NCBI GenBank assembly: GCA_965603725.1
Contig: CBFDEC010000007.1
Location: 44,273 to 108,272 of the forward strand
Reading direction: 5' to 3'
Length of the DNA: 64,000 bases
Source of the DNA: an uncultured bacterium
GTDB lineage: Bacteria > Zixibacteria > MSB-5A5 > UBA10806 > 4484-95
Part shown: piece by piece, positions 1 through 64,000 of the stretch
Layout of the letters: each line of letters starts with the position of its first letter
Position numbering within the stretch: the first letter of the stretch is position 1
Position numbers and translations under genes: made by a program
Notes under the pieces: generated by a model
Database searches by the model: none
Told to the model about the DNA's origin: nothing
What the model saw: the letters and a program-made list of their open reading frames with translations, nothing else

Positions 1-318
1 TCATCAACCTGCGTGGTGTTTGCTAAATCTGAAGCCACATCTCTGCTCAGGGAAGGATGGTCAAAGAAGAAAGTGCTGGCCGCCTATTGTTCGGCTATGG
101 CTCATCGGGTAGTCACTCTTTTGGAACGTGTCGGTGTGGAAAAGGATTTCGCTATTACCGGCGGCATCGCCAAAAATATCGGCGTAATAAAAAGACTCGA
201 AAAGGAATTGAATCTCACGTCTTTGAAATCAAACTACGATACCCAGATCGCCGGGGCGCTTGGCGCCGCTCTGTTCGGCAAAACACTGATAGAAAAACAG
301 AGGATGAAGGCCAAATGA
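1..318 (+). CDS. CoA-substrate-specific enzyme activase (BadF/BadG/BcrA/BcrD/HgdC ATPase family), C-terminal fragment running off the window start
   Basis: Frame is open from base 1. C-terminal motifs GGIAKNIGVIKRLEKEL and QIAGALGAALFGK are typical of HgdC/BcrAD activases. Confidence 0.6.
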   Translation, partial: SSTCVVFAKSEATSLLREGWSKKKVLAAYCSAMAHRVVTLLERVGVEKDFAITGGIAKNIGVIKRLEKELNLTSLKSNYDTQIAGALGAALFGKTLIEKQRMKAK

Positions 319-596
319 AAGCTAATTACGGATATTTAGACGGCAGCGGCGAATTTTTTATCACGATCGATACCGACCTCTGTATCGAATGTTCTCATCA
401 TGGGTGTGTGGATGCCTGCCCTGTGGGCATGTTTGAAATCATTGTGGATGATTACGATGATAAAGTTGCCGCTATTAAAGAGGAACACCGTAAAAAAGTG
501 AAATACGACTGCAGTGCCTGTAAACCGGTATCCGATCGGCCGCCATTACCATGCGTTGAGGCCTGTACGCCAGGGGCTATTACGCATTCATGGTAA
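315..596 (+). CDS. small Cys-rich ferredoxin-like protein (two Cys clusters)
   Basis: ATG at 315 overlaps the upstream stop (ATGA). CIECSHHGCVDACP and CSACKx10CVEACTP motifs. The longer 57..596 ORF on the track is an upstream extension overlapping the activase gene. Confidence 0.5.
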   Translation: MKANYGYLDGSGEFFITIDTDLCIECSHHGCVDACPVGMFEIIVDDYDDKVAAIKEEHRKKVKYDCSACKPVSDRPPLPCVEACTPGAITHSW

Positions 597-684
597 CGCG
601 GAAATCATTTTTCAGATTAGCAGAGCAGTTGAATAACTTTAAAACTATACTGGCAAAACGGTAGTTATCGGGAGCGCTATTGCG

Positions 685-3210
685 ATGTTGACTCTTAAAA
701 TTGACGGACAAACAATCGAGTGTTCCGAGGGTAAAACTATACTCGAAGCGGCCGACTCGGCGGGTATTTATATACCGCGTTTGTGTTATCATGCAGACTT
801 GCCGGCTGCTCGTGAAACAACCTGGGCAGATTACATTTTTCAGGGTGACAAAAAAATCGTCGGTGAAAAACCGGGTGAAAAAGCTGGAGAAGACGCTCAT
901 TGCAGTCTGTGTCTCGTTGAAATTAATGGAAATCCCGAGCCGGTAAAATCCTGTATTACGCCTGTCGAGGATGGGATGATTGTCAAAACGGATACCGATA
1001 AGGTAATTCAAAACAGGCAACAGGCTCTTGCCGGAATTCTGGCTGATCATCCGCATGCCTGCCTGACATGCGCCCAGAAAGAGGGCTGCAGTCGGACAGA
1101 TTGCTCAACTAACGTGCCTGAAAATGAAAGGTGCTGTAAGCTTCTTGGACACTGCCATTTTGAAAAAGTCTGTGATTACATAGGCATTCCAGGCGATACT
1201 TCAAAATATATTCCCAAGCATCTTCCTGTAATTAAAGATGATCCGCTTTTCGATCGCGATTACAATCTTTGTATAGGCTGTCTAAGATGCGTACGGGTTT
1301 GTCGTGATGTAAGGGGCGTCAATGCCATCGGAGCTGTCTGGAAGAACGGTCGTTCGTGGGTAGGGACGATTAATGGCCCGGGACTTAAAGAAGCTGAGTG
1401 CCGGTTTTGCGGCGCCTGCGTGGAGATTTGCCCTACCGGAGCATTGACAGATAAAGAAGGCATACTGGCAATCAAAAAAGATGCCCCCTTGCCATGTGTA
1501 GGTAATTGTCCGGCGGGCATTGATATCCCGCGCTATATAAAGTTGATCGCTCTCGGTCGTTATCGTGATGCGCTTAATCTCATTCGCTTCTATGTGCCTT
1601 TTCCCGGTATCCTGGGATACGTCTGTTTTCATCCATGCGAGGATGTCTGCCGCAGAAAAGAAATCGACCAGCCGGTGTCTATCTGTGCCCTTAAACGTTT
1701 CGTCGCCGATGAAGTATCGATTGATGATATTCAACTGCCGGAAAAACAGCCGGATACCGGAAAAAAGATCGCTGTCATTGGCGCTGGTCCAACCGGCTTA
1801 ACAGCGGCATATTATCTTAGTATTATGGGTCATCAGGTTGAACTGTTCGACAGCACCGGTAAGCCGGGGGGCATGCTCAGTCAGGGCATCCCTGATTACA
1901 GATTGCCAGAGGATGCTGTGGAACGAGAATTGGAATCTCTTAATAAGCTAAGCATCGATTTTCATCTGAATTCCCCAATCAGCGATAATTTTGGAATCCC
2001 TGAACTAAAATCTCAGGGCTTCAATGCAATTCTGGTTGCCACGGGGATATCTGAAAGTATAAGTCTGCCTGTAGAAAATTCAAATCTCGATGGAATTACT
2101 CTCGGTCTGGAATTTTTAAAATCAGCAAAACTGCCCTATAAACCGAAACTGGATGGCAATGTTGTAGTCATTGGCGGTGGGAATGTTGCTGTTGATGCCG
2201 CCATGACAGCGGTACGGCTTGGGGCAAAAACTGTTCAACTCGTATGCTTGGAATCGCGTGATGAGATGCCCGCTCATGACTGGGAAATTAGGCAGGCTGA
2301 AGAAGAAAGCATCAAGATAAATCCATCCTGGGGACCAAAATGTTTTACCGGCCAGAAAGGCAAAGTAGCGGGTGTCGATTTAAAGCGCTGTACGAGGGTG
2401 TTTGACGAACATGGCCGGTTTTCTCCTGAATACAATGATGAAGAAATGCACCATATACAAGCCGATCATGTGATTATTACTATTGGCCAGGAAATCGATA
2501 GTGAACTCCTTCATCATATTGTAAGCTTAACGGGAATTACTGGTAATATATTAAAGGTTGATGAAAACTATGCTCTCGGCATCGGTGATGTTTTTGCCGC
2601 CGGTGATGTGATTCGCGGTCCTTCATCTGTTGTCGAGGCCATAGCCGATGGACGTAAAGCCGCCGATGCTATCGACAAGCACCTCGGCGGAAGCGGTATT
2701 GATGAGATTATTTATAAGTTTGAGGAACTTGACGGTCCCAAAATAGACTATACCGCTGAATCGTTTGTAAAAAGCAGACATACTGCAAAGATTTCTAAAC
2801 CCGAAAAACGCAAGTTGGGATTCGGACTGATTGAAGAGACTTTCAAAGAGGAAGCGGCAACAGCGGAAGCCCGGCGATGCTTGCAGTGTCATCTTCGCCA
2901 GATGATTACACCAGACATTTTGCCTCCGGAAAAGTGGCTGCCACTGAAAAAAGAAACTGTGGATTCTATCACCGAAACAGAAGGCGTATTTCAACTTCTA
3001 AACTCCGAAAAGAAGGTGATTCAAATTACAGGAACAGCCAATATCAAAAAAGACTTGTCAGAATGTCTTGAAAATCCCGGAGATGTTGTTTATTTTATCT
3101 ATGAGGAAGACCCTATGTATACTAAACGCGAAAGTGAACTGATACAGCAGTATCTTCAGGAACATGGCGAACTCCCATCGGGCGGCGAACTCAATGACGA
3201 TCTTTTTTAA
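685..3210 (+). CDS. multidomain FeS flavoprotein: NuoG/HndD-type 2Fe-2S plus 4Fe-4S N-terminus fused to a GltD-like (glutamate synthase small chain family) FAD/NAD(P)H oxidoreductase domain, with a C-terminal extension
   Basis: 2Fe-2S ferredoxin-like N-terminus (KIDGQTIEC..CSLC..). HPHACLTCAQKEGC His/Cys cluster. Two CxxCxxCxxxCP motifs. Dinucleotide motifs IAVIGAGPTGLTAAYYL and VVVIGGGNVAVDAAMTAVRLGA. Confidence 0.7.
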   Translation: MLTLKIDGQTIECSEGKTILEAADSAGIYIPRLCYHADLPAARETTWADYIFQGDKKIVGEKPGEKAGEDAHCSLCLVEINGNPEPVKSCITPVEDGMIVKTDTDKVIQNRQQALAGILADHPHACLTCAQKEGCSRTDCSTNVPENERCCKLLGHCHFEKVCDYIGIPGDTSKYIPKHLPVIKDDPLFDRDYNLCIGCLRCVRVCRDVRGVNAIGAVWKNGRSWVGTINGPGLKEAECRFCGACVEICPTGALTDKEGILAIKKDAPLPCVGNCPAGIDIPRYIKLIALGRYRDALNLIRFYVPFPGILGYVCFHPCEDVCRRKEIDQPVSICALKRFVADEVSIDDIQLPEKQPDTGKKIAVIGAGPTGLTAAYYLSIMGHQVELFDSTGKPGGMLSQGIPDYRLPEDAVERELESLNKLSIDFHLNSPISDNFGIPELKSQGFNAILVATGISESISLPVENSNLDGITLGLEFLKSAKLPYKPKLDGNVVVIGGGNVAVDAAMTAVRLGAKTVQLVCLESRDEMPAHDWEIRQAEEESIKINPSWGPKCFTGQKGKVAGVDLKRCTRVFDEHGRFSPEYNDEEMHHIQADHVIITIGQEIDSELLHHIVSLTGITGNILKVDENYALGIGDVFAAGDVIRGPSSVVEAIADGRKAADAIDKHLGGSGIDEIIYKFEELDGPKIDYTAESFVKSRHTAKISKPEKRKLGFGLIEETFKEEAATAEARRCLQCHLRQMITPDILPPEKWLPLKKETVDSITETEGVFQLLNSEKKVIQITGTANIKKDLSECLENPGDVVYFIYEEDPMYTKRESELIQQYLQEHGELPSGGELNDDLF

Positions 3211-3464
3211 TGGCTGATGATTTATTAAATAAATTGAGTTCCAAGGGATGGCAGAAGCAGTTTTCAGCCTCGGGCGCAAGACTGCGGGAAGCTGTCGATA
3301 ATTACCGGAAACTTGGCTTCGAGGTGATGACAATTCCGGCAAGAGAGCTGGTTAATGATGGCTGCAGCGTCTGCTTTGATGACGAAAGCGATGAAACGGT
3401 TATGATTTTCACCCGGAAAACTGATGCGAAAATAGTGGATGAACTGTATGATAATATTGATTAG
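3210..3464 (+). CDS. hypothetical small acidic protein (84 aa)
   Basis: ORF is translationally coupled (TAATG) to the FeS flavoprotein gene. No recognisable motif. Confidence 0.35.
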   Translation: MADDLLNKLSSKGWQKQFSASGARLREAVDNYRKLGFEVMTIPARELVNDGCSVCFDDESDETVMIFTRKTDAKIVDELYDNID

Positions 3465-3518
3465 CTGTCTTTAGAAAACAACAGTAATATTAAAGATTGA
3501 TATGAGGGAAAGGAGATT

Positions 3519-4544
3519 ATGATGAAAGCCGCTGTATTTTATGGTCCAAACCAGCCATTAAAAATTGAAGAGGTCCCGACGCCAGAGCCGGCTCCCGGTC
3601 AGCTCTTAATTAAAACCTCGGCCTGTGGAGTCTGTCATACCGACTTACACTATATAGACCACGGAGTGCCGACATTTAAAAAGCCGCCGCTTATCCTGGG
3701 CCATGAACCATCCGGAACTGTTGCCGCCATTGGCGAGGGAGTCGGCGGTTTCAAAGAAGGCGACAGGATTTTATTACCTGCGGTTTTAACCTGCGGTCGG
3801 TGCGATTTCTGCCGTACCGGCAGGGAAAATATATGTGTATCGATGGTTATGTTCGGCAACAATATCGACGGCGCTTACGCAGAATACCTGCTGGCTCCGG
3901 CTAAGGATACTTTTCATCTTCCGGAAGAGATTCCTCTTGAGGAAGGTTCAATCATAGCCGATGCCATCTCAACGCCTTTTCATGCTGTCAAGAACCGCGC
4001 CGAGGTAAAACCCGGCGATTCAGTGGTAGTATTGGGTTGCGGTGGTATCGGGATAAACATAGTCCAGGTAGCCGCGGCCGTCGGCGGGTCGGTTATTGCG
4101 GTTGACATTTCGCCGGAAAAGCTTGAGTGGGCAAAAAAGCTGGGCGCTGATGTCACAATCAATCCTAAAGAAGATGAAAAATGGACCAAGACCGTTAAGA
4201 AGATGACCGGCGGCGGCGCAGATATTGCCATTGAGGCCATTGGAAATCCAGCAACAATCGAAACCGCTTTCAACTCACTCAGAATCGGGGGACGGTTGGT
4301 CGTACTGGGTTATACTCATAAAGATATTTCATTGAATGCCGGCAGGATAATGTTTCGCGAGATGGAGATTGTCGGCTCGTTAGGCTGCCGGCCAGTCGAT
4401 TACCCCAAACTGATTGAACTCTGCCGTGTGGGAAAAATCAAGGTTAAGGAACTGGTAACAGGCAGATTTCCATTAGATAAAATCAATGATGCATTTGATC
4501 TACTGAGAAAAGGCGAAGGACTCAGATCCATTATTACCTTTTAG
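3519..4544 (+). CDS. zinc-dependent alcohol dehydrogenase (MDR family)
   Basis: [21 protein letters not shown] and CGRCDFC structural-Zn motifs. Rossmann motif [17 protein letters not shown]-type RBS upstream. Confidence 0.8.
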
Positions 4545-4885
4545 CCTTTATTTTAATAGATATAATTGTTGATAAAAAGTACTGGCGTAAAGGAAATCCC
4601 ATGATTTCCATTTACAACAAAGGTCAATAAAAATTCGTCTAAACACTTGATATCAGCAAACGAATTTCGTATCCTACTTTGATGGTCAGGCAATTGTAGA
4701 TGATTAAATCTGTCCAATGGAGGGTATGCAGACAATAATAAAATCTGCTTCACAATATCGATCATTCAAGAAAGATTAGATGAAGAAATTTTTTAAGTTT
4801 TACTCATGTTTGTGACATTTGGAAAACTAAAGGTCATGGAAAGAATGTAAGTTTATAAATTATTGAAACAAAACAAGGAGTGGTA

Positions 4886-5743
4886 ATGGAGATTAAGAAA
4901 GTTGGTATTTGCGGATGCGGGCTTATGGGCTCAGGTATAGCCGAAATAGCGTCCAAGGCCGGTATGGATGTTATTATTCGCGAGGTAAATGATAATTTTT
5001 TGAAAAAGGGAATGGGTCGAATCGATAAGTCTCTTTCTCGCGCGGTCAGCAAAGGCAAGCTTGACGAGACGGGTAAAAAAGCAGTCCTGGATAAAATCAA
5101 AGGGACAACCAGCGTTAATGATCTGGCTGACTGTGATATAATCGTCGAGGCTATAATCGAAAATCTCGGGGAGAAGATTAAGCTTTACAAAGAGCTCGAT
5201 TCTATTGCTAAAAAAGACGCGATCTTCGCTTCCAATACTTCGTCGTTATCGATAACGGAAATGGGAGCATCGACTAACCGCGCCGATAAGTTCTGCGGTT
5301 TACATTTTTTCAATCCAGTGCCGGTTATGAAGCTTGTTGAGGTCGTTAAGACTGTGGCCACCTCAGACGCTGCTTTCGAGGCGGCTAAAGCTTTCGGCGA
5401 GAAGCTGGGGAAGGTTGTGGTATCATGCAGCGATTCGCCGGGCTTCGTAGTCAACCGTCTTTTGGTGCCATACCTGCTTGATGCTATCCGGGCTCTTGAG
5501 GCCGGCGTGGCAAGCAAAGAGGATATCGATAACGGGATGAAGCTTGGCTGCGGTTATCCGATGGGACCGCTTGAATTGACTGATTTTGTCGGCCTGGACA
5601 CGACCTACTATATCGCCGAAATTCTTTTCGATGAGTTCAAAGACCATCATTATGCCTCGCCTCCTCTTTTGAAGGCAATGGTTAAAGCCGGTTATCTTGG
5701 GCGTAAAGCTGGCCGCGGTTTTTATGATTATGCAAAGAAGTAG
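4886..5743 (+). CDS. hbd: 3-hydroxybutyryl-CoA dehydrogenase
   Basis: N-terminal GICGCGLMGSGIAEI NAD-binding motif and HFFNPVPVMKLVEV. AAGGAG RBS 5 nt before the ATG at 4886; the track start at 4880 is a GTG. Confidence 0.85.
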   Translation: MEIKKVGICGCGLMGSGIAEIASKAGMDVIIREVNDNFLKKGMGRIDKSLSRAVSKGKLDETGKKAVLDKIKGTTSVNDLADCDIIVEAIIENLGEKIKLYKELDSIAKKDAIFASNTSSLSITEMGASTNRADKFCGLHFFNPVPVMKLVEVVKTVATSDAAFEAAKAFGEKLGKVVVSCSDSPGFVVNRLLVPYLLDAIRALEAGVASKEDIDNGMKLGCGYPMGPLELTDFVGLDTTYYIAEILFDEFKDHHYASPPLLKAMVKAGYLGRKAGRGFYDYAKK

Positions 5744-5752
5744 GTAAGAGTT

Positions 5753-6535
5753 ATGGAATATAAAAATATTAAATTTGAAAAAGACGGTGCTGTCGCAACT
5801 GTTACAATTGACCGTCCAAAAGTATTGAACGCCTTAAACGATGAAACGATCGCCGAACTCGATCATTGCTTCACATCTATTGCCGACGATAGCTCGATAT
5901 TGTGTGTCATCCTAACCGGCGGCGGAGAAAAATCGTTCATAGCCGGAGCCGATATCGGCGAACTGGCGGTCTGTGATGTGATCTCCGGCCGGGCTAAATG
6001 CGATCGCGGGCAATCACTGCTGTTTAAAATCGAGAATATCCCTCAGCCCGTTATTGCGGCTATCAACGGTTTTGCTCTTGGCGGCGGATGCGAATTTGCT
6101 ATGGCCTGCGACATTCGTTTAGCCTCGGAAAAGGCGAAAATCGGACAGCCTGAAGTCAGCCTCGGCATCATTCCCGGGTATGGCGGCACCCAGCGGCTGG
6201 CTCGCCTTGTCGGCCGCGGCAAAGCCAAGCAGATGATACTCACCGGTGATTTTATCAACGCCGCCGAGGCGTATCGCATCGGGCTGGTAGATGAGGTCTA
6301 TCCGCCGGATGAGCTTATGGCAAAAGCTAAAGAGATGGCCGGTAAAATCGTATCAAAAGGACCGCTGGCTATAAAAGCCGCCAAGGAAGCGATAAACCTT
6401 GGCCTCGATGTTGATATCAAATCAGGTTGTGAACATGAAGCGGTTTTATTCGCCGGTATCTGTGCTTCCGAGGATAAAACTGAAGGCACAAGTGCATTTT
6501 TAGAAAAACGCAAGGCGGAATTTAAAGGGAAGTAG
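5753..6535 (+). CDS. crt: enoyl-CoA hydratase (crotonase)
   Basis: Crotonase-fold motifs FIAGADI, AAINGFALGGGCEFAMACDIR and GIIPGYGGTQRL. Confidence 0.85.
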   Translation: MEYKNIKFEKDGAVATVTIDRPKVLNALNDETIAELDHCFTSIADDSSILCVILTGGGEKSFIAGADIGELAVCDVISGRAKCDRGQSLLFKIENIPQPVIAAINGFALGGGCEFAMACDIRLASEKAKIGQPEVSLGIIPGYGGTQRLARLVGRGKAKQMILTGDFINAAEAYRIGLVDEVYPPDELMAKAKEMAGKIVSKGPLAIKAAKEAINLGLDVDIKSGCEHEAVLFAGICASEDKTEGTSAFLEKRKAEFKGK

Positions 6536-6546
6536 TTATATAGACA

Positions 6547-6574
6547 GGGGCAAAGGAAGCCTTTGCCCCTTTTA
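6547..6574 (+). terminator. intrinsic terminator: 10-bp perfect stem ggggcaaagg/cctttgcccc followed by a TTTT run
   Basis: Read directly: perfect inverted repeat 6547-6556/6560-6569, then tttt. It lies between the crt stop and the methylase start. Confidence 0.55.
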
Positions 6575-6583
6575 GAATTAAAT

Positions 6584-9310
6584 ATGAATAGAGAACTAAA
6601 TCTAAATGCCAAAAGCATTCATGAGGCGATTGAATTACAGGTAAAAAAAGAAGGATTTAAGCCCAAACCTGTTAAACCGCTTGTAGCGCCTGTTTTAGCC
6701 AAGCCTCATACTGCAGTCTATAAAATGCATCGTTATTATGCAAGAAGACCTCATAATGTTTTCGCTAAATTGATTGAGCATTATACAAATCCAGGAGATA
6801 TTGTCTTGGATCCGTTTTGCGGCGGAGGAGTTACAGTATTTGAGGGATTGAAATTACGACGTAGAGTCATTGGGATTGATATAAATCCGTTAGCCACCTG
6901 GATAACTAAAGTTGAAGTTGAACCGGTGGATTTTGAAATCTTGGAAGAATTGTATAATGAGTGGCTCAAATTAATTGAGAAAAATATACCAAAGTTATTT
7001 AAAGCTAAATGTACAGAATGCGGAAAATTTGGCATTGCTGAATGGTATGAATGGTCGAATGTAGTAGTTTGTCCCAACTGTGAGGAAAATGTAATATTAG
7101 GAAGAACCAAAAAAATAAGGCCCGGATTATTTGAATGCAATAATAAACAATGTAAAACCCGCATTCAGCCAAATAAATGTGAAAGAAAACCGGATATTAT
7201 ATTAACGGTTATGATAGATTGTAAAAATTGTAAAAAAGTTATAAAAAGAGAATCTATCCCGGATGATATAAAAAGATATAAAAAGATATTAAAAGATGAA
7301 AAACAATACATCAAAAAAGAAAAAATCAAAATACCAAATGAAAAATTTCCAGATATGGATCGTGCCAGAGACGATAATATTTTCGGCAAAGGTATTAAAT
7401 ATTTTAAAGATATGATGACTGTCAGACAACGTATTTCATTAGGCTTAATAAAAAGATATCTTCCCCGGAATAAAGAAGCAAATGAGATAGATGCATTATA
7501 CCATGTTTTCTCTGCTTCTTTACGGTATGTAAACAAGTTTGTGTTTCAAAGTTCAAATTGGCAAAGCGGCAAACCTATTGAGTGGGCCGGGCATAATTAT
7601 TGGATGCCTTTTTGCTATTTTGAATTGAATCCATTAAATCCAATTAAGAAAAAATATAAGGCACTAATAAACGGCAAAATAGAGCAGGAAAAATTTATTG
7701 GAGAATACTGCAAATTTCCAAAATCGAGAAAACCCTGGGATGAATTAGAAAATGGTTTAACCTGTTGGATATTGACTCAATCAAGCCATGATATCAAATT
7801 ACCTGACGAATCAGTGGATGCGATTATTACTGACCCTCCATTTGGAGGTAATGTTCAATATGGCGAGTTGTCAGATTTCTATTTAGTATGGCTTAAAGAG
7901 TTCTTAGGTTTGAAAAATCTTTCTGATAAATCAATGGAGGCCATTGAAACGCGTAATCAAGGTTTTAAAGAGGCAAAAGATAGAGAATTTTATGAAGAGA
8001 TGCTTTATTTAATATTTAAAGAATGCAGAAGAGTCATCAAACCAGATGGCTGGATGGTCTTAACGTTTCACAATAGAGACATAGGTGTTTGGATGTCTTT
8101 GCATAGAGCCGCATTAAGGGCTGGTTTCAGACTTCCTTTGGAAAACGAATGTTCTAATCGAGGAATGGTTTATCAGCCTCCTGTGCAAAATTATACTCAA
8201 ACTATTCATCAACGGGCGGCCGGTTCTATGCTGGGTGATTTTATATTATCTTTTAAGCCCGCAGCTCCCCCTGTTCAATTAGAAGCAATTAAAGCACAAT
8301 TGACATTGAAAGAAGAAAAAGAACTTCAAGATAAGGCAGAGGAAATCATAAGATATCATGGCGGAGCTGATGACACAACATTGATGACCGGTCTTATTCC
8401 ATATTTGCACGAGGCATCATTACTGCATCGTATCGGTAAATATGATTTGAATATATTACTGGAGAATGGACCTTTCAAATTCCTATCTAAAGAAAAAAAA
8501 TGGTTCATGGAGGACATGGTAGAACCAACTGGCTCATTAAAACCTTTGAATATGATCGATGCTGAAGTGTTTGTCCAAAATCTTATCCATAGTTATTTAT
8601 TTGAACATAAGCAGGCAACGATGGATGAGCTTTTAGTCGTCATTTATGAAAATCTTGTTAACTCTCACCGGCCTCAGATTAGCACAATAGATAAAGTTGT
8701 AAATAAATATTGTAAGAAAAAGAAAGTAAAAGGCCAAAAACGTGAACTATATATTTGGAATCCTAAGGTGAAAACTCCTGAACAGATTGAAAAAGCATTG
8801 TCAACACAGATTCCCCTGGGTTTTGATACTGCCATTGCATTGGATCATAATAATATAATTAAAATCATCTCAGAATCAGCAAACAATGCCGGTTATAATG
8901 TTCATGTCGGTAAAACAGAACAAAGAAAATCCCCGACATTAAAAGCTTTAAGCCTGGAATTGTCAGGTTTTGAATTGGGATTGCCCCCTGAAGTTTTCAA
9001 ATTAATTCAAGAAATTGATATTATAATATTGAAAGGTTCTAATATCATAGCCGCTGTTGAGGTTGCTACTACTATTTCAACTTTTAACAAGGCAGTTAAC
9101 GATAGATTTAGAAATTTACTTACAATTGCTCCAAATTTGGATATTAGATTAAGTGTAATTGTCTCTGATAATAATTTTGAAAAAGCACATGAAGAACTAT
9201 ATACGCCCGCTAATATTAAATCCAGGTTGTCAGAAAAAGTTAAATTATTTAAAACAAGTAAAATCATGGATAAAGATTTCTTAAATATGATTTTAAGTAA
9301 AAATACATGA
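6584..9310 (+). CDS. DUF1156/COG1743-type Zn-ribbon-containing putative DNA (N6-adenine/N4-cytosine) methyltransferase, orphan
   Basis: HRYYARRP, DIVLDPFCGGGVTVFEGLKLRRRVIGIDINPLA, Zn ribbons CTECG..CPNCEEN and CNNKQC..CKNCKK, and the DPPF motif ITDPPFGGNVQYGELSDFYLVWLK. About 30% GC versus about 50% in the flanking genes. No SD sequence. The track ORF at 6563 uses TTG inside the terminator, so ATG 6584 is preferred. Confidence 0.6.
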   Translation: MNRELNLNAKSIHEAIELQVKKEGFKPKPVKPLVAPVLAKPHTAVYKMHRYYARRPHNVFAKLIEHYTNPGDIVLDPFCGGGVTVFEGLKLRRRVIGIDINPLATWITKVEVEPVDFEILEELYNEWLKLIEKNIPKLFKAKCTECGKFGIAEWYEWSNVVVCPNCEENVILGRTKKIRPGLFECNNKQCKTRIQPNKCERKPDIILTVMIDCKNCKKVIKRESIPDDIKRYKKILKDEKQYIKKEKIKIPNEKFPDMDRARDDNIFGKGIKYFKDMMTVRQRISLGLIKRYLPRNKEANEIDALYHVFSASLRYVNKFVFQSSNWQSGKPIEWAGHNYWMPFCYFELNPLNPIKKKYKALINGKIEQEKFIGEYCKFPKSRKPWDELENGLTCWILTQSSHDIKLPDESVDAIITDPPFGGNVQYGELSDFYLVWLKEFLGLKNLSDKSMEAIETRNQGFKEAKDREFYEEMLYLIFKECRRVIKPDGWMVLTFHNRDIGVWMSLHRAALRAGFRLPLENECSNRGMVYQPPVQNYTQTIHQRAAGSMLGDFILSFKPAAPPVQLEAIKAQLTLKEEKELQDKAEEIIRYHGGADDTTLMTGLIPYLHEASLLHRIGKYDLNILLENGPFKFLSKEKKWFMEDMVEPTGSLKPLNMIDAEVFVQNLIHSYLFEHKQATMDELLVVIYENLVNSHRPQISTIDKVVNKYCKKKKVKGQKRELYIWNPKVKTPEQIEKALSTQIPLGFDTAIALDHNNIIKIISESANNAGYNVHVGKTEQRKSPTLKALSLELSGFELGLPPEVFKLIQEIDIIILKGSNIIAAVEVATTISTFNKAVNDRFRNLLTIAPNLDIRLSVIVSDNNFEKAHEELYTPANIKSRLSEKVKLFKTSKIMDKDFLNMILSKNT

Positions 9311-9327
9311 TTTAAACAGGAGAACGA

Positions 9328-10473
9328 ATGAATTTCGAATTAACCGAAGACCAGCTGGCAGTTCAGGAGGTAGCCAGAGGGTTTACTGAAAAGAAACTGA
9401 AACCCAGGGCTGAGGAGTTTGACGCCGAATCCAAGATGGACAGCGGTTTATTGAAAGAAATGGGCGAACTGGGCCTGATGGGGATTACTCTCCCAGAAAA
9501 GTACGGCGGCGGTGAAATGGATACGATATCCTATATGGTAGCATCGGAGGAGCTGGCTAAAGGCTGCGCCTCTCATGCAGCTGTTTTAGGGTTGCATAAC
9601 TCTCTCTACGGCTATCCGGTTGTCGAATTTGGAACAGAAGAACAAAAGCAAAAATATCTTCCCGGCATCTGCAGCGGAGAACAGGTAGGCGCCTTTGCAC
9701 TATCTGAACCCGGCGCTGGTTCCGATGCCGCGGCCGTTGCTACTACTTGCAAAAAAAAGGACGACGGCTATGTGCTTAACGGCACAAAAATATTTATTAC
9801 CATGGGCGCTGTGGCGGACAGCGTTATAGTATTCGCAACCTCTAAAAAAGGTTCCGGTCCCAAAGGCATCACCGCTTTCATAGTCGATAAAGGCGCCGAG
9901 GGATTTGATATCGGCACAATCGAAAAGAAAATGGGACTTAAGGCGTCACCCACGACCGAATTAATATTCAATGACTGTTTTGTTCCTAAAGAGAATATGC
10001 TTGGCGTGGAAGGGAAAGGTTTCCGGGTGGCGATGTCTACCCTGGATGGCGGCAGGATCAGTTGTGGAGCGATGGCGGTTGGTCTGGCTCAGGCTGCTTT
10101 TGAAATTGCCTTGAAATATTCGAAGGAACGCGAGCAGTTCGGCAAACCGATCTCAGCGTTTCAGGCTATTCAGTTTCACCTGGCGGATATGTCTATTATG
10201 ATAGAAAACGCCCGGCTTTCGGTCTACCGGGCAGCCTGGATGAAAGATAAAGGAATGCCCTATACATTGCAGGCGGCCCAGGCTAAAGTTTACGCCTCGG
10301 AAATTTCTACTTTAGTGACTCATAAAGCGATTCAGGTTCTTGGCGGTTATGGATATATCAGGGATTACCAGGTCGAAAGGATGTACCGTGACGCCCGCGT
10401 AACCGAGCTTTTCGAGGGGACATCGGAGGTGCAAAGGCTGATTATCGCCAGAAACCTTCTCAAAGGAAAATAG
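9328..10473 (+). CDS. bcd: acyl-CoA dehydrogenase (butyryl-CoA dehydrogenase-like)
   Basis: ACAD motifs GAFALSEPGAGSDA, YASE and a C-terminal QxxGGxGY-type region. RBS AGGAGAA upstream. Confidence 0.85.
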   Translation: MNFELTEDQLAVQEVARGFTEKKLKPRAEEFDAESKMDSGLLKEMGELGLMGITLPEKYGGGEMDTISYMVASEELAKGCASHAAVLGLHNSLYGYPVVEFGTEEQKQKYLPGICSGEQVGAFALSEPGAGSDAAAVATTCKKKDDGYVLNGTKIFITMGAVADSVIVFATSKKGSGPKGITAFIVDKGAEGFDIGTIEKKMGLKASPTTELIFNDCFVPKENMLGVEGKGFRVAMSTLDGGRISCGAMAVGLAQAAFEIALKYSKEREQFGKPISAFQAIQFHLADMSIMIENARLSVYRAAWMKDKGMPYTLQAAQAKVYASEISTLVTHKAIQVLGGYGYIRDYQVERMYRDARVTELFEGTSEVQRLIIARNLLKGK

Positions 10474-10655
10474 AAAAGGAGTTTTATAAGGAGAATAAGA
10501 GGTTGTAGTAATAAATGAATCTTGATTGTGATTCTCTGAAAAGTCATTGCGAGCATCTGACCCGTAAGGCGAGAGATTTGAAAAACAAACAAAATAGCAA
10601 TGTAAGCCCGGCCGCAGGACAGGCCGTCAAGGTCTTGTGGATTTTCAACCTGCCC

Positions 10656-10677
10656 GGACAGACTGAAAGTCTGTCCT
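10656..10677. other. perfect 9-bp stem / GAAA tetraloop hairpin (ggacagact-gaaa-agtctgtcc) in the 390-bp bcd-korG intergenic region
   Basis: Read directly. No T-run follows, so it is not a canonical terminator. Confidence 0.4.
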
Positions 10678-10863
10678 ACTAAAGCTTGCGATCTATATGT
10701 CTTCGCATTGGTTTACCCAAATCGATTTGTTTCTTAAGAGTGAAACGAAACTCCGGGACGCTTCCAAACATTCTAAGAGTTTGCATGATTGATTTGTCAT
10801 CCCGCTGTTTCCTCACGATGACTGAGAATTATATACAGCCTCATAGGCTTTTCTGACAGTATT

Positions 10864-11409
10864 ATGAAAGAGATCACGTTTTTTGGCAGGGGCGGACAGG
10901 GCGCTGTAGTTGCCTCTGAAATGCTTGCCGACGCTTATTTCCATGAGGGTTACCAGGTTCAGAGTTTTCCATCTTTTGGCGTTGAACGGCGCGGGGCGCC
11001 GGTTATGGCGTTCTTACGAGTCGATAAGGAGTTCATATATCTCAGAAGCATGATATACAAAATTGATTTCGGCGTGATCCTGGCCCCTGATATAGTTAAT
11101 GCGCCAATCTTTAAACCAACATTAAAAGCCGAGACAGTGATCTTGATAAATTCCCGAGAAAAGTTGCCTCAGCTTGATGGAATTAGAGCTTCTTATGTTG
11201 ATGCCACCGGCATCGCCTTAGAATATGGTCTGGGGTCAAAGGCTCAGCCGCTGGTCAATACCGCAATGCTTGGAGCATTTGCTAAAATATCGGGCGATCT
11301 GAAACTGGACAACCTGCTGGAGGCAGTCAAAGGCAGCGTGCCGCAAAAAACTGATATGAACATAAAAGCTGTAATCAAAGCATATGAATCGGTAATAGGT
11401 TTTGAGTAA
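10864..11409 (+). CDS. 2-oxoacid:ferredoxin oxidoreductase gamma subunit (set 1)
   Basis: N-terminus ITFFGRGGQGAVVASEMLADA..GYQVQSFPSFGVERRGAPV is typical of PorG/KorC. Confidence 0.75.
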   Translation: MKEITFFGRGGQGAVVASEMLADAYFHEGYQVQSFPSFGVERRGAPVMAFLRVDKEFIYLRSMIYKIDFGVILAPDIVNAPIFKPTLKAETVILINSREKLPQLDGIRASYVDATGIALEYGLGSKAQPLVNTAMLGAFAKISGDLKLDNLLEAVKGSVPQKTDMNIKAVIKAYESVIGFE

Positions 11410-13045
11410 ATTAATCGTTTTTAATTCGGTCGATGAGATGCCGGAGATGGCGGTTGCCGGATCGCCAATGGACTGGAATAAAACCGGTTCCTGGCGATCG
11501 TCCACTCCTGTTCACAGGGACAAGACCCCGCCATGCAATTTCAACTGCCCTGCCGGTGAGGATATACGCGGTTACATAGATTTAATAAAGAAAAATCAGC
11601 TTAGCGATGCTTTCAGCCTTCTAACCAAGACTAATCCGCTTCCGGCTGTGTGCGGGCGGGTATGTTTTCATCCCTGCCAGGCTAACTGTAATCGTCATGA
11701 TTTCGATATCGAAGTACAGGTGCGATTGCTTGAAAAATTCATAGGCGATTGGGGAATCGAAAACAAATTAAAAACAGAACTTCCTGATTTAAGTCACCAT
11801 AAGATAGCGGTCATCGGAGCAGGTCCGGCAGGATTGGCCGCCGCGTATTTCCTTCGCAGGAAAGGCCTGGCAGTAACACTCTATGATGAAAACGGTTTGC
11901 CGGGCGGTATTCTGCATTACGGCATACCATCATACCGGCTCGATAAAGATATCCTGCAAACTGAGCTTGAAAGACTAATGGAAGGAATCGAGTTTAAATC
12001 GAACATGAAATTCGGTTCCGATTTTGGTATCGGTGATTTACAAAATTTCGACTCGGTCTTCCTGGCAACCGGCGCACATCTGTCAAAAAAAATGAATATT
12101 AATGGAGAGAAACTCACCGGAGTAGAACCCGGACTTGATTTTTTAAAAAATGTGAACTCCGGCGTTGCTGTTGACCTCAAAGGGAAAAAAGCTGTTGTTA
12201 TTGGCGGCGGCAACACGGCCTGTGATGTTGCCCGCACCGCTTATCGTCTCGGCGCCGATGTTCACCTTGTTTACCGGCGGACCCAAAAAGAAATGCCTGC
12301 TTTCGCCGAAGAGGTTGAACAGCTTAAATCCGAACCAATTAAAATAGAGTTTCTGGCGGAACCCGAGAGAATTGAAAGGCAAAACGATGGCAGGTTGAAA
12401 GTATTATTCACAAAAATGAAACTTGGAGAACCCGACCAATCCGGCCGTTCAAGACCTGTTCCAATCAAGGGTTCGGGTTTCGATATGATCGTGGATAAAA
12501 TCTATGCCGCAATCGGTGAGGACCCCGACCTGTCATTCTTTCCGAAGGTGGTTATTTCAAACAGCGGCGAATTTGATTTTGCCGGAGTAGAAAAAAGTCT
12601 GCGCGAAAAGCTGTTCGTCGGCGGAGATATTTTGCCTAATCCCAGGACAGTTCCTCACGCGGTTGCCACAGGAAGGTTGACCGCTGATAAAATTGAGGCG
12701 TTTCTAAAGGGAGAACTGCTAGATTCTCAAAAGAATATCGCCGAGGTTGCTGGTCCTGATGACGTTAATTATATCTATTTCACAAAGGTCAATGCAGCAA
12801 AATGGCAGAAAAATCTAACCATCAACGGCAGTATTCCCGATATAGAAAAGGCGATTGAGGAAGCCAGCCGCTGTTTTTCCTGCGGTGTGTGCAATCAATG
12901 TGACAACTGCTACAATTTCTGCCCCGACCTGGCCGTGATTAAATCCTCGGATGGGTATCAGATCAATCTCGACTACTGTAAGGGGTGCGGTATATGCTCC
13001 AATGAATGTCCTCGCGGCGCTTTGATTATGGAGGCGAAGAGTTGA
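11402..13045 (+). CDS. GltD-family NAD(P)H-binding FAD/FeS oxidoreductase with a C-terminal 2x[4Fe-4S] ferredoxin domain (OFOR-associated)
   Basis: CNFNCPAGEDIRGYI..CGRVCFHPCQANC, IAVIGAGPAGLAAAYFL, VVIGGGNTACDVARTA, and C-terminal CFSCGVCNQCDNC..CKGCGICSNECP. Track start is TTG; an ATG at 11438 or 11447 is possible. Confidence 0.7.
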   Translation: MSKLIVFNSVDEMPEMAVAGSPMDWNKTGSWRSSTPVHRDKTPPCNFNCPAGEDIRGYIDLIKKNQLSDAFSLLTKTNPLPAVCGRVCFHPCQANCNRHDFDIEVQVRLLEKFIGDWGIENKLKTELPDLSHHKIAVIGAGPAGLAAAYFLRRKGLAVTLYDENGLPGGILHYGIPSYRLDKDILQTELERLMEGIEFKSNMKFGSDFGIGDLQNFDSVFLATGAHLSKKMNINGEKLTGVEPGLDFLKNVNSGVAVDLKGKKAVVIGGGNTACDVARTAYRLGADVHLVYRRTQKEMPAFAEEVEQLKSEPIKIEFLAEPERIERQNDGRLKVLFTKMKLGEPDQSGRSRPVPIKGSGFDMIVDKIYAAIGEDPDLSFFPKVVISNSGEFDFAGVEKSLREKLFVGGDILPNPRTVPHAVATGRLTADKIEAFLKGELLDSQKNIAEVAGPDDVNYIYFTKVNAAKWQKNLTINGSIPDIEKAIEEASRCFSCGVCNQCDNCYNFCPDLAVIKSSDGYQINLDYCKGCGICSNECPRGALIMEAKS

Positions 13046-13053
13046 AGAAGGTG

Positions 13054-14202
13054 ATGTCGGGTAATGAGGCGGCCTCTCTGGCGGTAAAGCTTTCCAGGGT
13101 TCAGGTGATATCGGCTTATCCCATAACCCCGCAGACGGTGATTGCCGAGAAACTATCTGAACTCTGCGGTTCGGAGGAACTTGATGCCAGGTTCGTTAAG
13201 GTGGAATCGGAACATTCAGCCATGGCGACTTTGATCGGGGCGGCCTCCACCGGCGTTCGCACTTTTACTGCTACCTCGGCTCAGGGACTTGCGTTGATGC
13301 ATGAGCTGCTGTTCTGGGCATCAGGCGCTAGATTGCCTGTTGTCATGGTTAATGTTAACCGGGCCATGGCGGCTCCCTGGACTATCTGGTGTGACCAGAC
13401 CGATTCTGTCGCCCAGCGCGATACCGGTTGGATGCAGTTTTATTGCTGGTCCAACCAGGAAATATTAGACAGCGTCATCTGCTCATTTAAGATAGCCGAA
13501 AAACTGTTGATTCCCTGCATGGTCTGTTTCGACGGTTTCTTTATATCGCATACCTATGAAGCCGTGGATATCCCCGATCAGAAGGATGTAGATAAATTCC
13601 TGCCATCAAGAAAAGCAGAAACTTACATTGATACGAAAAACCCGCAAACGTTTTCGGGCGGTACTTTGCCGAATAATTTCATGGAGTTCCGCTATAAACT
13701 TCAAAAAGCATTCGAACAGGCGCCTGAAGTGATAGATAAAACCTACGGCGAGTTTAACAATATATTCGGCCGCTCATACAAAGATATCGAACCGTATTTT
13801 TTTAATGATGCCGAAACCGTGTTAATGGCTTCCGGCTCTGCGGCATCAACGGTATATTATACGGCGAGAAAATTACGGGAGTCGGGAAAGAAAGTTGGCT
13901 TCCTGAGATTAAGGCAATTGCGGCCGTTTCCCGAGAAATCGTTTTTATCGTTTATGAAGCCGGATGTTAAATACGGTGTACTGGACCGTAATCTTTCACC
14001 GGGCACAGGCGGAGTGTTCACCCAGGAGATAAGAGGAGTTTTAAACCGTCACGGCCGGCAGAATCGGGTCAGCGAATTTGTCGCCGGTCTCGGTGGACGA
14101 GATATAACCGAACAACATATCATGGAGATATTTAATAAGCTTGCGAATGGCGAAATTAATACATCGGGAATAAACTGGATCGGTGTGAAGGGAAAACAAT
14201 AA
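13054..14202 (+). CDS. 2-oxoacid:ferredoxin oxidoreductase alpha subunit (set 1)
   Basis: PorA/KorA-like protein (MSGNEAASLAVK.., AYPITPQT). ATG at 13054 follows AGAAGG; the track ORF begins upstream at 13006 inside the previous gene. Confidence 0.75.
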   Translation: MSGNEAASLAVKLSRVQVISAYPITPQTVIAEKLSELCGSEELDARFVKVESEHSAMATLIGAASTGVRTFTATSAQGLALMHELLFWASGARLPVVMVNVNRAMAAPWTIWCDQTDSVAQRDTGWMQFYCWSNQEILDSVICSFKIAEKLLIPCMVCFDGFFISHTYEAVDIPDQKDVDKFLPSRKAETYIDTKNPQTFSGGTLPNNFMEFRYKLQKAFEQAPEVIDKTYGEFNNIFGRSYKDIEPYFFNDAETVLMASGSAASTVYYTARKLRESGKKVGFLRLRQLRPFPEKSFLSFMKPDVKYGVLDRNLSPGTGGVFTQEIRGVLNRHGRQNRVSEFVAGLGGRDITEQHIMEIFNKLANGEINTSGINWIGVKGKQ

Positions 14203-14270
14203 GTAAATTTATTTAATAAGTTTTATCATTATGAGAATTACTTTCCAAAATCTAAGACCGGAGTTGACCT

Positions 14271-15185
14271 ATGAATGAAATGCCGGATTACGAGTTTTGC
14301 GCAAGTCATAGTTTTTACGGCCACATGGCCTGTCCCGGTTGCGGTGAAAAGATATTAATCAGGCATGTCCTGGAAGCTCTTGGTCCGGAAACTGTAATTA
14401 TTTGCCCTGCCGGCTGTGCCGCGGTTACTGACGGCGTCTTTCCCCATACTATTTCGCCGGTCCCGTTTTTGCATGTGCCGTTTGATGCGACTCCCTCCGC
14501 GGCGGCCGGTGTCCGCGCCGGTCTCGATATGTCGGGTCGTAAGGATGTGACAGTAATGGCCTGGGCCGGCGATGGAGCCACCTTCGATATCGGGATGGGG
14601 TCTCTTTCGGCTATTGCAGAAAGAAATGAGAATATTCTTTATGTTTGCTACGACAACGAAGCTTATATGAACACCGGCATCCAGCGCAGTTCGGCCACGC
14701 CTATCGGAAGCTGGACTACCACAACGCCGGAGGGGCGATTGAAATCCGAACCCAAGAAAAATATCGATTTCATCATGGCCTCACACAGGGCGCCCTATGT
14801 TGCCACCTGTTCGCCGGCGTTTATTGATGATCTGAAAATGAAAGTTACAAAAGCAAAAAATATGACCGGCTTAAGATTCCTTCATTTGTATTCCCCGTGT
14901 CCTCCAGGTTGGAAATCCGACCCCAAGGATAGCATCGCCATTTCCAGGCTGGCCGTGGAATGTAACCTGTTTCCTCTTTATGAAATTTACAACGGAGAAA
15001 AATATATACTGAATTATCAATCCCGGAGCCTTCCCGTTTCCGAGTACATAAAACTCCAGGGAAGATTCAGATATCTAAGCGACAGGGACAAAGAAATTCT
15101 TCAGTCCGAGGCTGATCAGTTCTACCGTACTCTGATATCGCTTCAAAATATCAAACCGCAATCAAATATTGCCGGGGAGGAATGA
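14271..15185 (+). CDS. 2-oxoacid:ferredoxin oxidoreductase beta subunit, TPP-binding (set 1)
   Basis: CPGCGEKI, GDGATFDIG (TPP GDG motif) and NEAYMNTG. Confidence 0.8.
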   Translation: MNEMPDYEFCASHSFYGHMACPGCGEKILIRHVLEALGPETVIICPAGCAAVTDGVFPHTISPVPFLHVPFDATPSAAAGVRAGLDMSGRKDVTVMAWAGDGATFDIGMGSLSAIAERNENILYVCYDNEAYMNTGIQRSSATPIGSWTTTTPEGRLKSEPKKNIDFIMASHRAPYVATCSPAFIDDLKMKVTKAKNMTGLRFLHLYSPCPPGWKSDPKDSIAISRLAVECNLFPLYEIYNGEKYILNYQSRSLPVSEYIKLQGRFRYLSDRDKEILQSEADQFYRTLISLQNIKPQSNIAGEE

Positions 15186-16495
15186 TGAGTAAGAAGCCAT
15201 CCGAAAAATCCTTGATATATGACTGGAATAAAAGCAAGGGATTCAGGTTTCGCCATAAGCCAACCCTCCAAATTGATGACGAAACTTTAAGGGACGGTCT
15301 TCAGTCTCCTTCTGTTACAGATCCCACCATCAAAGAAAAAATCGAATTGTTGGAATTGATGGAAGAACTTAAGATAGATTCCGCTGATATTGGTCTTCCC
15401 GGTTCCGGCCCAAGAGCACAAAGCGATATCTTGGCTATAGCCAAGCATATCGAGAAAAACAAAATGAAAATCCAACCCAACTGCGCCGTCCGAACAGTTA
15501 AAGCGGATATTACGCCCCTTGTCGCTATTTCACAGAAAGTAGGCTATCCGATTGAAGCAAGCACTTTTATTGGCTCATCGCCTATCAGACAGTATGCCGA
15601 GGATTGGACGCTTGACAAAATGATCAAGCTGACCGAGGAAGCGGTAAGCTATGCCGTGGATAATGGTTTACCTGTAATGTATGTTACAGAGGATACCACA
15701 CGAGCCGACCCCAAGACATTGAAAAAGCTATACACAACCGCAATTAATGCAGGCGCCAGGCGTATATGTGCTTGCGATACAGTTGGCCATGCCACAACTA
15801 TAGGTGTTTACTATCTGATGAGATATATAATGAAACTGGTAAAAACAATCGATCCCGAGGTTAAAGTCGATTGGCATGGTCATTCGGATCGTTCTCTGGC
15901 GCTGCCCAATACTATGGCCGCTATTGCACAGGGAGTTGACCGGGTACATGCCACCGCTTTGGGTATCGGCGAAAGAGTTGGTAATACCCCGATTGATCTC
16001 TTGCTGGTTAATCTTAATCTTGAAGGTATATACAATCGTGATCTTACCCAGCTTTCGCGGTATTGCCATTTCGTCTCGGAAATATGCGATGTAGAGATTC
16101 CACCGAATTATCCGGTTATGGGTCGGGATGCTTTCAGAACGGCCACAGGTGTTCATGCCGCCGCCATAATTAAAGCCCAGAACAAAGGTGATGACTGGCT
16201 TGCCGACCGTGTTTATTCAGGTGTACCGGCAGGAATGGTTGGCTTAAAGCAGATTATTGAGATCGGGTTTATGTCGGGAGTTTCGAATATAGTCTACTAT
16301 CTGAAAACACGTGGCATTAAGCCGGATAAAGAAATCGTCGATGAGATATTCCGGACAGCAAAACAGCATAATAGAGTTCTTACCGATGAAGAAATCGAAG
16401 AGACAATCAAATTCCAAACGCATTTGTCCAATGAGTTGCCGCTTGATACTATTAAGCAATGGGATGAAGAGATCAAACCAAAGAAAAAGAAATAA
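15182..16495 (+). CDS. LeuA/CimA-family (DRE-TIM metallolyase) 2-oxoacid:acetyl-CoA condensing enzyme homologue, short form with no regulatory domain. It carries a variant RDGLQ motif.
   Basis: TLRDGLQSPS where LeuA has RDGEQ, plus HGHSD and GIGERVGN motifs. 437 aa. It is immediately upstream of leuC/leuD/leuB. Confidence 0.6.
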   Translation: MMSKKPSEKSLIYDWNKSKGFRFRHKPTLQIDDETLRDGLQSPSVTDPTIKEKIELLELMEELKIDSADIGLPGSGPRAQSDILAIAKHIEKNKMKIQPNCAVRTVKADITPLVAISQKVGYPIEASTFIGSSPIRQYAEDWTLDKMIKLTEEAVSYAVDNGLPVMYVTEDTTRADPKTLKKLYTTAINAGARRICACDTVGHATTIGVYYLMRYIMKLVKTIDPEVKVDWHGHSDRSLALPNTMAAIAQGVDRVHATALGIGERVGNTPIDLLLVNLNLEGIYNRDLTQLSRYCHFVSEICDVEIPPNYPVMGRDAFRTATGVHAAAIIKAQNKGDDWLADRVYSGVPAGMVGLKQIIEIGFMSGVSNIVYYLKTRGIKPDKEIVDEIFRTAKQHNRVLTDEEIEETIKFQTHLSNELPLDTIKQWDEEIKPKKKK

Positions 16496-16574
16496 AAAAA
16501 ACCAATGATTTATCCCGGTATTAACATTGCGTTTGATTTAATAATAAGATTTTAAGCCCACCATTAAGGAGATT

Positions 16575-17849
16575 ATGGGTCAGACAATTGCCGAAAAAAT
16601 AATAGCGGACCATGCCGGACTCGAAAGTGTAACCGCAGGACAGATAGTAAATGTGCCAGTTGATATAGCCATGGCAAACGAATTGTCGGCGGCTTTATCA
16701 ATAAAAGAATTGAACAACTGGGGCATAGATAGACTGTTCGATCCGCAGCGAGTATGTTTAATCCCCGACCATTTTACTCCCAATAAGGATTTAAACGCCG
16801 CCCGTATTTCTACAATAGTCAGAGAGTTCGCTAATAAACATGATGTGAAGTGGTATTTCGAGGTAGGCCGGGCTGGTATCGAACATGCGGTTTTGCCATT
16901 GGAGGGTGTAATACTTCCGGGTCAGATTATGGTTGGCGGTGATTCGCATACCTGCACCGCCGGAGCTTTAAACTGCCTGGCAACCGGTATGGGTTCAACC
17001 GATATCGCCTGTGCCTGGGCTACCGGCGAGGTCTGGTTAAAGACTCCGCAATCAGCGAAGTTGACCTACACCGGCAAATTGAATCGGCATGTTTACGGCA
17101 AAGACCTGATACTTTACGCGATTAAAGACCTGACAACATCCGGCGCAACATACATGTCTATCGAATACCATGGTGATGTATTCGATGAGCTGCCCATGGC
17201 CGACCGGTTCACTATGGCTAATATGGCTATCGAGGCGGGTGGTAAAGCCGGTATATTCAAATTTGACCGGAAAACAAAAGAGCTGGTGGAATCGACGCCG
17301 AGGTTTAAAGCCGAAAAGCCATCGTATAAGACCTATAGGCCGGACAATGACGCTAATTATATAATTGAAAAAACATACGATGTGACAGATATCGAGCCGC
17401 AGATCGCCTGTCCTTTCTCGCCCGATAATGTCATGCCGGTTGCAGAAATAAAGGATGTTAAAATTGATCAGGTTGTTATCGGCGCCTGCACCAACGGCTG
17501 GCTGGACGATCTTATCAGGGCCGCTGAAATATTTAAAGGCAGAAAAGTTGACAGAAACGTTCGGGTCATAGTTATACCCGGCTCACAGCGTATCGCCAGG
17601 CAGGCGTTTGATATGGGATTACCCCAGATTTTTATTGATGCCGGCTGTGTGTTTTCTACTTCTACATGCGGGCCATGTATAGGCGGGCATATGGGCGTCC
17701 TTGATAAAAATGAAATTTGTGTTTCTACAACCAACCGAAATTTTGCCGGCCGGATGGGACATTTGTCATCAAAGGTGTATTTAGCCAATACAACGGTTGC
17801 GGCCGCCTCCGCAGTGATGGGGAGAATAGGATTGCCCGATGAACTGTGA
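16575..17849 (+). CDS. leuC: 3-isopropylmalate dehydratase large subunit (small-type aconitase-family LeuC/HacA-like)
   Basis: Aconitase-family Cys ligands (GGDSHTC, CTNG, STCGPCIG). 424-aa archaeal-type length. Confidence 0.8.
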   Translation: MGQTIAEKIIADHAGLESVTAGQIVNVPVDIAMANELSAALSIKELNNWGIDRLFDPQRVCLIPDHFTPNKDLNAARISTIVREFANKHDVKWYFEVGRAGIEHAVLPLEGVILPGQIMVGGDSHTCTAGALNCLATGMGSTDIACAWATGEVWLKTPQSAKLTYTGKLNRHVYGKDLILYAIKDLTTSGATYMSIEYHGDVFDELPMADRFTMANMAIEAGGKAGIFKFDRKTKELVESTPRFKAEKPSYKTYRPDNDANYIIEKTYDVTDIEPQIACPFSPDNVMPVAEIKDVKIDQVVIGACTNGWLDDLIRAAEIFKGRKVDRNVRVIVIPGSQRIARQAFDMGLPQIFIDAGCVFSTSTCGPCIGGHMGVLDKNEICVSTTNRNFAGRMGHLSSKVYLANTTVAAASAVMGRIGLPDEL

Positions 17850-17887
17850 TTGTGATAAAATAATAACGGTGATAATCTGGAGGCGGG

Positions 17888-18385
17888 ATGGTCCTTAAAG
17901 GTAATGTGTACAAAATGGAGGATAATATCAACACCGATGTTATCATGCCGGGACGCTGGTGCCATCTGACCGATGATACTGAACTGGCCAAACACTGCAT
18001 GGAGGATTACGACGGGGATTTCCATAAGAGGATAAAAACCGGCGATATAATTGTTGCGGATAATAATTTCGGCTGCGGTTCCTCCCGTGAGGTGGCGCCA
18101 TTATCCATCAAAGCAGTTGGCATCTCTGCCGTGGTGGCAAAATCGTTTGCCCGAATATTCTACCGTAACGCAATCAACATAGGTCTGCCGATATTTGAAT
18201 CGACTGAATGTGCCGAATCAACTGAAGCCGGCGACGAAGTCGAAATAGATATGTTCGGCGGCAGGATTAAGAATATTACAAAAGGAAAAGAATTCTCATT
18301 TGTGCCCTTCCCGCCATTCATGCAGACCATCATCAAAAAAGGCGGCCTTAAAGGCTGGGTGATGGAAAAGCTGGGAAAAGGATAG
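17888..18385 (+). CDS. leuD: 3-isopropylmalate dehydratase small subunit
   Basis: 165-aa LeuD-type swivel domain (NTDVIMPGRW, GCGSSREVAP). Confidence 0.8.
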   Translation: MVLKGNVYKMEDNINTDVIMPGRWCHLTDDTELAKHCMEDYDGDFHKRIKTGDIIVADNNFGCGSSREVAPLSIKAVGISAVVAKSFARIFYRNAINIGLPIFESTECAESTEAGDEVEIDMFGGRIKNITKGKEFSFVPFPPFMQTIIKKGGLKGWVMEKLGKG

Positions 18386-18413
18386 AAAACCTAATTAAAA
18401 GTAAAGGTGATAC

Positions 18414-19472
18414 ATGTACAAAATAGCAGTCATAGGGGGCGACGGTATCGGCCCGGAAGTCACAAACGAAGCATTAAAGGTACTGAAAAAATCGGCTGAG
18501 CTTTTCGGTTTTGATTATGAAACTACCGAATATCCATTCGGTTCAGAGCATTATCTTAAAACCGGCGAACTGGCGCCGGAATCGGTCTATTCTGAATATC
18601 GTGAACATGATGCTATCCTGCTTGGGGCAATCGGCGACCCCAGGGTTGAGGTCGGCCTGGTAGAGCGGGCGGTCATCGCCGGCATACGGTTCAAACTCGA
18701 CCTGTATATTAACCTTCGCCCGATAAAGGTCTATGATGAATCGCTTTGCCCTATCAAAGATAAAAAAGCTGAGGATGTAGATCTGGTTGTAGTGCGAGAA
18801 AACACCGAGGATGTTTATACCGGCCTGGGCGGAATTATGAAAAAAGGGACGCCGGATGAAGTGGCTATTGCCAATATGATTTTTACCCGTAAGGGTTGCG
18901 AACGTGCCGCCCGTTATGCATTCGACCTGGCAAGGTCACGGAATAAAGACAGGAAAGTTACTCTGGTGGACAAAGCTAACGCTATCCGCGCCCAGGATAT
19001 CTGGACCCGTACCGTAGAGGAGGTCGGCGAAGAGTATCCCGATATAACTCATGACCATGCCTATATCGACGCCGCCTGTATGTGGATGGTTAAAAACCCT
19101 GAGTGGTTCGATGTAGTCGTTACAACTAATATATTCGGCGATATATTCACCGACCTGGGCGCCATGGTTCAAGGAGGAATGGGCATTGCCGCCTCCGGCA
19201 ACATTCATCCCGGCCAGGTCTCGATGTTTGAACCTATTCATGGTTCAGCTCCCAAGTACAAAGGACAGAATGTAGCCTGTCCAATTGCGGCTATCATGGC
19301 GGCACAGATGATGCTTGATTTCCTCGGCGAAAAGAAAGCCGCTGTTGCTATTGAGAATGCTGTGACCTCTCTTTTAAAATCAAAACAGATTAAGTCCCTG
19401 GATGCTAAATCGGGCATCCCGACTGCTGAGATGGGGAATATGGTTGTAAAGGAGTTGGAGAAACGGAAATAA
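18414..19472 (+). CDS. leuB: 3-isopropylmalate dehydrogenase (isocitrate/isopropylmalate dehydrogenase family)
   Basis: [28 protein letters not shown] and DAA.M.MV.NP motifs. Confidence 0.8.
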
Positions 19473-19590
19473 ATTTCTGTTTAGTGTGCCATCAGGTCTC
19501 TCTACGAGCCGTATGGCCGCACCTGACGGTTGACGAATAACATTGAAAGTGTTAGAGAACAACTAAAATTAATTTTAAAGGAGGTCTGAT

Positions 19591-20784
19591 ATGGCTTTTA
19601 CAAAAGCTTACATACCCTACGGGGGATACTGGACCAGCCCCTATTCGAAATGGCAGGGCAGCTTTGCAAATCTAAATGCAATAGAACTTGCCGCGGGTAC
19701 GGCACGCAAATTTTTTGAGTTGCGCAACATTAATCCGGATAAGTTCGACAACCTTTACCTGGGGCAGACAATTCCCCAGCTTCACTGCTTTTATGGCGGA
19801 CCCTGGATCGCCGGTCTCCTCGGCAACGGGAACATCACCGGGCCGGTAATCAACCAGGCCTGTATAACAGGCGTAGTGTGTGTTAAGTACGCCTCACAGG
19901 ATATCGAAGGGAACATTGCCAAAACGAGCCTGGTTGTAGCTGCCGACAGGTGCTCTAATGGTCCGCATCTTTATTACCCATCCCAGACCGGCCCCGGCGG
20001 TTTAGGGCAAACCGAGGATTGGGTATGGGATAATTTTGGCAGCGATCCCTGGGCAAAAAATTCGATGATTCAAACCGCTGAAAATGTTGCCAAAGCAAAT
20101 AACATCGGCAGGGATGAGCAGGATGAAGTCGCCCAGAGACGCTATGACCAATACAAGACCGCTCTTGCTGATGATCGGGCGTTCCAAAAACGCTACATGA
20201 TGCCGGTGGAAGTTGGCAGAGGAAAGAGGGCTAAGGTGATAGATGCAGATGAAGGTATTTTCCCGACAACCTTAGATGGCCTTAAATCTCTCAAGCCGGT
20301 TCTGCCGGACGGCTCGGTGACTTTCGGCTCGCAGACCCATCCCGCTGACGGCAATTCCGGGATGATTGTAACAACAAAGGAAAATGCGGCGGAAATTTCA
20401 TCAGATTCGAAAATACAAATCCAGTTTGTAGGTTTCGGAACCGCCCGCGCGAAGAAAAGTTTCATGGCTGAAGCTATAGTGCCTGCATCAAAAGCCGCTC
20501 TAAAAGATGCTGGAATCGAAATGTCTGATATTGCCGCGGTCAAAACACACAATCCCTTCGCCGTGAACGATATCTATTTCTCGCGTGAGATGGGGTTTGA
20601 TGTAAATAACATGAACAATTACGGCAGTTCGATTATCTGGGGACATCCCCAGGGACCGACAGCTTTAAGAGCGCTTATTGAATTAATCGAGGAACTGGCG
20701 GCTAAGGGCGGCGGTTATGGCCTATTCGGCGGCTGTGCGGCCGGTGATACAGCGGCTGGATGCGTTGTTAAGGTTTCTGGTTAA
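19591..20784 (+). CDS. thiolase-family protein (acetyl-CoA C-acyltransferase-like, divergent)
   Basis: NQACITGVV (N-x2-C-x-SG-like active-site Cys), GHPQGPTALRAL (His motif) and C-terminal GGCAAGDTAAGCVV. AGGAGG RBS. Confidence 0.6.
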   Translation: MAFTKAYIPYGGYWTSPYSKWQGSFANLNAIELAAGTARKFFELRNINPDKFDNLYLGQTIPQLHCFYGGPWIAGLLGNGNITGPVINQACITGVVCVKYASQDIEGNIAKTSLVVAADRCSNGPHLYYPSQTGPGGLGQTEDWVWDNFGSDPWAKNSMIQTAENVAKANNIGRDEQDEVAQRRYDQYKTALADDRAFQKRYMMPVEVGRGKRAKVIDADEGIFPTTLDGLKSLKPVLPDGSVTFGSQTHPADGNSGMIVTTKENAAEISSDSKIQIQFVGFGTARAKKSFMAEAIVPASKAALKDAGIEMSDIAAVKTHNPFAVNDIYFSREMGFDVNNMNNYGSSIIWGHPQGPTALRALIELIEELAAKGGGYGLFGGCAAGDTAAGCVVKVSG

Positions 20785-20792
20785 GATATACT

Positions 20793-20855
20793 GAACCAGA
20801 TTGAGTTAAATAATCTTCGGGACTAAAATTGATCTGGTTCTGTTTTTGAGCTTTT
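20793..20855 (+). terminator. terminator-like structure: 9-bp inverted repeat gaaccagat...atctggttc with a long loop, then a T-rich tail
   Basis: Read directly downstream of the thiolase stop. Confidence 0.35.
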
Positions 20856-21079
20856 AAAAATGGTTTTGAAAGATCAGGCGTGTTTATTATATTTGATTTA
20901 AATATGAAATGATTGCGGAAACGTTATCGGGAAGAGTGTTTGATTATTGAACTTAGAAGATAAGCGTTCTATGGCAGAGTACTTTCGATTAAAAATATAT
21001 TTAACCGCATCAGAATCGCTTCGCAGCTTTTGCATGATGTATTTAAGCCTGCATTGAATGACATCAAGGAGGATACCGG

Positions 21080-21280
21080 CTGATAGAGATCAACGATAAT
21101 TTATGCAAAGGATGCGATATCTGTATCGAGTTTTGCCCTTTGAAAGTGTTTGAAAAGTCAGAGAAGCTCAATAGAAAAGGCTACTATGTCCCGATTGTTG
21201 CCAATGAGGATGATTGTGTGGGATGCCGCCTATGCGAGATGCTTTGCCCGGAGTTTGCCATAATTGTTACCAATGAATGA
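21080..21280 (+). CDS. 2-oxoacid:ferredoxin oxidoreductase delta subunit (2x[4Fe-4S] ferredoxin, PorD-like) with a non-canonical start (CTG 21080 or ATA 21083)
   Basis: Translation from stop to stop gives LIEINDNLCKGCDICIEFCP...CVGCRLCEMLCPEFAIIVTNE, two canonical CxxCxxCxxxCP motifs. AAGGAGG lies 7 nt upstream. There is no ATG/GTG/TTG start, so it is absent from the ORF track. It sits directly upstream of an alpha subunit gene. Confidence 0.55.
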   Translation: MIEINDNLCKGCDICIEFCPLKVFEKSEKLNRKGYYVPIVANEDDCVGCRLCEMLCPEFAIIVTNE

Positions 21281-21308
21281 ATAATAGCAAACAATATATG
21301 TAAAGACC

Positions 21309-22472
21309 ATGGCAATTGACGAAAACAGAAAGCAATATCTTAACCGGCTCGAAGGTAAAAACTATTTTATCCTTGGAGATGAGGCCTGCGCTTATGGGGC
21401 TATTTATGCCGGCTGTGATTTTTTTGCCGGCTACCCGATAACGCCAGCCAGTGAAGTGGCCGAACTGATCGCCGAGGAGCTTCCCAAAGCAGGCGGCATC
21501 TGTATTCAGATGGAGGATGAACTGGCAAGTATGTCGGCAATTATCGGCGCCTCATGGACCAACGCTCGCACCATGACAGCCACCAGCGGACCCGGCTTCT
21601 CGCTCATGCAGGAAAATATCGGCTATGCAATAATGACTGAAACGCCCTGTGTGATTGTTGATGTCCAGCGTTCTGGACCCTCCACCGGTCAGGCCACCAA
21701 ACCCGCTCAGGGAGATGTGCTTCAGGCACGCTGGGGAACTCATGGAGACCATAACATAATTGCTTTGGCTCCTAATTCCGTGCAGGAATGCCTTGACCTA
21801 ATGCTGGATTGTTTCGATCTTGCCGACATCTACAGAACCCCGGTTATTCTGCTGATGGACGGAGAAATTGGCCATATCAGGGAAAGTGTCACCATGCCGA
21901 AACTTTCAACTATCAAACATGTATCGAGGAAGTTAGCTGGACCCGGCGAGGAAGTATTCGGCGGCTCCGAGCTTGTGCCGGGAATGATTCATTACGGTAA
22001 GGGTCATAATGTTCATGTTACCGGATCGACTCATCTGTCAAGCGGTATGAGAGATGTATCAACACAGAAGGTTCATGATGTTCTCATAAATAGAATTTAT
22101 AAAAAAATCGATACCAATAGAGAAAAAATCGTGCGTGTCGAGAAAGATATTTCCAAAAATAAAAATGCCCGGGTCGGCGTCATATCCTATGGAGCAACTG
22201 CCAGACCGGCGCACGGAGCAGTTAAACGGGCGCGCCTTGATGGCATAAAAGTAGATTTCCTCAGACTGATTACTATCTGGCCATTTGCCCGAAAGCAGGT
22301 TGCCGAATTCAGTAAAAATCTTGATGTTATATTGGCTCCCGAAATGAACCTGGGGCAGTTATCAAGGGAAATCGAGCGGTTTGTGAACTGCGATGTAGTC
22401 TCTGTACCAAAGATAGGCGGTGTACCTCACACAGTCGATGAGATATATAATGCCATCCAGGAGGTATCCTGA
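21309..22472 (+). CDS. 2-oxoacid:ferredoxin oxidoreductase alpha subunit (set 2)
   Basis: GDEACAYGAIYAGCDFFAGYPITPASE, a VorA/PorA-type N-terminus. Confidence 0.8.
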   Translation: MAIDENRKQYLNRLEGKNYFILGDEACAYGAIYAGCDFFAGYPITPASEVAELIAEELPKAGGICIQMEDELASMSAIIGASWTNARTMTATSGPGFSLMQENIGYAIMTETPCVIVDVQRSGPSTGQATKPAQGDVLQARWGTHGDHNIIALAPNSVQECLDLMLDCFDLADIYRTPVILLMDGEIGHIRESVTMPKLSTIKHVSRKLAGPGEEVFGGSELVPGMIHYGKGHNVHVTGSTHLSSGMRDVSTQKVHDVLINRIYKKIDTNREKIVRVEKDISKNKNARVGVISYGATARPAHGAVKRARLDGIKVDFLRLITIWPFARKQVAEFSKNLDVILAPEMNLGQLSREIERFVNCDVVSVPKIGGVPHTVDEIYNAIQEVS

Positions 22473-23317
22473 TGGGCGAATACAGGCACAGGCTGATGGA
22501 CTATGTCAGGGAAGAGATTATGCCTCACCGCTTTTGTGTGGGATGCGGTTGCGGAACTGTATTGAATGCCTTTACAAATGCAATTGACGGTCTCGACCTT
22601 GATCCCGCAAAGATGGTTTGCGTTTCCGGTATCGGTTGTTCGTCATGGATTCCCAGCCCGTACTTCAAATCGGATACGCTTCACACCACCCATGGCCGAC
22701 CGATAGCTTTCGCAACCGGCGTTAAAATCATGAGACCTGATTTAACAGTTGTGGTAATTGCCGGTGACGGGGATGTTGCCGGTATTGGCGGCAATCATCT
22801 CATTCATGCCGCCCGGCGTAATATCGATCTCTCGGTTTTCATGGTCAATAACATGATCTATGGCATGACTGGCGGCCAGGTTGCGCCTACTACGCCTGTA
22901 GGAGTTAAGACCAGCACGACGCCGCATAGAAATGTCGAGCCCGCATTCAAAGCGGCCGACCTGGTGACTGCGGCTGGCGCCAGTTATGTGGCCAGATGGA
23001 CGACCTATCATGTTTTCCCGCTCATGGAGTCGATGCAGAATGCTATTAAAAAGAAAGGGTTTAGCTTTATTGAGATTGTATCTCAATGCCCGGAAAACTA
23101 CGGTCGCCGGATCGGTTTGAGAACCGCCAACGATTTCCTGAAGCGATTTAAAGAACAGTCCATACGGATTGAGAAAACTAAAAATATGTCTGAAGAAGAG
23201 CTCGAAAATAAAATTGTAATCGGCAAATTCTGCGATATGGACAGGCCTGAATATGTGTCAGAGTTGCATAAGCTCACAAATGAGCTTGTTGAGGGAGTGA
23301 AAAAGGAGAAAAGTTAA
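22472..23317 (+). CDS. 2-oxoacid:ferredoxin oxidoreductase beta subunit (set 2, TPP-binding)
   Basis: FCVGCGCGTV, GDGDVAGIGGNH and TPHRNVEP motifs. ATGA overlap with the alpha gene. Confidence 0.8.
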   Translation: MGEYRHRLMDYVREEIMPHRFCVGCGCGTVLNAFTNAIDGLDLDPAKMVCVSGIGCSSWIPSPYFKSDTLHTTHGRPIAFATGVKIMRPDLTVVVIAGDGDVAGIGGNHLIHAARRNIDLSVFMVNNMIYGMTGGQVAPTTPVGVKTSTTPHRNVEPAFKAADLVTAAGASYVARWTTYHVFPLMESMQNAIKKKGFSFIEIVSQCPENYGRRIGLRTANDFLKRFKEQSIRIEKTKNMSEEELENKIVIGKFCDMDRPEYVSELHKLTNELVEGVKKEKS

Positions 23318-23539
23318 CAGCTAAGAAGTATGCTAAACGTGGTGTCGACCCTCGGGAGGTTGTGCCAAAAGCGTGTCTCTGTGTTTGGCGAACTACGACT
23401 CCCGAAACGAGGTTCATGCATCTTATAGTAGCTCAATAGAATACATGCATTAAGCTACCGAAATCATTGTTCGGGCAGCACCCGATATGGACTTTTGGCA
23501 CCGCCTGTCGGTGGTCGACACAATGACCTGCAGAAAGAA

Positions 23540-23565
23540 AGCTGTCGACCGCGGAGAGTCGACAG
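23540..23565. repeat. perfect hairpin gctgtcgac-cgcggaga-gtcgacagc inside a GC-rich structured 384-bp intergenic region containing several GTCGAC-centred inverted repeats
   Basis: Read directly. Three gtcgac-containing palindromic segments lie between 23338 and 23565. Confidence 0.45.
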
Positions 23566-23619
23566 CACCAGGATTGCATAGATTGCTTTCCCTACGGGTC
23601 GCAATGACAGAATATTATG

Positions 23620-23655
23620 TTTCGGCAGGTCGTAGCGAAGCGTGACCTGCCGAAT
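23620..23655. repeat. hairpin repeat copy 1: ttcggcaggtc-gtagcgaagcgt-gacctgccgaa (11-bp stem, 12-nt loop)
   Basis: 31 of 32 bases identical to copy 3 at 24664-24698. Shares the caggtc/gacctg core with the copy at 24283-24311. Confidence 0.6.
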
Positions 23656-23701
23656 GAAGAAAAATAAGCAGTATTAAGACTTTAAAATGAGGAAACCTTA
23701 A

Positions 23702-24265
23702 TTGATAATACGTTTTGCCGGTTTTGGCGGACAGGGGATAGTGCTGTCAAGCTATATCATGGGGCAGTCGGCTGTTTTTGATGGCAAGAAAGCTTTGCAG
23801 AACCAGTCGTACGGCAGTGAATCACGCGGCGGCGAGTGCCGCGGCGATGTGGTCATTTCCGATGAGGCAATCTTCGATCTAGAACCGACCTGTTATGATG
23901 TTTTAGTAGCCATGACCCAGCCCGCTTATGATAAATTCATCGCTCTTTTAAGACCCTGCGGCACGCTTATATTAGATAAAGATCTCGTGGTAACCGACAA
24001 CAGCCTTGAACCTGAAGGCATAAAAAAATATGGTATCAGCGCAACTGACATTGCATTTAAGAAATTTGGACGAAAGATCGTGGCTAATATGGTGCTGCTT
24101 GGTTTTATGAATACGCTGCTAAACATGGTATCGGATAAAGCGCTGGAGGATGCCATCTCAAAAAACGTTCCCGACGGAACTCAACAGATGAACCTCGATG
24201 CCATGCATGAAGGTATCGAGATTGCTAAGCAGGAGATGAAAGGAAAGAAAAGGCTGAAACGATGA
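23702..24265 (+). CDS. 2-oxoacid:ferredoxin oxidoreductase gamma subunit, paralogue 1 (TTG start)
   Basis: [15 protein letters not shown]...[10 protein letters not shown], a PorG family protein. Confidence 0.7.
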
Positions 24266-24660
24266 GGACCGAGATTAATCCGTCAGGTCACCCCTGCGGG
24301 TACGACCTGACTAAACAAGAATTTAGAGATTTGAGATCACAAATTGTGACCTCAAACAGGGGTGGCCGCCGTTATCTTCCATATGCTTTCACTGAACAAG
24401 GCGTTGCCATGCTTTCCAGTATTTTACGAAGTCACCAAGCTGTTCAAGTTAACATCGAAATAATAAGAACTTTTGTCAAGCTTCGCCAATTATTATCAAA
24501 ACATAAAGATTTAGAAAAGCGGCTTGACAATTTAGAGAAAAAATATGATAAGCAGTTTAGAGTTGTTTTTGATGCTATTCGTCAATTGATGGCCCCTCCG
24601 CAATCGAAGCGACGGCTAATTGGATTTAAAAAAGATCAAAAGAATGAAGACCGAGATTAA
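24262..24660 (+). CDS. N-terminally truncated ORF6N-domain (KilA-N-like DNA-binding, prophage-associated) protein fragment fused to a duplicated porG start codon
   Basis: [16 protein letters not shown] and [37 protein letters not shown] match the conserved core of ORF6N-domain proteins (from memory). Its first 14 nt (atgaggaccgagat) repeat the start of the downstream porG2 (atgaggaccgaaat). Confidence 0.5.
24283..24311. repeat. hairpin repeat copy 2 (gtcaggtc-acccctgcgggta-gacctgac) inside the 5' end of the ORF6N fragment
   Basis: Read directly. Same caggtc/gacctg stem core as copies 1 and 3. Confidence 0.5.
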
Positions 24661-24663
24661 TAG

Positions 24664-24698
24664 TTTCGGCAGGTCGTAGCGAAGCGTGACCTGCTGAA
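24664..24698. repeat. hairpin repeat copy 3 (tttcggcaggtc-gtagcgaagcgt-gacctgctgaa)
   Basis: Near-identical to copy 1. Followed by an A-rich segment and aatgagga, as in copy 1. Confidence 0.6.
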
Positions 24699-24728
24699 GG
24701 ATAAAATAATGAAGAAGAGATTTCAGCA

Positions 24729-25289
24729 ATGAGGACCGAAATCAGGTTCGTAGCTTTCGGCGGCCAGGGGATAATTTTAGCCGGTGTTATCTTCGGCGAG
24801 GGCGCTATCAACGATGGCAAGAACGCTGTCCAGACTCAATCGTACGGCCCGGAATCCAGAGGCGGCGCCGCCAGAGCTGAGGTAATAATCTCAGGTGAAA
24901 AAATCGATTACCCGATGGTCATAGAGGCTGATTTCCTAATTGCTTTGTCACAGCCGGGATATGATAAGTATATTGCTGAAATCAAACCCGGGTCCACAGT
25001 CATAATTGATGAAGACCTGGTGGATGCGGAAAAGCCTCCTGTAGAATGTGCGTTCTACAAACTGCCATTTGCCAGAGCAGCCGACAGGCTCGGTAACAGA
25101 ATAGTCATGAACACCATTATGCTTGGCAGCGTTTGTTCAATAACAGGAGTAATCGGCAAAGAGAGTCTGCTGAAGGCAGTTAAATCCAATGTACCGGAAA
25201 AATTTCTCGAACTTAATATAAAAGCTTTTAATGAAGGTTATAAAATCGGTCAGCAGACCGTGAAACAAAAAAATATTAATAAGAAATGA
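24729..25289 (+). CDS. 2-oxoacid:ferredoxin oxidoreductase gamma subunit, paralogue 2
   Basis: MRTEIRFVAFGGQGIILAG..QSYGPESRGG. About 40% identical to paralogue 1. Confidence 0.75.
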   Translation: MRTEIRFVAFGGQGIILAGVIFGEGAINDGKNAVQTQSYGPESRGGAARAEVIISGEKIDYPMVIEADFLIALSQPGYDKYIAEIKPGSTVIIDEDLVDAEKPPVECAFYKLPFARAADRLGNRIVMNTIMLGSVCSITGVIGKESLLKAVKSNVPEKFLELNIKAFNEGYKIGQQTVKQKNINKK

Positions 25290-26527
25290 AAAAGCAGAAA
25301 ACCAGTTTCAAAATCAAAGCAAGGTATAAGCCATCAAGACCTTTTACCAAAGATGATTTTAGCAGGGTCAGGCGAGTACTGGGTAAAAAGGTTATGTTTA
25401 CTCAGGGTGATATCGCTGTAAGTTATGGCGGCTTGCTGGCCGGCTGCCGTTTTTTTGCCGGGTATCCGATCACTCCGGCAACGGAAGCCGCTGAGATGAT
25501 GTCATTTCTGATGCCTAAGATTGGCGGAGTCTGCATCCAGATGGAGGATGAAATTGCCTCAATCGGGGCGATTATCGGCGCCTCACGTAGTGGGGCTAAA
25601 TCGATGACCGCTACCAGCGGTCCCGGGTTCTCGCTTATGCAGGAAAACATAGGTTATGCGGCAATGACTGAAACGCCATGCGTGATTATTGATGTTCAGA
25701 GGTCGGGACCATCAACAGGCCAGCCAACCGAAGGCGCCCAGGGCGATATCATGCAGGCCAAGTGGGGCAGCCATGGCGACTATGAACTGATAGCCTTATC
25801 ACCCAGCACGGTTCAGGAGTGTTTAGACCTGACTATTGAGGCTTTCAATCTGTCGGAGACTTACCAGGTTCCGGTGATATTGCTTACCGATGGCATCATC
25901 GGACACATGCGGGAAAAGATAGTCCTGCCCGAATATGAAGATATAAAATTTGTCTGGCGTAAGGAAACGTCGGCCCCCAAAGATAAATATGAACCATTCA
26001 AAGATGATGGCACAAAAATCCCGGAGATGTCAACATTCGGCGCTGGCTACCATGCTTATATCACCGGTTTGACTCATAAGGAAAGCGGTTACCCGAGCAC
26101 GGATAATCAAGCCGATCACGATCGCCTTGTTAGACGTCTGTGTGACAAAATAAGAATAAACAGCGAAAAAATCATCCAGGTAGAACGCGACTTTCAGGAT
26201 ACCAATGAAGATAAAACTACCGGTATAATCAGCTATGGCGTCACATCGCGAACGGTCAATTATGTAGTGAAACAATTGCGGCAAACGGGATTGAAAATCG
26301 ATCATTTGCGAATTATCACCAACTGGCCGTTCCCTGAAAACGAGGTTGCTGAACTTGCCGAAAGAGTTGACAGAATTATCGTCCCGGAGTTGAATCTTGG
26401 CCAGGTTTGTCATAGCGTTAAAGAAGCGGTCGCAGGCAGGTGTGAGGTTGTGCCTGTATGGAAAACCGGCGGTCTAATGCATACACCGCAGGAGATTATT
26501 GACGTTATTAACAGGAAATCCGATTAA
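25286..26527 (+). CDS. 2-oxoacid:ferredoxin oxidoreductase alpha subunit (set 3)
   Basis: GDIAVSYGGLLAGCRFFAGYPITPATE. ATGA overlap with the gamma gene. Confidence 0.8.
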   Translation: MKKQKTSFKIKARYKPSRPFTKDDFSRVRRVLGKKVMFTQGDIAVSYGGLLAGCRFFAGYPITPATEAAEMMSFLMPKIGGVCIQMEDEIASIGAIIGASRSGAKSMTATSGPGFSLMQENIGYAAMTETPCVIIDVQRSGPSTGQPTEGAQGDIMQAKWGSHGDYELIALSPSTVQECLDLTIEAFNLSETYQVPVILLTDGIIGHMREKIVLPEYEDIKFVWRKETSAPKDKYEPFKDDGTKIPEMSTFGAGYHAYITGLTHKESGYPSTDNQADHDRLVRRLCDKIRINSEKIIQVERDFQDTNEDKTTGIISYGVTSRTVNYVVKQLRQTGLKIDHLRIITNWPFPENEVAELAERVDRIIVPELNLGQVCHSVKEAVAGRCEVVPVWKTGGLMHTPQEIIDVINRKSD

Positions 26528-27360
26528 TGTTCAGACAGGTAAAACATATAAGAGAAAAATATCTCGAGGAAAATATGTGGCCGTCGATTTTCTGCCAGGG
26601 CTGTGGAATAGGAACCGCGTTAAACTGTTCTCTTCGGGCTATAGATAAAGTCGGTCTGGATATAGATAAAACGGTGTTTATCTCGGGCATAGGCTGTTCA
26701 TCAAGGCTTCCCGGTTATATCGACGCTGATGGGCTTCACACTACGCATGGCAGAGCAATCGCTTTTGCTACCGGCGTGAAGCTTGCCAATCCCGAACTTG
26801 ATATCATTGTATTCACCGGCGATGGCGACCTTGCCGGCATTGGCGGCAATCATTTCATCCATGCGGCGAGAAGAAATGTCGACATGACCGTGATCTGCAT
26901 CAACAACTATAACTATGGAATGACCGGCGCTCAGGTGTCGCCTACCACACCGATTGGGGGATTCACAATGACCTCGCCGTTCGGCAATATCGAAAGCCCG
27001 TTTGACCTTTCTGCTCTGGCGATAGGCGCGGGGGCTCCATACGTGGCTAAATGGACTACTGTTTATCCCCAGGAAACTATGATGGCAATAAAAAAGGGGA
27101 TCGAAAAGAAAGGTTTCTCATTCATAGAGGTTCTCACTCCCTGCCCAATCGGCTACGGCAGAAAAAATAAATTGAAGGATGGGCCGGAAAATCTTCTGTG
27201 GTATAAGAGAAATACCATTGGCAGATCGCGGTACGAAAAGCTTTCAGATGAAGAAAAACTCAAATGCGACAAAATCGTAATAGGTGAATTGCGGAATGTG
27301 GAAAAGCCGGAGTTTGCCGCGGAGTGGTTTAAGCTGGTGGACGAAGTTTATGTTGAGTAA
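26527..27360 (+). CDS. 2-oxoacid:ferredoxin oxidoreductase beta subunit (set 3)
   Basis: IFCQGCGIGTALN and GDGDLAGIGGNH motifs. Confidence 0.8.
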   Translation: MFRQVKHIREKYLEENMWPSIFCQGCGIGTALNCSLRAIDKVGLDIDKTVFISGIGCSSRLPGYIDADGLHTTHGRAIAFATGVKLANPELDIIVFTGDGDLAGIGGNHFIHAARRNVDMTVICINNYNYGMTGAQVSPTTPIGGFTMTSPFGNIESPFDLSALAIGAGAPYVAKWTTVYPQETMMAIKKGIEKKGFSFIEVLTPCPIGYGRKNKLKDGPENLLWYKRNTIGRSRYEKLSDEEKLKCDKIVIGELRNVEKPEFAAEWFKLVDEVYVE

Positions 27361-27693
27361 GATGTTTCTTCACTGCAAATTCTTAAGTTAATCATAACCA
27401 GTATAGACGATCATTCAGAGGGTTTACCGGACAAGATATTAATTTCACAGAACTATCCAAACCCGTTTAATTCCTCTACAATTATACAATACAGCCTGCC
27501 CGATGAAGCTTATGTAACTATTAATATCTATGATCTTCTTGGTCGCAATATTGAAACGTTAGCCGGCAAACAGCAATCTGCCGGTCTTTACCAGGTTCCC
27601 TGGAATGCCTATAATTTTCCATCGGGAATATACTTCTATAAGATTCAGGCGGGTGACTTCTCAGGTACAAAAAAGATGATATTGATGAAATGA
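27361..27693 (+). pseudogene. orphan T9SS (Por secretion) C-terminal sorting-domain remnant, with no start codon and no gene body
   Basis: The stop-to-stop frame translates to ...LPDKILISQNYPNPFNSSTIIQYSLPDEAYVTINIYDLLGRNIETLAGKQQSAGLYQVPWNAYNFPSGIYFYKIQAGDFSGTKKMILMK, a textbook T9SS CTD. It has no ATG/GTG/TTG and is in frame with, and directly after, the TAA stop of porB2. Confidence 0.5.
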
Positions 27694-27872
27694 AAAAATT
27701 ATATATCTATCGTTATATATAAATCAGACGGCATTCCTATCAATAATAATACTCTATATCGGATAATTTGAGACTTAAATATTGTTAATAAATTCAGGTT
27801 GCTTTAATGTCTTATAAAGATTAAATTTAATAATGTAAAGACATATTATTCTAACGGCGTCTGGGTATAAAT

Positions 27873-28703
27873 ATGGCAAAAGATTTAAAAATGACCGGAG
27901 AGCGAATTGTTCCGGACGACATTCGAACGCCAATCGAATATATACAATTATTGCGTCACCTTTTCGTTTATGAGCATGTTAAAAGTATAATAAATACTGA
28001 TGAAAAAGTCCTTGAAGCAGGTTTCGGAGAGGGTTATGGCGCTAAAATGCTATCGGAGACATGTAAAGAGATCGTCGGAATAGATGTCGAAAAAAAAGTT
28101 GTTGAATATGCTGCTAACAAATACGGCACTAATAAATGTTCATTCAGGCTTTATGACGGCAATATTATTCCCTTTGATGATGAAACCTTTGATGTAGTAA
28201 TTTCGTTCCAGGTAATTGAACATATACATGATGACGCTGGCTTTATCAGCCAACTTCACCGGGTACTTAAAAAAGGCGGCAAGCTTTATTTATCCACACC
28301 AAATAAGGCAACCAGACTCAGACCCGGCCAAAAACCCTGGAATAGGTTTCATGTCAGGGAGTATTATGCTCATGAGCTTAAAGCTCTTATTGAAAACACT
28401 TTTAGTAACGTTGAAGTTTTTGGAATCAGCGCTACCGAGGAGATTCATCGGATCGAGGCGCACAGGATTAGGCAGGGATTTTTCTTGTCATTAGCGCTCA
28501 GACTGGGATTACGCAAGCTTATTCCCGAGTTCATTGATCCTCTGATAGCAAGGCTTGTAAGCGTCAAGAAAAGCAAGCAGGTGAAATCGATTGATAATCA
28601 AGAGCCAAAAGATCGATTCAACATTAGTGATTTTCGAGTGGAAACAATCACGGTCGATGAAAGTCTTGATCTGCTTGCTCAGGCAATTAAAAGTAAACTC
28701 TGA
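27873..28703 (+). CDS. class I SAM-dependent methyltransferase
   Basis: Motif I LEAGFGEGYG and post-I DVVISFQVIEHI, Methyltransf_11-like. Confidence 0.75.
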   Translation: MAKDLKMTGERIVPDDIRTPIEYIQLLRHLFVYEHVKSIINTDEKVLEAGFGEGYGAKMLSETCKEIVGIDVEKKVVEYAANKYGTNKCSFRLYDGNIIPFDDETFDVVISFQVIEHIHDDAGFISQLHRVLKKGGKLYLSTPNKATRLRPGQKPWNRFHVREYYAHELKALIENTFSNVEVFGISATEEIHRIEAHRIRQGFFLSLALRLGLRKLIPEFIDPLIARLVSVKKSKQVKSIDNQEPKDRFNISDFRVETITVDESLDLLAQAIKSKL

Positions 28704-28715
28704 TTTATATTGTAA

Positions 28716-28958
28716 TTAGGATAGAAAGGACAATTCTAAAAGTAATTTTCTCAAATCCTTTGCCAGGAGTATAGCCTCATTTACCTCAGTCTCTGAAGAA
28801 GTTCCTTCAGCATCGTAACTCACCATTGCTCTCTTCTTGCTAATGGCTTCAAGAGACATGATAAGCTCCGGATCAGGATTAAGGAACAACTTCAATGACT
28901 GAATAGTCCGGCAATGATGACCAGCCCCTCCAGGGATTCTATAGCCGCTTGCTCTCAA
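28716..28958 (-). CDS. small ORF, possibly a truncated carboxymuconolactone decarboxylase/AhpD-like fragment
   Basis: Extending the frame upstream (no ATG) gives ...YNACLGCATIALRASG.., an N-x-C-x-x-C pattern reminiscent of the CMD family, but only about 5 residues precede the motif before a stop. Confidence 0.2.
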   Translation of the reverse strand: MRASGYRIPGGAGHHCRTIQSLKLFLNPDPELIMSLEAISKKRAMVSYDAEGTSSETEVNEAILLAKDLRKLLLELSFLS

Positions 28959-29304
28959 AGCGATAGTTGCACAACCCAGGCAAGCGTTGTAAGTTATTGA
29001 TAGTTATTCAAGGATACTTGACATGAGACATGCCCTCAAATGCCTGGAATACAAGGACTTATACCGTATTGTGACCAGATTGTGACAGGATTTTGTCCGG
29101 TCTGTCCACATAGACTGACCGTTCCCCCGTCCAAAATAGTCCAGTTGAAACTCGACCGGCCTCCATTGGGGATACCACTGATTACATCACGATCACAGCG
29201 CTAACTTGGAAAGAGACAGGGTCATCGGGAACAGAATAATCCACCCATCAGATAACTGCAGTCGCAATGTAACAATTAACAGTAATTGTCGTCTTAATAG
29301 TTAG

Positions 29305-29877
29305 ATGAGAGGCGATAATCAGCAACAGGATCGCTTCTATGAATTGCTGGAGCCAGAATTGACGCGCCTGCAGGCGTTTTGTCAGAAACTGGTCGGAGAC
29401 CCGGATCTGGGCGATGACCTAATGCAGGATGCCCTCTATGACGCCTGGAAGGGTTTCAGGCGGCTTCGCGAAGCCACGGCCTTCAGATCCTGGCTCTATC
29501 GGATCGTGATCAACCGGTACCGGACGACTCTGAGGCAGTTCAAGAAGCGGGCAGGTCAAACCGTGCCGCTTGCAGGCGACATTGCGGATGACAGAGATGC
29601 CCGCCTGCGCGATGCACGCGAACGGTTGAATCTCGCTATGGCAAGTCTGTCAGCCAAAGACCGGTCCCTGGTTACGCTTCATGAACTGGAAGGATGGTCG
29701 TATCCAGAAATGGCTGAGATGTTCGGTTGTCGAGAGGCCACCCTACGAACAAGGTTGACCCGCTGCCGACTAAAGATGCGGGAGGCTTTACGAAGGTATT
29801 ACGAAAGGACGGGTAAATGTTCACTCATGACCAGAGTCACGAAACAATGCGCTGTCGCGAAGCAAGAAAGAAGCTAA
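29305..29877 (+). CDS. ECF-type RNA polymerase sigma-70 factor
   Basis: Region 2 (DLMQDALYDAWKGFRRLREATAFRSWLYRIVINRY) and region 4 (LHELEGWSYPEMAEMFGCREATLRTRLTR). The local GC is about 55-57%, above flanking DNA. Confidence 0.8.
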   Translation: MRGDNQQQDRFYELLEPELTRLQAFCQKLVGDPDLGDDLMQDALYDAWKGFRRLREATAFRSWLYRIVINRYRTTLRQFKKRAGQTVPLAGDIADDRDARLRDARERLNLAMASLSAKDRSLVTLHELEGWSYPEMAEMFGCREATLRTRLTRCRLKMREALRRYYERTGKCSLMTRVTKQCAVAKQERS

Positions 29878-31166
29878 TCGAACTTGCGGATGGCTCTTTG
29901 GCCAGCCGCGAACATAAAGCTTTACACCAGCATCTTAACCAGTGTTCGCGCTGTACGCAACTGGCTCTGGCTGAACAGCTGTTGACCCGTGATTGCGAAC
30001 AGCTTCGTCATCTGGAACCGTCCCATATCATGACTGTCGAGCAGGTCCGTGAACGGATATCCATCCGGGAAAAATCAGAAAAGAAAATAAATTTAGGAGT
30101 GAGAATCATGAAACAGGCAAGTGAGACCATTTACAGGCGCCCACGGTTATGTATAGCCTCAGCGGCCATGTCTGTTCTGCTTTTGGCAAGTATTCTGGTG
30201 CCCGTAAGAACAGAGCATGCGATTAAATATGAGGTTGCCTTCGCCGCGCCGGCAGAGGGGCTGATCCTGAATGAACAAAACGCTGAGGAGATGTTGGCGG
30301 CGCTAAATATGGACGACGCACGGGTAGAAGTCCGTAAGAGCTTGGTAGGCACCGAATACAAAATCGCGCCATTAGCGGATACTGCTCAGGTGCGACGCCT
30401 AATCGCAGTGCTCGATTCGTTGGGTGGGGGTGGGTCGCATCGGGTGCTGGCGACTACCCAGCCGGGGGAGAAACGGACCATCTGGGAATTATTGCTGGAT
30501 GACAAGGCCCGTTCCTCGCCATCATCACGTAAGAACACCGGCCATGTCCATATTTCCGTCGATGACCTTGATGAACTGTCCCGGGATAATTTCGTTTTGT
30601 GGATACCGGACGAGAATCGACAGGCTGACAGCACAGCCGGAATTTTGATTGACCGGCAGGGAGAAAAGACCCGTATCTGGATGCCAGGATTAAAGATGAA
30701 GCCCGACGATCGTGGCTGGAATCCAATGCTGAATGGCAAAACAGTATTATATGTTGAAACTAATGAAGGACACCTGGTGGGCTTTGACTTTACTGAGGTC
30801 GAGGATGTGCGCAAGTTGGAGAAGATGGGCTACAACTTCTGGCTGATGGAGTTCGATACTCCGGGCCAGATTCCCGTATCTGAGATGGGTCCTCAGTTGA
30901 ACAAAATTGACTCCGATAACCCCTATACGGATGGCATTGTCATCAGTTATATGATTCCACAGGCAAGCAAAGTACAAATTCATGTCCTGGATAAAAACCA
31001 GTGCGAGATTCGTACCCTGCTGAATAATATCGTGCTAGCAGGGATACATAGTGTCGTCTGGGACGGACTGGATACTGACGGCAACCAAGTTGAGCCGGGA
31101 ACTTATCTATGCCGCTTAATCGCAGGAGACTATCTGGAAACTCAAAAGATAGTGCTTGATCGTTAG
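29847..31166 (+). CDS. anti-sigma factor: N-terminal zf-HC2 domain, one TM helix, a periplasmic domain, and a C-terminal T9SS-CTD/FlgD-Ig-like beta-sandwich
   Basis: HxxxCxxC (HLNQCSRC). TM segment LCIASAAMSVLLLASILVPV. C-terminal NPYTDGIVISYMIPQASKVQIHVLDKNQCEIRTLLNN..AGIHSVVWDGLDTDGNQVEPGTYLCRLIAGDYLETQKIVL. Overlaps the sigma gene by 31 nt. Confidence 0.65.
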   Translation: MRCREARKKLIELADGSLASREHKALHQHLNQCSRCTQLALAEQLLTRDCEQLRHLEPSHIMTVEQVRERISIREKSEKKINLGVRIMKQASETIYRRPRLCIASAAMSVLLLASILVPVRTEHAIKYEVAFAAPAEGLILNEQNAEEMLAALNMDDARVEVRKSLVGTEYKIAPLADTAQVRRLIAVLDSLGGGGSHRVLATTQPGEKRTIWELLLDDKARSSPSSRKNTGHVHISVDDLDELSRDNFVLWIPDENRQADSTAGILIDRQGEKTRIWMPGLKMKPDDRGWNPMLNGKTVLYVETNEGHLVGFDFTEVEDVRKLEKMGYNFWLMEFDTPGQIPVSEMGPQLNKIDSDNPYTDGIVISYMIPQASKVQIHVLDKNQCEIRTLLNNIVLAGIHSVVWDGLDTDGNQVEPGTYLCRLIAGDYLETQKIVLDR

Positions 31167-31196
31167 CTTTCGAGACTGCGTCTGTAAGTTGATTGA

Positions 31197-31232
31197 GCCC
31201 GGCCGATGGTAACATCCGCCGGGTTTTCCATA
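31197..31232 (+). terminator. putative rho-independent terminator (gcccggc...gccgggt + TTTTCC) after the anti-sigma gene
   Basis: 6-bp GC stem plus a G.U pair with a 13-nt loop, then a short T-run. Confidence 0.35.
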
Positions 31233-31355
31233 TGGAATCCTGAGAAAGTACAGAGTTCCTCCCTGAATCATAATAGTCATGCATTGCTTGTTTTCAGGAA
31301 ATTCACCAGCGGCGGATCGGTGATTGAGTCACAAACCCGTGAAGTCATTTTTGGT

Positions 31356-31375
31356 GTGACCAAATCGTGACCAAA
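31356..31375. repeat. direct repeat GTGACCAAA x2 (11-bp spacing)
   Basis: Read directly in a convergent intergenic region. Confidence 0.4.
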
Positions 31376-31489
31376 ACCGTTGCACGTTATTCGTGGTTAT
31401 TGGGGGATATACAGTTACAAACGTAGCAATGGGGTTATTAAATCCCCGTCCCATTTGTAAGGCGTTGTAGTGTAATGACTTATCTTGGT

Positions 31490-31507
31490 GAAGGCGGGGG
31501 GAATCTA
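31490..31507. repeat. left copy of an 18-bp imperfect direct repeat (gaaggcggggggaatcta), att-like
   Basis: 16 of 18 bases identical to ggaggcggggggaatcga at 34679-34696, which lies in the tRNA 3'-end-like fragment. Confidence 0.45.
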
Positions 31508-31630
31508 CATGCGCTGTTTTCGTAACCCCTAGAGACACCTTCAATTACAGCACAACCTCTTGATTCCCAAAGGATTCCATTTTTTATTTGGTTTTATTCG
31601 TTTGTGTTTGTTTTTATCTGTTTTGACCTC

Positions 31631-31652
31631 AATCTGGCACAAATCTGGCACA
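31631..31652. repeat. perfect tandem duplication of the 11-mer aatctggcaca
   Basis: Read directly. It lies about 55 bp downstream of the helicase-nuclease stop, inside the islet. Confidence 0.5.
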
Positions 31653-31708
31653 AAATATAGATGCGTTTATTGCCTTTTTACTTTTACATTTTAGAAATTC
31701 AATTATTG

Positions 31709-34228
31709 CTACTTCACATACTTTACTTTTCTTGAATATTTTTTGAGTAGGTCAGAAACCGAGAGTTTATATGTATCAACTAACTTTTGAATGTGAGGGA
31801 TTGATAAATCCTTTAAATTAATCGATTCAAATGCCTTAAAGAATTCTCTAATACATTTAATAAACTTCTTCAACTCATCTTCTGTCATAACCTCTACTTC
31901 ACAAGTAAATGCTGCCGGTTTCGAAACTTTATAAGTTGGATGAATCATCACTCGCTTAACTTGCATATTTTCATAGTTTTTTTCAAACCAAGCACTTGAA
32001 CTATTCATTTGTTCCGTTTCTCGTTTATTAATTTCTGACCTTCGTATCTCCACTTCATTTTTACATTCCCATAATAAATATTGTGCATCTTCCAATGCCC
32101 ATAAATTATCCGGGCCTTCTTTCCACACCTTATCAGGTCTTTCACCCGCAAAACCAAGTGCTCTGCTGAGTTCATCCAATGCTTGCTCAAATTTGTCAGC
32201 TTTAGCACCAAAAACCAAAGAACCTAAAATATCTGTAAGTGCTATATCCAGATGAGCATAGTCTTCGAAATTTCTAATCCATTCAGCAATTCTCTCCATT
32301 CTTTTTTGGCTAATAACACTCAATTTTACTACTGTTACACCGAAAGGTGGCTTCAACAGAAATCGGTTTTTTTTGTGAGCCGAAACCTGAAGCTTCTGTG
32401 ATTCCGCTCGATTAGCCCGATAGTTATATCTTGCCATCTCTTGTAAATACCAACCTTTTTCGGCATCATCGTGCTTAGCTGTGTCAAGGAATGCTTGTAT
32501 TTGGTTTGTTGCACCTGAATAATCCCCGCTTTGGTACGATTGTTCAGCGTTTAATTCAACGGTATAAATATTTAAAATATTTTTGTTTGCACCAGAAGGC
32601 TTGACACTGGCCATTTGTTGAGCATAGAAAGCTTTCCAGTCTCCATTACGATTCAAACATTGTTTAAGTAATGCAATAAATATTTTAAATGGTTTTTCAC
32701 CGTCATCTAAATCCAGTTTTGCCATTTCTGCGATTTCAACACCAATTCCAATTTGAGTCGACATCTGAGGTGAAAGGAATTTTCGAGATTGCCTGTCACG
32801 TACAAGCCTTGTAATATCTGGTCCCGTAATAATAATAACAGAATAATCTTTTTCACCACGAACACTTCTACCCAAACCTTGTTCAACAGTTCTTATCGTT
32901 CGCATTAGTATTGCTTCATTATCGGGTCGGCAAAATTCCTCATAAAGGTCGGTAAGGTTTTCAGAATAAGGTTTGCTATCGAAAATCAGAATTCGACAAG
33001 TATCATCTGGAAGATCAATGCCGTCATAACGATTTGCTAAAACTATTGTATGTTCGTTTTTTCCTTCTCGTAGATTTTGAATAATATTAGTAAGAGTATC
33101 TGTTGTAGCTACCACGGCTCCATAAGCTTCCCAATCTTTCGTACGTAGAAAACTTGGAGTAAATGCGACAACACCAAATTGCTTCTTTGATGTAAATGAG
33201 CCAAAGTACTTTACAATCTCCTCTCTATTTAAATCTTCGTGAATAAGTGAGGGCAATAGAACCATTTTTTCACCAGACCAACTTTCTTTTGAGTAAGTAA
33301 GTGGATTAACTATAGTATCTGGTAAGAGTTGCAGTCCTTTTACTAAGAATGAATCATCGGTAACTGTTGCTGACATAAATATTCTATGTTCTGCTTCCCA
33401 ATAACTACCAAAAGCATATAGTGGTGGAATATAGGGTTCGATTTCGATAGCAGCTCCAGAAATTACACATTTGCAATGACTTAGTAGATCTTTCAAGAGC
33501 GGCCACGCAAATTTAATCGATTGCTGATCTTTGGCTGCAGATAAGATCTTCGCAATTTCGGTTTCTCGATCGAACCAAGCCCAATAAGGAACAGGAAGAA
33601 AGGAATCCCTTTTATTGTTTTGGATATCTGAAAAAGTTCCTACACCTTGTTGTTCCAATTCATTTTCAAAGAGTGACCTCAACTTATGATATGTTTCTTC
33701 TTCTTTGTGAATGCGAATTCTGCATGCTTCACGAATTGAATCCGAGCAAGCGTGCGCATCATCCATTAAAAGTGAGTTAATACTAATGGACTTTGTATAC
33801 AGTCCAAATTTTGTTAATCCATTAAAAAGTTTTTGAATGGACGTTACCAAGATTTTATTACTATCTATAAAATCGTCTGGTAATTCAGGTTCTGCTTTGC
33901 ATGTAGATATTCCAAATTGCTTTGCCTGTTCACAAGTTCGATCAATTAGAAAATTATTTGGGCACAAATATACGGCAGGTCCTTTTGAATCATTCAATCG
34001 TGATTGAAGCATCAATAGACCAATCAGGGTTTTACCTTGACCAGTATGTAATTTTACAATAATATCACGATTATTTTGATGATAAAAATACCATTCTTTT
34101 AGTACAGATTCCTGGGCAGGTCGAAGAGGTCCTTTGTCGTGGGCACGATCCAGATCATCATAGAGAATTAAGGGATCAATTGGCTTCTTTACGTTCTTTC
34201 CTACCATTCGCTTCTTAAAGTCGACCAT
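31709..34228 (-). CDS. standalone SF2 (DEAH-like) helicase fused to a C-terminal PD-(D/E)xK nuclease domain (Type III restriction Res-like / Hna-like helicase-nuclease)
   Basis: Helicase motif I LHTGQGKT, Ia [42 protein letters not shown]-terminal [23 protein letters not shown] is a PD..(D/E)xK signature. AT-rich codon usage unlike its neighbours. No mod methyltransferase is adjacent. Confidence 0.7.
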
Positions 34229-34403
34229 TTTATCCTCTCCCTATGTTCTAATTTAAAACAATTTAGCACTTTTTAAAAATAATATCATGTATATTATGGT
34301 CATATTTTGGAGATCATGCGTCTTTTGTTTTCTGAATAAGCTCATTACTGATATCGCCTAACATCATTACCTGTTTATATAATTATGCAGCATTATATCT
34401 ATT

Positions 34404-34580
34404 CTAAAGCGGAATATCAATTTTTTTTGTTTTCCTGCCGTTATTAGTTTTCGATTCAAGCCATTTGATAACATCTTTTTCTTTAAAACGAACAAACCTG
34501 CCCAACTTCATATGCGGAATATACCCGATATGAGTCCACTGGTAAATAGTAGATACCTTCACGCCAAGGTATTCCGCCAT
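34404..34580 (-). CDS. excisionase/AlpA-family helix-turn-helix DNA-binding protein (58 aa). It falls below the ORF-track cutoff.
   Basis: Translation MAEYLGVKVSTIYQWTHIGYIPHMKLGRFVRFKEKDVIKWLESKTNNGRKTKKIDIPL, which resembles an HTH_17/excisionase-like fold. It is upstream of, and co-directional with, the helicase-nuclease gene. Confidence 0.45.
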   Translation of the reverse strand: MAEYLGVKVSTIYQWTHIGYIPHMKLGRFVRFKEKDVIKWLESKTNNGRKTKKIDIPL

Positions 34581-34678
34581 TTCTTGTGATGGAAGGAGTT
34601 ATAAGAAATTTGCTGGAGGTTATTTCAACGAACCTATAATTATTGCAACCTGTTGTATTTTATTGACTTATAATATAA

Positions 34679-34725
34679 TGGAGGCGGGGGGAATCGAACC
34701 CCATTATCCGCATTAAATACCAACG
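34679..34725 (-). other. tRNA 3'-end fragment (T-arm plus acceptor 3' strand), likely an att remnant of an integrative element. No matching 5' half was found.
   Basis: The minus strand reads ...gcggataatggggttcgattccccccgcctcca, a T-loop TTCGATT with a G/C stem and acceptor 3' strand cgcctcc. No complementary ggaggcg 5' acceptor strand occurs within 120 nt. Confidence 0.4.
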
Positions 34726-34782
34726 ACTTACAGCATCGTGTGGCTAAATTGTGGCAGATTTAATATTTGCCTATTCTCAACA

Positions 34783-34812
34783 AAAAAGGTAGTCGCCGAC
34801 TGCCTTTTTTTA
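34783..34812. terminator. bidirectional intrinsic terminator (A-run, ggtagtcgccgactgcc hairpin, T-run) serving the S33 hydrolase gene
   Basis: aaaaaagg-stem-loop-cctttttttat, read directly. Confidence 0.45.
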
Positions 34813-34877
34813 TCCAGAAAACACCGTAGATATACCGGCGTTTATTATCGTATTGTTGGCGCCAGAAGATACTCTAT

Positions 34878-35852
34878 TTATTTACTCTCTACCTGTGCCA
34901 GGAAATCACGTATGATCTTGATATCAGTCTCAGGATCGTCATGCATCGTAAAATGGGCGCAGTTCTTCAATAGTGCAAACTCTGCGCCGGGGATCAGGCT
35001 CTGGTAATACTTGACGGTCGCAGGTGTGGCTTCGTCGAATTGGCCCGCTGTGAGTAGAGTCGGTATTGTGATCTCGCCGAGGCGATCGGTACGATCGTAA
35101 TCGCTGAGTGTCCCTGTAGAAGTGAACTCACTTGGCCCCCACATGTATCCATACATAGCCAGATTCATCTGCGCGAAAGCGCTGTTTACATCATCTGACC
35201 AGGGCTGCCTGCGCGCTAAATATTGCCCGTAGTAGACCATTACGGCAGATTGATATTCGGGTGAATCTGTTGTTTTTTCCCGTTCGTGATGCCTGATTAC
35301 CTCCTGCACGGAATCCGGCAGAGCACCCAGCAGGCTGTCGGCATCATGAATCCAGCGGGGAACACTAAGAGCGGGACTCGCCAGGACAAGACTACTTACA
35401 CCGGCGGGCCGATTGAGCATATAGTCAACGGCCAACATTGTACCCCAGGAGTGTCCGTAAAGGTGAATTTCTTTCAAGCCTAATGCCTCACGTACTTGAG
35501 TTATTTCCTCCACGAAACGTTCGATCGTCCATAATGTCGTGTCTGATGGACCCGGGGAGCTGGCGCACCCGAGTTGGTCGTAGAAAATCACTGGACGGTC
35601 AGCGGCGAGGGCTTCCAGCGGTTTCAGATAGACACTCGATGAGCCCGGACCGCCATGTAATACCAATAGCGGCGTACGTTCCCCGCTACCGACAATTTTA
35701 TACCACACTTTACCGCCGGTGACCTCAACAAAGCCTTCACCCTGTAGCAGACCGGCGGACTGGCAGGCGCTTAGAGCCAAAACTGCAAGGACGCAAAGTC
35801 CAGCCGTCAAAATCGTTTTTCTGATCATGAATTTCCTCCCGTGAATGTACAT
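34878..35852 (-). CDS. alpha/beta hydrolase, prolyl aminopeptidase (S33) family lipoprotein
   Basis: Lipoprotein signal MIRKTILTAGLCVLAVLALSAC. LLVLHGGPGSSS and GHSWG nucleophile elbow. Confidence 0.75.
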   Translation of the reverse strand: MYIHGRKFMIRKTILTAGLCVLAVLALSACQSAGLLQGEGFVEVTGGKVWYKIVGSGERTPLLVLHGGPGSSSVYLKPLEALAADRPVIFYDQLGCASSPGPSDTTLWTIERFVEEITQVREALGLKEIHLYGHSWGTMLAVDYMLNRPAGVSSLVLASPALSVPRWIHDADSLLGALPDSVQEVIRHHEREKTTDSPEYQSAVMVYYGQYLARRQPWSDDVNSAFAQMNLAMYGYMWGPSEFTSTGTLSDYDRTDRLGEITIPTLLTAGQFDEATPATVKYYQSLIPGAEFALLKNCAHFTMHDDPETDIKIIRDFLAQVESK

Positions 35853-36328
35853 CGTTATCCTAATTAAGACAATTTAAGATAAAATGTAGGATAAGCTTTT
35901 GTAATAGTCAAGCACAAATTGGACTTTTTGATTGTTTTTGTTTAGAGTGATTTTCTTCAGTTAACCTTCTTTGATTTGTTTGTTTTAATGTCTATGTTTA
36001 AGGCTGGTTCGAGTTCGGTCCGGGGAGATTTCGCTCCATTATTGTATGAAAACTATTACAGCAATCCTAAGAGAGGATCAAATAGAATAGTGATTCTTGA
36101 AATCTTATATGTATCTCTAACTCGTAAAGAAAATCTCAAACGTCCTAACGATATCTATTAATGAATTTCCAATATTTATATATTTAGCAGTCTTTCTTTG
36201 CCTACATTAAACTATTGTATTAATTTTGTGTCAAAAATGTTAGTTGGGGATTGTAACTTTGGAAAGAACCAACTCTGTTTCTGGTACGATTTATGAATTG
36301 CTCAATTATTAATGAAAGGCTAGGGTGT

Positions 36329-38770
36329 ATGAAAAGGCAGAATGCGGCGTTATTGATCATTATAATCATATTAATGACCACAATCGCTTTCGCTCAGGAT
36401 CGCCAAGGAGTAAGAGGCCATCGATCGGTAGGAGGTTCAATTACTGGGCATGTATATGATTCGGCTCAAAAAACTCCAATCGAATATGCTACAGTTATTC
36501 TGTTTTCTCAAAATGACAGCACCCAGATAGGCGGAATAAGCACGGACCAGGATGGTGATTTTTCTCTTGATAGAATCAAGCCAGGTCGTTATTATCTGAA
36601 AATTAACTTCCTGGGTTATGAGGCTACTACCATCGACACTATAAGTGTCTCACCGGGAAATAGAGAGATCAATTTAGGGGAAATCTCTTTAACTCAAGCC
36701 GCTCTGGTTGTTGAGGATATCCAAGTAACCGCTGAAAGGCCGACATTTGGATATAAAATCGACCGCAAAGTTATCAATGTCAGCCAACTTCAAACAGCTA
36801 TATCAGGTACCGCTGTGGATATACTGGAAAATGCTCCATCTGTTAGTGTTGATATTGAGGGCAATGTCAAACTGCGGGGTAGTGCCAATTTCACTGTCCT
36901 TATCGATGGCAGGCCCAGTATACTTGACGCTAATGATGCCCTTGAGCAGATACCGGCAAGTACTATTGACAATATCGAAATAATTACTAATCCCTCCGCT
37001 AAATACGATCCCGACGGTACTTCAGGCATTATCAATGTTGTAACAAAGAAAGACGAACTTAAAGGCATAAGCGGTATGATAAATTCTTCGGGTAGTTTCG
37101 ATGATAAATATGGCGGCGATATCCTGTTAAGTTATCGCAACAGTTTCTACAACGCTTTCCTGCGGCTCGATTATAACAAACGGTCGTTCACCGGTTCATC
37201 GATTGAGGAAAATCAAACCGCAATCAACGATACTATCTCATATGCCAATTCAACCGGCAACTCTACACGAGATAGAACAGGTTATGGTATCAGAAGCGGT
37301 ATTAACCTCAATATAACTTCAACTGATAACCTTAGCTTCGGTATTCGTTATGGTGGAAGAGGTGGTAAGAGAGAGTCTGTTCTTGATCACGAAGAATGGC
37401 ATGAAGGCGATCTCCAGCACGAATTATATTCAAGCTGTAATGAATCTGAACAGTCGGGAAATTTCTATGTGTTTAACATGGATTATCTTCATAAGTTCCC
37501 CGGAAAAAACCAAGAGTTGTCAAGTCAGTTTATTTTTAGCCTCAGGGATATGGAGGAGGATCAAATCAGTGAAATCTTCACTAATGGTAGTGTGATATCA
37601 TCGGGGCAACAAACAACAGAGGAAGGACCGTCGAAAAGATGGCGTATAAAGCTGGATTATTTGATGCCGCTGGGGGAGTCTGGAAAATTAGAATCCGGCT
37701 ATCAGAGCAGATTAGGTAGTTCGGAAGATATAACCAAGCAATACGAATACAATGATTCAACCGGCGATTATGAATTCTTTCCTGACTACAGCCATACTAC
37801 GGAATATGTCAGGAATATTCATTCTGTTTACACCATGCTTGGAGGTGAAACAGGTAACTTTGGATACCAAGCTGGAATCAGGGGCGAATATACTTACAGA
37901 GATATCAATATCCTGGATGATAACAAAAGCTTTAATATCGACAGATGGGATTATTTCCCATCTTTTCATGTATCTTATCAACTTAAAAATAATAACCAGG
38001 TAATAGCAAGCTATGCCCGCAAGATTAAGCGTTCCCGGGGATGGTGGTTGGAGCCGTTTGAATTCAGAAGGGATGCTTATAATATTCAAAAAGGTAATCC
38101 TGATCTCAAACCGGAATATATCGATTCCTATGAACTGGGTTACCAGCGAACATTGGGGGAAAATATGTTTTCTGTGGAAGCGTATTACCGGATAACTCAC
38201 AATAAAGTCGAGTTTGTCCGTTCGGTTTATGATGAAAACATTACCTTAAACACGGTTGAAAATGTCGGCGCCGATTATTCTCTAGGTACAGAGATCATGG
38301 TAAACCTTTTGCCGTTTCGATTCTGGGATATAAATCTTATTGGAGATCTATATCACTACCGTGTGGAGGGTGAACTTTATGGCGAAGATTTTTCAACTGA
38401 TAATAATACCTGGCAAATGCGAATCAATAATACCTGGACTATCGGCCGCAAAACACGATTGCAGACAAACAGCAGATATAACGGCAAATCTATTTCGGCT
38501 CAGGGGACTCGTGGGGGTTATTTTAGTATGAATGCGGCTGTTAAATATGATTTGATCTATCGAGCTCTTACAGCCACGCTTCTGGTTAACGATATTTTCG
38601 GCACCACTAAACGGGAAAATACCACCGAAGGTGATAATTTTATCAGATATTCATCGTTTGTACGGGATTCACCGATTGTGATGTTTAATTTAAGTTACAC
38701 ATTCAACAATTTCAAAGCAGAACGCGACCAGGATCGTGACGGTGAAGATTACGGCGAAGATGATTTTTAA
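36329..38770 (+). CDS. outer-membrane beta-barrel protein with an N-terminal CarboxypepD_reg-like domain (TonB-dependent receptor-like)
   Basis: Signal peptide. GSITGHVYDS..YATVILF (carboxypeptidase regulatory-like fold). Long alternating beta-strand region. C-terminal aromatic residue (DDF). The track start at 36293 is probably too early; MKRQNAALL at 36329 is preferred. Confidence 0.6.
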   Translation: MKRQNAALLIIIIILMTTIAFAQDRQGVRGHRSVGGSITGHVYDSAQKTPIEYATVILFSQNDSTQIGGISTDQDGDFSLDRIKPGRYYLKINFLGYEATTIDTISVSPGNREINLGEISLTQAALVVEDIQVTAERPTFGYKIDRKVINVSQLQTAISGTAVDILENAPSVSVDIEGNVKLRGSANFTVLIDGRPSILDANDALEQIPASTIDNIEIITNPSAKYDPDGTSGIINVVTKKDELKGISGMINSSGSFDDKYGGDILLSYRNSFYNAFLRLDYNKRSFTGSSIEENQTAINDTISYANSTGNSTRDRTGYGIRSGINLNITSTDNLSFGIRYGGRGGKRESVLDHEEWHEGDLQHELYSSCNESEQSGNFYVFNMDYLHKFPGKNQELSSQFIFSLRDMEEDQISEIFTNGSVISSGQQTTEEGPSKRWRIKLDYLMPLGESGKLESGYQSRLGSSEDITKQYEYNDSTGDYEFFPDYSHTTEYVRNIHSVYTMLGGETGNFGYQAGIRGEYTYRDINILDDNKSFNIDRWDYFPSFHVSYQLKNNNQVIASYARKIKRSRGWWLEPFEFRRDAYNIQKGNPDLKPEYIDSYELGYQRTLGENMFSVEAYYRITHNKVEFVRSVYDENITLNTVENVGADYSLGTEIMVNLLPFRFWDINLIGDLYHYRVEGELYGEDFSTDNNTWQMRINNTWTIGRKTRLQTNSRYNGKSISAQGTRGGYFSMNAAVKYDLIYRALTATLLVNDIFGTTKRENTTEGDNFIRYSSFVRDSPIVMFNLSYTFNNFKAERDQDRDGEDYGEDDF

Positions 38771-38983
38771 CAACTAAAACGGCCCCGACCTCACTCTCAG
38801 CCGCCAAGGTCCTACGGACAAACTTTTGTGATTTTTGAATTCGCAATTTCCACAAACCTTAAAAATGTCGACGGAACTCGTTGGAAAACAATTGTATAGG
38901 GGACTGCTCACTCCTTGTCAGGCGGGCTATTGCGGTTCCAGACTTCCCTGCCTGATTTTGGATCACCGGACACTACTGGGCAT

Positions 38984-39091
38984 TTATTTTTTCTTCTTCT
39001 CTTCTTTTAATCTTCGTTTTTCCTTTGGGCTGCGCTGGGCTTTTTTCTGTTGTTCCCTTTTGCCTTTATCTTTTTTCCCCTTATCACCCAT
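38984..39091 (-). CDS. candidate micro-ORF encoding a 35-aa Lys-rich basic peptide (MGDKGKKDKGKREQQKKAQRSPKEKRRLKEEKKKK)
   Basis: AAGGAG 8 nt upstream of the ATG. It is antisense to a low-complexity 105-aa track ORF that is probably spurious. Confidence 0.25.
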   Translation of the reverse strand: MGDKGKKDKGKREQQKKAQRSPKEKRRLKEEKKKK

Positions 39092-39422
39092 TTTCGTTTC
39101 TCCTTGTTTGAAAATGACCTGTATTTCTCAAGCTGTCCACGATATCCGATAAACAGCCATAACGCCGACGACAAGAATCAGGCACATGACAAGTGTACGT
39201 TTTCAAATGAATTCTGACAAGTAGTATTTTAAATTACGAAACACAATTTTCAAAGCTATAAAACCTCAAACAAACTTGACTTCAGCTAATGCAGGATTAA
39301 GTTAAGATGAGGTGTAATCATTGGGGGCATATCATCAATACCGTTTCTATTGAAACAAACGTTATTTTGATATAAAAATACGTAGGCTATAAACACTCTA
39401 CATTCATTCAAGGAGGATTTCA

Positions 39423-39539
39423 ATGCCAGCAAAGAAAAAAATCAGGTGCGGCGGTAAGACCAAAGATGGCAAGAGATGCAAACGCATGGCAACACCGCCA
39501 GCAAAATTCTGCTCAAGCCACATATGGTTCAATGGATGA
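39423..39539 (+). CDS. candidate micro-ORF encoding a 38-aa basic Cys3His peptide (MPAKKKIRCGGKTKDGKRCKRMATPPAKFCSSHIWFNG), a possible mini zinc ribbon
   Basis: Perfect AAGGAGG RBS 6 nt upstream of the ATG. It lies 120 nt upstream of the SWIM zinc-finger gene. Confidence 0.3.
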   Translation: MPAKKKIRCGGKTKDGKRCKRMATPPAKFCSSHIWFNG

Positions 39540-39660
39540 GAATATTCCTTACCTGGCAAAGTGTCCCTTCTGTTTTTCAGGACAATTTAACATTAAACTT
39601 GACCCGGTATCGCAACTTAATATATTCATGTAAACGCTTAAGATATAGGCTGAATTGCAA

Positions 39661-41292
39661 ATGGCGAACTTATCGGAAAGATTAATTCAAAAACTCTGCA
39701 ACCCGAAATCTTATGAACGGGGTGAAAAATATTATCAGCAGGGTCGGGTTACCGATTACATTGACAGGGACAACGAGCTTAAGGCGACAGTTGTCGGTAC
39801 CGGACATTATCAGGTGGAAATTAATCTTTCCAACCTTGATATGTTTTGTGATTGTCCTGCTTTCGGAAGGATAGGAGTCTGCAAGCATCTGGTGGCGGTG
39901 ATGCTTACAAAACTACATGGCGAGATAAAACCCGCCAAACCGCCCAAAATCAAGCACAGCGGGCAGACTGTTATTGAAAAAACAGATTTTGATTTGAAAC
40001 CCGCTCTTAAATCACTTTCAAAGGCCGAGATGGCGGAACACATCCAGCACCTGGCGTCTGAGCTGCCGCAGGTCTGCAGGTATTTTGTTAACCTTACAGC
40101 TCCCAGGGATAAGGCGTTTTACAAAGCTGTTGAAAAGCGTATCAGGCAGAAGATAAATTCCATAAACCGCAGAGTCCTGTATGATTCTTACTGGCACAGG
40201 CAGCGTGATGCCGTGGATGCAGTCCGTTCAGAGATAAGCCTTCTGCCTTTTACTAAAAGTACTGCAGAGTTTCTACTTCGGCAGGGCTATTGGATTACCG
40301 AAAAAATGACAGAGATTGACGATTCCAACGGTGTTCTTAACGAGCTAATATCGGAAATAATCGAAAAATCAGTGAGTATCCTGGATAAACTGGGGACGGA
40401 GGCGCTGGATATTTTCTATGAATACACGGGGAAGGAATCCTCATTTGACTATCATATTGGTATTGTTGATACAATTCTGGGTATTGCGGATGACCCTCAC
40501 ATACTGGAAGAGATTACAACAAAACTGGAAAGAACTCAGTTTAAAGAGGATAACGATTTTGGTTTTGAAAGGAGTTACGGCCTTCATTCGCTGATGTCAT
40601 TTTACCTGGTTCATAATCCGTCAAAATATGAGGATTTGGCCATGGATCTAATGGAAAATGACTTTATGGTAAAGCTCAATTTCATTGAATTTCTCTCACG
40701 AAATAAAAGGCATGAGGAGGTCCTAAAATACGGCTGGGATATGCGGGATCATTTTGATATCAACGAACTAATTGAAAAGGCGTTATTGGAATTAAACGAA
40801 ACCGATAAGCTGATAGAGTTCTACAAAGAAAGCATCCTGGATAAATTTGATAAAGAGCAGCTGAAACGTTTTCGCCAGGCAATCGGCGAATCAAAAAAAT
40901 CGGTTTGGGATGAGTTTATAGATGCGCTTTTAAACAGCAAGCTTCATCTGTTTGATCGCCTCAGATTGCTCGTGTTTCTTCAGCGATACGATGATTTCTA
41001 CAAGCTGTTGTGTCCGCCAACCCAACATGGGCATATTTTCTATAAAGAGATGGTAGAGGATTACGCGGTAAAATTCACCATTATTCATCCTGAAACTTCA
41101 GTCAAGCTGTATCGCTACCTGCTTGAGGCTGAAATAGATAAAATGAAAACCTCAAATCACTACAAACATTTTGCCCTATATTACCGCGAGCTGAAAGAAC
41201 TGGGCGATACAGATTACTTAAGCAAAACAAAGCAGACACTTAAAAGCAAGCACCCAACCAAGAAAAAGCTGATGAAAATGCTTGGCTGGTGA
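39661..41292 (+). CDS. SWIM zinc-finger domain protein with a long all-alpha C-terminal region, function unknown
   Basis: CDCPAFGRIGVCKHLVAVML fits the SWIM CxCx(n)CxH signature. ATG at 39661; the track start at 39655 is TTG. Confidence 0.6.
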   Translation: MANLSERLIQKLCNPKSYERGEKYYQQGRVTDYIDRDNELKATVVGTGHYQVEINLSNLDMFCDCPAFGRIGVCKHLVAVMLTKLHGEIKPAKPPKIKHSGQTVIEKTDFDLKPALKSLSKAEMAEHIQHLASELPQVCRYFVNLTAPRDKAFYKAVEKRIRQKINSINRRVLYDSYWHRQRDAVDAVRSEISLLPFTKSTAEFLLRQGYWITEKMTEIDDSNGVLNELISEIIEKSVSILDKLGTEALDIFYEYTGKESSFDYHIGIVDTILGIADDPHILEEITTKLERTQFKEDNDFGFERSYGLHSLMSFYLVHNPSKYEDLAMDLMENDFMVKLNFIEFLSRNKRHEEVLKYGWDMRDHFDINELIEKALLELNETDKLIEFYKESILDKFDKEQLKRFRQAIGESKKSVWDEFIDALLNSKLHLFDRLRLLVFLQRYDDFYKLLCPPTQHGHIFYKEMVEDYAVKFTIIHPETSVKLYRYLLEAEIDKMKTSNHYKHFALYYRELKELGDTDYLSKTKQTLKSKHPTKKKLMKMLGW

Positions 41293-41430
41293 GATGTGAT
41301 TTGGTAGGATAATATACTTGTTAGTCGTTGTTTCAATCTCTCAAAACATCAAATCATATAAGCGTATCTTATTATAACAACTTAGTGCTGTAATTTATTC
41401 ATGCAGGAAAGACATTTGCCGACATAATAA

Positions 41431-41452
41431 ATATCTTGTAATCACAAGATAT
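41431..41452. promoter_or_regulatory. 9-bp perfect inverted repeat atatcttgt-aatc-acaagatat upstream of the ACP/adenylase cluster (operator-like)
   Basis: Read directly, about 80 nt upstream of the ACP start. Confidence 0.3.
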
Positions 41453-41534
41453 ATCCTTTAATTTTGTGTTAGGTGCATCTTGACTTGTGCGATGCTGGAT
41501 CAATTTTGTGAATCAATGAGAGGACTGACAGAAT

Positions 41535-41771
41535 ATGGCTGTTCGTAAAGAAGTTGAAAAGTATATTACAAAATTGACAAATGGGCACGAAATAGATCAT
41601 TCTCTGAATCTGTTTGAAAGCGGTTTTTTATCCTCCCTGGATGTTTTAGACCTTCTTTCGTTTATTGAGAACACCTATAATATCACCGTTTCGGATGACG
41701 ATCTCGGGATAGAAAATTTTGGTTCGATTGACAGCATGGTAAAATATATTGAAAAGGCGAAACAAGAGTAA
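41535..41771 (+). CDS. acyl carrier protein-like (phosphopantetheine-binding)
   Basis: 78 aa, acidic. ESGFLSSLDVLDLLSFIE resembles a PP-attachment site. Confidence 0.6.
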   Translation: MAVRKEVEKYITKLTNGHEIDHSLNLFESGFLSSLDVLDLLSFIENTYNITVSDDDLGIENFGSIDSMVKYIEKAKQE

Positions 41772-41782
41772 CGAAGCCTTTT

Positions 41783-43309
41783 ATGCCAATGATTCATGAA
41801 ATACTAACCAAGTCATCAGCAGATTTTCCCCAAAAAGAAGCAATTGTCTGTGGAGACAACCGAATATCCTATAAAGAACTAAATAAGGCATCAACCATAT
41901 TGGCAAATTTCTTGCGGTCTCATGGAGTAAGCTACCAAGACAGGGTTGGCATCTTCACGAATAAGAATATCGAAGAGACAATTGCCATTTTCGCCATCCT
42001 GAAAATGGGCGGGATATTCGTCCATATAAATCCTCAGCTTAAGGAAAGCCAACTGTCTCATGTGATTTCAGATTGTGATATTAAGGCGCTTTTTGTAAAT
42101 GACTATAAATCGACGGTCCTTAATAAAGCATACCCGGAAGTAAGTCCAATAGACCTGGTTATTTCATTATCATCAAAGCTGAATCTGAATAAAGATGTCT
42201 TTAAGAATATTCGTAATCTCGATGATATTCTTAAAGAACCATCACCCGATAAAATATCCAGCGATAAGCAAAGTGAAGACGACATAGCCTCGATTATTTA
42301 CACATCAGGCTCAACAGGAATGCCGAAAGGCGTCATTGTTACTCATAAGATACTTCATGACTCTACAGTAATCTCTGCCTCTATACTTGAAAATAATCAC
42401 GATGACCGTTTAATATGTGTTACTCCGTTTTCTTTCGATGGCGCGCTGAGTCAGCTTTTCACATCCTGCTATGTTGGCGGAACACTTGTCCAACAGCAGT
42501 CGAATTTCCCCAAAGATATTGTAAATACGATGTTAAATGAAAAAATAACCGGCTTCCATGCGATGCCGTCACTCTGGAGCATACTTCTTCAAAAGCATTC
42601 GCCGTTTGCAAAATATGATTATCCCGATCTCAGGTATATCTCGATTATTGGCGAGGTGTTCCCTCAGAATCATCTGGATAACTTAAGGATGATACTGAAT
42701 AAGACAAAGTTCTACATGATGTATGGCACAACTGAAGCTTTCCGGTCTACTTATCTTCCCCCGGAGGATTTTGAGAGAAAGAAATCATCTGCAGGGATAC
42801 CGTTCCCGGGCGTGGATATATCGATAGTTGATGAGCAAAACAACATCTGCCAGCCGGGCGAAACCGGAGAAATCATCCATAAAGGGGTGTTCGTATCGCC
42901 GGGATACTGGAATGACAGCGATAAAACCGCTGAAACGTTCAAGGATGGATCCCTTTATACTGGCGACCTGGGGAAATTGGACCAAGGTGGTTATCTCTAT
43001 TTCATGGGACGCAAGGACAGCATGATAAAAACCCAGGGATTTCGTGTTAGCCCCGAGGAAATAGAAGAGTGCATATTCAAGGTCGATGGTGTAAAAGAGG
43101 TCGCGGTTATTGGCGTATCGGGTAATGAAACAGGTGTCAGGATAAAAGCAATAATTGTCTGCAAAGAGGGATACATTTTGACAGATAAAGATATAATAAG
43201 CCATTGCCGGAACAGGCTTCCCAATTATATGGTACCCGGCATCGTAGAATTTCGCAGTGATCTGCCTCGTACTGCAACGAATAAAATCAATAGATCTGAA
43301 CTGTGCTGA
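41783..43309 (+). CDS. AMP-dependent synthetase/ligase (adenylate-forming enzyme; acyl- or aminoacyl-carrier-protein ligase)
   Basis: IYTSGSTGMPKGV (A3), YGTTE (A5), GDLG (A7) and GRKD motifs. Confidence 0.8.
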   Translation: MPMIHEILTKSSADFPQKEAIVCGDNRISYKELNKASTILANFLRSHGVSYQDRVGIFTNKNIEETIAIFAILKMGGIFVHINPQLKESQLSHVISDCDIKALFVNDYKSTVLNKAYPEVSPIDLVISLSSKLNLNKDVFKNIRNLDDILKEPSPDKISSDKQSEDDIASIIYTSGSTGMPKGVIVTHKILHDSTVISASILENNHDDRLICVTPFSFDGALSQLFTSCYVGGTLVQQQSNFPKDIVNTMLNEKITGFHAMPSLWSILLQKHSPFAKYDYPDLRYISIIGEVFPQNHLDNLRMILNKTKFYMMYGTTEAFRSTYLPPEDFERKKSSAGIPFPGVDISIVDEQNNICQPGETGEIIHKGVFVSPGYWNDSDKTAETFKDGSLYTGDLGKLDQGGYLYFMGRKDSMIKTQGFRVSPEEIEECIFKVDGVKEVAVIGVSGNETGVRIKAIIVCKEGYILTDKDIISHCRNRLPNYMVPGIVEFRSDLPRTATNKINRSELC

Positions 43310-43337
43310 TATGATAAATATACGGTGAGTTAATAAT

Positions 43338-44339
43338 ATGATACGATGTGTAAAATGCATACTTCCGGAATCTTTTCCCGGTATCACATTCGATTCCGAG
43401 GGAATTTGTTCGGTATGCACAATATTTAACGAGCAAAAACAGCATATCCCATCGCTTGAGAAACTAAAAACGAAGTTCGATCAGCTTGTTAGTGAAAACA
43501 AATCTGATGATTCAAAATACAATGCCCTGGTCGCTTTCAGCGGTGGTAAGGACAGCACCTATCTTGTTTACAAACTAAAAGAAACATACGGGTTAAATAT
43601 ACTGGCTTTCACATTCGACAATGGATTCATATCGGAATCTACATTTACCAATATGAGAACAGTTATGGAAAGGCTGGCTGTAGATCATATTATATTTAAG
43701 CCCAGGCATGATCTTATCAAGAGAATATTTTCCACCAGCGCCAGCGATGATATATACCCGACCTCGCTGTTAAAATTTGGCAGCTCAATTTGTATTTCAT
43801 GTATAAGAATGGTAAATAACCTGTCATTGAAAACCGCCATCGAAAAGAATATCCCTATGGTGATGCTGGGAAACAGTCCTGGGCAGTTGATTCAATCTGA
43901 AAATGAGATTATTTACCAGGATAACCGTATTCCCTATGAATTAAAGAAAGGACTCTTTAAGCCGTTGGCTGATAAAGTCGGTGATGAGGTTTATCAATAT
44001 CTACTGCTGGATAAAAAGGATTATCAAACTAAACCGTTCCCCCATACAATAAATCCGTTTCCGATAATCGGTTATGATGAAACCGCAATCTATAAAACTA
44101 TTTCGGAACTCGGTTGGCGAAGGCCCGAGGATGTCGATCCGAATTCCTCGAACTGTCAGCTAAACTCCCTTGGCATTGTTAAGCATAAAGAGAAACTGAA
44201 TTTCCATCCCTATGATTATGAAATGAGCATGCTAGTCCGCCTTGGCAAGATAAGCCGCGAGGAGGCCTTAAGAAGGGTCGAAGATCCTGATAACATAACA
44301 CCCGGACTTGCTGAGAAGGTTGAAAAGAAGCTGAAATAG
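43338..44339 (+). CDS. N-acetyl sugar amidotransferase-like PP-loop ATPase (WbpG/PseA-like) with an N-terminal CxxC..CxxC zinc ribbon
   Basis: CVKCILPE..CSVCT, and the PP-loop AFSGGKDSTY. Confidence 0.6.
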   Translation: MIRCVKCILPESFPGITFDSEGICSVCTIFNEQKQHIPSLEKLKTKFDQLVSENKSDDSKYNALVAFSGGKDSTYLVYKLKETYGLNILAFTFDNGFISESTFTNMRTVMERLAVDHIIFKPRHDLIKRIFSTSASDDIYPTSLLKFGSSICISCIRMVNNLSLKTAIEKNIPMVMLGNSPGQLIQSENEIIYQDNRIPYELKKGLFKPLADKVGDEVYQYLLLDKKDYQTKPFPHTINPFPIIGYDETAIYKTISELGWRRPEDVDPNSSNCQLNSLGIVKHKEKLNFHPYDYEMSMLVRLGKISREEALRRVEDPDNITPGLAEKVEKKLK

Positions 44340-44370
44340 AGTAATTACAGAACTATGAGCATATAAAACT

Positions 44371-46146
44371 ATGTGTGGAATCTGCGGCATATACAATTTT
44401 AATAAGGATAGGCCTGTATCTGAGAACACCCTGAACATCATGAATGATTCCATAGCCCACCGGGGTCCGGATGACAGCGGCATCTATACTGACAAGTTTA
44501 TCGGTTTCGGTCATAGAAGGCTGCCCATTATTGATATCAAAAGCGGCCAACAGCCTATGAGCAACGAGGATAATACCATATGGGTTACCTATAACGGCGA
44601 GATATATAATTACAGGGAACTGAAAAAACATCTGATAAACAAAGGGCATGTATTCAAAACAAACTGCGATACTGAGGTCATTGTTCATGCTTATGAGCAG
44701 TATGGAACTGATTGCGTACTGCATTTCAACGGCATGTTTGCCTTCGCTGTCTGGGACAGCAAAAACGAAACGCTGTTTTTAGCCCGGGACAGGCTTGGTA
44801 TTAAGCCGCTTTATTATACTATCTCTGATGGCAATTTTGTCTTTGCCTCGGAGATAAAGGCGCTTCTGAAGCATCCATTAATAAAAGCTGAGGTTGAGAT
44901 AAATTCAATCCTCGAATACCTGTTTTGCACATCGCTTTTAAAAAGTAATACCATGTTTAAAAATATCAATTCCTTGCCAGCGGGGCATATTGCGGTTTTT
45001 AAAAATGGTACACACAAAGTTGCAGAATACTGGGATATCAAATCAAAAAATGTTCAAGACGATGAGTTCTCTTTTGATCAGTATAAGGAGCAAATATCAT
45101 TTCTTCTTGATGATTCAGTCCGGATGAGGTTGATGAGCGATGTTCCTTTCGGTTCTTTACTAAGCGGCGGGCTGGATTCAAGCCTTATCTCTGCGCTGGC
45201 GACAAAACATGCGAGCCAGAAATTAAAAACTTTCTCAATGGAATATTCAAAGAATATAGAGTTGGGACAGGCAGACTCAGATACAAAGTATGCAAACCTG
45301 ATGGCTGATGCTTTTCATACAGACCATAAGGAGTTCATCTTTGAACCTGAGGAGTATTACAGCTTTCATGAAAAAGTCACCTGGCATATGGAAAAACCGG
45401 TGGAGCTGACTACACCATCACTGTATCTTCTGCATAAGAATCTAAAGAAATATGTTACCGTGGTATTATCGGGCGAGGGGTCTGATGAACTATTCGGCGG
45501 GTATTTCTTCTTTCTTCAGGAGGTTCAGAGTAATCGGTTGAAAGAATTTCCATGGGCGCCTTATTTTGATGAGGTCTCCATGCTGTTAAATGATGATATT
45601 GCAAGGGAAACGAAGTTTAGAGATAGTGTAAAATCCACACTTCACGATCTATTAAATAAATTTGAAACGGATGATTTTTTAAATAAGGTGTTGTACCTGT
45701 TTATTAAGATATACCTGCTTGAAATGCTTGAACGTCAGGACAAAACCAGCATGGCCTGGGGAGTCGAAACAAGAGTGCCGTTTCTTGACCATCGCTTAGT
45801 GGAGCATATCGTGAATATCCCGTCAAAATATAAAATCAAGGACGATTCTGAAAAATATATACTCAAAGAAAGCTTCAGGGATTTTATACCAACCGATATT
45901 CTAAACAGGAAGAAGAAACCGTTCCCGTTTCCAGTCGATCTAAAGTCTGTCATCAGCCAGAGAAACACCGCCAACGACCTTGTGCAATCGGGAAATTCCA
46001 GGATAGCGGGATATTTTAATAAAACGGAAACCGATGATTTTTTCCATAAAAGGAATAAATTTAAAAATATTGACAATCTCGCCATTTTTAGAACATCTTA
46101 TGCAATGATTGCGTTGGAATTATGGCATAAAGCGTTTGGGATTTAA
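44371..46146 (+). CDS. asparagine synthase (glutamine-hydrolysing) family amidotransferase
   Basis: MCGICGI Ntn nucleophile Cys2. SGGLDSS PP-loop. Confidence 0.8.
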   Translation: MCGICGIYNFNKDRPVSENTLNIMNDSIAHRGPDDSGIYTDKFIGFGHRRLPIIDIKSGQQPMSNEDNTIWVTYNGEIYNYRELKKHLINKGHVFKTNCDTEVIVHAYEQYGTDCVLHFNGMFAFAVWDSKNETLFLARDRLGIKPLYYTISDGNFVFASEIKALLKHPLIKAEVEINSILEYLFCTSLLKSNTMFKNINSLPAGHIAVFKNGTHKVAEYWDIKSKNVQDDEFSFDQYKEQISFLLDDSVRMRLMSDVPFGSLLSGGLDSSLISALATKHASQKLKTFSMEYSKNIELGQADSDTKYANLMADAFHTDHKEFIFEPEEYYSFHEKVTWHMEKPVELTTPSLYLLHKNLKKYVTVVLSGEGSDELFGGYFFFLQEVQSNRLKEFPWAPYFDEVSMLLNDDIARETKFRDSVKSTLHDLLNKFETDDFLNKVLYLFIKIYLLEMLERQDKTSMAWGVETRVPFLDHRLVEHIVNIPSKYKIKDDSEKYILKESFRDFIPTDILNRKKKPFPFPVDLKSVISQRNTANDLVQSGNSRIAGYFNKTETDDFFHKRNKFKNIDNLAIFRTSYAMIALELWHKAFGI

Positions 46147-46150
46147 CCTG

Positions 46151-47296
46151 ATGGAATACACTGAAGATCAAAAGATAGCAATAGAGGTAGCCCGTGGATT
46201 CATCACGAAAAGGATTGAGCCGATTGCCAGCCTCATTGATGAGAAAGAGGAATTTCCGCTGGAGAATATTAGGGAGATGGGCAAACTCGGTTTGCTGGGG
46301 ATTCCCTATCCTGAACAATATGGCGGAGCCGGCCTTGACTATGTGACCTATTCAACGATTATAAGAGAGATTGCCAGGGTTTGCGCCTCAACAGCGATGA
46401 CAGTAGTAGCCCACACTACATTGACCGCTTATCCCATATTTAGCTATGGAACTGAGGAGCAAAAACAAAAATACTTGAAACCGCTTCTTGATGGCGAAAA
46501 TATAGGCGCCTTTGGGCTGACAGAGCCAAACGCCGGATCCGATATAGCCGCAATGGAAACCAAAGCTGTGAAAAAAGACGGTCATTACATACTAAACGGA
46601 TCGAAAATATTTATCACAAACGCAAATGTAGCCGATACTTATATAGTAGCGGCAAAGACATCGCCTGAAAAAGGTATGATGGGGATAAGCCTGTTTATTT
46701 TTGAAAAAAGCATGCCCGGTTTTACTCTATCCGGGAAAAAAGAGAAAAAGCTGGGAATGAAAGGGGCAGATACAGGCGAACTGGTGTTCCAGGATGCTTT
46801 AGTTCCTGAAAAGAATTTGCTGGGCAGAAAAAATTTTGGATTTAAGTTATTGCATGATATTTTAATAAGCGCCAGGATAGGTATGGCGGCAATTGCTTTG
46901 GGGATTTCCGAGGGCGCGCAGAAACATTGTCTGAAATATGTGAAACAACGAAAGCAGTTCAGCGAATATCTTTATCATTTTCAGTCTATTAAAAACATGC
47001 TTGCCGATATGGAAATGAATATCAGCGCCGCCGAATTGTTATTGCAAAAAGCCGCTGTTATGAAAGATGATGGAAAAGACATTACCAAGACCGCATCAGA
47101 GGCAAAACTGTTTGCGTCAGAAATGGCGATGAAGATCACCAAGGATGCCATCCAGATATTTGGCGGCTACGGCTATTCCCGTGAATTCCCGCTGGAGAGA
47201 TTTTTCAGGGACGCCAAAATCACCGAAATCGGCGACGGAACATCCGAAATGCAAAGGCTGATCATTGCTGATGAGATTGTGAAGAGGCAGGGATAA
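46151..47296 (+). CDS. acyl-CoA dehydrogenase family protein (possibly acting on acyl-ACP)
   Basis: ACAD fold motifs GAFGLTEPNAGSD, FASE and GGYGY. ATG at 46151; the track ORF starts upstream inside asnB. Confidence 0.8.
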   Translation: MEYTEDQKIAIEVARGFITKRIEPIASLIDEKEEFPLENIREMGKLGLLGIPYPEQYGGAGLDYVTYSTIIREIARVCASTAMTVVAHTTLTAYPIFSYGTEEQKQKYLKPLLDGENIGAFGLTEPNAGSDIAAMETKAVKKDGHYILNGSKIFITNANVADTYIVAAKTSPEKGMMGISLFIFEKSMPGFTLSGKKEKKLGMKGADTGELVFQDALVPEKNLLGRKNFGFKLLHDILISARIGMAAIALGISEGAQKHCLKYVKQRKQFSEYLYHFQSIKNMLADMEMNISAAELLLQKAAVMKDDGKDITKTASEAKLFASEMAMKITKDAIQIFGGYGYSREFPLERFFRDAKITEIGDGTSEMQRLIIADEIVKRQG

Positions 47297-47524
47297 AATG
47301 GGCCATTTGGGGTTGAGTAAATACAGGTGTTTTTGAAATATTTTGGATACTTGATTTTAAAATTCTGAAAGAGCTTTTATCTTATTAATAAAAATGAGCC
47401 CATTACTGAAATGAGGCAGTATAAAACCTCATCCTATATCAAATTACCCCTCGGGGATTTGATAACCTCTATATTGGGAGTACGCATTTCATTCTTTATC
47501 TTGGCGAAATAAAGATCTCTGAAC

Positions 47525-48316
47525 TCAGTAGCCATCCCAGCCCGCAATCCTGGCCATCATCCACCAGAACGCTTTGCCCTTCAGGTAACAATTGAAGCAA
47601 TGCGAATGAGGACAGTTGCAGGTAGGACATGGATGCGAGGAACACCAGTCATGGCACCATTCACAGCCATCGCCACCATAAGGATAATAGTTGCCATTAG
47701 GGTCATAACTCTCGATGTCAGCAAAATTGAAAAGGACTTTATCGTTAGTAACGCAGTACTCCCGAATCTGGTTGTTGCGGGCATAAAGATTGCCATCAGG
47801 ACCTGTACCGTCCAGATGGCCAGTCATATAAATGAAGGTTACACCAGAGTAGTCCTGCTCCAGCCGATTCATAGCATTAAGATAAACATTGATGCCCTCT
47901 TCGCTATTATTCGAACAACCGCCACACCATGACCACATCACCACATTGTAATCGGGATGATTATCAAGCCAGTCCCGGGTAGGTGGTACCCAGGAAGTGT
48001 CACCAATGTGTCCCAGATCGTCACTGTATTCATGGAAAGTGGGTAAATTATACAAAGAATTCTCATCCTCCAGTTCATTGAGTCCGACTATAATCTGATA
48101 ACCATGTGAGGTGCGACCATAGAATATTCTATAGTCTGTCCTTATCTGCTCAAAATATGATTCCGGGATGAGTTCAAAATCTGCTGACGAATTATGATTA
48201 GTTATAATCGCTCCAGTAACAATATCTATCCAACTGACATTTCGAGGTGGACCGATATCAGCGTATAACTGCAAACTTGAAAACCCGACGATCATCAGGC
48301 TTAGAAATAATCGCAA
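47525..48316 (-). CDS. secreted hypothetical protein with a Cys/His-rich C-terminus
   Basis: Signal peptide. C-terminal CEWCHDWCSSHPCPTCNCPHSHCFNC. Confidence 0.4.
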   Translation of the reverse strand: MRLFLSLMIVGFSSLQLYADIGPPRNVSWIDIVTGAIITNHNSSADFELIPESYFEQIRTDYRIFYGRTSHGYQIIVGLNELEDENSLYNLPTFHEYSDDLGHIGDTSWVPPTRDWLDNHPDYNVVMWSWCGGCSNNSEEGINVYLNAMNRLEQDYSGVTFIYMTGHLDGTGPDGNLYARNNQIREYCVTNDKVLFNFADIESYDPNGNYYPYGGDGCEWCHDWCSSHPCPTCNCPHSHCFNCYLKGKAFWWMMARIAGWDGY

Positions 48317-48511
48317 AGTACACTCCCGACTTTAAATTCTTACCAACAAACTGAGAATAAAAACCAACTGACATCCATTCATGATGAAGAGTTCTTACTT
48401 TTCTACCCAGAATATTATATATAGACACGTCGTAGAAGTCCTCCTCAACGACCTGCCATTTTAGGACAAGGCCCGTATTTGATGGATTGGGGTAAGCCTG
48501 CAGCCCGAAGG

Positions 48512-48880
48512 CTATGGGCCTTGGATCCAGGTTACCCCACGCGGAGGGCCTATGCCGGTCTCCGTATCGTAATAGGCTGTATCGGACAATGCCACCTCAG
48601 ATGTATCGTTTACTACCGATACAGCGCGAATATAAAATATCGCCCAGTCTCCAACGTCGGCTAATGTCACCGAATTGTCCAGCGTGTCCGCTGCTGCCGA
48701 GTTCCCGGTTACTGAATCCACTACACTATTGATAGTGTATGACCAGATATAATGGTCAAGCGGATTACCATAATCAGGCGACTGCCAGGTCACCTCGAGT
48801 TGCCCGTCATGATCGTTAAACTGGGCAGAAGCGATAGACGGGATTGCGAACAAGAGGATCAATACAAATAACCTTTTCAT
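48512..48880 (-). CDS. secreted hypothetical protein (FN3-like). It ends in GIGPPRGVTW, which matches the mature N-terminus of the downstream ORF.
   Basis: Signal peptide MKRLFVLILLFAIPSIASA. Possible truncated duplicate. Confidence 0.35.
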   Translation of the reverse strand: MKRLFVLILLFAIPSIASAQFNDHDGQLEVTWQSPDYGNPLDHYIWSYTINSVVDSVTGNSAAADTLDNSVTLADVGDWAIFYIRAVSVVNDTSEVALSDTAYYDTETGIGPPRGVTWIQGP

Positions 48881-49090
48881 GCTTTTTCCCCTATTTATAG
48901 GTTATTACTATTAAAACATTCTCGATTTACTTCACATAATATTTTCGGTTAAAATAGAACATCTAACAGCAAATACATTAGATGAAGCTTAACTAAATCA
49001 TCTTTGCGTAAAGTTAGATAATAAATTATCAATGTCAATAGTAATTTTCAATAATATTCCTTCGAGAATTTCAATAACCCAAACAGGTAA

Positions 49091-49393
49091 TTGCAGCCTG
49101 TCGGCTATCTTGATTTCCTGAAACTCCAGAGCGAGTCGAAATTTGTGCTGACCGACTCCGGCGGTATCTAGGAGGAAACTACTTACATGAGGATTCCCTG
49201 CATCACGCTCAGGGAAAATACCGAAAGACCTGTAACTGTTGAAGTTGGCACAAATACTAATGCAGGTATTGATCCTGATAAGGTTTTACAAATAGTAAGT
49301 CAAATAACAAACGGCAAGTACAAAGGTGGGAGCATCCCTGAGCTTTGGGATGGGAAGACAGCGCCGAGGATTGTGGGTGTTTTAAAGCAATAA
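49091..49393 (+). pseudogene. wecB: UDP-N-acetylglucosamine 2-epimerase (wecB) 3' remnant with an in-frame TAG
   Basis: Frame translates [50 protein letters not shown]..., the conserved WecB C-terminal region, with a TAG at 49169-49171 where Q is expected. About 250 N-terminal codons are absent. Confidence 0.55.
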
Positions 49394-49452
49394 AGAAATT
49401 ATGCAACTTTTTCTATTTCAAAGATTATTTTAATTCAGGCAAAACACGTTTG

Positions 49453-50424
49453 CTATTCTAACCGCAAATCATCAAAGTAAAGAATAAAAGGTTTGCCAGG
49501 TCTTACAACAAAAAAATAAATAGCGTAAATTGCAGTCATGTCCATCTCTCGATAAGAGGGAGCATTCTTAACCTTTTCCAGAGGAATAGAAATCTGATTA
49601 AGACCCGGATTAATTATAATTGAATAATTAAACCTGTCATCATAAAAATTGTTATGATGGATATCCTCAATTCTCATAGTAAGATTTACTGTTGTATTTA
49701 ATTCAGAGTATACAAAAAAACTCATATACCTATAAGCAGTCCAATTAGGGAAAGGTTCTTCTAAGCTAAATCCCGGGTATGTATCCCTAAATAGAGTTAA
49801 TTGCCCTACATGGCGACTATTCGGATTTTTCCACCCTGCTGGCGGATGAGTCTTTACAAGTTCAGCATTGTTAGTCCTTGTAAATTTGTTTTCCAAGGAA
49901 GATTCAAAACCGAGAATTTGTGGGAAAGCCTGGTTTCTCTGATGATATGCCCAGGCCCACATGCTTACCGGTATAATCGATAGGAAAAGTAATAGGAACG
50001 CACTAACAAAAGTAAAAATTCTTATATTGTTCCGTTTTCTCCAAAAGACAATCATTTTGGGATTAAAAACCACATAAAGCCCCAGAAAGGAAACTGCTCC
50101 GAGAATATCTCTTATTAGATCGGATATATCTGCGTCACCAGGTCCATAGATTTGAATAAGTTCAGTTATAGCACCCATTAAGACTGTGAGAACAAGAGCA
50201 ATAAGATAATGAAAATATTGTTTTAGTAATCTTTTTCCGAGAATTAGTGATGATAAACTCAGAAACAGCAAAGATAACATCCCGAATAATGGTGTGTGAC
50301 CAGTATTATGGATTTCCCTCCACAAATGTGTATCATCTGGCAATTCGAGATTGAAAAAAATCAATATAATGCTGCAAAATCCAAGAAGTAAAAATATTAT
50401 GGATATATTCTTCTTTACAAACAT
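49453..50424 (-). CDS. VanZ-like family membrane protein with a C-terminal extracytoplasmic domain
   Basis: Four N-terminal TM helices with VanZ-like conserved polar residues, then a TM segment and a soluble domain of about 180 aa. Confidence 0.45.
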   Translation of the reverse strand: MFVKKNISIIFLLLGFCSIILIFFNLELPDDTHLWREIHNTGHTPLFGMLSLLFLSLSSLILGKRLLKQYFHYLIALVLTVLMGAITELIQIYGPGDADISDLIRDILGAVSFLGLYVVFNPKMIVFWRKRNNIRIFTFVSAFLLLFLSIIPVSMWAWAYHQRNQAFPQILGFESSLENKFTRTNNAELVKTHPPAGWKNPNSRHVGQLTLFRDTYPGFSLEEPFPNWTAYRYMSFFVYSELNTTVNLTMRIEDIHHNNFYDDRFNYSIIINPGLNQISIPLEKVKNAPSYREMDMTAIYAIYFFVVRPGKPFILYFDDLRLE

Positions 50425-50774
50425 GATATAGATTGATAATTATCAGAATTCATCTTCTATCAATAAACCATTATTCAATTCATTACGAACGTTTGTTTGA
50501 CGATTAATTTATATGTCAAAATCCTCCCATTGATAATATTATACTATATAGATAAGCCAAATACAAGAAAGTATAGTCTCAAGCCTTTTTTATGCCACAT
50601 TCTTTCAAATGAATCTTGACATAATTTTAATATTGCCGATATTATCTAATAAAAAAATTATCCGGAATCAGGGTTCAAAATATCTTACCTGCTTTTGGAA
50701 ATAAACTAGGCAAAAACGAACTGTTTAGAGTATTGGAGTAATTTCTGTTTGGATTATTTATTGCTGTTGGTTCC

Positions 50775-52622
50775 GTGGCACAGGCACTTAGTGATGAAAG
50801 AATAAGGGCCTCTTGGCCATCCAATGCTCAATGCAATGTTCTTTCAGAGCTGCCAGATGTTAAGATAGCACGTTTTACTCCATTATCCTTTACTCAAGAT
50901 CCAGGCTTTGTTTGGTCAAAAGATCGTAGACTCGCTGTCTGTGTCGATGGCTACATTTTAACTAATAAGGTTAACATTGGCGCCAGTCTTGCAGAACATA
51001 TTCGCTCTTTTGCAAATACCTGCAGTAAAGAGGGATTCTCCGCGGGATTACATTCTATTATCAGCGGCACCTACACTCTGGTTGTTGTAGACAAAACCTC
51101 ATCACACTGTTATGTGGTTAATGACCATGTAGGATCCCTGCCTTTGTATTACAGTAAGCTTAATAATGGCTGGTTGTTAAGCACTAATCCTGTTGCCTTG
51201 GCGCAATCAGGGCTGATTAATAATCAGATCGATATGCTTGCGTGTACCGAATGGATATATGCTGGCAGCACAATTGGTGACAGATATATGCTGCAAGGCA
51301 TAAAATTGGCTTTTCCACATACATCCTTTAAATGGAATAGAAATAATGCTCAAGGGCACTTTGAGGAAAACAACAACAGCCCATGGGATATAATTCCTTC
51401 AAAAACTGTACCAACCGTTGACCAACTGGCAGACAGTTTTATCGAGGGATGCAAGCGATTAAGCTCAATTGAACCACGACCAGCACATTTCCAGAGTTCT
51501 GGTAAAGATTCTCGGCTTATCCTGGCCTCATGGCCAGATGGATATAATCCACCATGTTACACTTACGGAGATCCTGAATCTCTAGAGGTTGATATAGCGC
51601 GATCGATTGCAGATCTAAGGGGTTCTAAATGGATTCATGTCTGGCTGGACGGCGATGAGGTGGCAAAAAACCTTATTAATCTATTTAATGCTTGTGGAAT
51701 GATAATATGGCCAGACCGATATTTTTCGGCTCGTCAAATGCAAAAAGACGGCCATAAATGGGTAACCGATGGTTATTGGGGTGGAATTCAAATACATCCA
51801 GGTGGCTATGACTGTGATCGCTATTTTTCCCTTATTTCGAGAATTTTAAGGTATGCAACAGTGTTTATAGACCATAAAGTGTCTCCTATTGGCCTTGATC
51901 AAATAACCGAGAAATTAACTAATTATTTAATAGGGTCACATCTCGTTCGCCACTCTCTAGGCGATTTTGTTTCTGCAGATTTTATAGCAGAGCTTTCAAA
52001 GCAAAAGTCTCAAATAAAACAAGACGTTTATAATGAACTCAAACGTCTTGTTCCAGCAAATGACTCGCTGGCGATTCTTTGGCGCAAGTACATCTCTTCC
52101 AATCGGGGACCTCATCAACATGCACAGCAGGGAGTGATGTGTCGCTCATTCATTAATGTTTACTATCCGTTTTGTGGCGACCTTGATCACCACCGCCTTC
52201 AGCTGCAGGTTAAGCCAAGGGTTTCTGCATATAATCGGCAATATATTCAACTCTATCGTCGACGGTTCCCGAAATATGCCGATCTACCTTATGGAAGCAC
52301 TCTCTTGCCGTTGCGTACTTCTGCTTTTCGTACAAGACTTGCTTTCACGTTGTTGAATAAAGGTTGGAACATCCCATATTTAACTGGTAAAACGCACGGT
52401 AGGGAACGTGACGCCAACAGCTGGGGAGCATGGCTTAGAAACAGCCAGGCTCTCAGGGAAAATACAGCTGAACTCCTTCGCGATGGAGGTATAATCGACG
52501 AAAAAAACATCGCTAATACATTCAAAGCCATCGCTTCTGGAACAAAAGCTGGAACTGGCCAGGTATTTCATCTCGCAAGTATTGCGAAATGGATATCAAT
52601 GTCTGGCAAAGTTCTTGGATGA
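50775..52622 (+). CDS. asparagine synthase-related protein lacking the N-terminal Cys nucleophile
   Basis: AsnB-like N-domain without Cys2. SSGKDS PP-loop-like motif. Confidence 0.45.
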   Translation: MAQALSDERIRASWPSNAQCNVLSELPDVKIARFTPLSFTQDPGFVWSKDRRLAVCVDGYILTNKVNIGASLAEHIRSFANTCSKEGFSAGLHSIISGTYTLVVVDKTSSHCYVVNDHVGSLPLYYSKLNNGWLLSTNPVALAQSGLINNQIDMLACTEWIYAGSTIGDRYMLQGIKLAFPHTSFKWNRNNAQGHFEENNNSPWDIIPSKTVPTVDQLADSFIEGCKRLSSIEPRPAHFQSSGKDSRLILASWPDGYNPPCYTYGDPESLEVDIARSIADLRGSKWIHVWLDGDEVAKNLINLFNACGMIIWPDRYFSARQMQKDGHKWVTDGYWGGIQIHPGGYDCDRYFSLISRILRYATVFIDHKVSPIGLDQITEKLTNYLIGSHLVRHSLGDFVSADFIAELSKQKSQIKQDVYNELKRLVPANDSLAILWRKYISSNRGPHQHAQQGVMCRSFINVYYPFCGDLDHHRLQLQVKPRVSAYNRQYIQLYRRRFPKYADLPYGSTLLPLRTSAFRTRLAFTLLNKGWNIPYLTGKTHGRERDANSWGAWLRNSQALRENTAELLRDGGIIDEKNIANTFKAIASGTKAGTGQVFHLASIAKWISMSGKVLG

Positions 52623-52832
52623 TGTGAGTTAAAGAAGTTAATCCTCATATTGTAGATAAATACTTCTTTACCAAGCTGGAATAACTTGGTGTTTTTGATT
52701 ATTACGATGTTTTTTTAGGCTTAGGATTTAAGCTTAAAAAGCAAAGTGAAATATATTGAAAGTATTTCTGTTAGGGGAATAAAGTCTTTTGTCTTTAAAG
52801 CTTTTTAGCAAACGACATCTCGAAACAAACTT

Positions 52833-55487
52833 TTATCGAATGACCAACAACTTCCCATTAGAAGATCCCGAAGGGAAATTAATCGCATACAAATAAACGC
52901 CGGGAGCAAGGTTATTACCTCTGTCATTTTTCACTTCCCATGCCCAATCTTCAGGACCAATGTTGTCTTCTCTGAGAATAATATCCCCCGAAATTGTTGA
53001 GATCATTATACTGCTGTCTTGCGGCAAATTCGTAAATGTAATGTTAGTATGTCCCTCCGATGCCCTGAACGGATTCGGGTAAGGATGAATTTCAAGAAGC
53101 GCACTGAAACTAATTGGAGATGTCCAGACAGCATTATTATTGCTTACACGCCAGTAATAAGTAATTCCCTGCTCAATTGGGTCTGTAGCAGGAAGCTGCC
53201 ATCTGGTTTCATCACCTGGAGTGGGTGGCACCGATCCTGATTCCACGGGTGAACTGAAATTATCGTTATCATCAACCTGAAAATATAATTCAGAAATATT
53301 CTGCGGGTTTTGTACAATAAAATATGGCCTACCGGAAGGAACAATTTCGCCCTCAGTTGGGTATCGACAATGGGATTCTGCCAGTGATGATATTAGTCCA
53401 AAATTCAAATTGAATTCTATAGAAGGGGTCCAGGCGCTGGAATCAGTATAATCTGTAGAAATAGCACAACAACGCCAATAATAATTAACATCATCGGATA
53501 ATCCCTCGAAAACAGCCATAGCCACATCACTTGGCAGATTAGCTAGAGAATCAATTACAAACTCGGGGTTGGAATAAACACTTACAGAATCAAGAGCAAA
53601 AAGATAGTAAATTGATTGATATGATTCCACTAATTCACATGAAACTGTAACTAAACTTGACAATGAATCAATATAAGTTTCAATTTGAATTGGCATCATG
53701 ATACCAGCGGAGAAGGAAAAAGCGACATTCGACAGATCAGAAACATTACCTACCTCATCATAGGCTTTCATAGCAATATAATAATAATGTCCATCTTCAT
53801 GAGTATCAAAAGCAAAATAAGTGCTACCTCCCGGAGATAAAGGTTGAGGGGGATTTAATATTGACAGAACCTCTGTCCAGTTTGATTCAGATATATCTGT
53901 GGTGGAGTATTTTATAACATAATGATCAGTTAAACCTATATAACCATCATCCCCGGGAGCAGTCCAGGTTAATATTATTTCACCATGTTCATCTCCTGGA
54001 ATTGCATTTAAGTCTTCTATAGTTCCGGGAGGAGTTGAATCTGACCCGGGAGGATAAGCTCCCATATATGGCAAGAAATCTCCGCCACGTCCGCTTACAG
54101 CACATGGCGAACCTGTTGCAAGTCGGAGATTATAGCCCCCAGCAACAGTAGTGTCCATAAATACAGGATACTGATTAAGCGAATGTTCGCCGTTTTTCTG
54201 TGTGCTGTCAGCCCAGAGAGCCTGCCATTCAGTAAGAGTATAAGCTGTGCCTGTATGCGGGTTAGTAGCGTGTTGAAGACAATACAAATCTGCATGGCCA
54301 TCAGAATTCCAGTAACAATTATAATCAGACCATAAATCGGAAAATGAATCGCATGACATAGTATACCAGGATTTTGCCAGCGCATTATACCAACCATCTG
54401 ACCCATAACTATCGACAACGATGTTATTCCAAGATGCGGGTTCATAAATCCAACCCGTTTCGCCAGCATGAATAGACAATCTTATACCCGCCCCACAATT
54501 ATAAATAGTATTATTATAAACCTGATGACGAGCATCATTAGCTATAGCAGTACCCTCATAAATAATCGCCGCCCATTGAATATCATAAATTACGTTATTA
54601 TGAATCCAAATATCATAGCCGTTTCCTCTTATGCCTCTGGCACAATCATAAATTGTATTATATCTAATTATTAAACTGTCATGGCTTGTATTGTTTTGGT
54701 AAAGTGTGTCACCCTCCTTGAAGCAAATTCCGTTCCCGGGTAATTCACCAACCATGGGGTGGTCATACATCACATTATATTCAAATATGCAGTTTTTTGT
54801 ATCGTAACAATGTATCCCGCTTGCATTATGATTCTCAAACGACCTGTTACTGAAAAGAGTGCAGGCGGTAATTGTAATATTGCTATGCTGTTCTTCACCA
54901 CCCAAGACCCATTGAAAAAAGATGCCCCCTCCGTTCTGATCTTGGTCGCCATTACCAACATAGTTGCTGTCGCTAACGCAATTTTTGATTGTAACATTGT
55001 GGCATGCGTTTTGTGGCCCATCAGGAACGATATAAATGCCACCCTTAAAAGAGTTCTTAAATTCCAGGCCGTCAAGAACTATATAACTACAGGCATATAA
55101 ACAACAGGCAATAGACATTGAACCAGAACCGTCTATTACCGGCCTGCTTGAATCGGGAAAAGCTTTATAAACAATTTCGTTGCCCTCCGAACCATCAAAA
55201 TCAATGAGCATGGGGCCGTCCCACATATCTCTCGCCGGACTAAGCTGGTTCTCATAAAAACAATGTGTTGTCCTTTGTTCGCTGTAAACTCCACCCATGA
55301 TAAATATTGTATCACCAGCACTAATAGCCGATGTTGTGCAGGCTTTTGACAGATGTTGCCAGGGCGTTTCTGTGGACGTGCCATTATTGCTGTCATCGCC
55401 ATCATTGCCGACATAATAAGTTATTGCAAATGAATGGCCGATTATCACTAAACTGATTATAACGCTTAAAGTCATTCGCCTGAACAT
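52833..55487 (-). CDS. T9SS-secreted right-handed parallel beta-helix (pectate lyase fold) protein
   Basis: Signal peptide. Repeated NN(V/T)IYD/NNTIYNCGAGIRL beta-helix coils. C-terminal T9SS sorting domain ...GVYLYAINFPSGSSNGKLLVIR. Confidence 0.7.
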   Translation of the reverse strand: MFRRMTLSVIISLVIIGHSFAITYYVGNDGDDSNNGTSTETPWQHLSKACTTSAISAGDTIFIMGGVYSEQRTTHCFYENQLSPARDMWDGPMLIDFDGSEGNEIVYKAFPDSSRPVIDGSGSMSIACCLYACSYIVLDGLEFKNSFKGGIYIVPDGPQNACHNVTIKNCVSDSNYVGNGDQDQNGGGIFFQWVLGGEEQHSNITITACTLFSNRSFENHNASGIHCYDTKNCIFEYNVMYDHPMVGELPGNGICFKEGDTLYQNNTSHDSLIIRYNTIYDCARGIRGNGYDIWIHNNVIYDIQWAAIIYEGTAIANDARHQVYNNTIYNCGAGIRLSIHAGETGWIYEPASWNNIVVDSYGSDGWYNALAKSWYTMSCDSFSDLWSDYNCYWNSDGHADLYCLQHATNPHTGTAYTLTEWQALWADSTQKNGEHSLNQYPVFMDTTVAGGYNLRLATGSPCAVSGRGGDFLPYMGAYPPGSDSTPPGTIEDLNAIPGDEHGEIILTWTAPGDDGYIGLTDHYVIKYSTTDISESNWTEVLSILNPPQPLSPGGSTYFAFDTHEDGHYYYIAMKAYDEVGNVSDLSNVAFSFSAGIMMPIQIETYIDSLSSLVTVSCELVESYQSIYYLFALDSVSVYSNPEFVIDSLANLPSDVAMAVFEGLSDDVNYYWRCCAISTDYTDSSAWTPSIEFNLNFGLISSLAESHCRYPTEGEIVPSGRPYFIVQNPQNISELYFQVDDNDNFSSPVESGSVPPTPGDETRWQLPATDPIEQGITYYWRVSNNNAVWTSPISFSALLEIHPYPNPFRASEGHTNITFTNLPQDSSIMISTISGDIILREDNIGPEDWAWEVKNDRGNNLAPGVYLYAINFPSGSSNGKLLVIR

Positions 55488-55971
55488 ATTCCTCTCCTTT
55501 CATTATTAGTTTAAAGGAATAATGAACTTAATATATTATATCGGCATTATATAAAGCAAAAGCCACACCGAACAAGTGTTATTTTTACTCTTTTTACCTC
55601 CATGCTGTATAAGATATTACAGTTTTAGTTTGATATTACTAATTATTTGCAGGTTACGTTATGTTCATTTTATAATATAATGTGTAGTTTCTGCGCAATT
55701 TTATAATACTTTTAGAGTAACCTATTAGTTTAAGTCTAATATATCCGGAGTATAATGGCAATCGTATATATTGGAAAATATAAAAGAGTTGAATTTTTTA
55801 TTAAGAATGTTTAAAATAAAAGGAAACTGCTGAAGAGGTATAAATGGCATTCATTATCTGGATATATGCCGCCTGAGGAATTTGAAATACGGTAAGAAAG
55901 GAATTTACAGCATTGCCAGATCATTGTAATTGATGTTATTGAAAATATGAGCGTGGTACAGGGAATTTGTA

Positions 55972-56724
55972 TTGGGTATAAGAAAAATCTTATTGAAATA
56001 TTATTGGTGGATCCAGGGATTTATGATACCTGGATTAAAACACTCACAATCCATATATAACAACATTCTAAAAAACTATGTCAAACACGATATATATTGG
56101 TTGGATTTAGGTTGCGGACATCGAATATTACCTTTCTGGCTTTACGAAGAAGAAAAAAATTTAGTTAATATAAGCCAGCTTGTTGTAGGTATCGATTATA
56201 ATCTAAGTTCTTTAAAAAACCATAAAAGTATTTACATAAAGATAAGAGGTGACATTACTAAATTACCATTTAAGAAAAAATATTTTGATTTAGTAACGGC
56301 GAATATGGTTGTTGAACATTTAAATGAACCTGATATTCAGTTTAAAGAAATTTCAAGAATTTTGAAGCCTAAAGGTATATTCATTTTGCATACACCTAAT
56401 ATTTTTAATTTGTGGATTATTATTGCCAGGTTGGTGCCAGATAAAATTAAATTAGTATTTATTAAACTATTGGAGGGAAGAGAAGAAAAAGATATTTTTG
56501 ATGTACATTATAAAGTAAATTCAAGAAAAAAAATATTAAATGTGGCTTCAAAATCAGGATTTCAAGTACTTAAGCTTAAAATGATAGTATCCACTCCCGT
56601 ATTATCTATAATTCCGCCTCTCGTGATATTTGAACTAATATGGATAAGGATTTTAATGATGACACCATTTAAGTTGTTTAGATCAAATATCATAGCAATA
56701 TTGATAAATAATGATTCTTTTTGA
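55972..56724 (+). CDS. class I SAM-dependent methyltransferase
   Basis: LDLGCGHRIL (motif I) and LVTANMVVEHLNEP. AT-rich. Confidence 0.6.
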   Translation: MGIRKILLKYYWWIQGFMIPGLKHSQSIYNNILKNYVKHDIYWLDLGCGHRILPFWLYEEEKNLVNISQLVVGIDYNLSSLKNHKSIYIKIRGDITKLPFKKKYFDLVTANMVVEHLNEPDIQFKEISRILKPKGIFILHTPNIFNLWIIIARLVPDKIKLVFIKLLEGREEKDIFDVHYKVNSRKKILNVASKSGFQVLKLKMIVSTPVLSIIPPLVIFELIWIRILMMTPFKLFRSNIIAILINNDSF

Positions 56725-57224
56725 CAGGTATATTTTGTAACGCTTTTTACAATTTTGAGTTTGACATGTCAGAAAAATGTCCTTTAGTTTGAATGTTTAT
56801 ATAATATAGAAAAGTAAATTCATTATAAAGATCAAAATCAAGTGTCTTTGAGTATATCGAGATATTTTATAACCGGGCAAAGAAGACATTCAGCATTAGG
56901 CTATAAATCGCTGGTTGACTTTCTAAACGAATCAAATTACATTAATTGTGTGTCCGTTAAAACGGGGTAAGATCATTCTAGCGCTGTTTCAATTAAGGTG
57001 TATATAAAATTCAAACAGGTAATTGGCATTTGCCTAAGGTGAACTCGTATGCTGACTGGTGCACGAGGACGTACACCTGCCGCAATTATATATTATTGTA
57101 GGTAGATCTAAATCAAATCCAGAAATATTAATAATGTCCTTGAAAAATCATGATTGGCATATTATTATAAATGAAATGCTAAAAATGATTGCAGATAGAA
57201 TTCAATAACCCGAATTTTTAAAAG

Positions 57225-58679
57225 ATGCTAACTAAACGAAAAATTGATATTTTGCTGCTTGGTGTTTTTGCGTTTCTGTTTTATTTCATCTATAGATGGT
57301 CTTATTTTCTTGGTGATGCTTGTATTTACGCCGATAACATTTTAAGAACCAGGTTTAATGATATCTCTATACATATAGGGTATTATTTCATAGGATATAT
57401 ATTTCATAAGATATTGAGTCTTTTTAATGCACCTGTCGATGTTTCGTTAATTTTAATGTCAAATATATTCGGCGCCGTTGGAGTAGTATTTGCTTACTTA
57501 TTTGTATATGAAATACTGTATGACCACAAATTGTCAATTATATGCGCAGCTATCTTATTATTTTCTGGCACTTATGTAGAATACTCTACACAGGCAGAAA
57601 TATACATTCCTCAAGTGGCTTTTATTTTAGCAAGTATGTATTTATTTTACAAGGAAAGAAATATATTATCCGGGTTATTATATGCCGCAGCCCTTCTAAT
57701 AACCCCTATTTCCGTTTTTGTCTTACCCTATTATATATTCATTGCAGTGAAACGAAGAAGTTCTATAAAAGAAATGCTGTATTTCATAATACCTTTTATG
57801 GTGATTTACCTGCCAATATTCTTATCTATATATAATGAACTTCTCTGGGGAAGAAGGGGTTTATTACGCATTAGTTCTAACCTCCCTTATAATTCTCTAA
57901 AAATGATAGTGTCAAACATAGTGTTTGTACTTATAAAATCATTTAACATCCTTGCGCCTTTTGTTTTAATAGGGCACATAATCTATTGGTTTAAAGATAA
58001 ATCAAAATTTCTGCTCCTATGCATACTTTGGTTGTCATATTCTTACGTAATAGCTAAACTTAGTAGATTTGATCTTGAAACTGCTTTTTTGCCGATATTT
58101 GTTTACTTTGCCCTATTAATTCTAAATGGGATAGTATTCATAAACATCTACCTTAAAAACAACTTGAAGATAGGAAATGCCTTTGGCATGATAATTTTGC
58201 CCTGCTACATAATTTTAAGTGTAATGATATGGATAGGACCAGCAAAGATATTTCATCCACAAATAACTCCCGACAATAATTTCAAGAATGAGATGCTTGC
58301 ATTTAAAGAGAGAATCTCGGATAATGATATACTAATAGCGAGCTTTTGGCATGGGGTAGCTTTTGCTTTTTATACCAGATATAACCCAGAAGAAGAGATT
58401 GAGACAACAATGGGGAATCAAAGATGGATTGACATAGATCAATTGAATGTGGAAAGCGTTAGGCAATTATTAAATGAATTTGCAGATGTTTATGTCATGG
58501 AGGCGTATGCGCCATCAGCCGTGGCAAAAGTCATCTTTGACGAAAAGGAACTGGAAGATAGATACTTTGAACAATCTCTTAAAGCGCAAATCGAAAACAT
58601 GGCCAGCAATATTAAATTTCATGAGTATTTTAAGAAAAACGACATAATGATCTATAGATTAGATCGCTCATATGATTAA
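57225..58679 (+). CDS. polytopic membrane protein, putative GT-C-type glycosyltransferase or polymerase (ArnT/PMT-like)
   Basis: About 11 predicted TM helices followed by a soluble domain of about 120 aa. Located in a glycosyltransferase cluster. Confidence 0.4.
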   Translation: MLTKRKIDILLLGVFAFLFYFIYRWSYFLGDACIYADNILRTRFNDISIHIGYYFIGYIFHKILSLFNAPVDVSLILMSNIFGAVGVVFAYLFVYEILYDHKLSIICAAILLFSGTYVEYSTQAEIYIPQVAFILASMYLFYKERNILSGLLYAAALLITPISVFVLPYYIFIAVKRRSSIKEMLYFIIPFMVIYLPIFLSIYNELLWGRRGLLRISSNLPYNSLKMIVSNIVFVLIKSFNILAPFVLIGHIIYWFKDKSKFLLLCILWLSYSYVIAKLSRFDLETAFLPIFVYFALLILNGIVFINIYLKNNLKIGNAFGMIILPCYIILSVMIWIGPAKIFHPQITPDNNFKNEMLAFKERISDNDILIASFWHGVAFAFYTRYNPEEEIETTMGNQRWIDIDQLNVESVRQLLNEFADVYVMEAYAPSAVAKVIFDEKELEDRYFEQSLKAQIENMASNIKFHEYFKKNDIMIYRLDRSYD

Positions 58680-58781
58680 AAATAGTTGACTTTGGACATC
58701 CCTCTTGACGGGCGATCGTCGATTATAAGACATCTATAGAGTACGCTCTTTTCCAGCATGAGCTTCTCAGACAAACTCCTA

Positions 58782-59732
58782 TTATCTTCGAAATATAAAC
58801 GTAAGTAAAGCCTTCATCACAGTAATAGACCTAACAAGATAATATAAGAAATATAAAATAATTAAATGGAAAAAATATCGATAGTTTTTATATTGATAAA
58901 CACGATATAAGACTGTCATTAGTGGCGCTAGAAGTATTAGCAAGGCAATAATAATTGGATTTAAATTGAAAAATAAGAAAAATGGCAGCATGGATATAGA
59001 AATTAATAAGCAAATCATAAATATAAATGTCATAATCATAGGCTTATCAACTTTTTTTAATGACATTGTGCTCAAAATACTCGTAGCATGCCACTTTTCC
59101 TTTTTAAAAAACTCTCTTAGAGTTTTTGCATTACCTAAATGTATTACACGGATTTGGGGCGCTTCTATCATGCAACAACCCATATTGTTTAGCCTATCAC
59201 CAAAATCACAATCTTCATCTGTTTCCAGCTCCTCTTTGAATCCAGAAAGGACCTTAAAAATATCTTTTCTTACAACAAGATTCCCAGAGTTAATGTAATT
59301 AATCTTTGATTGCTTGCGTAACCTGTTGGAATACCACGCCTTCTCGATCCATCCGGCCGAGGAGGAAATATCAACACGAGAACCAGTTGCGCTAATTTTC
59401 CCATCATTCATAATAGATACTGCGGCATTTCTCCAACCCTCGCACACTAAACAATCAGAATCGATAAAAGCTAAAATATCACCTTTTGCTATATCAGCAC
59501 CACGATTTCTCAAAGCTGCAATGGTTACTTCTGGAAATATTAATATCGTTACTTTTTTATACCGTTTAATAATTTTTAAAGTATCATCAATGGATCCGTT
59601 GTCGACTACTATTATTTCATCATTATCATCCATCTCTCTAAATATGTGATCTAAGCATTGTCCTATATGCTTCTCACCGTTGAGTACTGGGATAATAAAA
59701 CTAATTATAAAATTTTTAAGCTCATCAGTCAT
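58782..59732 (-). CDS. family 2 glycosyltransferase with C-terminal TM helices
   Basis: FIIPVLNGE, IIVVDNGSIDDT and FIDSDC (DxD) motifs. Confidence 0.7.
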   Translation of the reverse strand: MTDELKNFIISFIIPVLNGEKHIGQCLDHIFREMDDNDEIIVVDNGSIDDTLKIIKRYKKVTILIFPEVTIAALRNRGADIAKGDILAFIDSDCLVCEGWRNAAVSIMNDGKISATGSRVDISSSAGWIEKAWYSNRLRKQSKINYINSGNLVVRKDIFKVLSGFKEELETDEDCDFGDRLNNMGCCMIEAPQIRVIHLGNAKTLREFFKKEKWHATSILSTMSLKKVDKPMIMTFIFMICLLISISMLPFFLFFNLNPIIIALLILLAPLMTVLYRVYQYKNYRYFFHLIILYFLYYLVRSITVMKALLTFIFRR

Positions 59733-59735
59733 ATA

Positions 59736-60902
59736 TTAGCTCGGATCAAAAAACTTCTTCATACTATATTGTATTAGTTCCCTGTAAATTTTTAAGAAAT
59801 AGCTCTTTTGAATTTCTACAGAGAATTCACTATTAATTCTCTTAGGGGCTTCATTCTCAAGTTTCTTTTTGATATTAATATCATCCAGAACTTTTATACA
59901 AGCCTCAGCGAGGGCTGGAGAATCACCGGGATTGACTAAAATACCTGAAACATCATTCTCGATAATCTCGTTTATACCACCTACAGCAGTTGCCACAATA
60001 GCCTTTTTCAAAGCCATAGCCTCTAAAAGCGCTATCGGAATGCCCTCATGATAAGATGAAATCACGAAAATGTCGAGGCAATTTATAATGTCGATTATAT
60101 CGTCTCTAAACCCTGGAAATATAACCTCTTTATCAATGCCTAAATTTTGGGTCATGCCCTCAAGTTCTTGTTTTAAGGGACCATCCCCAACTAAAAGGAA
60201 TCTTACTTCCGGTGTTTTCTCTAGAATAATTTTCGCCATGTCTAAAAAAATATTGTATCCTTTAACAGGAACCATTCTACCAGCCGTGCCGATAATGGGT
60301 TGATTTTCCTCTATTCCCAGTTCTTCTCTTATCCTATTAGCAGTTTTTTTAATGGTTATATCAGCAGGATCTATAGCATTGTGGACCGCAACCAATTTAT
60401 TGGGATCTATTTTTCTGCTTAACTTATTCTGGATATCAAAAGAAACAGTTATAACTTTATCAAAATATTTTCTTGTGTAATAGAGGTTCAGAAAAGAGTA
60501 AAATCTCGCTTTTAACAATCTAATACCTTTTAATGGCTCATTAATCCCATGAACTGTCTGTACAAGATGTTGAACAACGCCTCTTTTTTTCAGCAAGGCG
60601 GCTAAAATATTTTCCTTATAACGATGTGAGTGCAAAATATCTATTTTTTTATTTCTTAGTACCTTTTTGATTTGGCTCAAGATCTGAAAAAAGTTATTTT
60701 TACTCTCCTCAATTACAGCTGCTTCAAGTCCTGCATCTCTGAGCTTTACGGCCAGTTTTCCTTCATTAAGTACTATAGCTGAAACATTGAGATCCGGCAA
60801 CGTTTTCAGAGACATAACCAGCGTGTACATCTGAACCTCGGCGCCAGCCCATAGATCGCCTGAAATGAGATGGCAAACGTTTATCTTTTTGTCGGTTCCC
60901 AT
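59736..60902 (-). CDS. family 4 (GT-B) glycosyltransferase
   Basis: EGIPIALLEAMALKKAIVATAVGGINEII, an E-x7-E motif region. Confidence 0.75.
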   Translation of the reverse strand: MGTDKKINVCHLISGDLWAGAEVQMYTLVMSLKTLPDLNVSAIVLNEGKLAVKLRDAGLEAAVIEESKNNFFQILSQIKKVLRNKKIDILHSHRYKENILAALLKKRGVVQHLVQTVHGINEPLKGIRLLKARFYSFLNLYYTRKYFDKVITVSFDIQNKLSRKIDPNKLVAVHNAIDPADITIKKTANRIREELGIEENQPIIGTAGRMVPVKGYNIFLDMAKIILEKTPEVRFLLVGDGPLKQELEGMTQNLGIDKEVIFPGFRDDIIDIINCLDIFVISSYHEGIPIALLEAMALKKAIVATAVGGINEIIENDVSGILVNPGDSPALAEACIKVLDDINIKKKLENEAPKRINSEFSVEIQKSYFLKIYRELIQYSMKKFFDPS

Positions 60903-62029
60903 AAAACAAAGTCTTTTCTAATAAAATAATTATGCCAGGCCACAACAATCGAATAGTTAACCATTACAAAAAATAAAGGTATTCTGAAAAAGAGTATTTT
61001 TTTTAAACTTTTAATTAAATAAGCAAAAATCGCAAACATATAGAAAACAATCTGTAAAGCCAGAGTAATCAGGAAGAAAGTATTCTGACTAACAAGAAGA
61101 AGATTAGTCCAGAAAAGAAAAACAAGGTATAGAGGAACAAGCCATCGTGATAACTTATGGCTTAACATCTGGCAGGCATACAATCCGTATTTAAAGGGAT
61201 TTAAAATTTCCTTGAATTGTGATAGTACCTCCATACCGTGTACAACCGTTCTCACTTTTCTGGAAAACTCTTTTTGTTGTTCATTTAAAACCTCGTAATA
61301 ACCGATAGCTTCTTTCTCCAGCACAGTCCGGTATCCGTTCATATGAGCAATGATTGGCATATAAAAATCACTTGATAAATTATCAATCCAATTCTGACAC
61401 AAATGCTTACGAACAGCAAAAAAGGAGCCGGAGACTCCGACCAGTGAGTTCACATCACTTTCTAAAGCCCTTAACTTCATTTCATATTTAACATAAGCTC
61501 CTTCACCCTGAATATTGGAATCAACATTTTGAATCTCATCAAGACCAGAGACACAGCCAATATTTTTATCATTAAAATTCCGTACGATTTTTTCCACAGC
61601 ATCTTCTCTAAGAAATGTGGTAGCATCGGTTAAAATAATAATTTCGCTTTTAGCCATTTCTATCCCTTTACCCTGACTGTAATGTTTTCCATTACGGGCA
61701 AGTAATGCTAAAAGTTTAACGCCCTTATCCTGGTAAGATTTTACAATGTCTATTGTTTTATCGGTGGAACCGTCGGACACTACAATGATCTCAAGTTTAT
61801 CCTTATGGTAATTAAGGGCAAGGCTATTCTCGATTTTCTCGCCGATTCTTTCCTCTTCGTTATAGACGGTAATTACAAGACTCACATCCGGAAAATATTC
61901 TTGTTTCTTTACTTCTTTGGAATAAAATAGAGATACGGTCTTTAGCGTTATTAAATATCCAAAATAGGTCCAAAAGATAAGAAAAAACGAAACCCAGAAT
62001 ATAATTTGTATTAATAATATAATACTCAA
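60881..62029 (-). CDS. family 2 glycosyltransferase, membrane-embedded (processive-type topology)
   Basis: VSLVITVYNEE, VVSDGSTDKT and DAT (DxD), with TM helices at both ends. Confidence 0.7.
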   Translation of the reverse strand: MSIILLIQIIFWVSFFLIFWTYFGYLITLKTVSLFYSKEVKKQEYFPDVSLVITVYNEEERIGEKIENSLALNYHKDKLEIIVVSDGSTDKTIDIVKSYQDKGVKLLALLARNGKHYSQGKGIEMAKSEIIILTDATTFLREDAVEKIVRNFNDKNIGCVSGLDEIQNVDSNIQGEGAYVKYEMKLRALESDVNSLVGVSGSFFAVRKHLCQNWIDNLSSDFYMPIIAHMNGYRTVLEKEAIGYYEVLNEQQKEFSRKVRTVVHGMEVLSQFKEILNPFKYGLYACQMLSHKLSRWLVPLYLVFLFWTNLLLVSQNTFFLITLALQIVFYMFAIFAYLIKSLKKILFFRIPLFFVMVNYSIVVAWHNYFIRKDFVLWEPTKR

Positions 62030-63150
62030 GAGAGAAGCTCTCTATAAAGGTTTTGATAATTGTCAATCATAGTTTTAATGGAAAAATTTTCTTCTACGGT
62101 TTTTCTTCCCATTTTGCCCATTTGTTCTCTAAGGTTTTTATTTTTCAGTAAAACTAATATTTTTTCGGCTAAGGCTGAAGGGTTTTCAGATTTAACTAAA
62201 TATCCATTCAAGCCGTCTTCAACTATTTCTGGCAGCCCACCGACATTTGTTGCAACAATTGGTCTTGAGGCAGCCATTGCCTCAATAACTGATAATGGGT
62301 GCCCCTCGGATATCGACGGCAGAACAAATACGTCAATTAAACGAAGTAGTTCTGGGACATCAGCCCGGTAGCCCAGAAGTTTGACATTTTCGTTTAAGTT
62401 CAAATCATAAATCTGTTTTTCGATATCTCCTTTCAGATTTTCTCTGTTATCCTCACCAACAAGTAAGAATTTGACGTTGGGCAAAATTTCGCAAATAAGT
62501 TTAGCTGCTCTGATTAAATATTCATGGCCTTTAGGCGGTCTGAGATTGGCTACATGCCCTACCAGTAGATCATCATCCCGAAGACCAAGTTCTTTTCTCA
62601 AGGCGGTACTATCAATATCAACTTTATCTCTGTCCAGATCGATACCATTATAAATTGTCAATAATTTGTTAGGAGGGTATTTTGCTATATTCACATAGTC
62701 TTTTTTCATAAATTCTGCCACCATCACTATTCTCGATGCAAAGTTGCGAATAAGAAAATGTTTAAACTTGCTGTAACTGCATGACCACCAGGGAAGAATC
62801 AATTCATTATGAAATGTCACCACAACCGGGATTCTTAAAATAGAACCAGCCAGGCTTGCATAAAGGTTAGCACCGGTGAAATGTGAATGAATAACATCAA
62901 TTTTTTGCTGACGGCAACTTTTTATTAACCGGTAAAGGAAGGATAAATCCCAGGACCGTTGGCTGCTGATAATCGTGATTTTAATATCATCCTGTGAAAG
63001 TTGGTCATAAAGCCAACCCTTTTTTAAAAGTATTACCGATGGATTATACTGTTCGCGATCAATATTTCGAGCGATATTAAGAAATACTTGCTCTCCTCCA
63101 CCGGGGCCACCGGTTTCAATAGCCATCAATACATTGAGTTTTTTCCTCAT
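62026..63150 (-). CDS. family 4 (GT-B) glycosyltransferase
   Basis: EGHPLSVIEAMAASRPIVATNVGGLPEIV. Confidence 0.75.
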   Translation of the reverse strand: MRKKLNVLMAIETGGPGGGEQVFLNIARNIDREQYNPSVILLKKGWLYDQLSQDDIKITIISSQRSWDLSFLYRLIKSCRQQKIDVIHSHFTGANLYASLAGSILRIPVVVTFHNELILPWWSCSYSKFKHFLIRNFASRIVMVAEFMKKDYVNIAKYPPNKLLTIYNGIDLDRDKVDIDSTALRKELGLRDDDLLVGHVANLRPPKGHEYLIRAAKLICEILPNVKFLLVGEDNRENLKGDIEKQIYDLNLNENVKLLGYRADVPELLRLIDVFVLPSISEGHPLSVIEAMAASRPIVATNVGGLPEIVEDGLNGYLVKSENPSALAEKILVLLKNKNLREQMGKMGRKTVEENFSIKTMIDNYQNLYRELLS

Positions 63151-63343
63151 CTTTATAACAAGTTCCTATCAGGCAGGAATGATACCTTTAATCGATTTTA
63201 AATTCATAAATCCTCAATTCACAATTTAAAACACTTGCAGGCATGTCCATTATAAGTAGAAAGGATTCTGTCTATTGCCGCCAAACCTAAAATTCTCGAC
63301 TCGTTTTTCAGGATTAATCAACAAAATTATATCAAATGTCTTA

Positions 63344-63925
63344 TTATTTAACCTCCATATTAGCCTGCCCGTTGTTATTAATAGTTGTTCCTCGCCATGA
63401 AGCAACTTGTTTGATATTCCTAGCTGGGTTTCCCGCGGCAAAAGTGAATGGTGGTATATCTTTAGTAACAACTGCTCCAGCTCCAATGATCGCACCTTGG
63501 CCAACAGTTACACCTTTCAGGATTATACTTCTAGCACCAATCCAAACATCATTCTCTATAACAATCGGCTTGGAAACCGCTTTTCCACCACCTGGTGTAT
63601 GAAAATCATGCTCGAGAATATTTACATCCCAGGCGATCAAAACATAATTACCAATAGTGACGGATTCCCGGCACTGAATCTGAGTTCGGTCACCAATAGA
63701 CGAATGATCACCAATTCGCAAGACTGCTTTTTTACCTTTTACCATTGAAACCGCTACAAGTTTAACATCAGGATACAAACATGATCTGTTGCCAATGCTA
63801 ATTATCCCGTTTTTCTTCCTTATTATGGTTCTGCCATATGATTTAATGGAACCAGAGGTTTCTAACTTTGATTTGAGAAATGCACCTCTGATATAAGCGA
63901 ATATTATTTTTATGATTTCTCTCAC
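63344..63925 (-). CDS. hexapeptide-repeat (LbH) acetyltransferase, a sugar O-acetyltransferase/WbbJ-like
   Basis: Tandem hexapeptide repeats (IGARSIILKGVTVGQGAIIGAGAVV). Confidence 0.75.
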   Translation of the reverse strand: MREIIKIIFAYIRGAFLKSKLETSGSIKSYGRTIIRKKNGIISIGNRSCLYPDVKLVAVSMVKGKKAVLRIGDHSSIGDRTQIQCRESVTIGNYVLIAWDVNILEHDFHTPGGGKAVSKPIVIENDVWIGARSIILKGVTVGQGAIIGAGAVVTKDIPPFTFAAGNPARNIKQVASWRGTTINNNGQANMEVK

Positions 63926-64000
63926 AAGTATGATTCCAATATTTTTAATATATTTTTACACTACTGTCCGGCCTTTAGGTTAAGTGTGATTTGATTAGTT

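What the first reader, a model, noticed from the sequence alone, without database searches (positions are those of the whole stretch)
6547..9327. AT-rich orphan DUF1156/COG1743 Zn-ribbon DNA methylase inserted between crt and bcd, directly behind a strong terminator
The hbd-crt-bcd butyryl-CoA module is normally contiguous. Here a 2.75-kb gene at about 30% GC, against about 50% for its neighbours, sits between crt and bcd. Its product has the hallmarks of the COG1743 adenine-specific methylase family: H-x3-ARRP, DPFCGGG..IDINP (SAM-binding motif), two CxxC zinc ribbons, and DPPF followed by LSDFYLVWLK. These methylases normally occur in three-gene cassettes with a DUF499 ATPase and DUF3780, noted in defence-island surveys. 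Neither partner is present in this window, so it is a solitary copy. It begins 10 nt after a perfect 10-bp-stem terminator and has no Shine-Dalgarno, whereas native genes here use AAGGAG. Its roughly 370-aa C-terminal region has no recognisable motifs.
Basis: partly seen in the sequence, partly recalled or inferred. Interest (0 to 1): 0.7.

Follow-up and report, generated by a model that had tools for sequence, protein, structure and literature searches.

The report
Solitary methylase fused to a restriction nuclease
The AT-rich gene after crt is not a stray piece of a multi-gene defence cassette; it most likely encodes a one-protein restriction-modification enzyme (DNA methylase plus a C-terminal restriction-type nuclease) that moves between Zixibacteria genomes as a bare gene.

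Summary
An intact 908-aa ORF (6584-9310, +) at 33.7% GC (GC3 0.27) lies between crt and an acyl-CoA dehydrogenase, behind a strong hairpin.

The N-terminal 560 aa are a permuted N6_N4 amino-methyltransferase with a roughly 260-aa insert carrying two conserved 4-Cys zinc ribbons. This part resembles BREX type-3 PglXI, but it is not a DUF1156 family member: Pfam gives no hit and the NCBIfam score is 59.5 against a cutoff of 1000.

More than 100 full-length homologues (38-67% identity) are solitary in 12 different contexts. The best reading is a single-chain R-M enzyme.

Relatives show clean empty sites: crt is followed by a small ORF, not by bcd. Sister genomes differ in presence or absence. The three crt-locus alleles fall in different clades, so the gene is a mobile bare ORF. 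Nuclease activity is inferred, not shown.

The parts
5753..6535 (+). crt (enoyl-CoA hydratase), the conserved left flank of the insertion site
   Evidence: Pfam ECH_1 1.1e-70. It is 87-89% identical to crt in L011, L012, L013 and L015.
6547..6573 (+). GC-rich hairpin (10-11 bp stem, 3-nt loop) plus TTTT. It is terminator-like, belongs to the host crt 3' end by composition, and lies just upstream of the inserted gene.
   Evidence: Fold -20.4 kcal/mol, z -4.4. It was not called by the consensus scan because there are only 4 T. It is absent from L011, L013 and L015; L012 has a different hairpin.
6584..9310 (+). 908-aa gene: methyltransferase, Zn-ribbon TRD, winged helices and nuclease, a predicted single-chain R-M enzyme. 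The whole ORF, and only the ORF, is low in GC.
6707..6889 (+). Methyltransferase motifs X and I (aa 42-102: HTAVYKMHRYYARRP ... DPFCGGGVT ... IDINP), the SAM-binding half of the permuted N6_N4 domain
   Evidence: Pfam N6_N4_Mtase aa 49-102 aligns to profile positions 160-213 of 221. Invariant residues are listed. PDB sequence hits to beta-class MTases cover this stretch only.
6989..7768 (+). About 260-aa insert in the Rossmann fold (aa 136-395) with two 4-Cys zinc ribbons. It is the putative target-recognition domain and the most variable part of the protein.
   Evidence: Cys conservation. The beta-rich insert is modelled at pLDDT above 90. Identity between alleles is 45-61% here against 74-87% in the core. 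The TRD insert with a 4C Zn finger is described for PglXI and BR-MTases.
7769..8263 (+). Catalytic half of the methyltransferase (aa 396-560) with motif IV TDPPFGG and LSDFYLVWLK
8264..8818 (+). Linker region (aa 561-745) with helical and winged-helix domains, presumed DNA-binding or spacer
8819..9307 (+). C-terminal PD-(D/E)xK restriction-endonuclease-fold domain (aa 746-908, NmeDI_C-like). Conserved residues are H755, H774-x-G776-x-T-E779-Q780-x-K782, D812, E826, R841/R843 and N877.
9328..10473 (+). Acyl-CoA dehydrogenase (bcd), the right flank, 17 nt after the stop and with its own AGGAG. It is the first gene of a 7-kb block (to 16495) that the closest relatives lack at this position.
   Evidence: Pfam. 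Junction sequence. The block is absent from L011, L013 and L015, which have the small ORF and DUF1189 instead.

Best explanation
The gene encodes a self-contained, single-polypeptide restriction-modification enzyme.

The N-terminal 560 aa form an N6-adenine (less likely N4-cytosine) DNA methyltransferase. Its Rossmann fold is interrupted by a zinc-ribbon target-recognition insert of the PglXI type. This part would read a specific DNA motif and methylate host DNA. Two winged-helix domains then tether a C-terminal PD-(D/E)xK nuclease module of the NmeDI_C kind, which would cut unmethylated foreign DNA, probably at some distance from the recognition site.

Because modification and restriction sit in one ORF, the gene needs no partner. 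It behaves as a selfish, horizontally mobile bare ORF. It sits in short intergenic gaps, often immediately downstream of and co-oriented with a housekeeping gene, and may be expressed by read-through. It is gained, lost and replaced on a timescale shorter than the divergence of sister genomes.

Shown here: the domain folds and homologies, conservation of the candidate catalytic residues, solitary contexts, empty sites, polyphyly of the alleles, and low GC3.

Inferred: nuclease activity, the base and motif methylated, the mode of expression and the insertion mechanism.
For: Methyltransferase:
- Pfam N6_N4_Mtase 3.6e-21 in two permuted stretches.
- PADLOC PglXI 1.3e-50 and MTase_II 1.4e-40.
- Invariant FxGxG and DPPF motifs.

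Nuclease:
- C-terminal model at pLDDT 83.5.
- Distant full-length homologues carry Pfam NmeDI_C, and the window domain matches them at 1e-18 and 4e-22.
- D812 at the start of beta-2 and E826 in beta-3 are invariant in 58 sequences spanning 38-67% identity. H755, G776, E779, R841 and N877 are also invariant.
- A profile of this domain finds 809 cluster representatives. In the hits examined the domain sits towards the C-terminal end, fused to EVE, Mrr_N (both readers in modification-dependent restriction enzymes) or other N6_N4 methylases.
- NmeDI itself is a proven REase that cuts 12/7 nt on both sides of its site.

Solitary status: 12 contexts, all with different neighbours and none with a recurrent partner.

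Mobility:
- Empty sites exist in L013 and L015, with no remnants.
- The sister pairs (L011+, L013-) and (L012+, L015-) differ in presence.
- The crt-locus alleles fall in three clades with 90-100% bootstrap, each clade also holding an allele at another locus or of unexamined context.
- GC3 is below that of neighbours in 8 of 10 hosts.
- The TRD is mosaic, as known for Type IIG genes.
Against: - No activity data exist.
- The canonical Lys of the (D/E)xK triad is Ala828 in this subfamily (E-V-A). More distant members have E-x-E-K/R. The active site is therefore a variant or possibly inactive, and inactive REase folds used as DNA-binding modules are known.
- The window protein itself has no precomputed NmeDI_C hit, and that model is not in the local Pfam copy.
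- All known Type IIG fusions use class A (gamma-like) methylases. Those characterised (MmeI, BpuSI) also have an N-terminal nuclease. There is thus no characterised precedent for this arrangement.
- Partners elsewhere in the genome cannot be excluded from a 64-kb window.
Confidence: 0.6

Rival explanations
1. It is an orphan (solitary) DNA methyltransferase. It only methylates, for epigenetic regulation or as protection against others' restriction enzymes. The C-terminal REase-fold domain is a catalytically dead DNA-binding or oligomerisation module.
For: The methylase part is unambiguous. The canonical Lys is missing from E826-V-A828. Inactive REase domains exist in related defence proteins. 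CcrM-type methylases carry non-specific C-terminal DNA-binding domains (abstract of PMC6787082). Relatives on viral contigs lack the nuclease domain.
Against: The acidic residues at the classical catalytic positions (E779, D812, E826) are invariant across 58 sequences down to 38% identity. The same module is the C-terminal partner of EVE and Mrr_N reader domains, where a nuclease effector is expected. NmeDI is an active REase. The sporadic presence and absence and the low GC3 fit selfish R-M genes better than regulatory methylases, which tend to be conserved within a clade.
Confidence: 0.22
2. It is the methylase component of a multi-gene BREX-type-3 or DUF499 ('BREX-related') system whose ATPase and helicase partners lie outside the window.
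For: The best PADLOC hit is PglXI. The TRD insert with a 4-Cys Zn finger and C-terminal HTH-like domains is shared with PglXI and BR-MTases. There is a weak NCBIfam DUF1156_antiphage hit. The 34-37% relatives on viral contigs sit beside a second methylase and an Mrr-ResIII helicase-nuclease.
Against: In 12 contexts with 5-10 kb flanks none has DUF499, BrxC, PglZ, BrxHII or DUF3780, whereas those systems are operonic. Pfam DUF1156 is absent. The NCBIfam score is 17-fold below its cutoff. The PglXI match covers only aa 92-515. The fused nuclease replaces the need for a separate effector.
Confidence: 0.06
3. It is a homing-type selfish gene. The nuclease's main role is to cut empty target sites, such as the crt 3' intergenic region, so that the ORF is copied in by repair. 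The methylase protects occupied chromosomes.
For: The same intergenic site is occupied by alleles from three clades, and sister genomes differ in occupancy. The insert is essentially the bare ORF (about 21 nt, the ORF, then about 14 nt), with no repeats, integrase or tRNA.
Against: Family members sit at many unrelated sites: aroA, gyrB, valS, tldD and ribD. The junction sequences of window, L011 and L012 share no common motif. An ancestral insertion followed by losses and allele replacement through flanking homology explains the data without homing.
Confidence: 0.1

Closest known systems
BREX type-3 methyltransferase PglXI (BrxXI) and the DUF1156 'BREX-related' methyltransferases
   Same: Both have an amino-methyltransferase Rossmann core split by a roughly 250-aa TRD insert with a 4-Cys zinc finger, followed by HTH or winged-helix domains. 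PADLOC PglXI scores 1.3e-50, and the architecture is described in 10.1101/2025.10.09.681413.
   Different: The window gene stands alone, without the BrxC/DUF499 ATPase, PglZ or helicase. It lacks the DUF1156 N-terminal domain. It has two Zn clusters. It ends in a PD-(D/E)xK nuclease domain, which that survey does not mention (none of six search terms found).
Type IIG / IIC single-chain R-M enzymes (MmeI, BpuSI, Eco57I type)
   Same: One polypeptide is predicted to carry recognition, methylation and cleavage. The genes are solitary and mobile, and the TRD is allelically diverse and mosaic.
   Different: Known Type IIG enzymes have an N-terminal nuclease, a gamma-like (class A) methylase and a C-terminal TRD. 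Here the order is methylase (N6_N4 type, TRD inserted inside it), then winged helices, then a C-terminal nuclease.
R.NmeDI (Neisseria meningitidis Type II REase) and the Pfam NmeDI_C domain
   Same: The C-terminal domain belongs to the same homologous family. NmeDI cleaves at a fixed distance (12/7) outside its site, which suggests a cleavage module separable from recognition.
   Different: Here the module is fused to an amino-methylase. The window protein itself falls below the precomputed Pfam hit list.
NgoMIV / BsaWI / BstEII PD-(D/E)xK restriction endonucleases
   Different: Sequence identity is only 9-13%. The recognition parts are not shared, and the active-site Lys position differs.

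Membership tests
DUF1156 / COG1743 anti-phage methyltransferase (BR-MTase) | N-terminal DUF1156 helical domain (Pfam DUF1156; InterPro IPR009537) | tested here: not met
   No DUF1156 hit for the whole protein or for aa 1-140, even at E<=10.
DUF1156 / COG1743 anti-phage methyltransferase (BR-MTase) | NCBIfam NF042963 equivalog score at or above its cutoff (1000 bits) | tested here: not met
   59.5 bits, covering aa 227-516 only.
DUF1156 / COG1743 anti-phage methyltransferase (BR-MTase) | Operonic linkage with a DUF499 ATPase and DUF3780 or a helicase-nuclease | tested here: not met
   None among the window ORFs scanned (all of 449 aa or more plus the immediate neighbours). None in 12 homologue contexts. 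The rest of the genome was not seen.
DUF1156 / COG1743 anti-phage methyltransferase (BR-MTase) | Rossmann methylase with an inserted TRD bearing a 4-Cys Zn finger | tested here: met
   Insert at aa 136-395 with two conserved 4-Cys clusters. This feature is shared with PglXI, so it is not diagnostic.
BREX type-3 PglXI | Full-length match to the PglXI profile | tested here: inconclusive
   PADLOC PDLC02541 scores 1.3e-50, but only query aa 92-515 align, to profile positions 188-588 of 919.
BREX type-3 PglXI | Neighbouring BrxC, PglZ, BrxHII, BrxA and BrxF | tested here: not met
   Absent from the window ORFs scanned and from every inspected context (contexts as above).
N6_N4_Mtase (PF01555) DNA amino-methyltransferases | Pfam score above gathering threshold; motif I FxGxG and motif IV (D/S)PP(Y/F) | tested here: met
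   76.6 bits against 26.7. F78-C-G80-G81-G82 and D417-P-P-F are invariant or nearly so. The motif order is circularly permuted relative to the Pfam model (I before IV).
Type IIG / IIC single-chain R-M enzyme | Methyltransferase and endonuclease domains in one polypeptide | tested here: met
   Shown by fold and homology only.
Type IIG / IIC single-chain R-M enzyme | Demonstrated endonuclease activity against unmodified sites, protected by its own methylation | not testable with these tools
   Needs biochemistry or genetics.
Type IIG / IIC single-chain R-M enzyme | Canonical Type IIG layout: N-terminal PD-ExK nuclease, class A (gamma-like) methylase, C-terminal TRD | tested here: not met
   The nuclease is C-terminal, the methylase is N6_N4 type and the TRD is internal. 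Per, all REBASE Type IIG methylases are class A; the N-terminal nuclease layout is described for MmeI and BpuSI.
NmeDI_C (PF27126) nuclease domain | Significant match to the Pfam model | tested here: inconclusive
   The model is absent from the local Pfam copy. There is no precomputed hit for the identical protein P0001, but there are hits for homologues such as P0105 and P0119. The window domain matches those two at 1e-18 and 4e-22.
PD-(D/E)xK nuclease superfamily | [quoted passage not shown] | tested here: met
PD-(D/E)xK nuclease superfamily | Catalytic D ... (D/E)-x-K triad | tested here: inconclusive
   D812 and E826 are invariant and correctly placed. The K position is Ala828. Candidate substitutes are K782 (at least 90% conserved), K836 and R841.
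Rho-independent terminator (hairpin 6547-6573) | GC-rich stem-loop followed by a U-tract | tested here: inconclusive
   The stem is strong (-20.4 kcal/mol, z -4.4). The T-run is only 4 nt, below the scan's rule of 5 of 8.

The most novel reading that the evidence does not exclude
This may be an uncharacterised class of one-gene restriction-modification element. It would combine a PglXI-like methylase with an internal Zn-ribbon TRD, winged helices and a C-terminal NmeDI-type nuclease. In the most novel reading it propagates as a bare ORF and repeatedly re-colonises the same intergenic site downstream of conserved genes, using its own nuclease in a homing-like way. That would link BREX-type methylases, classical Type II nucleases and homing-endonuclease-style mobility.
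Probability: 0.12. Interest if true: 0.8.

Novelty: new variant of a known kind. Interest (0 to 1): 0.5.

Why it matters
If the nuclease is active, this is a compact R-M architecture different from every characterised single-chain enzyme. It pairs an N6_N4/PglXI-type methylase with a C-terminal nuclease.

It is widespread in poorly studied sediment phyla: Zixibacteria, Calditrichota, Ignavibacteria, TA06 and Edwardsbacteria.

It would give a minimal, experimentally tractable relative of the BREX type-3 methylase, whose recognition mode is unknown. It might also give new specificity-programmable cutters, since the Zn-ribbon TRD is mosaic and variable.

The locus further offers a clean natural example of gain, loss and allele replacement of a bare R-M ORF, with both filled and empty sites available.

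Tried and rejected
- Exact-sequence contig look-ups for the window protein and for P0001 found nothing.
- My first coordinates were off by one in frame.
- Foldseek of the full model against the PDB returned only generic methylase folds, so I modelled the C-terminus separately.
- Sequence searches of the C-terminus against PDB chains and the local Pfam copy were empty. PF27126 is not in that copy.
- The afdb50 fold library was unavailable.
It returned only two fairly close relatives (72% identity, and a partial 82% match), far fewer than the genome scan, and none of the 80 loci carried the methylase. It added nothing to the empty-site analysis.
- No flanking direct or inverted repeats, target duplication, tRNA or integrase was found. 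A transposon or integrative-element mechanism is therefore rejected.
- The Haloferax HVO_A0006 paper concerns N-terminal Type IIG nucleases and is not relevant.
- The idea that the missing Shine-Dalgarno marks the gene as foreign was dropped, because about half the window's genes lack one.
- The idea that the window hairpin is part of the cassette was dropped. It is GC-rich like the host, and it is absent upstream of the L011 and L012 copies.
Full report
**What is there**

The window holds an intact ORF on the + strand. The mechanical ORF starts at TTG 6563, but that codon lies inside a hairpin and all homologues begin MNREL. The start is therefore ATG 6584, giving 908 aa with a stop at 9308-9310.

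The gene is 33.7% GC with GC3 0.272. Its neighbours hbd, crt, bcd and leuC are 47-50% GC with GC3 0.49-0.52. The low-GC stretch coincides with the ORF and ends sharply at both ends.

Upstream lie hbd (4880-5743) and crt (5753-6535). Downstream, 17 nt after the stop, lies an acyl-CoA dehydrogenase (9328-10473).

Between crt and the ATG is a 10-11 bp GC-rich hairpin (6547-6569) followed by TTTT. It folds at -20.4 kcal/mol with z -4.4. The consensus scan did not score it as a terminator because the T-run is short.

There is no Shine-Dalgarno sequence, but about half of the window's genes lack one too.

**The methylase half**

Pfam N6_N4_Mtase matches in two stretches in permuted order (E 3.6e-21). 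Motif X-I (HRYYARRP...DPFCGGG) is at aa 49-102, and motif IV (TDPPFGG) is after aa 400.

The best defence-system profile is BREX PglXI (1.3e-50, aa 92-515 only), followed by generic Type II methylase profiles. A recent survey describes exactly this layout for PglXI and for the DUF1156 'BREX-related' methylases: a Rossmann core, a roughly 250-aa TRD insert with a 4-Cys zinc finger, then HTH-like domains.

The defining DUF1156 domain is nevertheless absent, with no Pfam hit even at E<=10. The NCBIfam DUF1156_antiphage equivalog scores 59.5 bits against a cutoff of 1000.

**The C-terminal 350 aa**

The region is conserved in length and sequence in more than 100 full-length homologues at 38-67% identity.

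The more distant full-length homologues carry a precomputed Pfam hit to PF27126, 'NmeDI_C'. The window's domain matches two of them in pairwise BLASTP, at 1e-18 (P0105) and 4e-22 (P0119). NmeDI is a biochemically proven Type II enzyme that cuts 12/7 nt on either side of RCCGGY.

[quoted passage not shown] D812 lies at the start of beta-2 and E826 in beta-3, and both are invariant. H755, G776, E779, R841 and N877 are invariant too. The canonical Lys is not conserved at position 828: it is Ala here, while distant members have E-x-E-K/R. The site is therefore a variant. This is the main uncertainty about activity.

A profile of this domain was searched against 1.84 billion cluster representatives. 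It found 809 proteins at E<=1e-3 and 183 at E<=1e-10, and in nearly all of the 150 listed hits the domain lies at or towards the C-terminal end. Sampled partners are EVE and Mrr_N (modified-DNA readers typical of Type IV restriction enzymes), shorter N6_N4 methylases, and TPR. This is the behaviour of a portable restriction-nuclease effector module.

**Solitary by design**

I inspected 12 contexts: the window, L001, L003/L011, L004-6, L007/8, L009/10, L012, L095, L096, L097, L098/99 and L100. The neighbours are unrelated housekeeping genes (crt, aroA, gyrB, tldD/pmbA, valS, ribD and others). None encodes a DUF499 or BrxC ATPase, DUF3780, PglZ or a helicase-nuclease.

In 8 of the 12 contexts the gene is co-oriented with, and 2-153 nt downstream of, the preceding gene.

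The window ORFs that were scanned (all of 449 aa or more, plus the immediate neighbours) include no such partner either. One subfamily (L009/L010) has an overlapping 818-aa ORF of unknown nature downstream.

The 34-37% relatives on viral contigs contain only the methylase part. They sit beside a second methylase and an Mrr-ResIII helicase-nuclease. In those loci restriction is presumably supplied in trans; in this family it is fused.

**An insertion, but not quite as described**

A crt-based scan of species-representative genomes identified the lineage as Zixibacteria. It gave four close relatives with crt 87-89% identical.
- L011 and L012 carry a homologue immediately after crt.
- L013 and L015 have crt, 70-95 nt of spacer, then a small basic ORF (MEEYS...LGAAYLDYCVRQGWL...), DUF1189 and leuC, with no methylase and no remnant of one.

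In L011 and L012 the gene sits exactly between crt and that small ORF. Comparison of L011 with its sister L013 bounds the insert at about 21 nt, the ORF, and about 14 nt, replacing about 10 nt, with no target duplication or terminal repeats.

In the window the small ORF and DUF1189 are missing. A 7-kb bcd-POR block (9328-16495) lies between the methylase and leuC instead. 'crt directly followed by bcd' is therefore not the ancestral state in this lineage.

**Turnover**

Flanking DNA groups L011 with L013 (86.8% identity) and L012 with L015 (79.8%), with the window outside both pairs. Each sister pair contains one filled and one empty site.

The crt-locus alleles are only 63-65% identical to each other. 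That is no closer than to alleles at other loci.

In a bootstrapped NJ tree they fall into three clades (contexts):
- window with P0003 (ribD locus), P0007 and P0009 (valS locus), 90% support;
- L012 with P0002, 100% support;
- L011 with P0014 (also at the crt locus) and P0012 (aroA locus), 94% support.

The Zn-ribbon insert is the most divergent region (45-61%) and shows a two-type mosaic pattern. This resembles the TRD allelism reported for Type IIG genes.

GC3 is below that of neighbours in 8 of 10 hosts, yet it rises in the GC-richest host (L095). This is what repeated horizontal turnover with partial amelioration would produce.

With synonymous sites near saturation between these genomes, a GC3 of 0.27 in the window copy argues for acquisition or replacement after the lineages split. 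This last step is an inference.

**Interpretation**

The most economical reading (confidence about 0.6) is a single-chain restriction-modification enzyme that spreads as a bare ORF.

It works like a Type IIG/IIC fusion but fails the canonical Type IIG layout. The characterised examples (MmeI, BpuSI) have an N-terminal nuclease and a C-terminal TRD, and all REBASE Type IIG methylases are reported to be class A.

I found no paper describing this architecture. REBASE and InterPro could not be consulted.

The rivals are:
- an orphan methylase with a dead REase-fold DNA-binding domain (about 0.22);
- a displaced component of a BREX-related cassette (about 0.06);
- a homing-type element (about 0.1).

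Nuclease activity, the methylated motif, the mode of expression and the insertion mechanism remain untested.

**Verdict**

It is wrong on family membership and on the nature of the C-terminus, and imprecise on the ancestral site.

This is a new variant of a known kind, of moderate interest.

Noticed in passing
window 31709-34228 (-): An 839-aa DinG-like helicase (ResIII/DEAD plus Helicase_C_2) in a low-GC stretch (0.36-0.39). It matches the PADLOC candidate single-gene defence system PDC-S28 end to end (1035.6 bits). It lies 22 kb from the methylase and is not a known partner of it.
   Followed up: partly
window 39655-41292 (+): A 545-aa ORF with no Pfam hit. Its N-terminal part matches PADLOC PDC-S62 (7.8e-18) and DpdE (1.4e-9).
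   Followed up: no
window 31000-64000, especially 56000-59000: The second half of the window is generally lower in GC (0.28-0.42) than the first half (0.45-0.50), so the methylase is not the only AT-rich region. The area contains asparagine-synthase-like, AMP-binding and beta-helix proteins, and several ORFs with no family hit.
   Followed up: partly
window 9328-16495: The block bcd, POR-gamma, a 547-aa Pyr_redox/Fer4 protein and the 398-, 304- and 437-aa ORFs is absent from this position in the closest relatives (L011, L013, L015). Those carry a small basic ORF plus DUF1189 instead. The crt-leuC interval is thus a variable region beyond the methylase itself.
   Followed up: partly
L013 6951-7190; L015 3356-3595; L011 13606-13845; L012 6606-: A conserved roughly 80-aa ORF (MEEYS..NPLALGAAYLDYCVRQGWLTK...RRRRRK) with an Arg-rich tail and no family assignment. 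It marks the right side of the insertion site in relatives and is missing from the window.
   Followed up: no
L009 10725-13181 and L010 10725-13181: In the NmeDI_C-annotated subfamily (P0105), an 818-aa ORF starts 1 nt after the methylase-nuclease stop. It has no Pfam or PADLOC hit and may be a subfamily-specific partner.
   Followed up: partly
L091 7983-14048; L094 7869-14593: On viral contigs, the 34-37% relatives of the methylase part lack the nuclease domain. They are followed by a second N6_N4 methylase and an Mrr_cat_2-ResIII helicase, an R-M-like three-gene layout. L094 also carries a family A DNA polymerase next to it.
   Followed up: partly
L095 523-8727: One family member sits 24 nt downstream of gyrB in the dnaA-dnaN-dciA-gyrB origin-region cluster of a high-GC Zixibacteria MAG. 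Its GC3 is 0.72, the most ameliorated copy seen.
   Followed up: no

Follow-up and report, generated by a model that had tools for sequence, protein, structure and literature searches.

REP hairpins of a RAYT transposase family at two gamma-subunit gene junctions in a Zixibacteria operon

We analysed a 64-kb stretch of DNA from an uncultured Zixibacteria bacterium (hereafter the window) and found that three hairpins next to two genes for gamma subunits, gamma1 and gamma2, belong to the REP family of a RAYT, a REP-associated tyrosine transposase. In our best explanation, to which we assign a probability of roughly 85%, the three hairpins are REPs recognised and moved by a RAYT, and the RAYT unit of this lineage resides, or once resided, between gamma1 and gamma2. 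The features of the locus are collected in Table 1.

Table 1. Features of the gamma1/gamma2 locus, in window coordinates.
Feature	Position	Strand	Description
Palindrome-rich insert	23318-23595		Strain-specific, MITE-like; inverted repeat I1
Segment common to sister strains	23569-23701	+	Within 92.5%-identical alignment, window 23569-24374 to L008 214-1027
REP copy A0	23617-23658	+	GTTTCGGCAGGTCGTAGCGAAGCGTGACCTGCCGAA; ~45 nt 5' of gamma1 TTG; covariance model R1 60.4 bits, E = 2.7e-21
gamma1	23702-24265	+	TTG start; Pfam POR PF01558, E = 5e-29
X1	24262-24279	+	ATGAGGACCGAGATTAAT; ancestral gamma1-stop/gamma2-start junction, now start of ORF6N remnant; D2 family
ORF6N remnant ORF	24262-24660	+	132 codons; duplicated gamma2 start, REP B1 read-through and ORF6N/KilA-N-like C-terminal two thirds
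REP copy B1	24275-24318	- (inverted)	R1 44.2 bits on minus strand vs 10.5 on plus; inverted repeats I8, I11
X2	24643-24660	+	ATGAAGACCGAGATTAAT; third copy, ends ORF6N remnant, directly 5' of REP A2; D2 family
REP copy A2	24661-24702	+	R1 53 bits; ~30 nt 5' of gamma2 ATG
gamma2	24729-25289	+	186-aa POR-family ORF; Pfam POR, E = 4e-38
X3	24729-24744	+	ATGAGGACCGAAATCA; working gamma2 start

The original prediction described two near-identical hairpins at 23620 and 24664 and a third, related one near 24283. The first two were confirmed as an exact repeat, as TTTCGGCAGGTCGTAGCGAAGCGTGACCTGC occurs at exactly these two positions with a chance expectation of 0; the exact repeat between copies A0 and A2 is about 31-32 nt long, and the stretch common to both amounts to 44 nt at 91% identity (direct repeat D4). 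The motif CAGGTC-loop-GACCTG was found three times in the window against 0.01 expected, with its third copy at 24284-24309. This third hairpin, B1, proved to be the same element, and its inverted orientation, indicated by the scores of covariance model R1 on the two strands, was newly seen here. B1 lies directly 3' of the gamma1 stop and the duplicated gamma2 start, and on the plus strand its 3' arm extends into ORF6N homology. Folded as single-stranded DNA, the three hairpins reached -13.3, -10.2 and -11.2 kcal/mol, with z scores of -4 to -6 (-13.3 kcal/mol and z = -6.2 for A0). A scan of the whole window with R1 detected only these three REPs, all of them at the gamma1/gamma2 locus.

Dispersed copies of the same hairpin were met in related genomes, whereas the window holds its three at one locus. 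The identical 20-nt core was present on 29 contigs of the MAG CAZFSN01 and on contigs of at least three Zixibacteria MAGs, including four contigs of Gpa_9, and the hairpin core was also found in a MAG labelled Ignavibacteria. Most copies (31 of the 36 checked) lay outside open frames of at least 120 codons, and many were arranged as inverted doublets. An alignment of 35 copies yielded a 14-pair helix with 92.9% of cells paired and compensatory changes at six pairs (59 cells). The covariation score was 0.327 against 0.085 for shuffled data, which reached it in 0 of 500 trials, and sliding the pairing partners destroyed the signal (0.03-0.08). The sequence (G/T)TAG was almost invariant at columns 16-19, between the main stem and an inner mini-hairpin (GCGAAGC), and the stem was preceded by a conserved GTT. 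Around the REPs of other genomes, 8-kb stretches contained neither RAYT nor ORF6N genes. When JGI metagenomes were searched with the stem variant specific to this locus (YGGCAGGTCGTAGCGAAGCGTGACCTGC), the sister-strain contig was the only match; this pattern was probably too narrow, since stems vary among copies.

The link to a transposase came from two sister strains (L008 and L009, 92-94% DNA identity), which carry a decaying Y1 transposase gene between gamma1 and gamma2 with the same hairpins on both sides. Window positions 24659-27367 align to L008 1636-4342 at 94.1%, and A2 is co-linear with the L008 REP at 1638-1679; B1 has its orthologue at L008 928-971, and A0 has one in both sisters, inside a 106-nt block that is 96% identical. 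The sister order is REP(-), 70 nt of ORF6N, REP(+), RAYT gene, REP(-), REP(+), and that of the window's strain is REP(-), a longer ORF6N remnant and REP(+), with no RAYT; neither the gamma1/gamma2 gap nor the rest of the 64-kb window contained a RAYT homologue. The sequence 5' of A2 showed no significant homology to the short spacer between the last two L008 REPs (1412 of 2000 shuffles scored as well). With its one in-frame stop read through, the L008 protein scored 88.7 bits against the NCBIfam model NF047646, 'REP-associated tyrosine transposase' (cutoff 80), 20.6 bits against the IS200 model NF033573 (cutoff 55) and 27.3 bits against Pfam Y1_Tnp (PF01797). It also matched the E. coli TnpA-REP structure 4ER8 (E = 6e-9) over a region covering SHIH (the HxH/HUH motif) and YIHNNPVK (YIxxNPVK). 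A look-up of the sister protein P0124 gave no record. Both sister genes are broken, by an in-frame stop in L008 and a frameshifting deletion in L009, and intact orthologues, several of which are labelled RayT by JGI, have 159 aa and are 62-67% identical. A REP(+) immediately precedes each intact orthologue and an inverted REP(-) immediately follows it; RAYT genes flanked by inverted REPs were found at L008/L009, L075, L076 and L078.

We also considered whether the hairpins, instead of being REPs of a domesticated RAYT, could be the left and right ends of an IS200/IS605 insertion sequence or of a miniature derivative. Such an element would account for an enzyme of the same Y1/HUH superfamily flanked by subterminal hairpins, for the lack of target duplication at other units and for the many homologues on short contigs, which resemble multi-copy elements. 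However, the protein exceeds the cutoff of the RAYT model but not that of the IS200 model, the flanking hairpins are one sequence in inverted orientation and not distinct ends, and no tnpB lies beside the RAYT at the sister loci or the loci of intact orthologues. Moreover, hairpins without a transposase far outnumber transposase copies on the 29 fetched CAZFSN01 contigs. We regard the insertion-sequence reading as very unlikely and take the hairpins as members of a REP family.

The two gamma genes belong to neighbouring enzymes: gamma1 is the gamma subunit of an upstream delta-alpha-beta-gamma 2-oxoacid:ferredoxin oxidoreductase set, and gamma2 is the first gene of a downstream gamma-alpha-beta set. 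Their predicted identity of about 40% was borne out (41% between the proteins), which supports the suggestion that the hairpin family is far younger than the gamma1/gamma2 split; the description of the pair as simple tandem porG duplicates did not hold, as delta-alpha-beta-gamma1 and gamma2-alpha-beta are separate enzyme sets. Orthologues of gamma1 likewise start with TTG, and this start overlaps the beta stop. In more distant Zixibacteria loci (L069-L074), beta1 and gamma1 overlap by TTGA, the gamma1/gamma2 junction is an ATGA overlap or a 59-nt gap, and a covariance model scan detected no REP. Given that these distant relatives have overlapping stop/start junctions and no hairpins, the spacers upstream of gamma1 and of gamma2 are both insertions into junctions that overlap in these relatives. 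For segment 24276-24728, proposed earlier as an insertion to be checked at orthologous loci, the comparison agreed: it is absent from REP-free relatives, indicating an insertion of 24266-24728. The same comparison supports the spacer 5' of gamma1 as inserted DNA. A search for duplication of the beta1 3' end before gamma1 in the window and L069 revealed little beyond a shared AAGGAG ribosome-binding motif (502/2000 and 91/2000 shuffles).

These junctions bear directly on a proposal of the original prediction, that the hairpins are native 5'-UTR stem-loops (attenuators, RNA-stability elements or protein-binding sites) of both gamma genes, homogenised by gene conversion. REP-free orthologous operons have overlapping junctions and lack a 5'-UTR altogether, and elsewhere the same hairpin flanks RAYT genes and sits at dozens of unrelated loci. 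The arrangement that could suggest a leader is that A0 and A2 share their orientation, lie 30-45 nt 5' of the gamma starts, are highly similar over their common stretch, and are both followed by A-rich sequence and AATGAGGA. However, B1 is inverted and partly read through as coding sequence, and the similarity 3' of A0 and A2, once taken as a shared leader of A-rich sequence plus aatgagga, is at chance level (1356 of 5000 shuffles score equally); AATGAGGA occurs four times in the window. A promoter and terminator scan of 23200-24850 returned chance-level counts, with no terminator-like site on the plus strand. A regulatory origin of the hairpins is thus extremely improbable in our judgement.

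The 384-nt spacer 23318-23701 had been described as GC-rich and full of GTCGAC palindromes, and as a possible structured RNA or MITE. The description stands, with a GC content of 47.7% against 41.7% for the window, four of the window's ten GTCGAC sites, and an RNA fold at z = -6.2 against shuffled versions. The suggested identity as a structured RNA found no counterpart among known families: a search of 22800-25300 against Rfam (E up to 10) assigned no family to either spacer, and the sole match was to a snoRNA model at 24229-24276, below threshold with 25.3 bits where the gathering score is 50. The palindrome-rich insert at the 5' side contains a long hairpin of 180 nt, whose arms of 30 nt lie at 23342-23371 and 23492-23521, as well as a GCTGTCGAC/GTCGACAGC hairpin at 23541-23566, and it had no match in L008/L009, any other fetched locus or the rest of the window. 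In the segment common to the sister strains, a small palindrome of the form GATTGC...CGCAATGAC is accompanied by REP A0 and by the leader of gamma1, which includes a GAGGA ribosome-binding site.

The gap between gamma1 and gamma2 carries an ORF whose predicted nature, a 5'-truncated ORF6N fragment, was confirmed by profile search: Pfam ORF6N (PF10543) matched only at profile positions 45-86 of 86 (E = 4.7e-12). The domain is therefore incomplete, with about 58 N-terminal residues missing in comparison with full-length homologues of 170-185 aa. ORF6N homology spans 24301-24648 (the tblastn start being at 24301), and residues 14-132 are 60-75% identical to the C-terminal two thirds of family members. 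The ATG of this ORF overlaps the gamma1 stop (cgATGAgg); its first five codons (MRTEI) derive from gamma2, the roughly ten that follow come from the hairpin, and its last codons and stop are another copy of the gamma2 start. The overlap, together with the match of this junction to L069, supports the idea that the fragment captured the gamma2 start at the gamma1 stop. L008 and L009 keep only the first 97 nt of the ORF. The 132-codon ORF is a chimeric gene remnant at a site where translation is coupled to gamma1; it is probably translated through this coupling, and is most likely functionless.

ORF6N genes are common in phages, and relatives of the remnant were found at 209 viral contig loci. 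Segment 24266-24728 might accordingly be read as the remnant of a prophage or mobile island, or as a cut-and-paste MITE whose hairpins are terminal inverted repeats and whose target-site duplication is 14-16 bp long, the more so as inverted hairpins (B1 on the minus strand, A2 on the plus) and directly repeated copies of the gamma2 start bracket the insert. However, what it holds is a 116-codon fragment of one gene with no further phage gene, and the best viral homologue is 62% identical compared with 72-75% for non-viral contigs. Viral contigs lacked the REP core, and no REP lay near viral ORF6N genes. A DDE transposase is absent, and a 16-nt target duplication would be unusually long for one; moreover, the direct repeat is present three times and is not placed immediately outside both hairpins. 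We find this origin scarcely credible, and the MITE with a target-site duplication envisaged earlier gives way to a REP/RAYT family served by an HUH Y1 transposase.

The repeated gamma2 start is more complex than the 14-bp duplication first reported. That duplication exists, X1 (ATGAGGACCGAGAT, 24262) and X3 (ATGAGGACCGAAAT, 24729) agreeing at 13 of 14 positions (8 of 2000 shuffles gave an equal score), but the copies number three: the overlooked X2 (ATGAAGACCGAGATTAAT, 24643) matches X1 at 17 of 18 positions, and 0 of 2000 shuffles reached this local alignment. X1 is identical to the gamma2 start of sister L008 (16/16) and matches the L069 overlap junction GGGATGAGAACTGATATCA. With three copies present, and with no flanking duplication at the family's other RAYT units, it is doubtful whether a transposase made this repeat as a target-site duplication. 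Y1 transposition leaves no target duplication, and the other units have none, so the triple repeat falls outside the mechanism that we propose. It could reflect two successive REP/RAYT-mediated insertions at one nucleotide, each copying the target and guided by the REP-core near-copy CAGGTTCGTAGC just downstream within gamma2, an account that we hold to be very unlikely. If true, it would represent a RAYT integration mode that duplicates its target and is able to carry a captured fragment (REP-ORF6N-REP); to our knowledge, neither target duplication nor gene-fragment capture is known for Y1 transposases.

By analogy with E. coli TnpA-REP and IS608, for which this has been shown, a RAYT would have brought in the elements by cutting and rejoining single strands at the hairpins. 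The insertion may have been tolerated because a copy of gamma2's first 16 nt on each side kept the gamma1 stop and the gamma2 start intact. In the window's lineage, the RAYT could then have been lost via recombination between two directly repeated REP(+) copies, and in the sister lineage, 284 nt of the ORF6N remnant could have been lost through TTA microhomology. Given that the plus strand has no terminator-like site, the operon is probably still transcribed through. The hairpins are likely to be intercistronic in the mRNA now, breaking the former translational coupling. E. coli REPs act as RNA-stability or processing points, and by analogy the hairpins may serve as such points here.

REP/RAYT systems have been studied almost exclusively in Proteobacteria, and these findings extend their range to the uncultivated Zixibacteria. 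They also provide a natural series, from insertion-free operons through sisters with a decaying RAYT unit to the window's strain with hairpins and a gene relic only, which shows the entry, persistence and erosion of such units in a tightly coupled operon. As regards annotation, the 132-codon 'ORF6N protein' is no gene but a chimeric remnant; for k-mer assemblies, the exact hairpin repeat yields false circular contigs.

Several known systems resemble this locus in part. The remnant is like the C-terminal two thirds of ORF6N/KilA-N-like DNA-binding proteins and lacks the N-terminal half of their domain. IS200/IS605 elements (IS608, ISDra2) and palindrome-associated miniature derivatives share a Y1 HUH transposase acting on single-stranded hairpins and the absence of target duplication at ordinary insertions, but they have distinct left and right ends and tnpB, whereas the ends here are identical and inverted, tnpB is missing and the protein falls below the IS200 cutoff. 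The closest comparators are Proteobacterial REPtrons and REPINs, namely E. coli REP/BIME with TnpA-REP (4ER8) and the REPINs of Pseudomonas fluorescens (PMC3116915, PMC3337134, PMC5581495, PMC3733652). They share with the Zixibacteria family a palindrome some 40 nt long whose core is invariant, whose outer stem covaries and which includes a conserved GTAG, a RAYT gene of roughly 160 aa between two inverted copies, and transposase-less extragenic copies that often form inverted doublets, with the RAYT absent or decaying in some strains. A GTAG (or CGTC) tetranucleotide tag at one end is a criterion for REPs in the 2013 survey (PMC3733652), which did not include the phyla of the present hosts, uncultivated Zixibacteria and a MAG labelled Ignavibacteria; GTAG lies inside the hairpin in the Zixibacteria REPs, but at the 5' end of classical GTAG-tagged ones (PMC3733652). 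In contrast to the Proteobacterial systems, the unit described here is lodged in a conserved operon where a stop and a start codon overlap, a captured gene fragment lies within one of the REP pairs, the copy number is apparently very low (three in 64 kb), and a triple direct repeat is present that REP/RAYT biology does not predict. The locus neatly exemplifies a type of element that is already known, and it leaves the picture of how REPs and RAYTs work unchanged.

The window carries two full, co-directional gene sets for 2-oxoacid:ferredoxin oxidoreductase, so that the 'porG' pair consists of the final gene of set 1 (gamma1) and the opening gene of set 2 (gamma2). The two gamma proteins were 41% identical, close to the 40% originally estimated, and the nearest named homologues of gamma1 were found in Zixibacteria MAGs (70-80% identity). 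The ferredoxin-like delta subunit is intact (66 aa, 82% identical to its counterpart in the orthologous Zixibacteria operon L070), with a start codon that is none of ATG, GTG and TTG, which explains why the ORF list gives just 46 aa and why the gene is uncalled on contig L001. In beta1, 36 nt (22538-22573) coding for VGCGCGTVLNAF in the Cys-rich N-terminal motif are absent from L001 (269 aa versus 281 in the window), which is otherwise 99.98% identical; this gap is either a subunit-damaging strain variant or an assembly difference.

Features of the two gene sets and of the repeats associated with them
Feature	Position	Sequence or remark
delta	about 21080-21280	set 1
alpha1	21309-22472	set 1
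beta1	22472-23317	set 1
gamma1	23702-24265	set 1
gamma2	24729-25289	set 2
alpha2	25286-26527	set 2
beta2	26527-27360	set 2
hairpin A0	23617-23658	direct (+)
hairpin B1	24275-24318	inverted (-)
hairpin A2	24661-24702	direct (+)
ORF6N remnant	24262-24660	132 codons
gamma2-start repeat, copy 1	24262	ATGAGGACCGAGATTAAT
gamma2-start repeat, copy 2	24643	ATGAAGACCGAGATTAAT
gamma2-start repeat, copy 3	24729	ATGAGGACCGAAATCAGG

Within the 64 kb, exact copies of the 31-mer TTTCGGCAGGTCGTAGCGAAGCGTGACCTGC were confined to 23620 and 24664, with none expected by chance, as anticipated for two near-identical hairpins, and CAGGTC-loop-GACCTG occurs three times against 0.01 expected. The third hairpin, originally described only as related, does exist but is inverted: it best matched the other two as reverse complement (repeat finding, I8 and I11), and R1, a covariance model of the hairpin, scored 44.2 bits on its minus strand versus 10.5 on the plus strand. 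With filters off, R1 detected no copies in the window beyond these three. Two of the hairpins are indeed followed by the noted A-rich stretch and AATGAGGA, but this resemblance does not exceed chance expectation. The Logan contigs L004 and L005 (1074 nt) are circular permutations of the segment from one direct hairpin to the other (window 23609-24698), most likely through k-mer graph collapse on a 32-nt exact repeat (1044-nt spacing) rather than as an excised circle.

The decisive evidence on hairpin identity came from the sequences of relatives. Contigs with identical proteins (L001-L007) belong to the same strain, at 99.98% identity, and were uninformative. No copy of the hairpin was found in orthologous operons at greater distance (gamma1 identity 75-79%); in L070-L074 the TTG with which gamma1 starts is overlapped by the beta1 stop (TTGA), in L069 the gamma2 ATG and the gamma1 stop likewise overlap (GGGATGAGAACTGATATCAGG), and in L070 59 nt separate gamma1 from gamma2. 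This comparison, which the original prediction had proposed for 24276-24728, shows that both spacers are insertions. Two sister-strain contigs (L008 and L009, DNA identity 92-94%) carry a Y1 transposase-domain gene in the gamma1/gamma2 gap. As derived from the sequence and the covariance model, the order there downstream of gamma1 is hairpin (-), the initial 70 nt of the ORF6N remnant, hairpin (+), the transposase gene, a second hairpin (-), a spacer of about 24 nt, a second hairpin (+), the common leader and gamma2.

Judged by its profile and structure matches, the L008 transposase is a REP-associated tyrosine transposase (RAYT). With one in-frame stop read through, it passed the cutoff of 80 for NCBIfam NF047646 'REP-associated tyrosine transposase' with 88.7 bits, the IS200 model gave just 20.6 bits, below its cutoff of 55, and it matched the E. 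coli TnpA-REP structure 4ER8 (E = 6e-9). The L009 gene has a frameshifting deletion; together with the L008 stop, this marks the gene as decaying in L008 and L009 alike. Intact orthologues (159 aa, 62-67% identity, several JGI-labelled RayT) were fetched from three other contexts, each with a direct hairpin of the family immediately 5' and an inverted one immediately 3', which is the described REP-RAYT unit layout (PMC3116915, PMC3733652). No RAYT homologue was found in the 64-kb window itself. The original reading as a mobile repeat was right in kind, the family being REP/RAYT, while its alternative, a regulatory 5'-UTR hairpin copied by gene conversion, was rejected.

A search for the 20-nt core GSTCGTAGCGAAGCGTGAYC, in which each species was represented by one genome, yielded 58 stretches. 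After inspection, 29 contigs came from one MAG labelled Ignavibacteria (CAZFSN01), one from a second MAG so labelled and six from three Zixibacteria MAGs; on another Zixibacteria contig (L020), the core is present and the hairpin only partial. The other matches, mostly in high-GC genomes and without the flanking stem, are best read as chance. True copies share an invariant inner core, and their outer stems vary with compensation (e.g. GGCAGGTC/GACCTGCC, GACAGGTC/GACCTGTC and GTCGGGTC/GACCCGAC). In a 35-copy alignment, 92.9% of cells were paired, with two-sided changes at 6 pairs (59 cells), and the covariation score was 0.327 versus 0.085 in shuffles, reached by none of 500; sliding the partners by 1-3 columns lowered pairing to 28-41%. 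Many copies form inverted doublets, and 31 of 36 lie outside open frames of at least 120 codons. In CAZFSN01 loci (e.g. L018, L023, L025, L026 and L034), a conserved CAGACTGTTGACAAA precedes most REPs by about 25 nt, and an inverted REP or a second hairpin type (GTCAGGCCTCAAGGTCTTGGCGATC) usually follows within about 10 nt, so the mobile unit there exceeds one hairpin.

The predicted 5'-truncated ORF6N fragment was borne out: the Pfam match covers only profile positions 45-86 of 86, about 58 N-terminal residues of the full-length relatives (170-185 aa) are missing, and homology starts precisely at the border with the inverted REP (24301). This very large family, with more than 8000 relatives found, has members in viral contigs too, where copies are at most 62% identical and lack REPs. 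Contigs of only about 1-1.3 kb carry many of the closest relatives, which fits genes located in repeated or hypervariable DNA. The window and L008 are co-linear save for one replacement, in which 284 nt of ORF6N remnant in the window (24375-24658) stand against 608 nt of REP(+), RAYT, REP(-) and spacer in L008. The simplest account would be a common ancestor with both segments, from which recombination between two direct REPs would have deleted the RAYT in the window lineage, and a deletion between GTTA and ...GATTA would have taken most of the remnant in the sister lineage; the sequence expected from that deletion is GTTAATAG, and L008 reads GTTAACAG. An equally parsimonious history is that the RAYT unit inserted into the remnant with an accompanying deletion.

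The proposed duplication of the gamma2 start is real, with three copies instead of two (repeat family D2; matches to the 24262 copy reached by at most 8 of 2000 shuffles). Given that gamma1 ends in ...KKRLK-stop with ATGA, the same as in L069, the copy at 24262 represents the junction in its ancestral form, and the gamma2 start now in use is another copy, 467 nt further on. The 24262 copy is identical to the sister-strain gamma2 allele at 16 of 16 nt, and the left copy in L008 has decayed (GATAAGCACCAAAATTT), making the duplication older than the split of these strains. The 24643 copy, which matches the 24262 copy at 17 of 18 positions, closes the ORF6N remnant, providing its final codons and its stop, directly 5' of the downstream REP. 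Y1 transposases are not known to duplicate their target, and no duplication was found at three other RAYT units of this REP family; the repeats therefore do not resemble a mark left by a transposase. Possible origins are two events nested at one point, copying of a unit made up of repeat plus REP, or selection for events that preserve both stop and start at an overlapping junction. Just past the insertion point, gamma2 coding sequence 24742-24765 (TCAGGTTCGTAGCTTTCGGCGGCCAGG) contains apparent near-copies of the invariant REP core (CAGGTTCGTAGC / CAGGTCGTAGC, with one extra T) and of the locus-specific stem foot (TTTCGGC / TTTCGGC..AGG); REP-free relatives read CAGGTTCGTCGC there.

The 384-nt beta1/gamma1 spacer was predicted to be GC-rich and full of GTCGAC palindromes, and we observed a GC content of 47.7% versus 41.7% for the window, 4 of the 10 GTCGAC sites present in the window and folding far better than shuffles (z = -6.2). 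As to the suggested structured RNA, no known Rfam family matched the spacer. Block 23318-23595, which holds a hairpin 180 nt long (arms of 30 nt) and a GCTGTCGAC/GTCGACAGC hairpin, had no match in Rfam, the rest of the window or any fetched locus. The block is missing in sister strains, which have other palindromes instead, and it has the appearance of another, unrelated insertion, likewise small and palindromic. A further small palindromic element, of a different kind (GATTGC...GGGTCGCAATGAC), lies just 5' of A0 (23573-23608); sister strains share it with a longer loop (L008 214-260), and a similar unit opens L008 (1-70). At the same beta1/gamma1 junction, the more distant relative L069 carries an independent REP-free insertion of about 660 nt (2821-3480) with a 171-aa hydrophobic ORF that gave a weak Rce1-like match. 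The junction seems to accept insertions repeatedly.

No terminator-like site was found on the coding strand and promoter-like sites were no commoner than chance, so transcription probably continues through the operon. The ATGA overlap suggests that the 132-codon remnant may be translated by coupling to gamma1, and by extrapolation from E. coli REP biology the hairpins might act in mRNA stability or processing. Overall, the hairpin observation is confirmed and sharpened: the family belongs to an already-known kind of system, and the locus is a further example of REP/RAYT.

Follow-up and report, generated by a model that had tools for sequence, protein, structure and literature searches.

The window analysed here, a stretch of 64 kb (64,000 nucleotides) from an uncultured bacterium, contains a 3.2-kb AT-rich islet in which a minus-strand gene encodes a protein of 839 aa. 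Judged from its sequence, this protein is an ortholog of Hna, a family that has already been characterized biochemically and structurally. The islet, with the order HTH, hna, terminal module of ~190 nt and core, reads as one unit of a tandem array of integrase-less islets at a tmRNA site, and the Hna effector gene very likely sits on a unit of an array left by elements that recombined at the 3' end of the tmRNA gene (ssrA). Hna in a typical mobile context is a known system, and the finding is real but ordinary. The features of the islet and its ends are as follows.

31355-31489, minus strand: conserved sequence beyond the left repeat (TAAGTCA...), with the tandem repeat GGTCACGATTTGGTCAC at 31356-31372
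31476-31666, minus strand: conserved terminal module of ~190 nt, with arm repeats TTGTGCCAGATTTGTGCCAGA (31630-31654), an A-rich spacer and GTTGTGCTGTAAT, followed by the core
31490-31507, minus strand: left repeat (core), GATTCCCCCCGCCTTCA followed by CCA, with one substitution relative to the family core GATTCCCCCCGCCTCCA
31709-34228, minus strand: hna, 839 aa, SF2 (DinG/XPD-like) ATPase fused to a C-terminal PD-(D/E)xK nuclease
34392-34420, minus strand: promoter-like site TTGATA-17-TATAAT, ~165 nt upstream of the hna start codon, a consensus match only
34404-34580, minus strand: ORF of 58 aa of the HTH_17/excisionase family (Pfam HTH_17, 3.6e-14; NCBIfam TIGR01764, 3.7e-13)
34581-34679, minus strand: islet leader inside the right repeat, a P'-like arm (TAAGTCA..TACAAC..GGTTCGTTGAAATAACCTCCA) that aligns with L109 sequence after the same type of junction
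34680-34703, minus strand: right repeat, a tmRNA 3'-end fragment GGGGTTCGATTCCCCCCGCCTCCA with T-arm and acceptor 3' strand but without the tmRNA body, equal to the tmRNA 3' end of L101
34704-34760, minus strand: short arm upstream of the right repeat, 11-nt tandem TCTGCCACAAT/TTAGCCACACG followed by GCTGTAAGTCGTTGG, representing a second junction type

The hna gene and its product

HMM searches of the 839-aa protein against Pfam and defence-system models returned a full-length match to the Hna model, PADLOC PDC-S28 (E = 0, 1035.6 bits; residues 1-835, profile positions 1-827 of 831), the proteins of which are named Hna in DefenseFinder (PMC11811056 supplement). Pfam assigned the N-terminal domain to ResIII/DEAD (ResIII, 2.3e-13) and the second helicase domain to Helicase_C_2 (DinG/XPD type), not to Helicase_C. 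A phmmer comparison with the PDB gave 10uj_A (E = 0, 1202 bits, query 1-839 against chain 1-845) and likewise 9ykj; the entries 10UJ and 9YKJ both represent the Hna of Sinorhizobium meliloti (PMC13381803). In the BLASTP alignment, the two proteins share 518 identities over 845 positions (61%), end to end and with a single 6-residue gap. The Hna-type single-protein helicase-nuclease defence gene proposed in the initial annotation is thus borne out by the PDC-S28 match and by the full-length identity to Hna. The family occurs in about 2% of bacterial genomes (PMC13381803), and the identity of 65-80% that it shows between phyla is the pattern expected from horizontal spread.

The gene is compositionally foreign relative to its neighbours. 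Its GC content is 36.3% and its GC3 26.2%, while the window has a mean GC of 41.7%, and values of 50%/54% and 52%/54.5% (GC/GC3) were obtained for the anti-sigma and the hydrolase gene, respectively. The GC3 of the genes neighbouring hna is 37-60%, compared with 26% in hna, in agreement with the more AT-rich codon usage that had been noted for it.

All the SF2 helicase motifs and the PD-x13-ExK signature that had been read from the ORF at the outset could be located, namely TGQGKT at residue 62 (GQGKT at 63-67), DDAH at 156, SAT at 286 and QGLGRSVRG at 450, and the nuclease signature as P706-D707, 13 residues and E721-C-K723. P706, D707, E721 and K723 align with P712, D713, E727 and K729 of S. 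meliloti Hna, in which the exchange K729A abolishes exonuclease activity (PMC13381803). R36, Q39, D31 and P34, which were mutagenised in the same protein and of which R36 and Q39 coordinate ATP (PMC13381803), are the same residues in the window Hna. In an alignment of 13 Hna sequences from several phyla (A2), the SF2 motifs, these four residues and the PD-x13-ExK residues are all invariant. Since the catalytic residues are all kept, the published Hna mechanism should be transferable to the window protein with good confidence. The dimer-interface residue T30 of S. meliloti Hna corresponds to H30 in the window protein, a histidine that is nearly invariant among the close homologs aligned, and regulation may therefore differ in detail from that of S. 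meliloti Hna.

By analogy with this ortholog, from which both activity and trigger are taken, the hna product would be a stand-alone anti-phage abortive-infection effector. A 3'-5' exonuclease activity on single-stranded DNA, its restraint by ATP-dependent dimerization and abortive infection triggered by a phage single-stranded-DNA-binding protein (SSB) have been described for S. meliloti Hna only (PMC13381803). In an uninfected cell, the N-terminal SF2 ATPase domains of the window protein would bind ATP and keep Hna as an auto-inhibited homodimer, which a phage SSB would break. The freed C-terminal PD-(D/E)xK domain (P706, D707, E721, K723) would then degrade DNA 3'-5' from free single-stranded 3' ends, and this degradation would halt the replication of the phage while sacrificing the infected cell. 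Hna would need neither a methyltransferase nor any other partner.

The genomic neighbourhoods of four hna homologs differ completely and contain no conserved partner gene. The homolog in L084 lies beside a tRNA-Ser between housekeeping genes, that in L085 is part of a relaxase/coupling-protein element carrying a NACHT gene, and another is located on a conjugative element, with Type I R-M and AbiE as neighbours. As stated in the initial annotation, hna has no Mod partner nearby: no DNA methyltransferase gene adjoins it in the islet, and no Mod gene was found in the window or beside the homologs examined. The nearest methyltransferase gene (27873-28703) is of the Methyltransf_11/25 type acting on small molecules, and the sigma/anti-sigma genes lie between it and the islet.

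These data also bear on two other identities of the gene. An orphan Res subunit, left over from a Type III system without its Mod partner, had been offered as an alternative, and the ResIII match at the N-terminus and the order of helicase followed by PD-(D/E)xK nuclease do resemble Res. However, the second lobe is of the Helicase_C_2 type, no Type III Res model is found among the NCBIfam or PADLOC matches, and the match that covers the full length is to Hna; together with the lack of a Mod gene, this effectively refutes the orphan Res, which we regard as extremely improbable. A housekeeping repair helicase-nuclease of the DinG/ExoDinG type, very improbable as well, would be in keeping with weak matches to TIGR01407 (8e-6) and typeIV_DinG (1.4e-16) and with the structural resemblance of Hna to ExoDinG (PMC13381803). 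The scores, however, are far under the family cut-offs (24 vs. 548 bits), the gene has a foreign composition and lies in an att-bounded islet, its close homologs are found on conjugative elements and beside R-M and Abi genes, and the identity within the family is high across phyla.

Direct repeats and the structure of the islet

The 18-mer GGAGGCGGGGGGAATCGA is located at 34680-34697, and a copy with two mismatches is present at 31490-31507. No other match with up to 3 mismatches exists in the 64-kb window, where 0.04 are expected by chance, and two matches were obtained in 0 of 100 shuffles. The recurrence of the segment at 31490 (16/18) described initially was thereby confirmed, and the direct repeats are not chance matches. 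Their similarity extends past the 18 nt to a 44-nt alignment with 77% identity.

The right repeat had been taken for the 3' part of a tRNA. A T-arm and an acceptor strand are indeed present, but their source is a tmRNA (ssrA), since the repeat together with the following TTA matches the 3' end of the intact L101 tmRNA gene over 27 nt without a mismatch. The right repeat yielded a weak tmRNA match in Rfam (model positions 348-362), and no complete tRNA or tmRNA was detected by ARAGORN and Rfam in the entire 64-kb window. The link to ssrA rests on the homologous junctions in other contigs.

Two tRNA genes were rejected as sources of the fragment, i.e. the tRNA-Lys(ttt) downstream of the hydrolase in L004, which has the opposite orientation and a different sequence, and the tRNA-Ser next to hna in L084, whose sequence does not match. 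Further Rfam matches in the islet (lncRNA, snoRNA and Salmonella sRNAs) had E > 1 and were dismissed as chance.

The left repeat is the core that ends the terminal module; it matches 16 of 17 core positions and reads CTTCA where the family core has CTCCA. With an nhmmer profile built from 16 copies from other contigs, leaving the window out, the module in the window was recovered with E = 2.9e-51, and about 20 copies are spread over about 15 metagenome contigs. Two of these contigs, L101 and L114, possess an intact tmRNA gene, after which come an islet of 1.3-2.2 kb and then module and core. The same order as in the window is found in L085, with nucleotide identities of 82% for the HTH gene, 76% for hna and 75% for the module; this locus also carries a relaxase and a coupling protein, and three modules in tandem. 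In L095, the same HTH gene and module surround a different cargo. Altogether, about 11 units of 0.8-4.7 kb that are bounded by cores and each end in the terminal module were found in the window and in L085, L101, L103, L106, L107, L109 and L114. No known defence system was recognised by PADLOC in the cargo of the other units.

The arms next to the cores are conserved as well, at 75-85% among units whose cargo differs completely. The first ~25 nt of the leader (34581-34679) resemble the flank after the left repeat, and the short arm at 34704-34760 aligns with L109 at 5517 and L106 at 7273 (GTCACAATtTGGTCACA...TGTAAxTCCTTG...T-arm); this second junction type was recovered by nhmmer across 34667-34736 (E = 1.9e-5). 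In L113, the arm repeat TTGTGCCA also occurs in tandem, immediately upstream of a gene for a tyrosine integrase. The arm-repeat pattern had no match in viral contigs. On the other side of the islet, the sequence at 31355-31489 aligns over 152 nt, with 78% identity, with the stretch that follows the core in L114 (E = 8e-29) and also matches L109 at 7507-7655. Element-related sequence continues past the left edge given as 31490, to about 31355, and this part may belong to the beginning of another unit or represent the native flank downstream of the tmRNA gene.

The 58-aa AlpA/excisionase-like HTH ORF that had been noticed upstream of hna was corroborated by its HTH_17 and TIGR01764 matches. It has homologs in L085, where hna follows (71% aa identity), and in L095, where unrelated cargo follows (79%), while the HTH gene is absent next to hna in L084 and L087, which indicates that it belongs to the element backbone. 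The homologs begin with MNKL(Y/L)TP(E/N)EM, whereas the frame in the window reads F-L-stop-LLPSQE-M, so that the window gene has lost its original start codon. The promoter-like site at 34392-34420 matches the consensus at 11 of 12 positions and is the best one in the region.

Origin and mobility of the islet

The left end of the islet would correspond to a conserved attR-type arm with its core, and the right end to a tmRNA 3' fragment forming the junction with a neighbouring unit. Of the att-bounded, integrase-less islet proposed in the initial annotation, the terminal module and the tmRNA-end repeat uphold the general structure, but the right repeat would be an array junction rather than an attL beside an intact target gene. 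No ORFs other than HTH and hna are present in the islet, and tblastn with the L113 integrase found nothing in the window and no homolog in any locus compared. Likewise, Pfam revealed no recombinase among ten ORFs between 36 and 55 kb of the window. Neither an intact tmRNA nor an integrase gene was found within about 1-2 kb beyond the right end of the window, where a glycosyltransferase cluster and an IS transposase are located. The missing integrase and the lost start of the HTH gene led us to read the islet as the reduced derivative of a larger mobilisable element similar to that in L085, a history that we infer from these traits. In its present state it probably can no longer move, or can do so only with the help of an integrase acting in trans.

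An empty site was not found. When one genome per species was searched with the hydrolase protein, the relatives obtained were at most 84% identical and had no neighbours in common with the window, and the anti-sigma protein had no matches in metagenome contigs. Exact-protein look-ups with the sigma factor, the hydrolase, the TonB-dependent receptor and the AMP-binding enzyme led to contigs that either contain the islet or are too short to tell; an identical protein is also encoded in the MAG GCA_964541095.1. All three assemblies that span the site carry the islet, with 99.5-100% identity.

Integrase genes were found neither among the ORFs scanned nor among those annotated in the ~11 related units, which would be odd if each unit were a decayed autonomous element. 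The islet might instead be a functional integrase-less cassette, resembling the CIMEs of streptococcal ICEs or, more loosely, integron cassettes, the ends of which are recombined by a tyrosine integrase encoded elsewhere, so that cargo such as hna enters and leaves arrays beside ssrA. The sharing of one terminal module by all these core-bounded units, the maintenance of the arms despite wholly different cargo and the association of the arm repeat with the integrase gene in L113 are in favour of such a cassette, as are the breaks of several assemblies at the junctions that flank the neighbouring hydrolase, suggestive of variation among members of the population. Against it stand the substitution in the left core and the missing start of the HTH gene; neither a circular or excised form nor an empty site was observed, and the window contains no candidate integrase. 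Moreover, decay of the integrase after serial integration is a sufficient explanation, and the integrase scan covered part of the related contigs. We consider the functional cassette unlikely. A wider proposal, which we hold to be somewhat less probable still, is a cassette-array system, not described so far, that adjoins the tmRNA gene in a group of uncultured bacteria. Its small integrase-less units, each with the ~190-nt module and its tmRNA 3' core at the end, would be captured, excised and reshuffled by one trans-acting tyrosine integrase, as is the case for integron cassettes via attC. If this were true, the arrays would carry cargo as varied as defence genes (Hna, NACHT), peptidases and regulators. 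A unit of an array left by recombining elements is the reading that we prefer, and the recurrent integrase-less units with tmRNA-derived cores are the sole part of the locus that might repay further work.

Comparison with known systems

The window protein adds one more ortholog, from an uncultured lineage, to the Hna family. It shares with S. meliloti Hna the length class (839 vs. 845 aa), the HEL1-HEL2-NUC order, the organization as a single gene without partner and all residues at which mutations changed the ATPase or nuclease activity. It differs by the 6-residue deletion, which follows residue 50, and by H30 in place of T30, and its gene is found in an uncultured host on a tmRNA-site islet. 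Type III Res subunits likewise have an N-terminal ResIII-type ATPase followed by a PD-(D/E)xK nuclease, but the second RecA domain of Hna is DinG/XPD-like and no Mod partner is present. Furthermore, Type III Res is a translocation-coupled endonuclease, whereas S. meliloti Hna is a 3'-5' ssDNA exonuclease restrained by ATP.

Tyrosine integrases are known to insert genomic islands at ssrA, including tandem arrays with repeated ssrA 3' fragments, and islands in tmRNA genes have reportedly been surveyed by K. P. Williams. The islet resembles them in a repeat that equals the tmRNA 3' end, an arm with tandem 11-nt repeats by the core, an excisionase-family HTH, tandem units and cargo of foreign composition. 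In contrast to these islands, no integrase was found in this unit or in the related ones examined and no intact tmRNA in the window, and the units measure 0.8-4.7 kb. Cis-mobilisable elements (CIMEs) are derived from ICEs and are known from Streptococcus thermophilus. Although the window islet belongs to another phylum and involves another target gene and another integrase family, it is, like a CIME, an att-flanked islet without integrase or conjugation genes that lies in tandem with related units and apparently stems from a larger mobilisable element (cf. L085). The locus thus offers a worked example of how a single-gene defence may travel, with HTH, hna and module forming a stripped islet of 3.2 kb here and being part of a relaxase/coupling-protein element in L085, and with the HTH gene and module enclosing other cargo in L095.

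Identity and predicted action of the 839-aa protein

The AT-rich islet of 3.2 kb at 31490-34696 is delimited by two repeats and contains two called ORFs.

31490-31507: left repeat
31709-34228, minus strand: hna, ORF of 839 aa
about 165 nt upstream of the hna start codon: promoter-like site TTGATA-17-TATAAT (11/12 positions)
34404-34580, minus strand: HTH gene, ORF of 58 aa of the HTH_17/excisionase family
34680-34703: right repeat

The initial annotation had likened the larger product to Hna-type helicase-nucleases, noted its AT-rich codon usage and placed the 58-aa ORF upstream on the same strand, and each of these points was borne out. All SF2 motifs were found (TGQGKT at residue 62, DDAH at 156, SAT at 286, QGLGRSVRG at 450), as was the nuclease signature P706-D707, 13 residues and E721-C-K723. 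The GC content of hna is 36.3% and its GC3 26.2%, compared with a window mean of 41.7% GC and with 50-52% GC and a GC3 of about 54% in the flanking anti-sigma and hydrolase genes.

HMM searches against Pfam and defence models revealed a ResIII/DEAD N-terminal region, a second lobe of the Helicase_C_2 (DinG/XPD) type and an end-to-end match to the PADLOC candidate system PDC-S28 (E=0, 1035.6 bits). When defence annotations were compared for the Bacillus cereus group, proteins named PDC-S28 by PADLOC were called Hna by DefenseFinder (PMC11811056). The sole strong match in a PDB sequence search was 10uj_A (also 9yhn, 9ykj; 845 aa, E=0, full length), entries that represent Sinorhizobium meliloti Hna as cryo-EM monomer and dimer (PMC13381803). 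BLASTP against this protein gave 518/845 identical residues (61%) with a single 6-residue gap. Among its mutated residues, R36, Q39, D31 and P34 are identical with unchanged numbering, and P712/D713/E727/K729 correspond to identical residues P706/D707/E721/K723; the only mismatch is T30, which is H30 here. In an alignment of 13 homologs from several phyla, the mapped residues were invariant and H30 nearly so. An orphan Type III Res subunit, an option also raised by the initial annotation, and a housekeeping DinG helicase were considered as well; neither fits the Pfam, PADLOC and NCBIfam results, which effectively rule out the former, and both identities are extremely improbable. Based on the PADLOC, PDB, BLASTP, residue and context evidence, we therefore assign the gene, on sequence grounds, as an Hna ortholog.

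S. meliloti Hna is a Mg/Mn-dependent 3'-5' ssDNA exonuclease of the PD-(D/E)xK fold that does not unwind DNA and loses its nuclease activity upon K729A exchange; its ATPase and nuclease sites compete, and ATP binding locks an auto-inhibited homodimer, which is split by phage SSB, freeing the nuclease and leading to abortive infection (PMC13381803). By analogy, the hna of the window would be an intact abortive-infection gene acting in the same way.

The homolog search returned >4000 matches, and the family is unusually uniform (839 aa, 65-81% identity across Burkholderia, Acidobacteria, Methylocaldum and Gallionella), which fits frequent horizontal transfer. Neighbourhoods of homologs (L084, L085, L087-L090) are varied and have no common neighbour: hna lies beside tRNA-Ser between housekeeping genes in L084, within a relaxase/coupling-protein element also bearing a NACHT gene in L085, and in a conjugative element alongside Type I R-M and AbiE in L087-L090. 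The L084 gene (within 9813-12600) encodes the closest non-identical homolog (81% aa) and is bare of HTH gene and terminal module. It begins ~100 nt past an intact tRNA-Ser(cga) and precedes a peptidase S41 gene (12595-13875, annotation supplied with the contig) by ~75 nt. The two halves of a perfect inverted repeat of 11 nt (CATTCCGACAG / CTGTCGGAATG) flank it, near 9942 and 12543.

Repeats, tmRNA target and terminal module

The 18-mer at 34680-34697 recurs with 2 mismatches at 31490-31507, confirming the 16/18 direct repeats reported initially. No further match with ≤3 mismatches exists in the 64 kb, where 0.04 would be expected, and the two regions can be aligned over 44 nt with 77% identity; a chance resemblance thus has next to no probability. 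The right repeat had been read as the 3' end of a tRNA. A tRNA-like gene end was indeed found, but its source is the 3' end of tmRNA, since the tmRNA 3' end of the related contig L101 (GGGGTTCGATTCCCCCCGCCTCCA followed by TTA) is identical over 27 nt to 34703-34677, Rfam gives a weak tmRNA match, and the acceptor strand ...CUCCA bears the U70/A73 signature of RNAs that accept alanine. ARAGORN and Rfam scans detected no complete tRNA or tmRNA gene at the fragment or elsewhere in the window, nor was a tmRNA found in about 1-2 kb beyond its right end.

Scanning metagenome contigs with the arm repeat TTGTGCCANATTTGTGCCANNTTGA returned 31 loci, ~15 of which contain the same ~190-nt module. It runs from the tandem arm repeat through a spacer rich in A and GTTGCGCCGTAAT to TTTCGATTCCCCCC(A/G)CCTCCA, to which CCA is added in some cases; the sequence that follows is unrelated. 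A profile built from 16 copies, with the window left out, matched 31476-31666 (E=2.9e-51) and the right junction (E=1.9e-5). The left end is of the attR type, an element arm followed by the 3' end of the target, with the left repeat as its core. ARAGORN identified an intact tmRNA gene in both L101 and L114, followed by a same-sense islet of 1.3-2.2 kb and by module and core. In L101, a third core lies past the module core (~2700-2830 in module orientation, original ~650-920), preceded by ~100 nt in which the tmRNA body is duplicated in its 3' part; the peptide RRYLRITIYACRRIFDLD is encoded by antisense ORFs in both copies. This duplication suggests recombination by another element family at a point further upstream in ssrA. 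At 56424-56441 (+), TGCCAGGTTGGTGCCAGA resembles the tandem arm repeat TTGTGCCA (89% over 19 nt, E=0.17), probably by chance.

Tandem units and surroundings of the islet

Three tandem modules are present in L085 and delimit the following units.

Unit 1: ..., coupling protein, HTH, hna, 148-aa ORF
Unit 2: 75-aa ORF, NACHT, 215-aa ORF
Unit 3: alcohol dehydrogenase

L085 and the window agree in the same order over the HTH gene (82% nt), hna (76% nt; 74% protein identity) and the stretch downstream of hna (75% nt over ~170 nt, left repeat included). Two or three cores each occur in L101, L103, L106, L107 and L109. The right repeat has no adjoining tmRNA body; the 60 nt upstream contain the 11-nt tandem TCTGCCACAAT/TTAGCCACACG plus GCTGTAAGTCGTTGG, the 100 nt downstream contain TAAGTCA..TACAAC..GGTTCGTTGAAATAACCTCCA, and each of the two stretches can be aligned to junctions of L109 and L106. 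From these alignments, the right repeat looks like a junction between two tandem units. The left edge had been placed at 31490; since the next 135 nt (31355-31489) have conserved counterparts behind the core of L114 (78%, E=8e-29) and L109, element-related sequence extends beyond it to about 31355.

In L095, the same HTH (79% aa) and module surround other cargo, consisting of one GIY-YIG nuclease together with a 394-aa protein of unknown function, which places the HTH with the element backbone rather than with Hna. HTH homologs of full length begin MNKL(Y/L)TP(E/N)EM, and the homologous codons here read F-L-stop-LLPSQE-M; the gene has thus lost its original start, and the ORF can begin solely at an internal Met. 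Because homology to the L109-type leader stops about where HTH-gene homology starts, near 34600, the islet appears to have arisen from an L085-like element by deletion or recombination.

Base composition shifts at the islet, from 44-48% GC on the left (1-30 kb) to 30-41% GC on the right; the right-hand part (36000-64000) is a glycosyltransferase/surface-polysaccharide cluster whose GC content is lowest, at 29.6%, in the stretch 56-58 kb. To the right of the islet, the alpha/beta-hydrolase gene (34878-35828, minus strand) stands out with 52% GC against ~40% in its surroundings. Over 34649-35851, four independent assemblies give contigs of 1.1-1.6 kb that barely exceed this gene: three begin at 35841-35851, the fourth (L125) reaches ~0.5 kb further upstream to 36391, and all four end at 34649-34826, near the right junction. 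Its closest relative (84% aa, L004) lies between two tRNA-Lys genes, and the hydrolase may be a separately mobile or variable unit. A 132-aa gene at 24262-24660 (+) with a phage-associated ORF6N domain (KilA-N-type; Pfam annotation from the identical contig L002) has a set of genes for 2-oxoacid:ferredoxin oxidoreductase subunits on either side, and an IS-type DDE transposase lies just beyond the right end of the window (L129 102-1271).

Mobility and comparison with known systems

As initially proposed, the islet ORFs include no integrase. A tyrosine integrase directly adjoins the same arm repeat in L113; no homolog of it was found in the window or any fetched locus, no integrase occurs among the scanned or annotated ORFs of ~11 units of related contigs, and ten ORFs at 36-55 kb are ordinary metabolic or envelope genes. 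PADLOC recognised no defence genes in the cargo of other units. A recurrent cargo of the tmRNA-site units is a large protein that is a peptidase S41 by Pfam in L114 (3177-4568) and a candidate S41 in L106 (7451-8878) and L109 (9473-10867; both in module orientation). Searches with the hydrolase against genomes and the anti-sigma protein against metagenome contigs, and exact-protein look-ups of flanking genes, yielded no empty site.

In the main rival view of the islet, its units would have kept their mobility as cassettes through an integrase acting in trans, comparable to CIMEs. This view does not conflict with the identity of hna, and we consider it rather unlikely. In our preferred reading, hna would ride on a stripped, integrase-less unit in a tandem array of tmRNA-site integrative elements. 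That an intact hna acting as in S. meliloti is carried by such a unit is very probable, with the gene identity surer than the islet history.

The ssrA gene is a classic site of islands and fragment arrays, and the one moderately new element is the family of very small units that lack an integrase and terminate in a conserved module with the tmRNA core at its end. Knowledge of Hna goes back to 2023, its structure and mechanism appeared in 2026, and it is covered by standard defence-finder models; the finding is thus correct but already explained.
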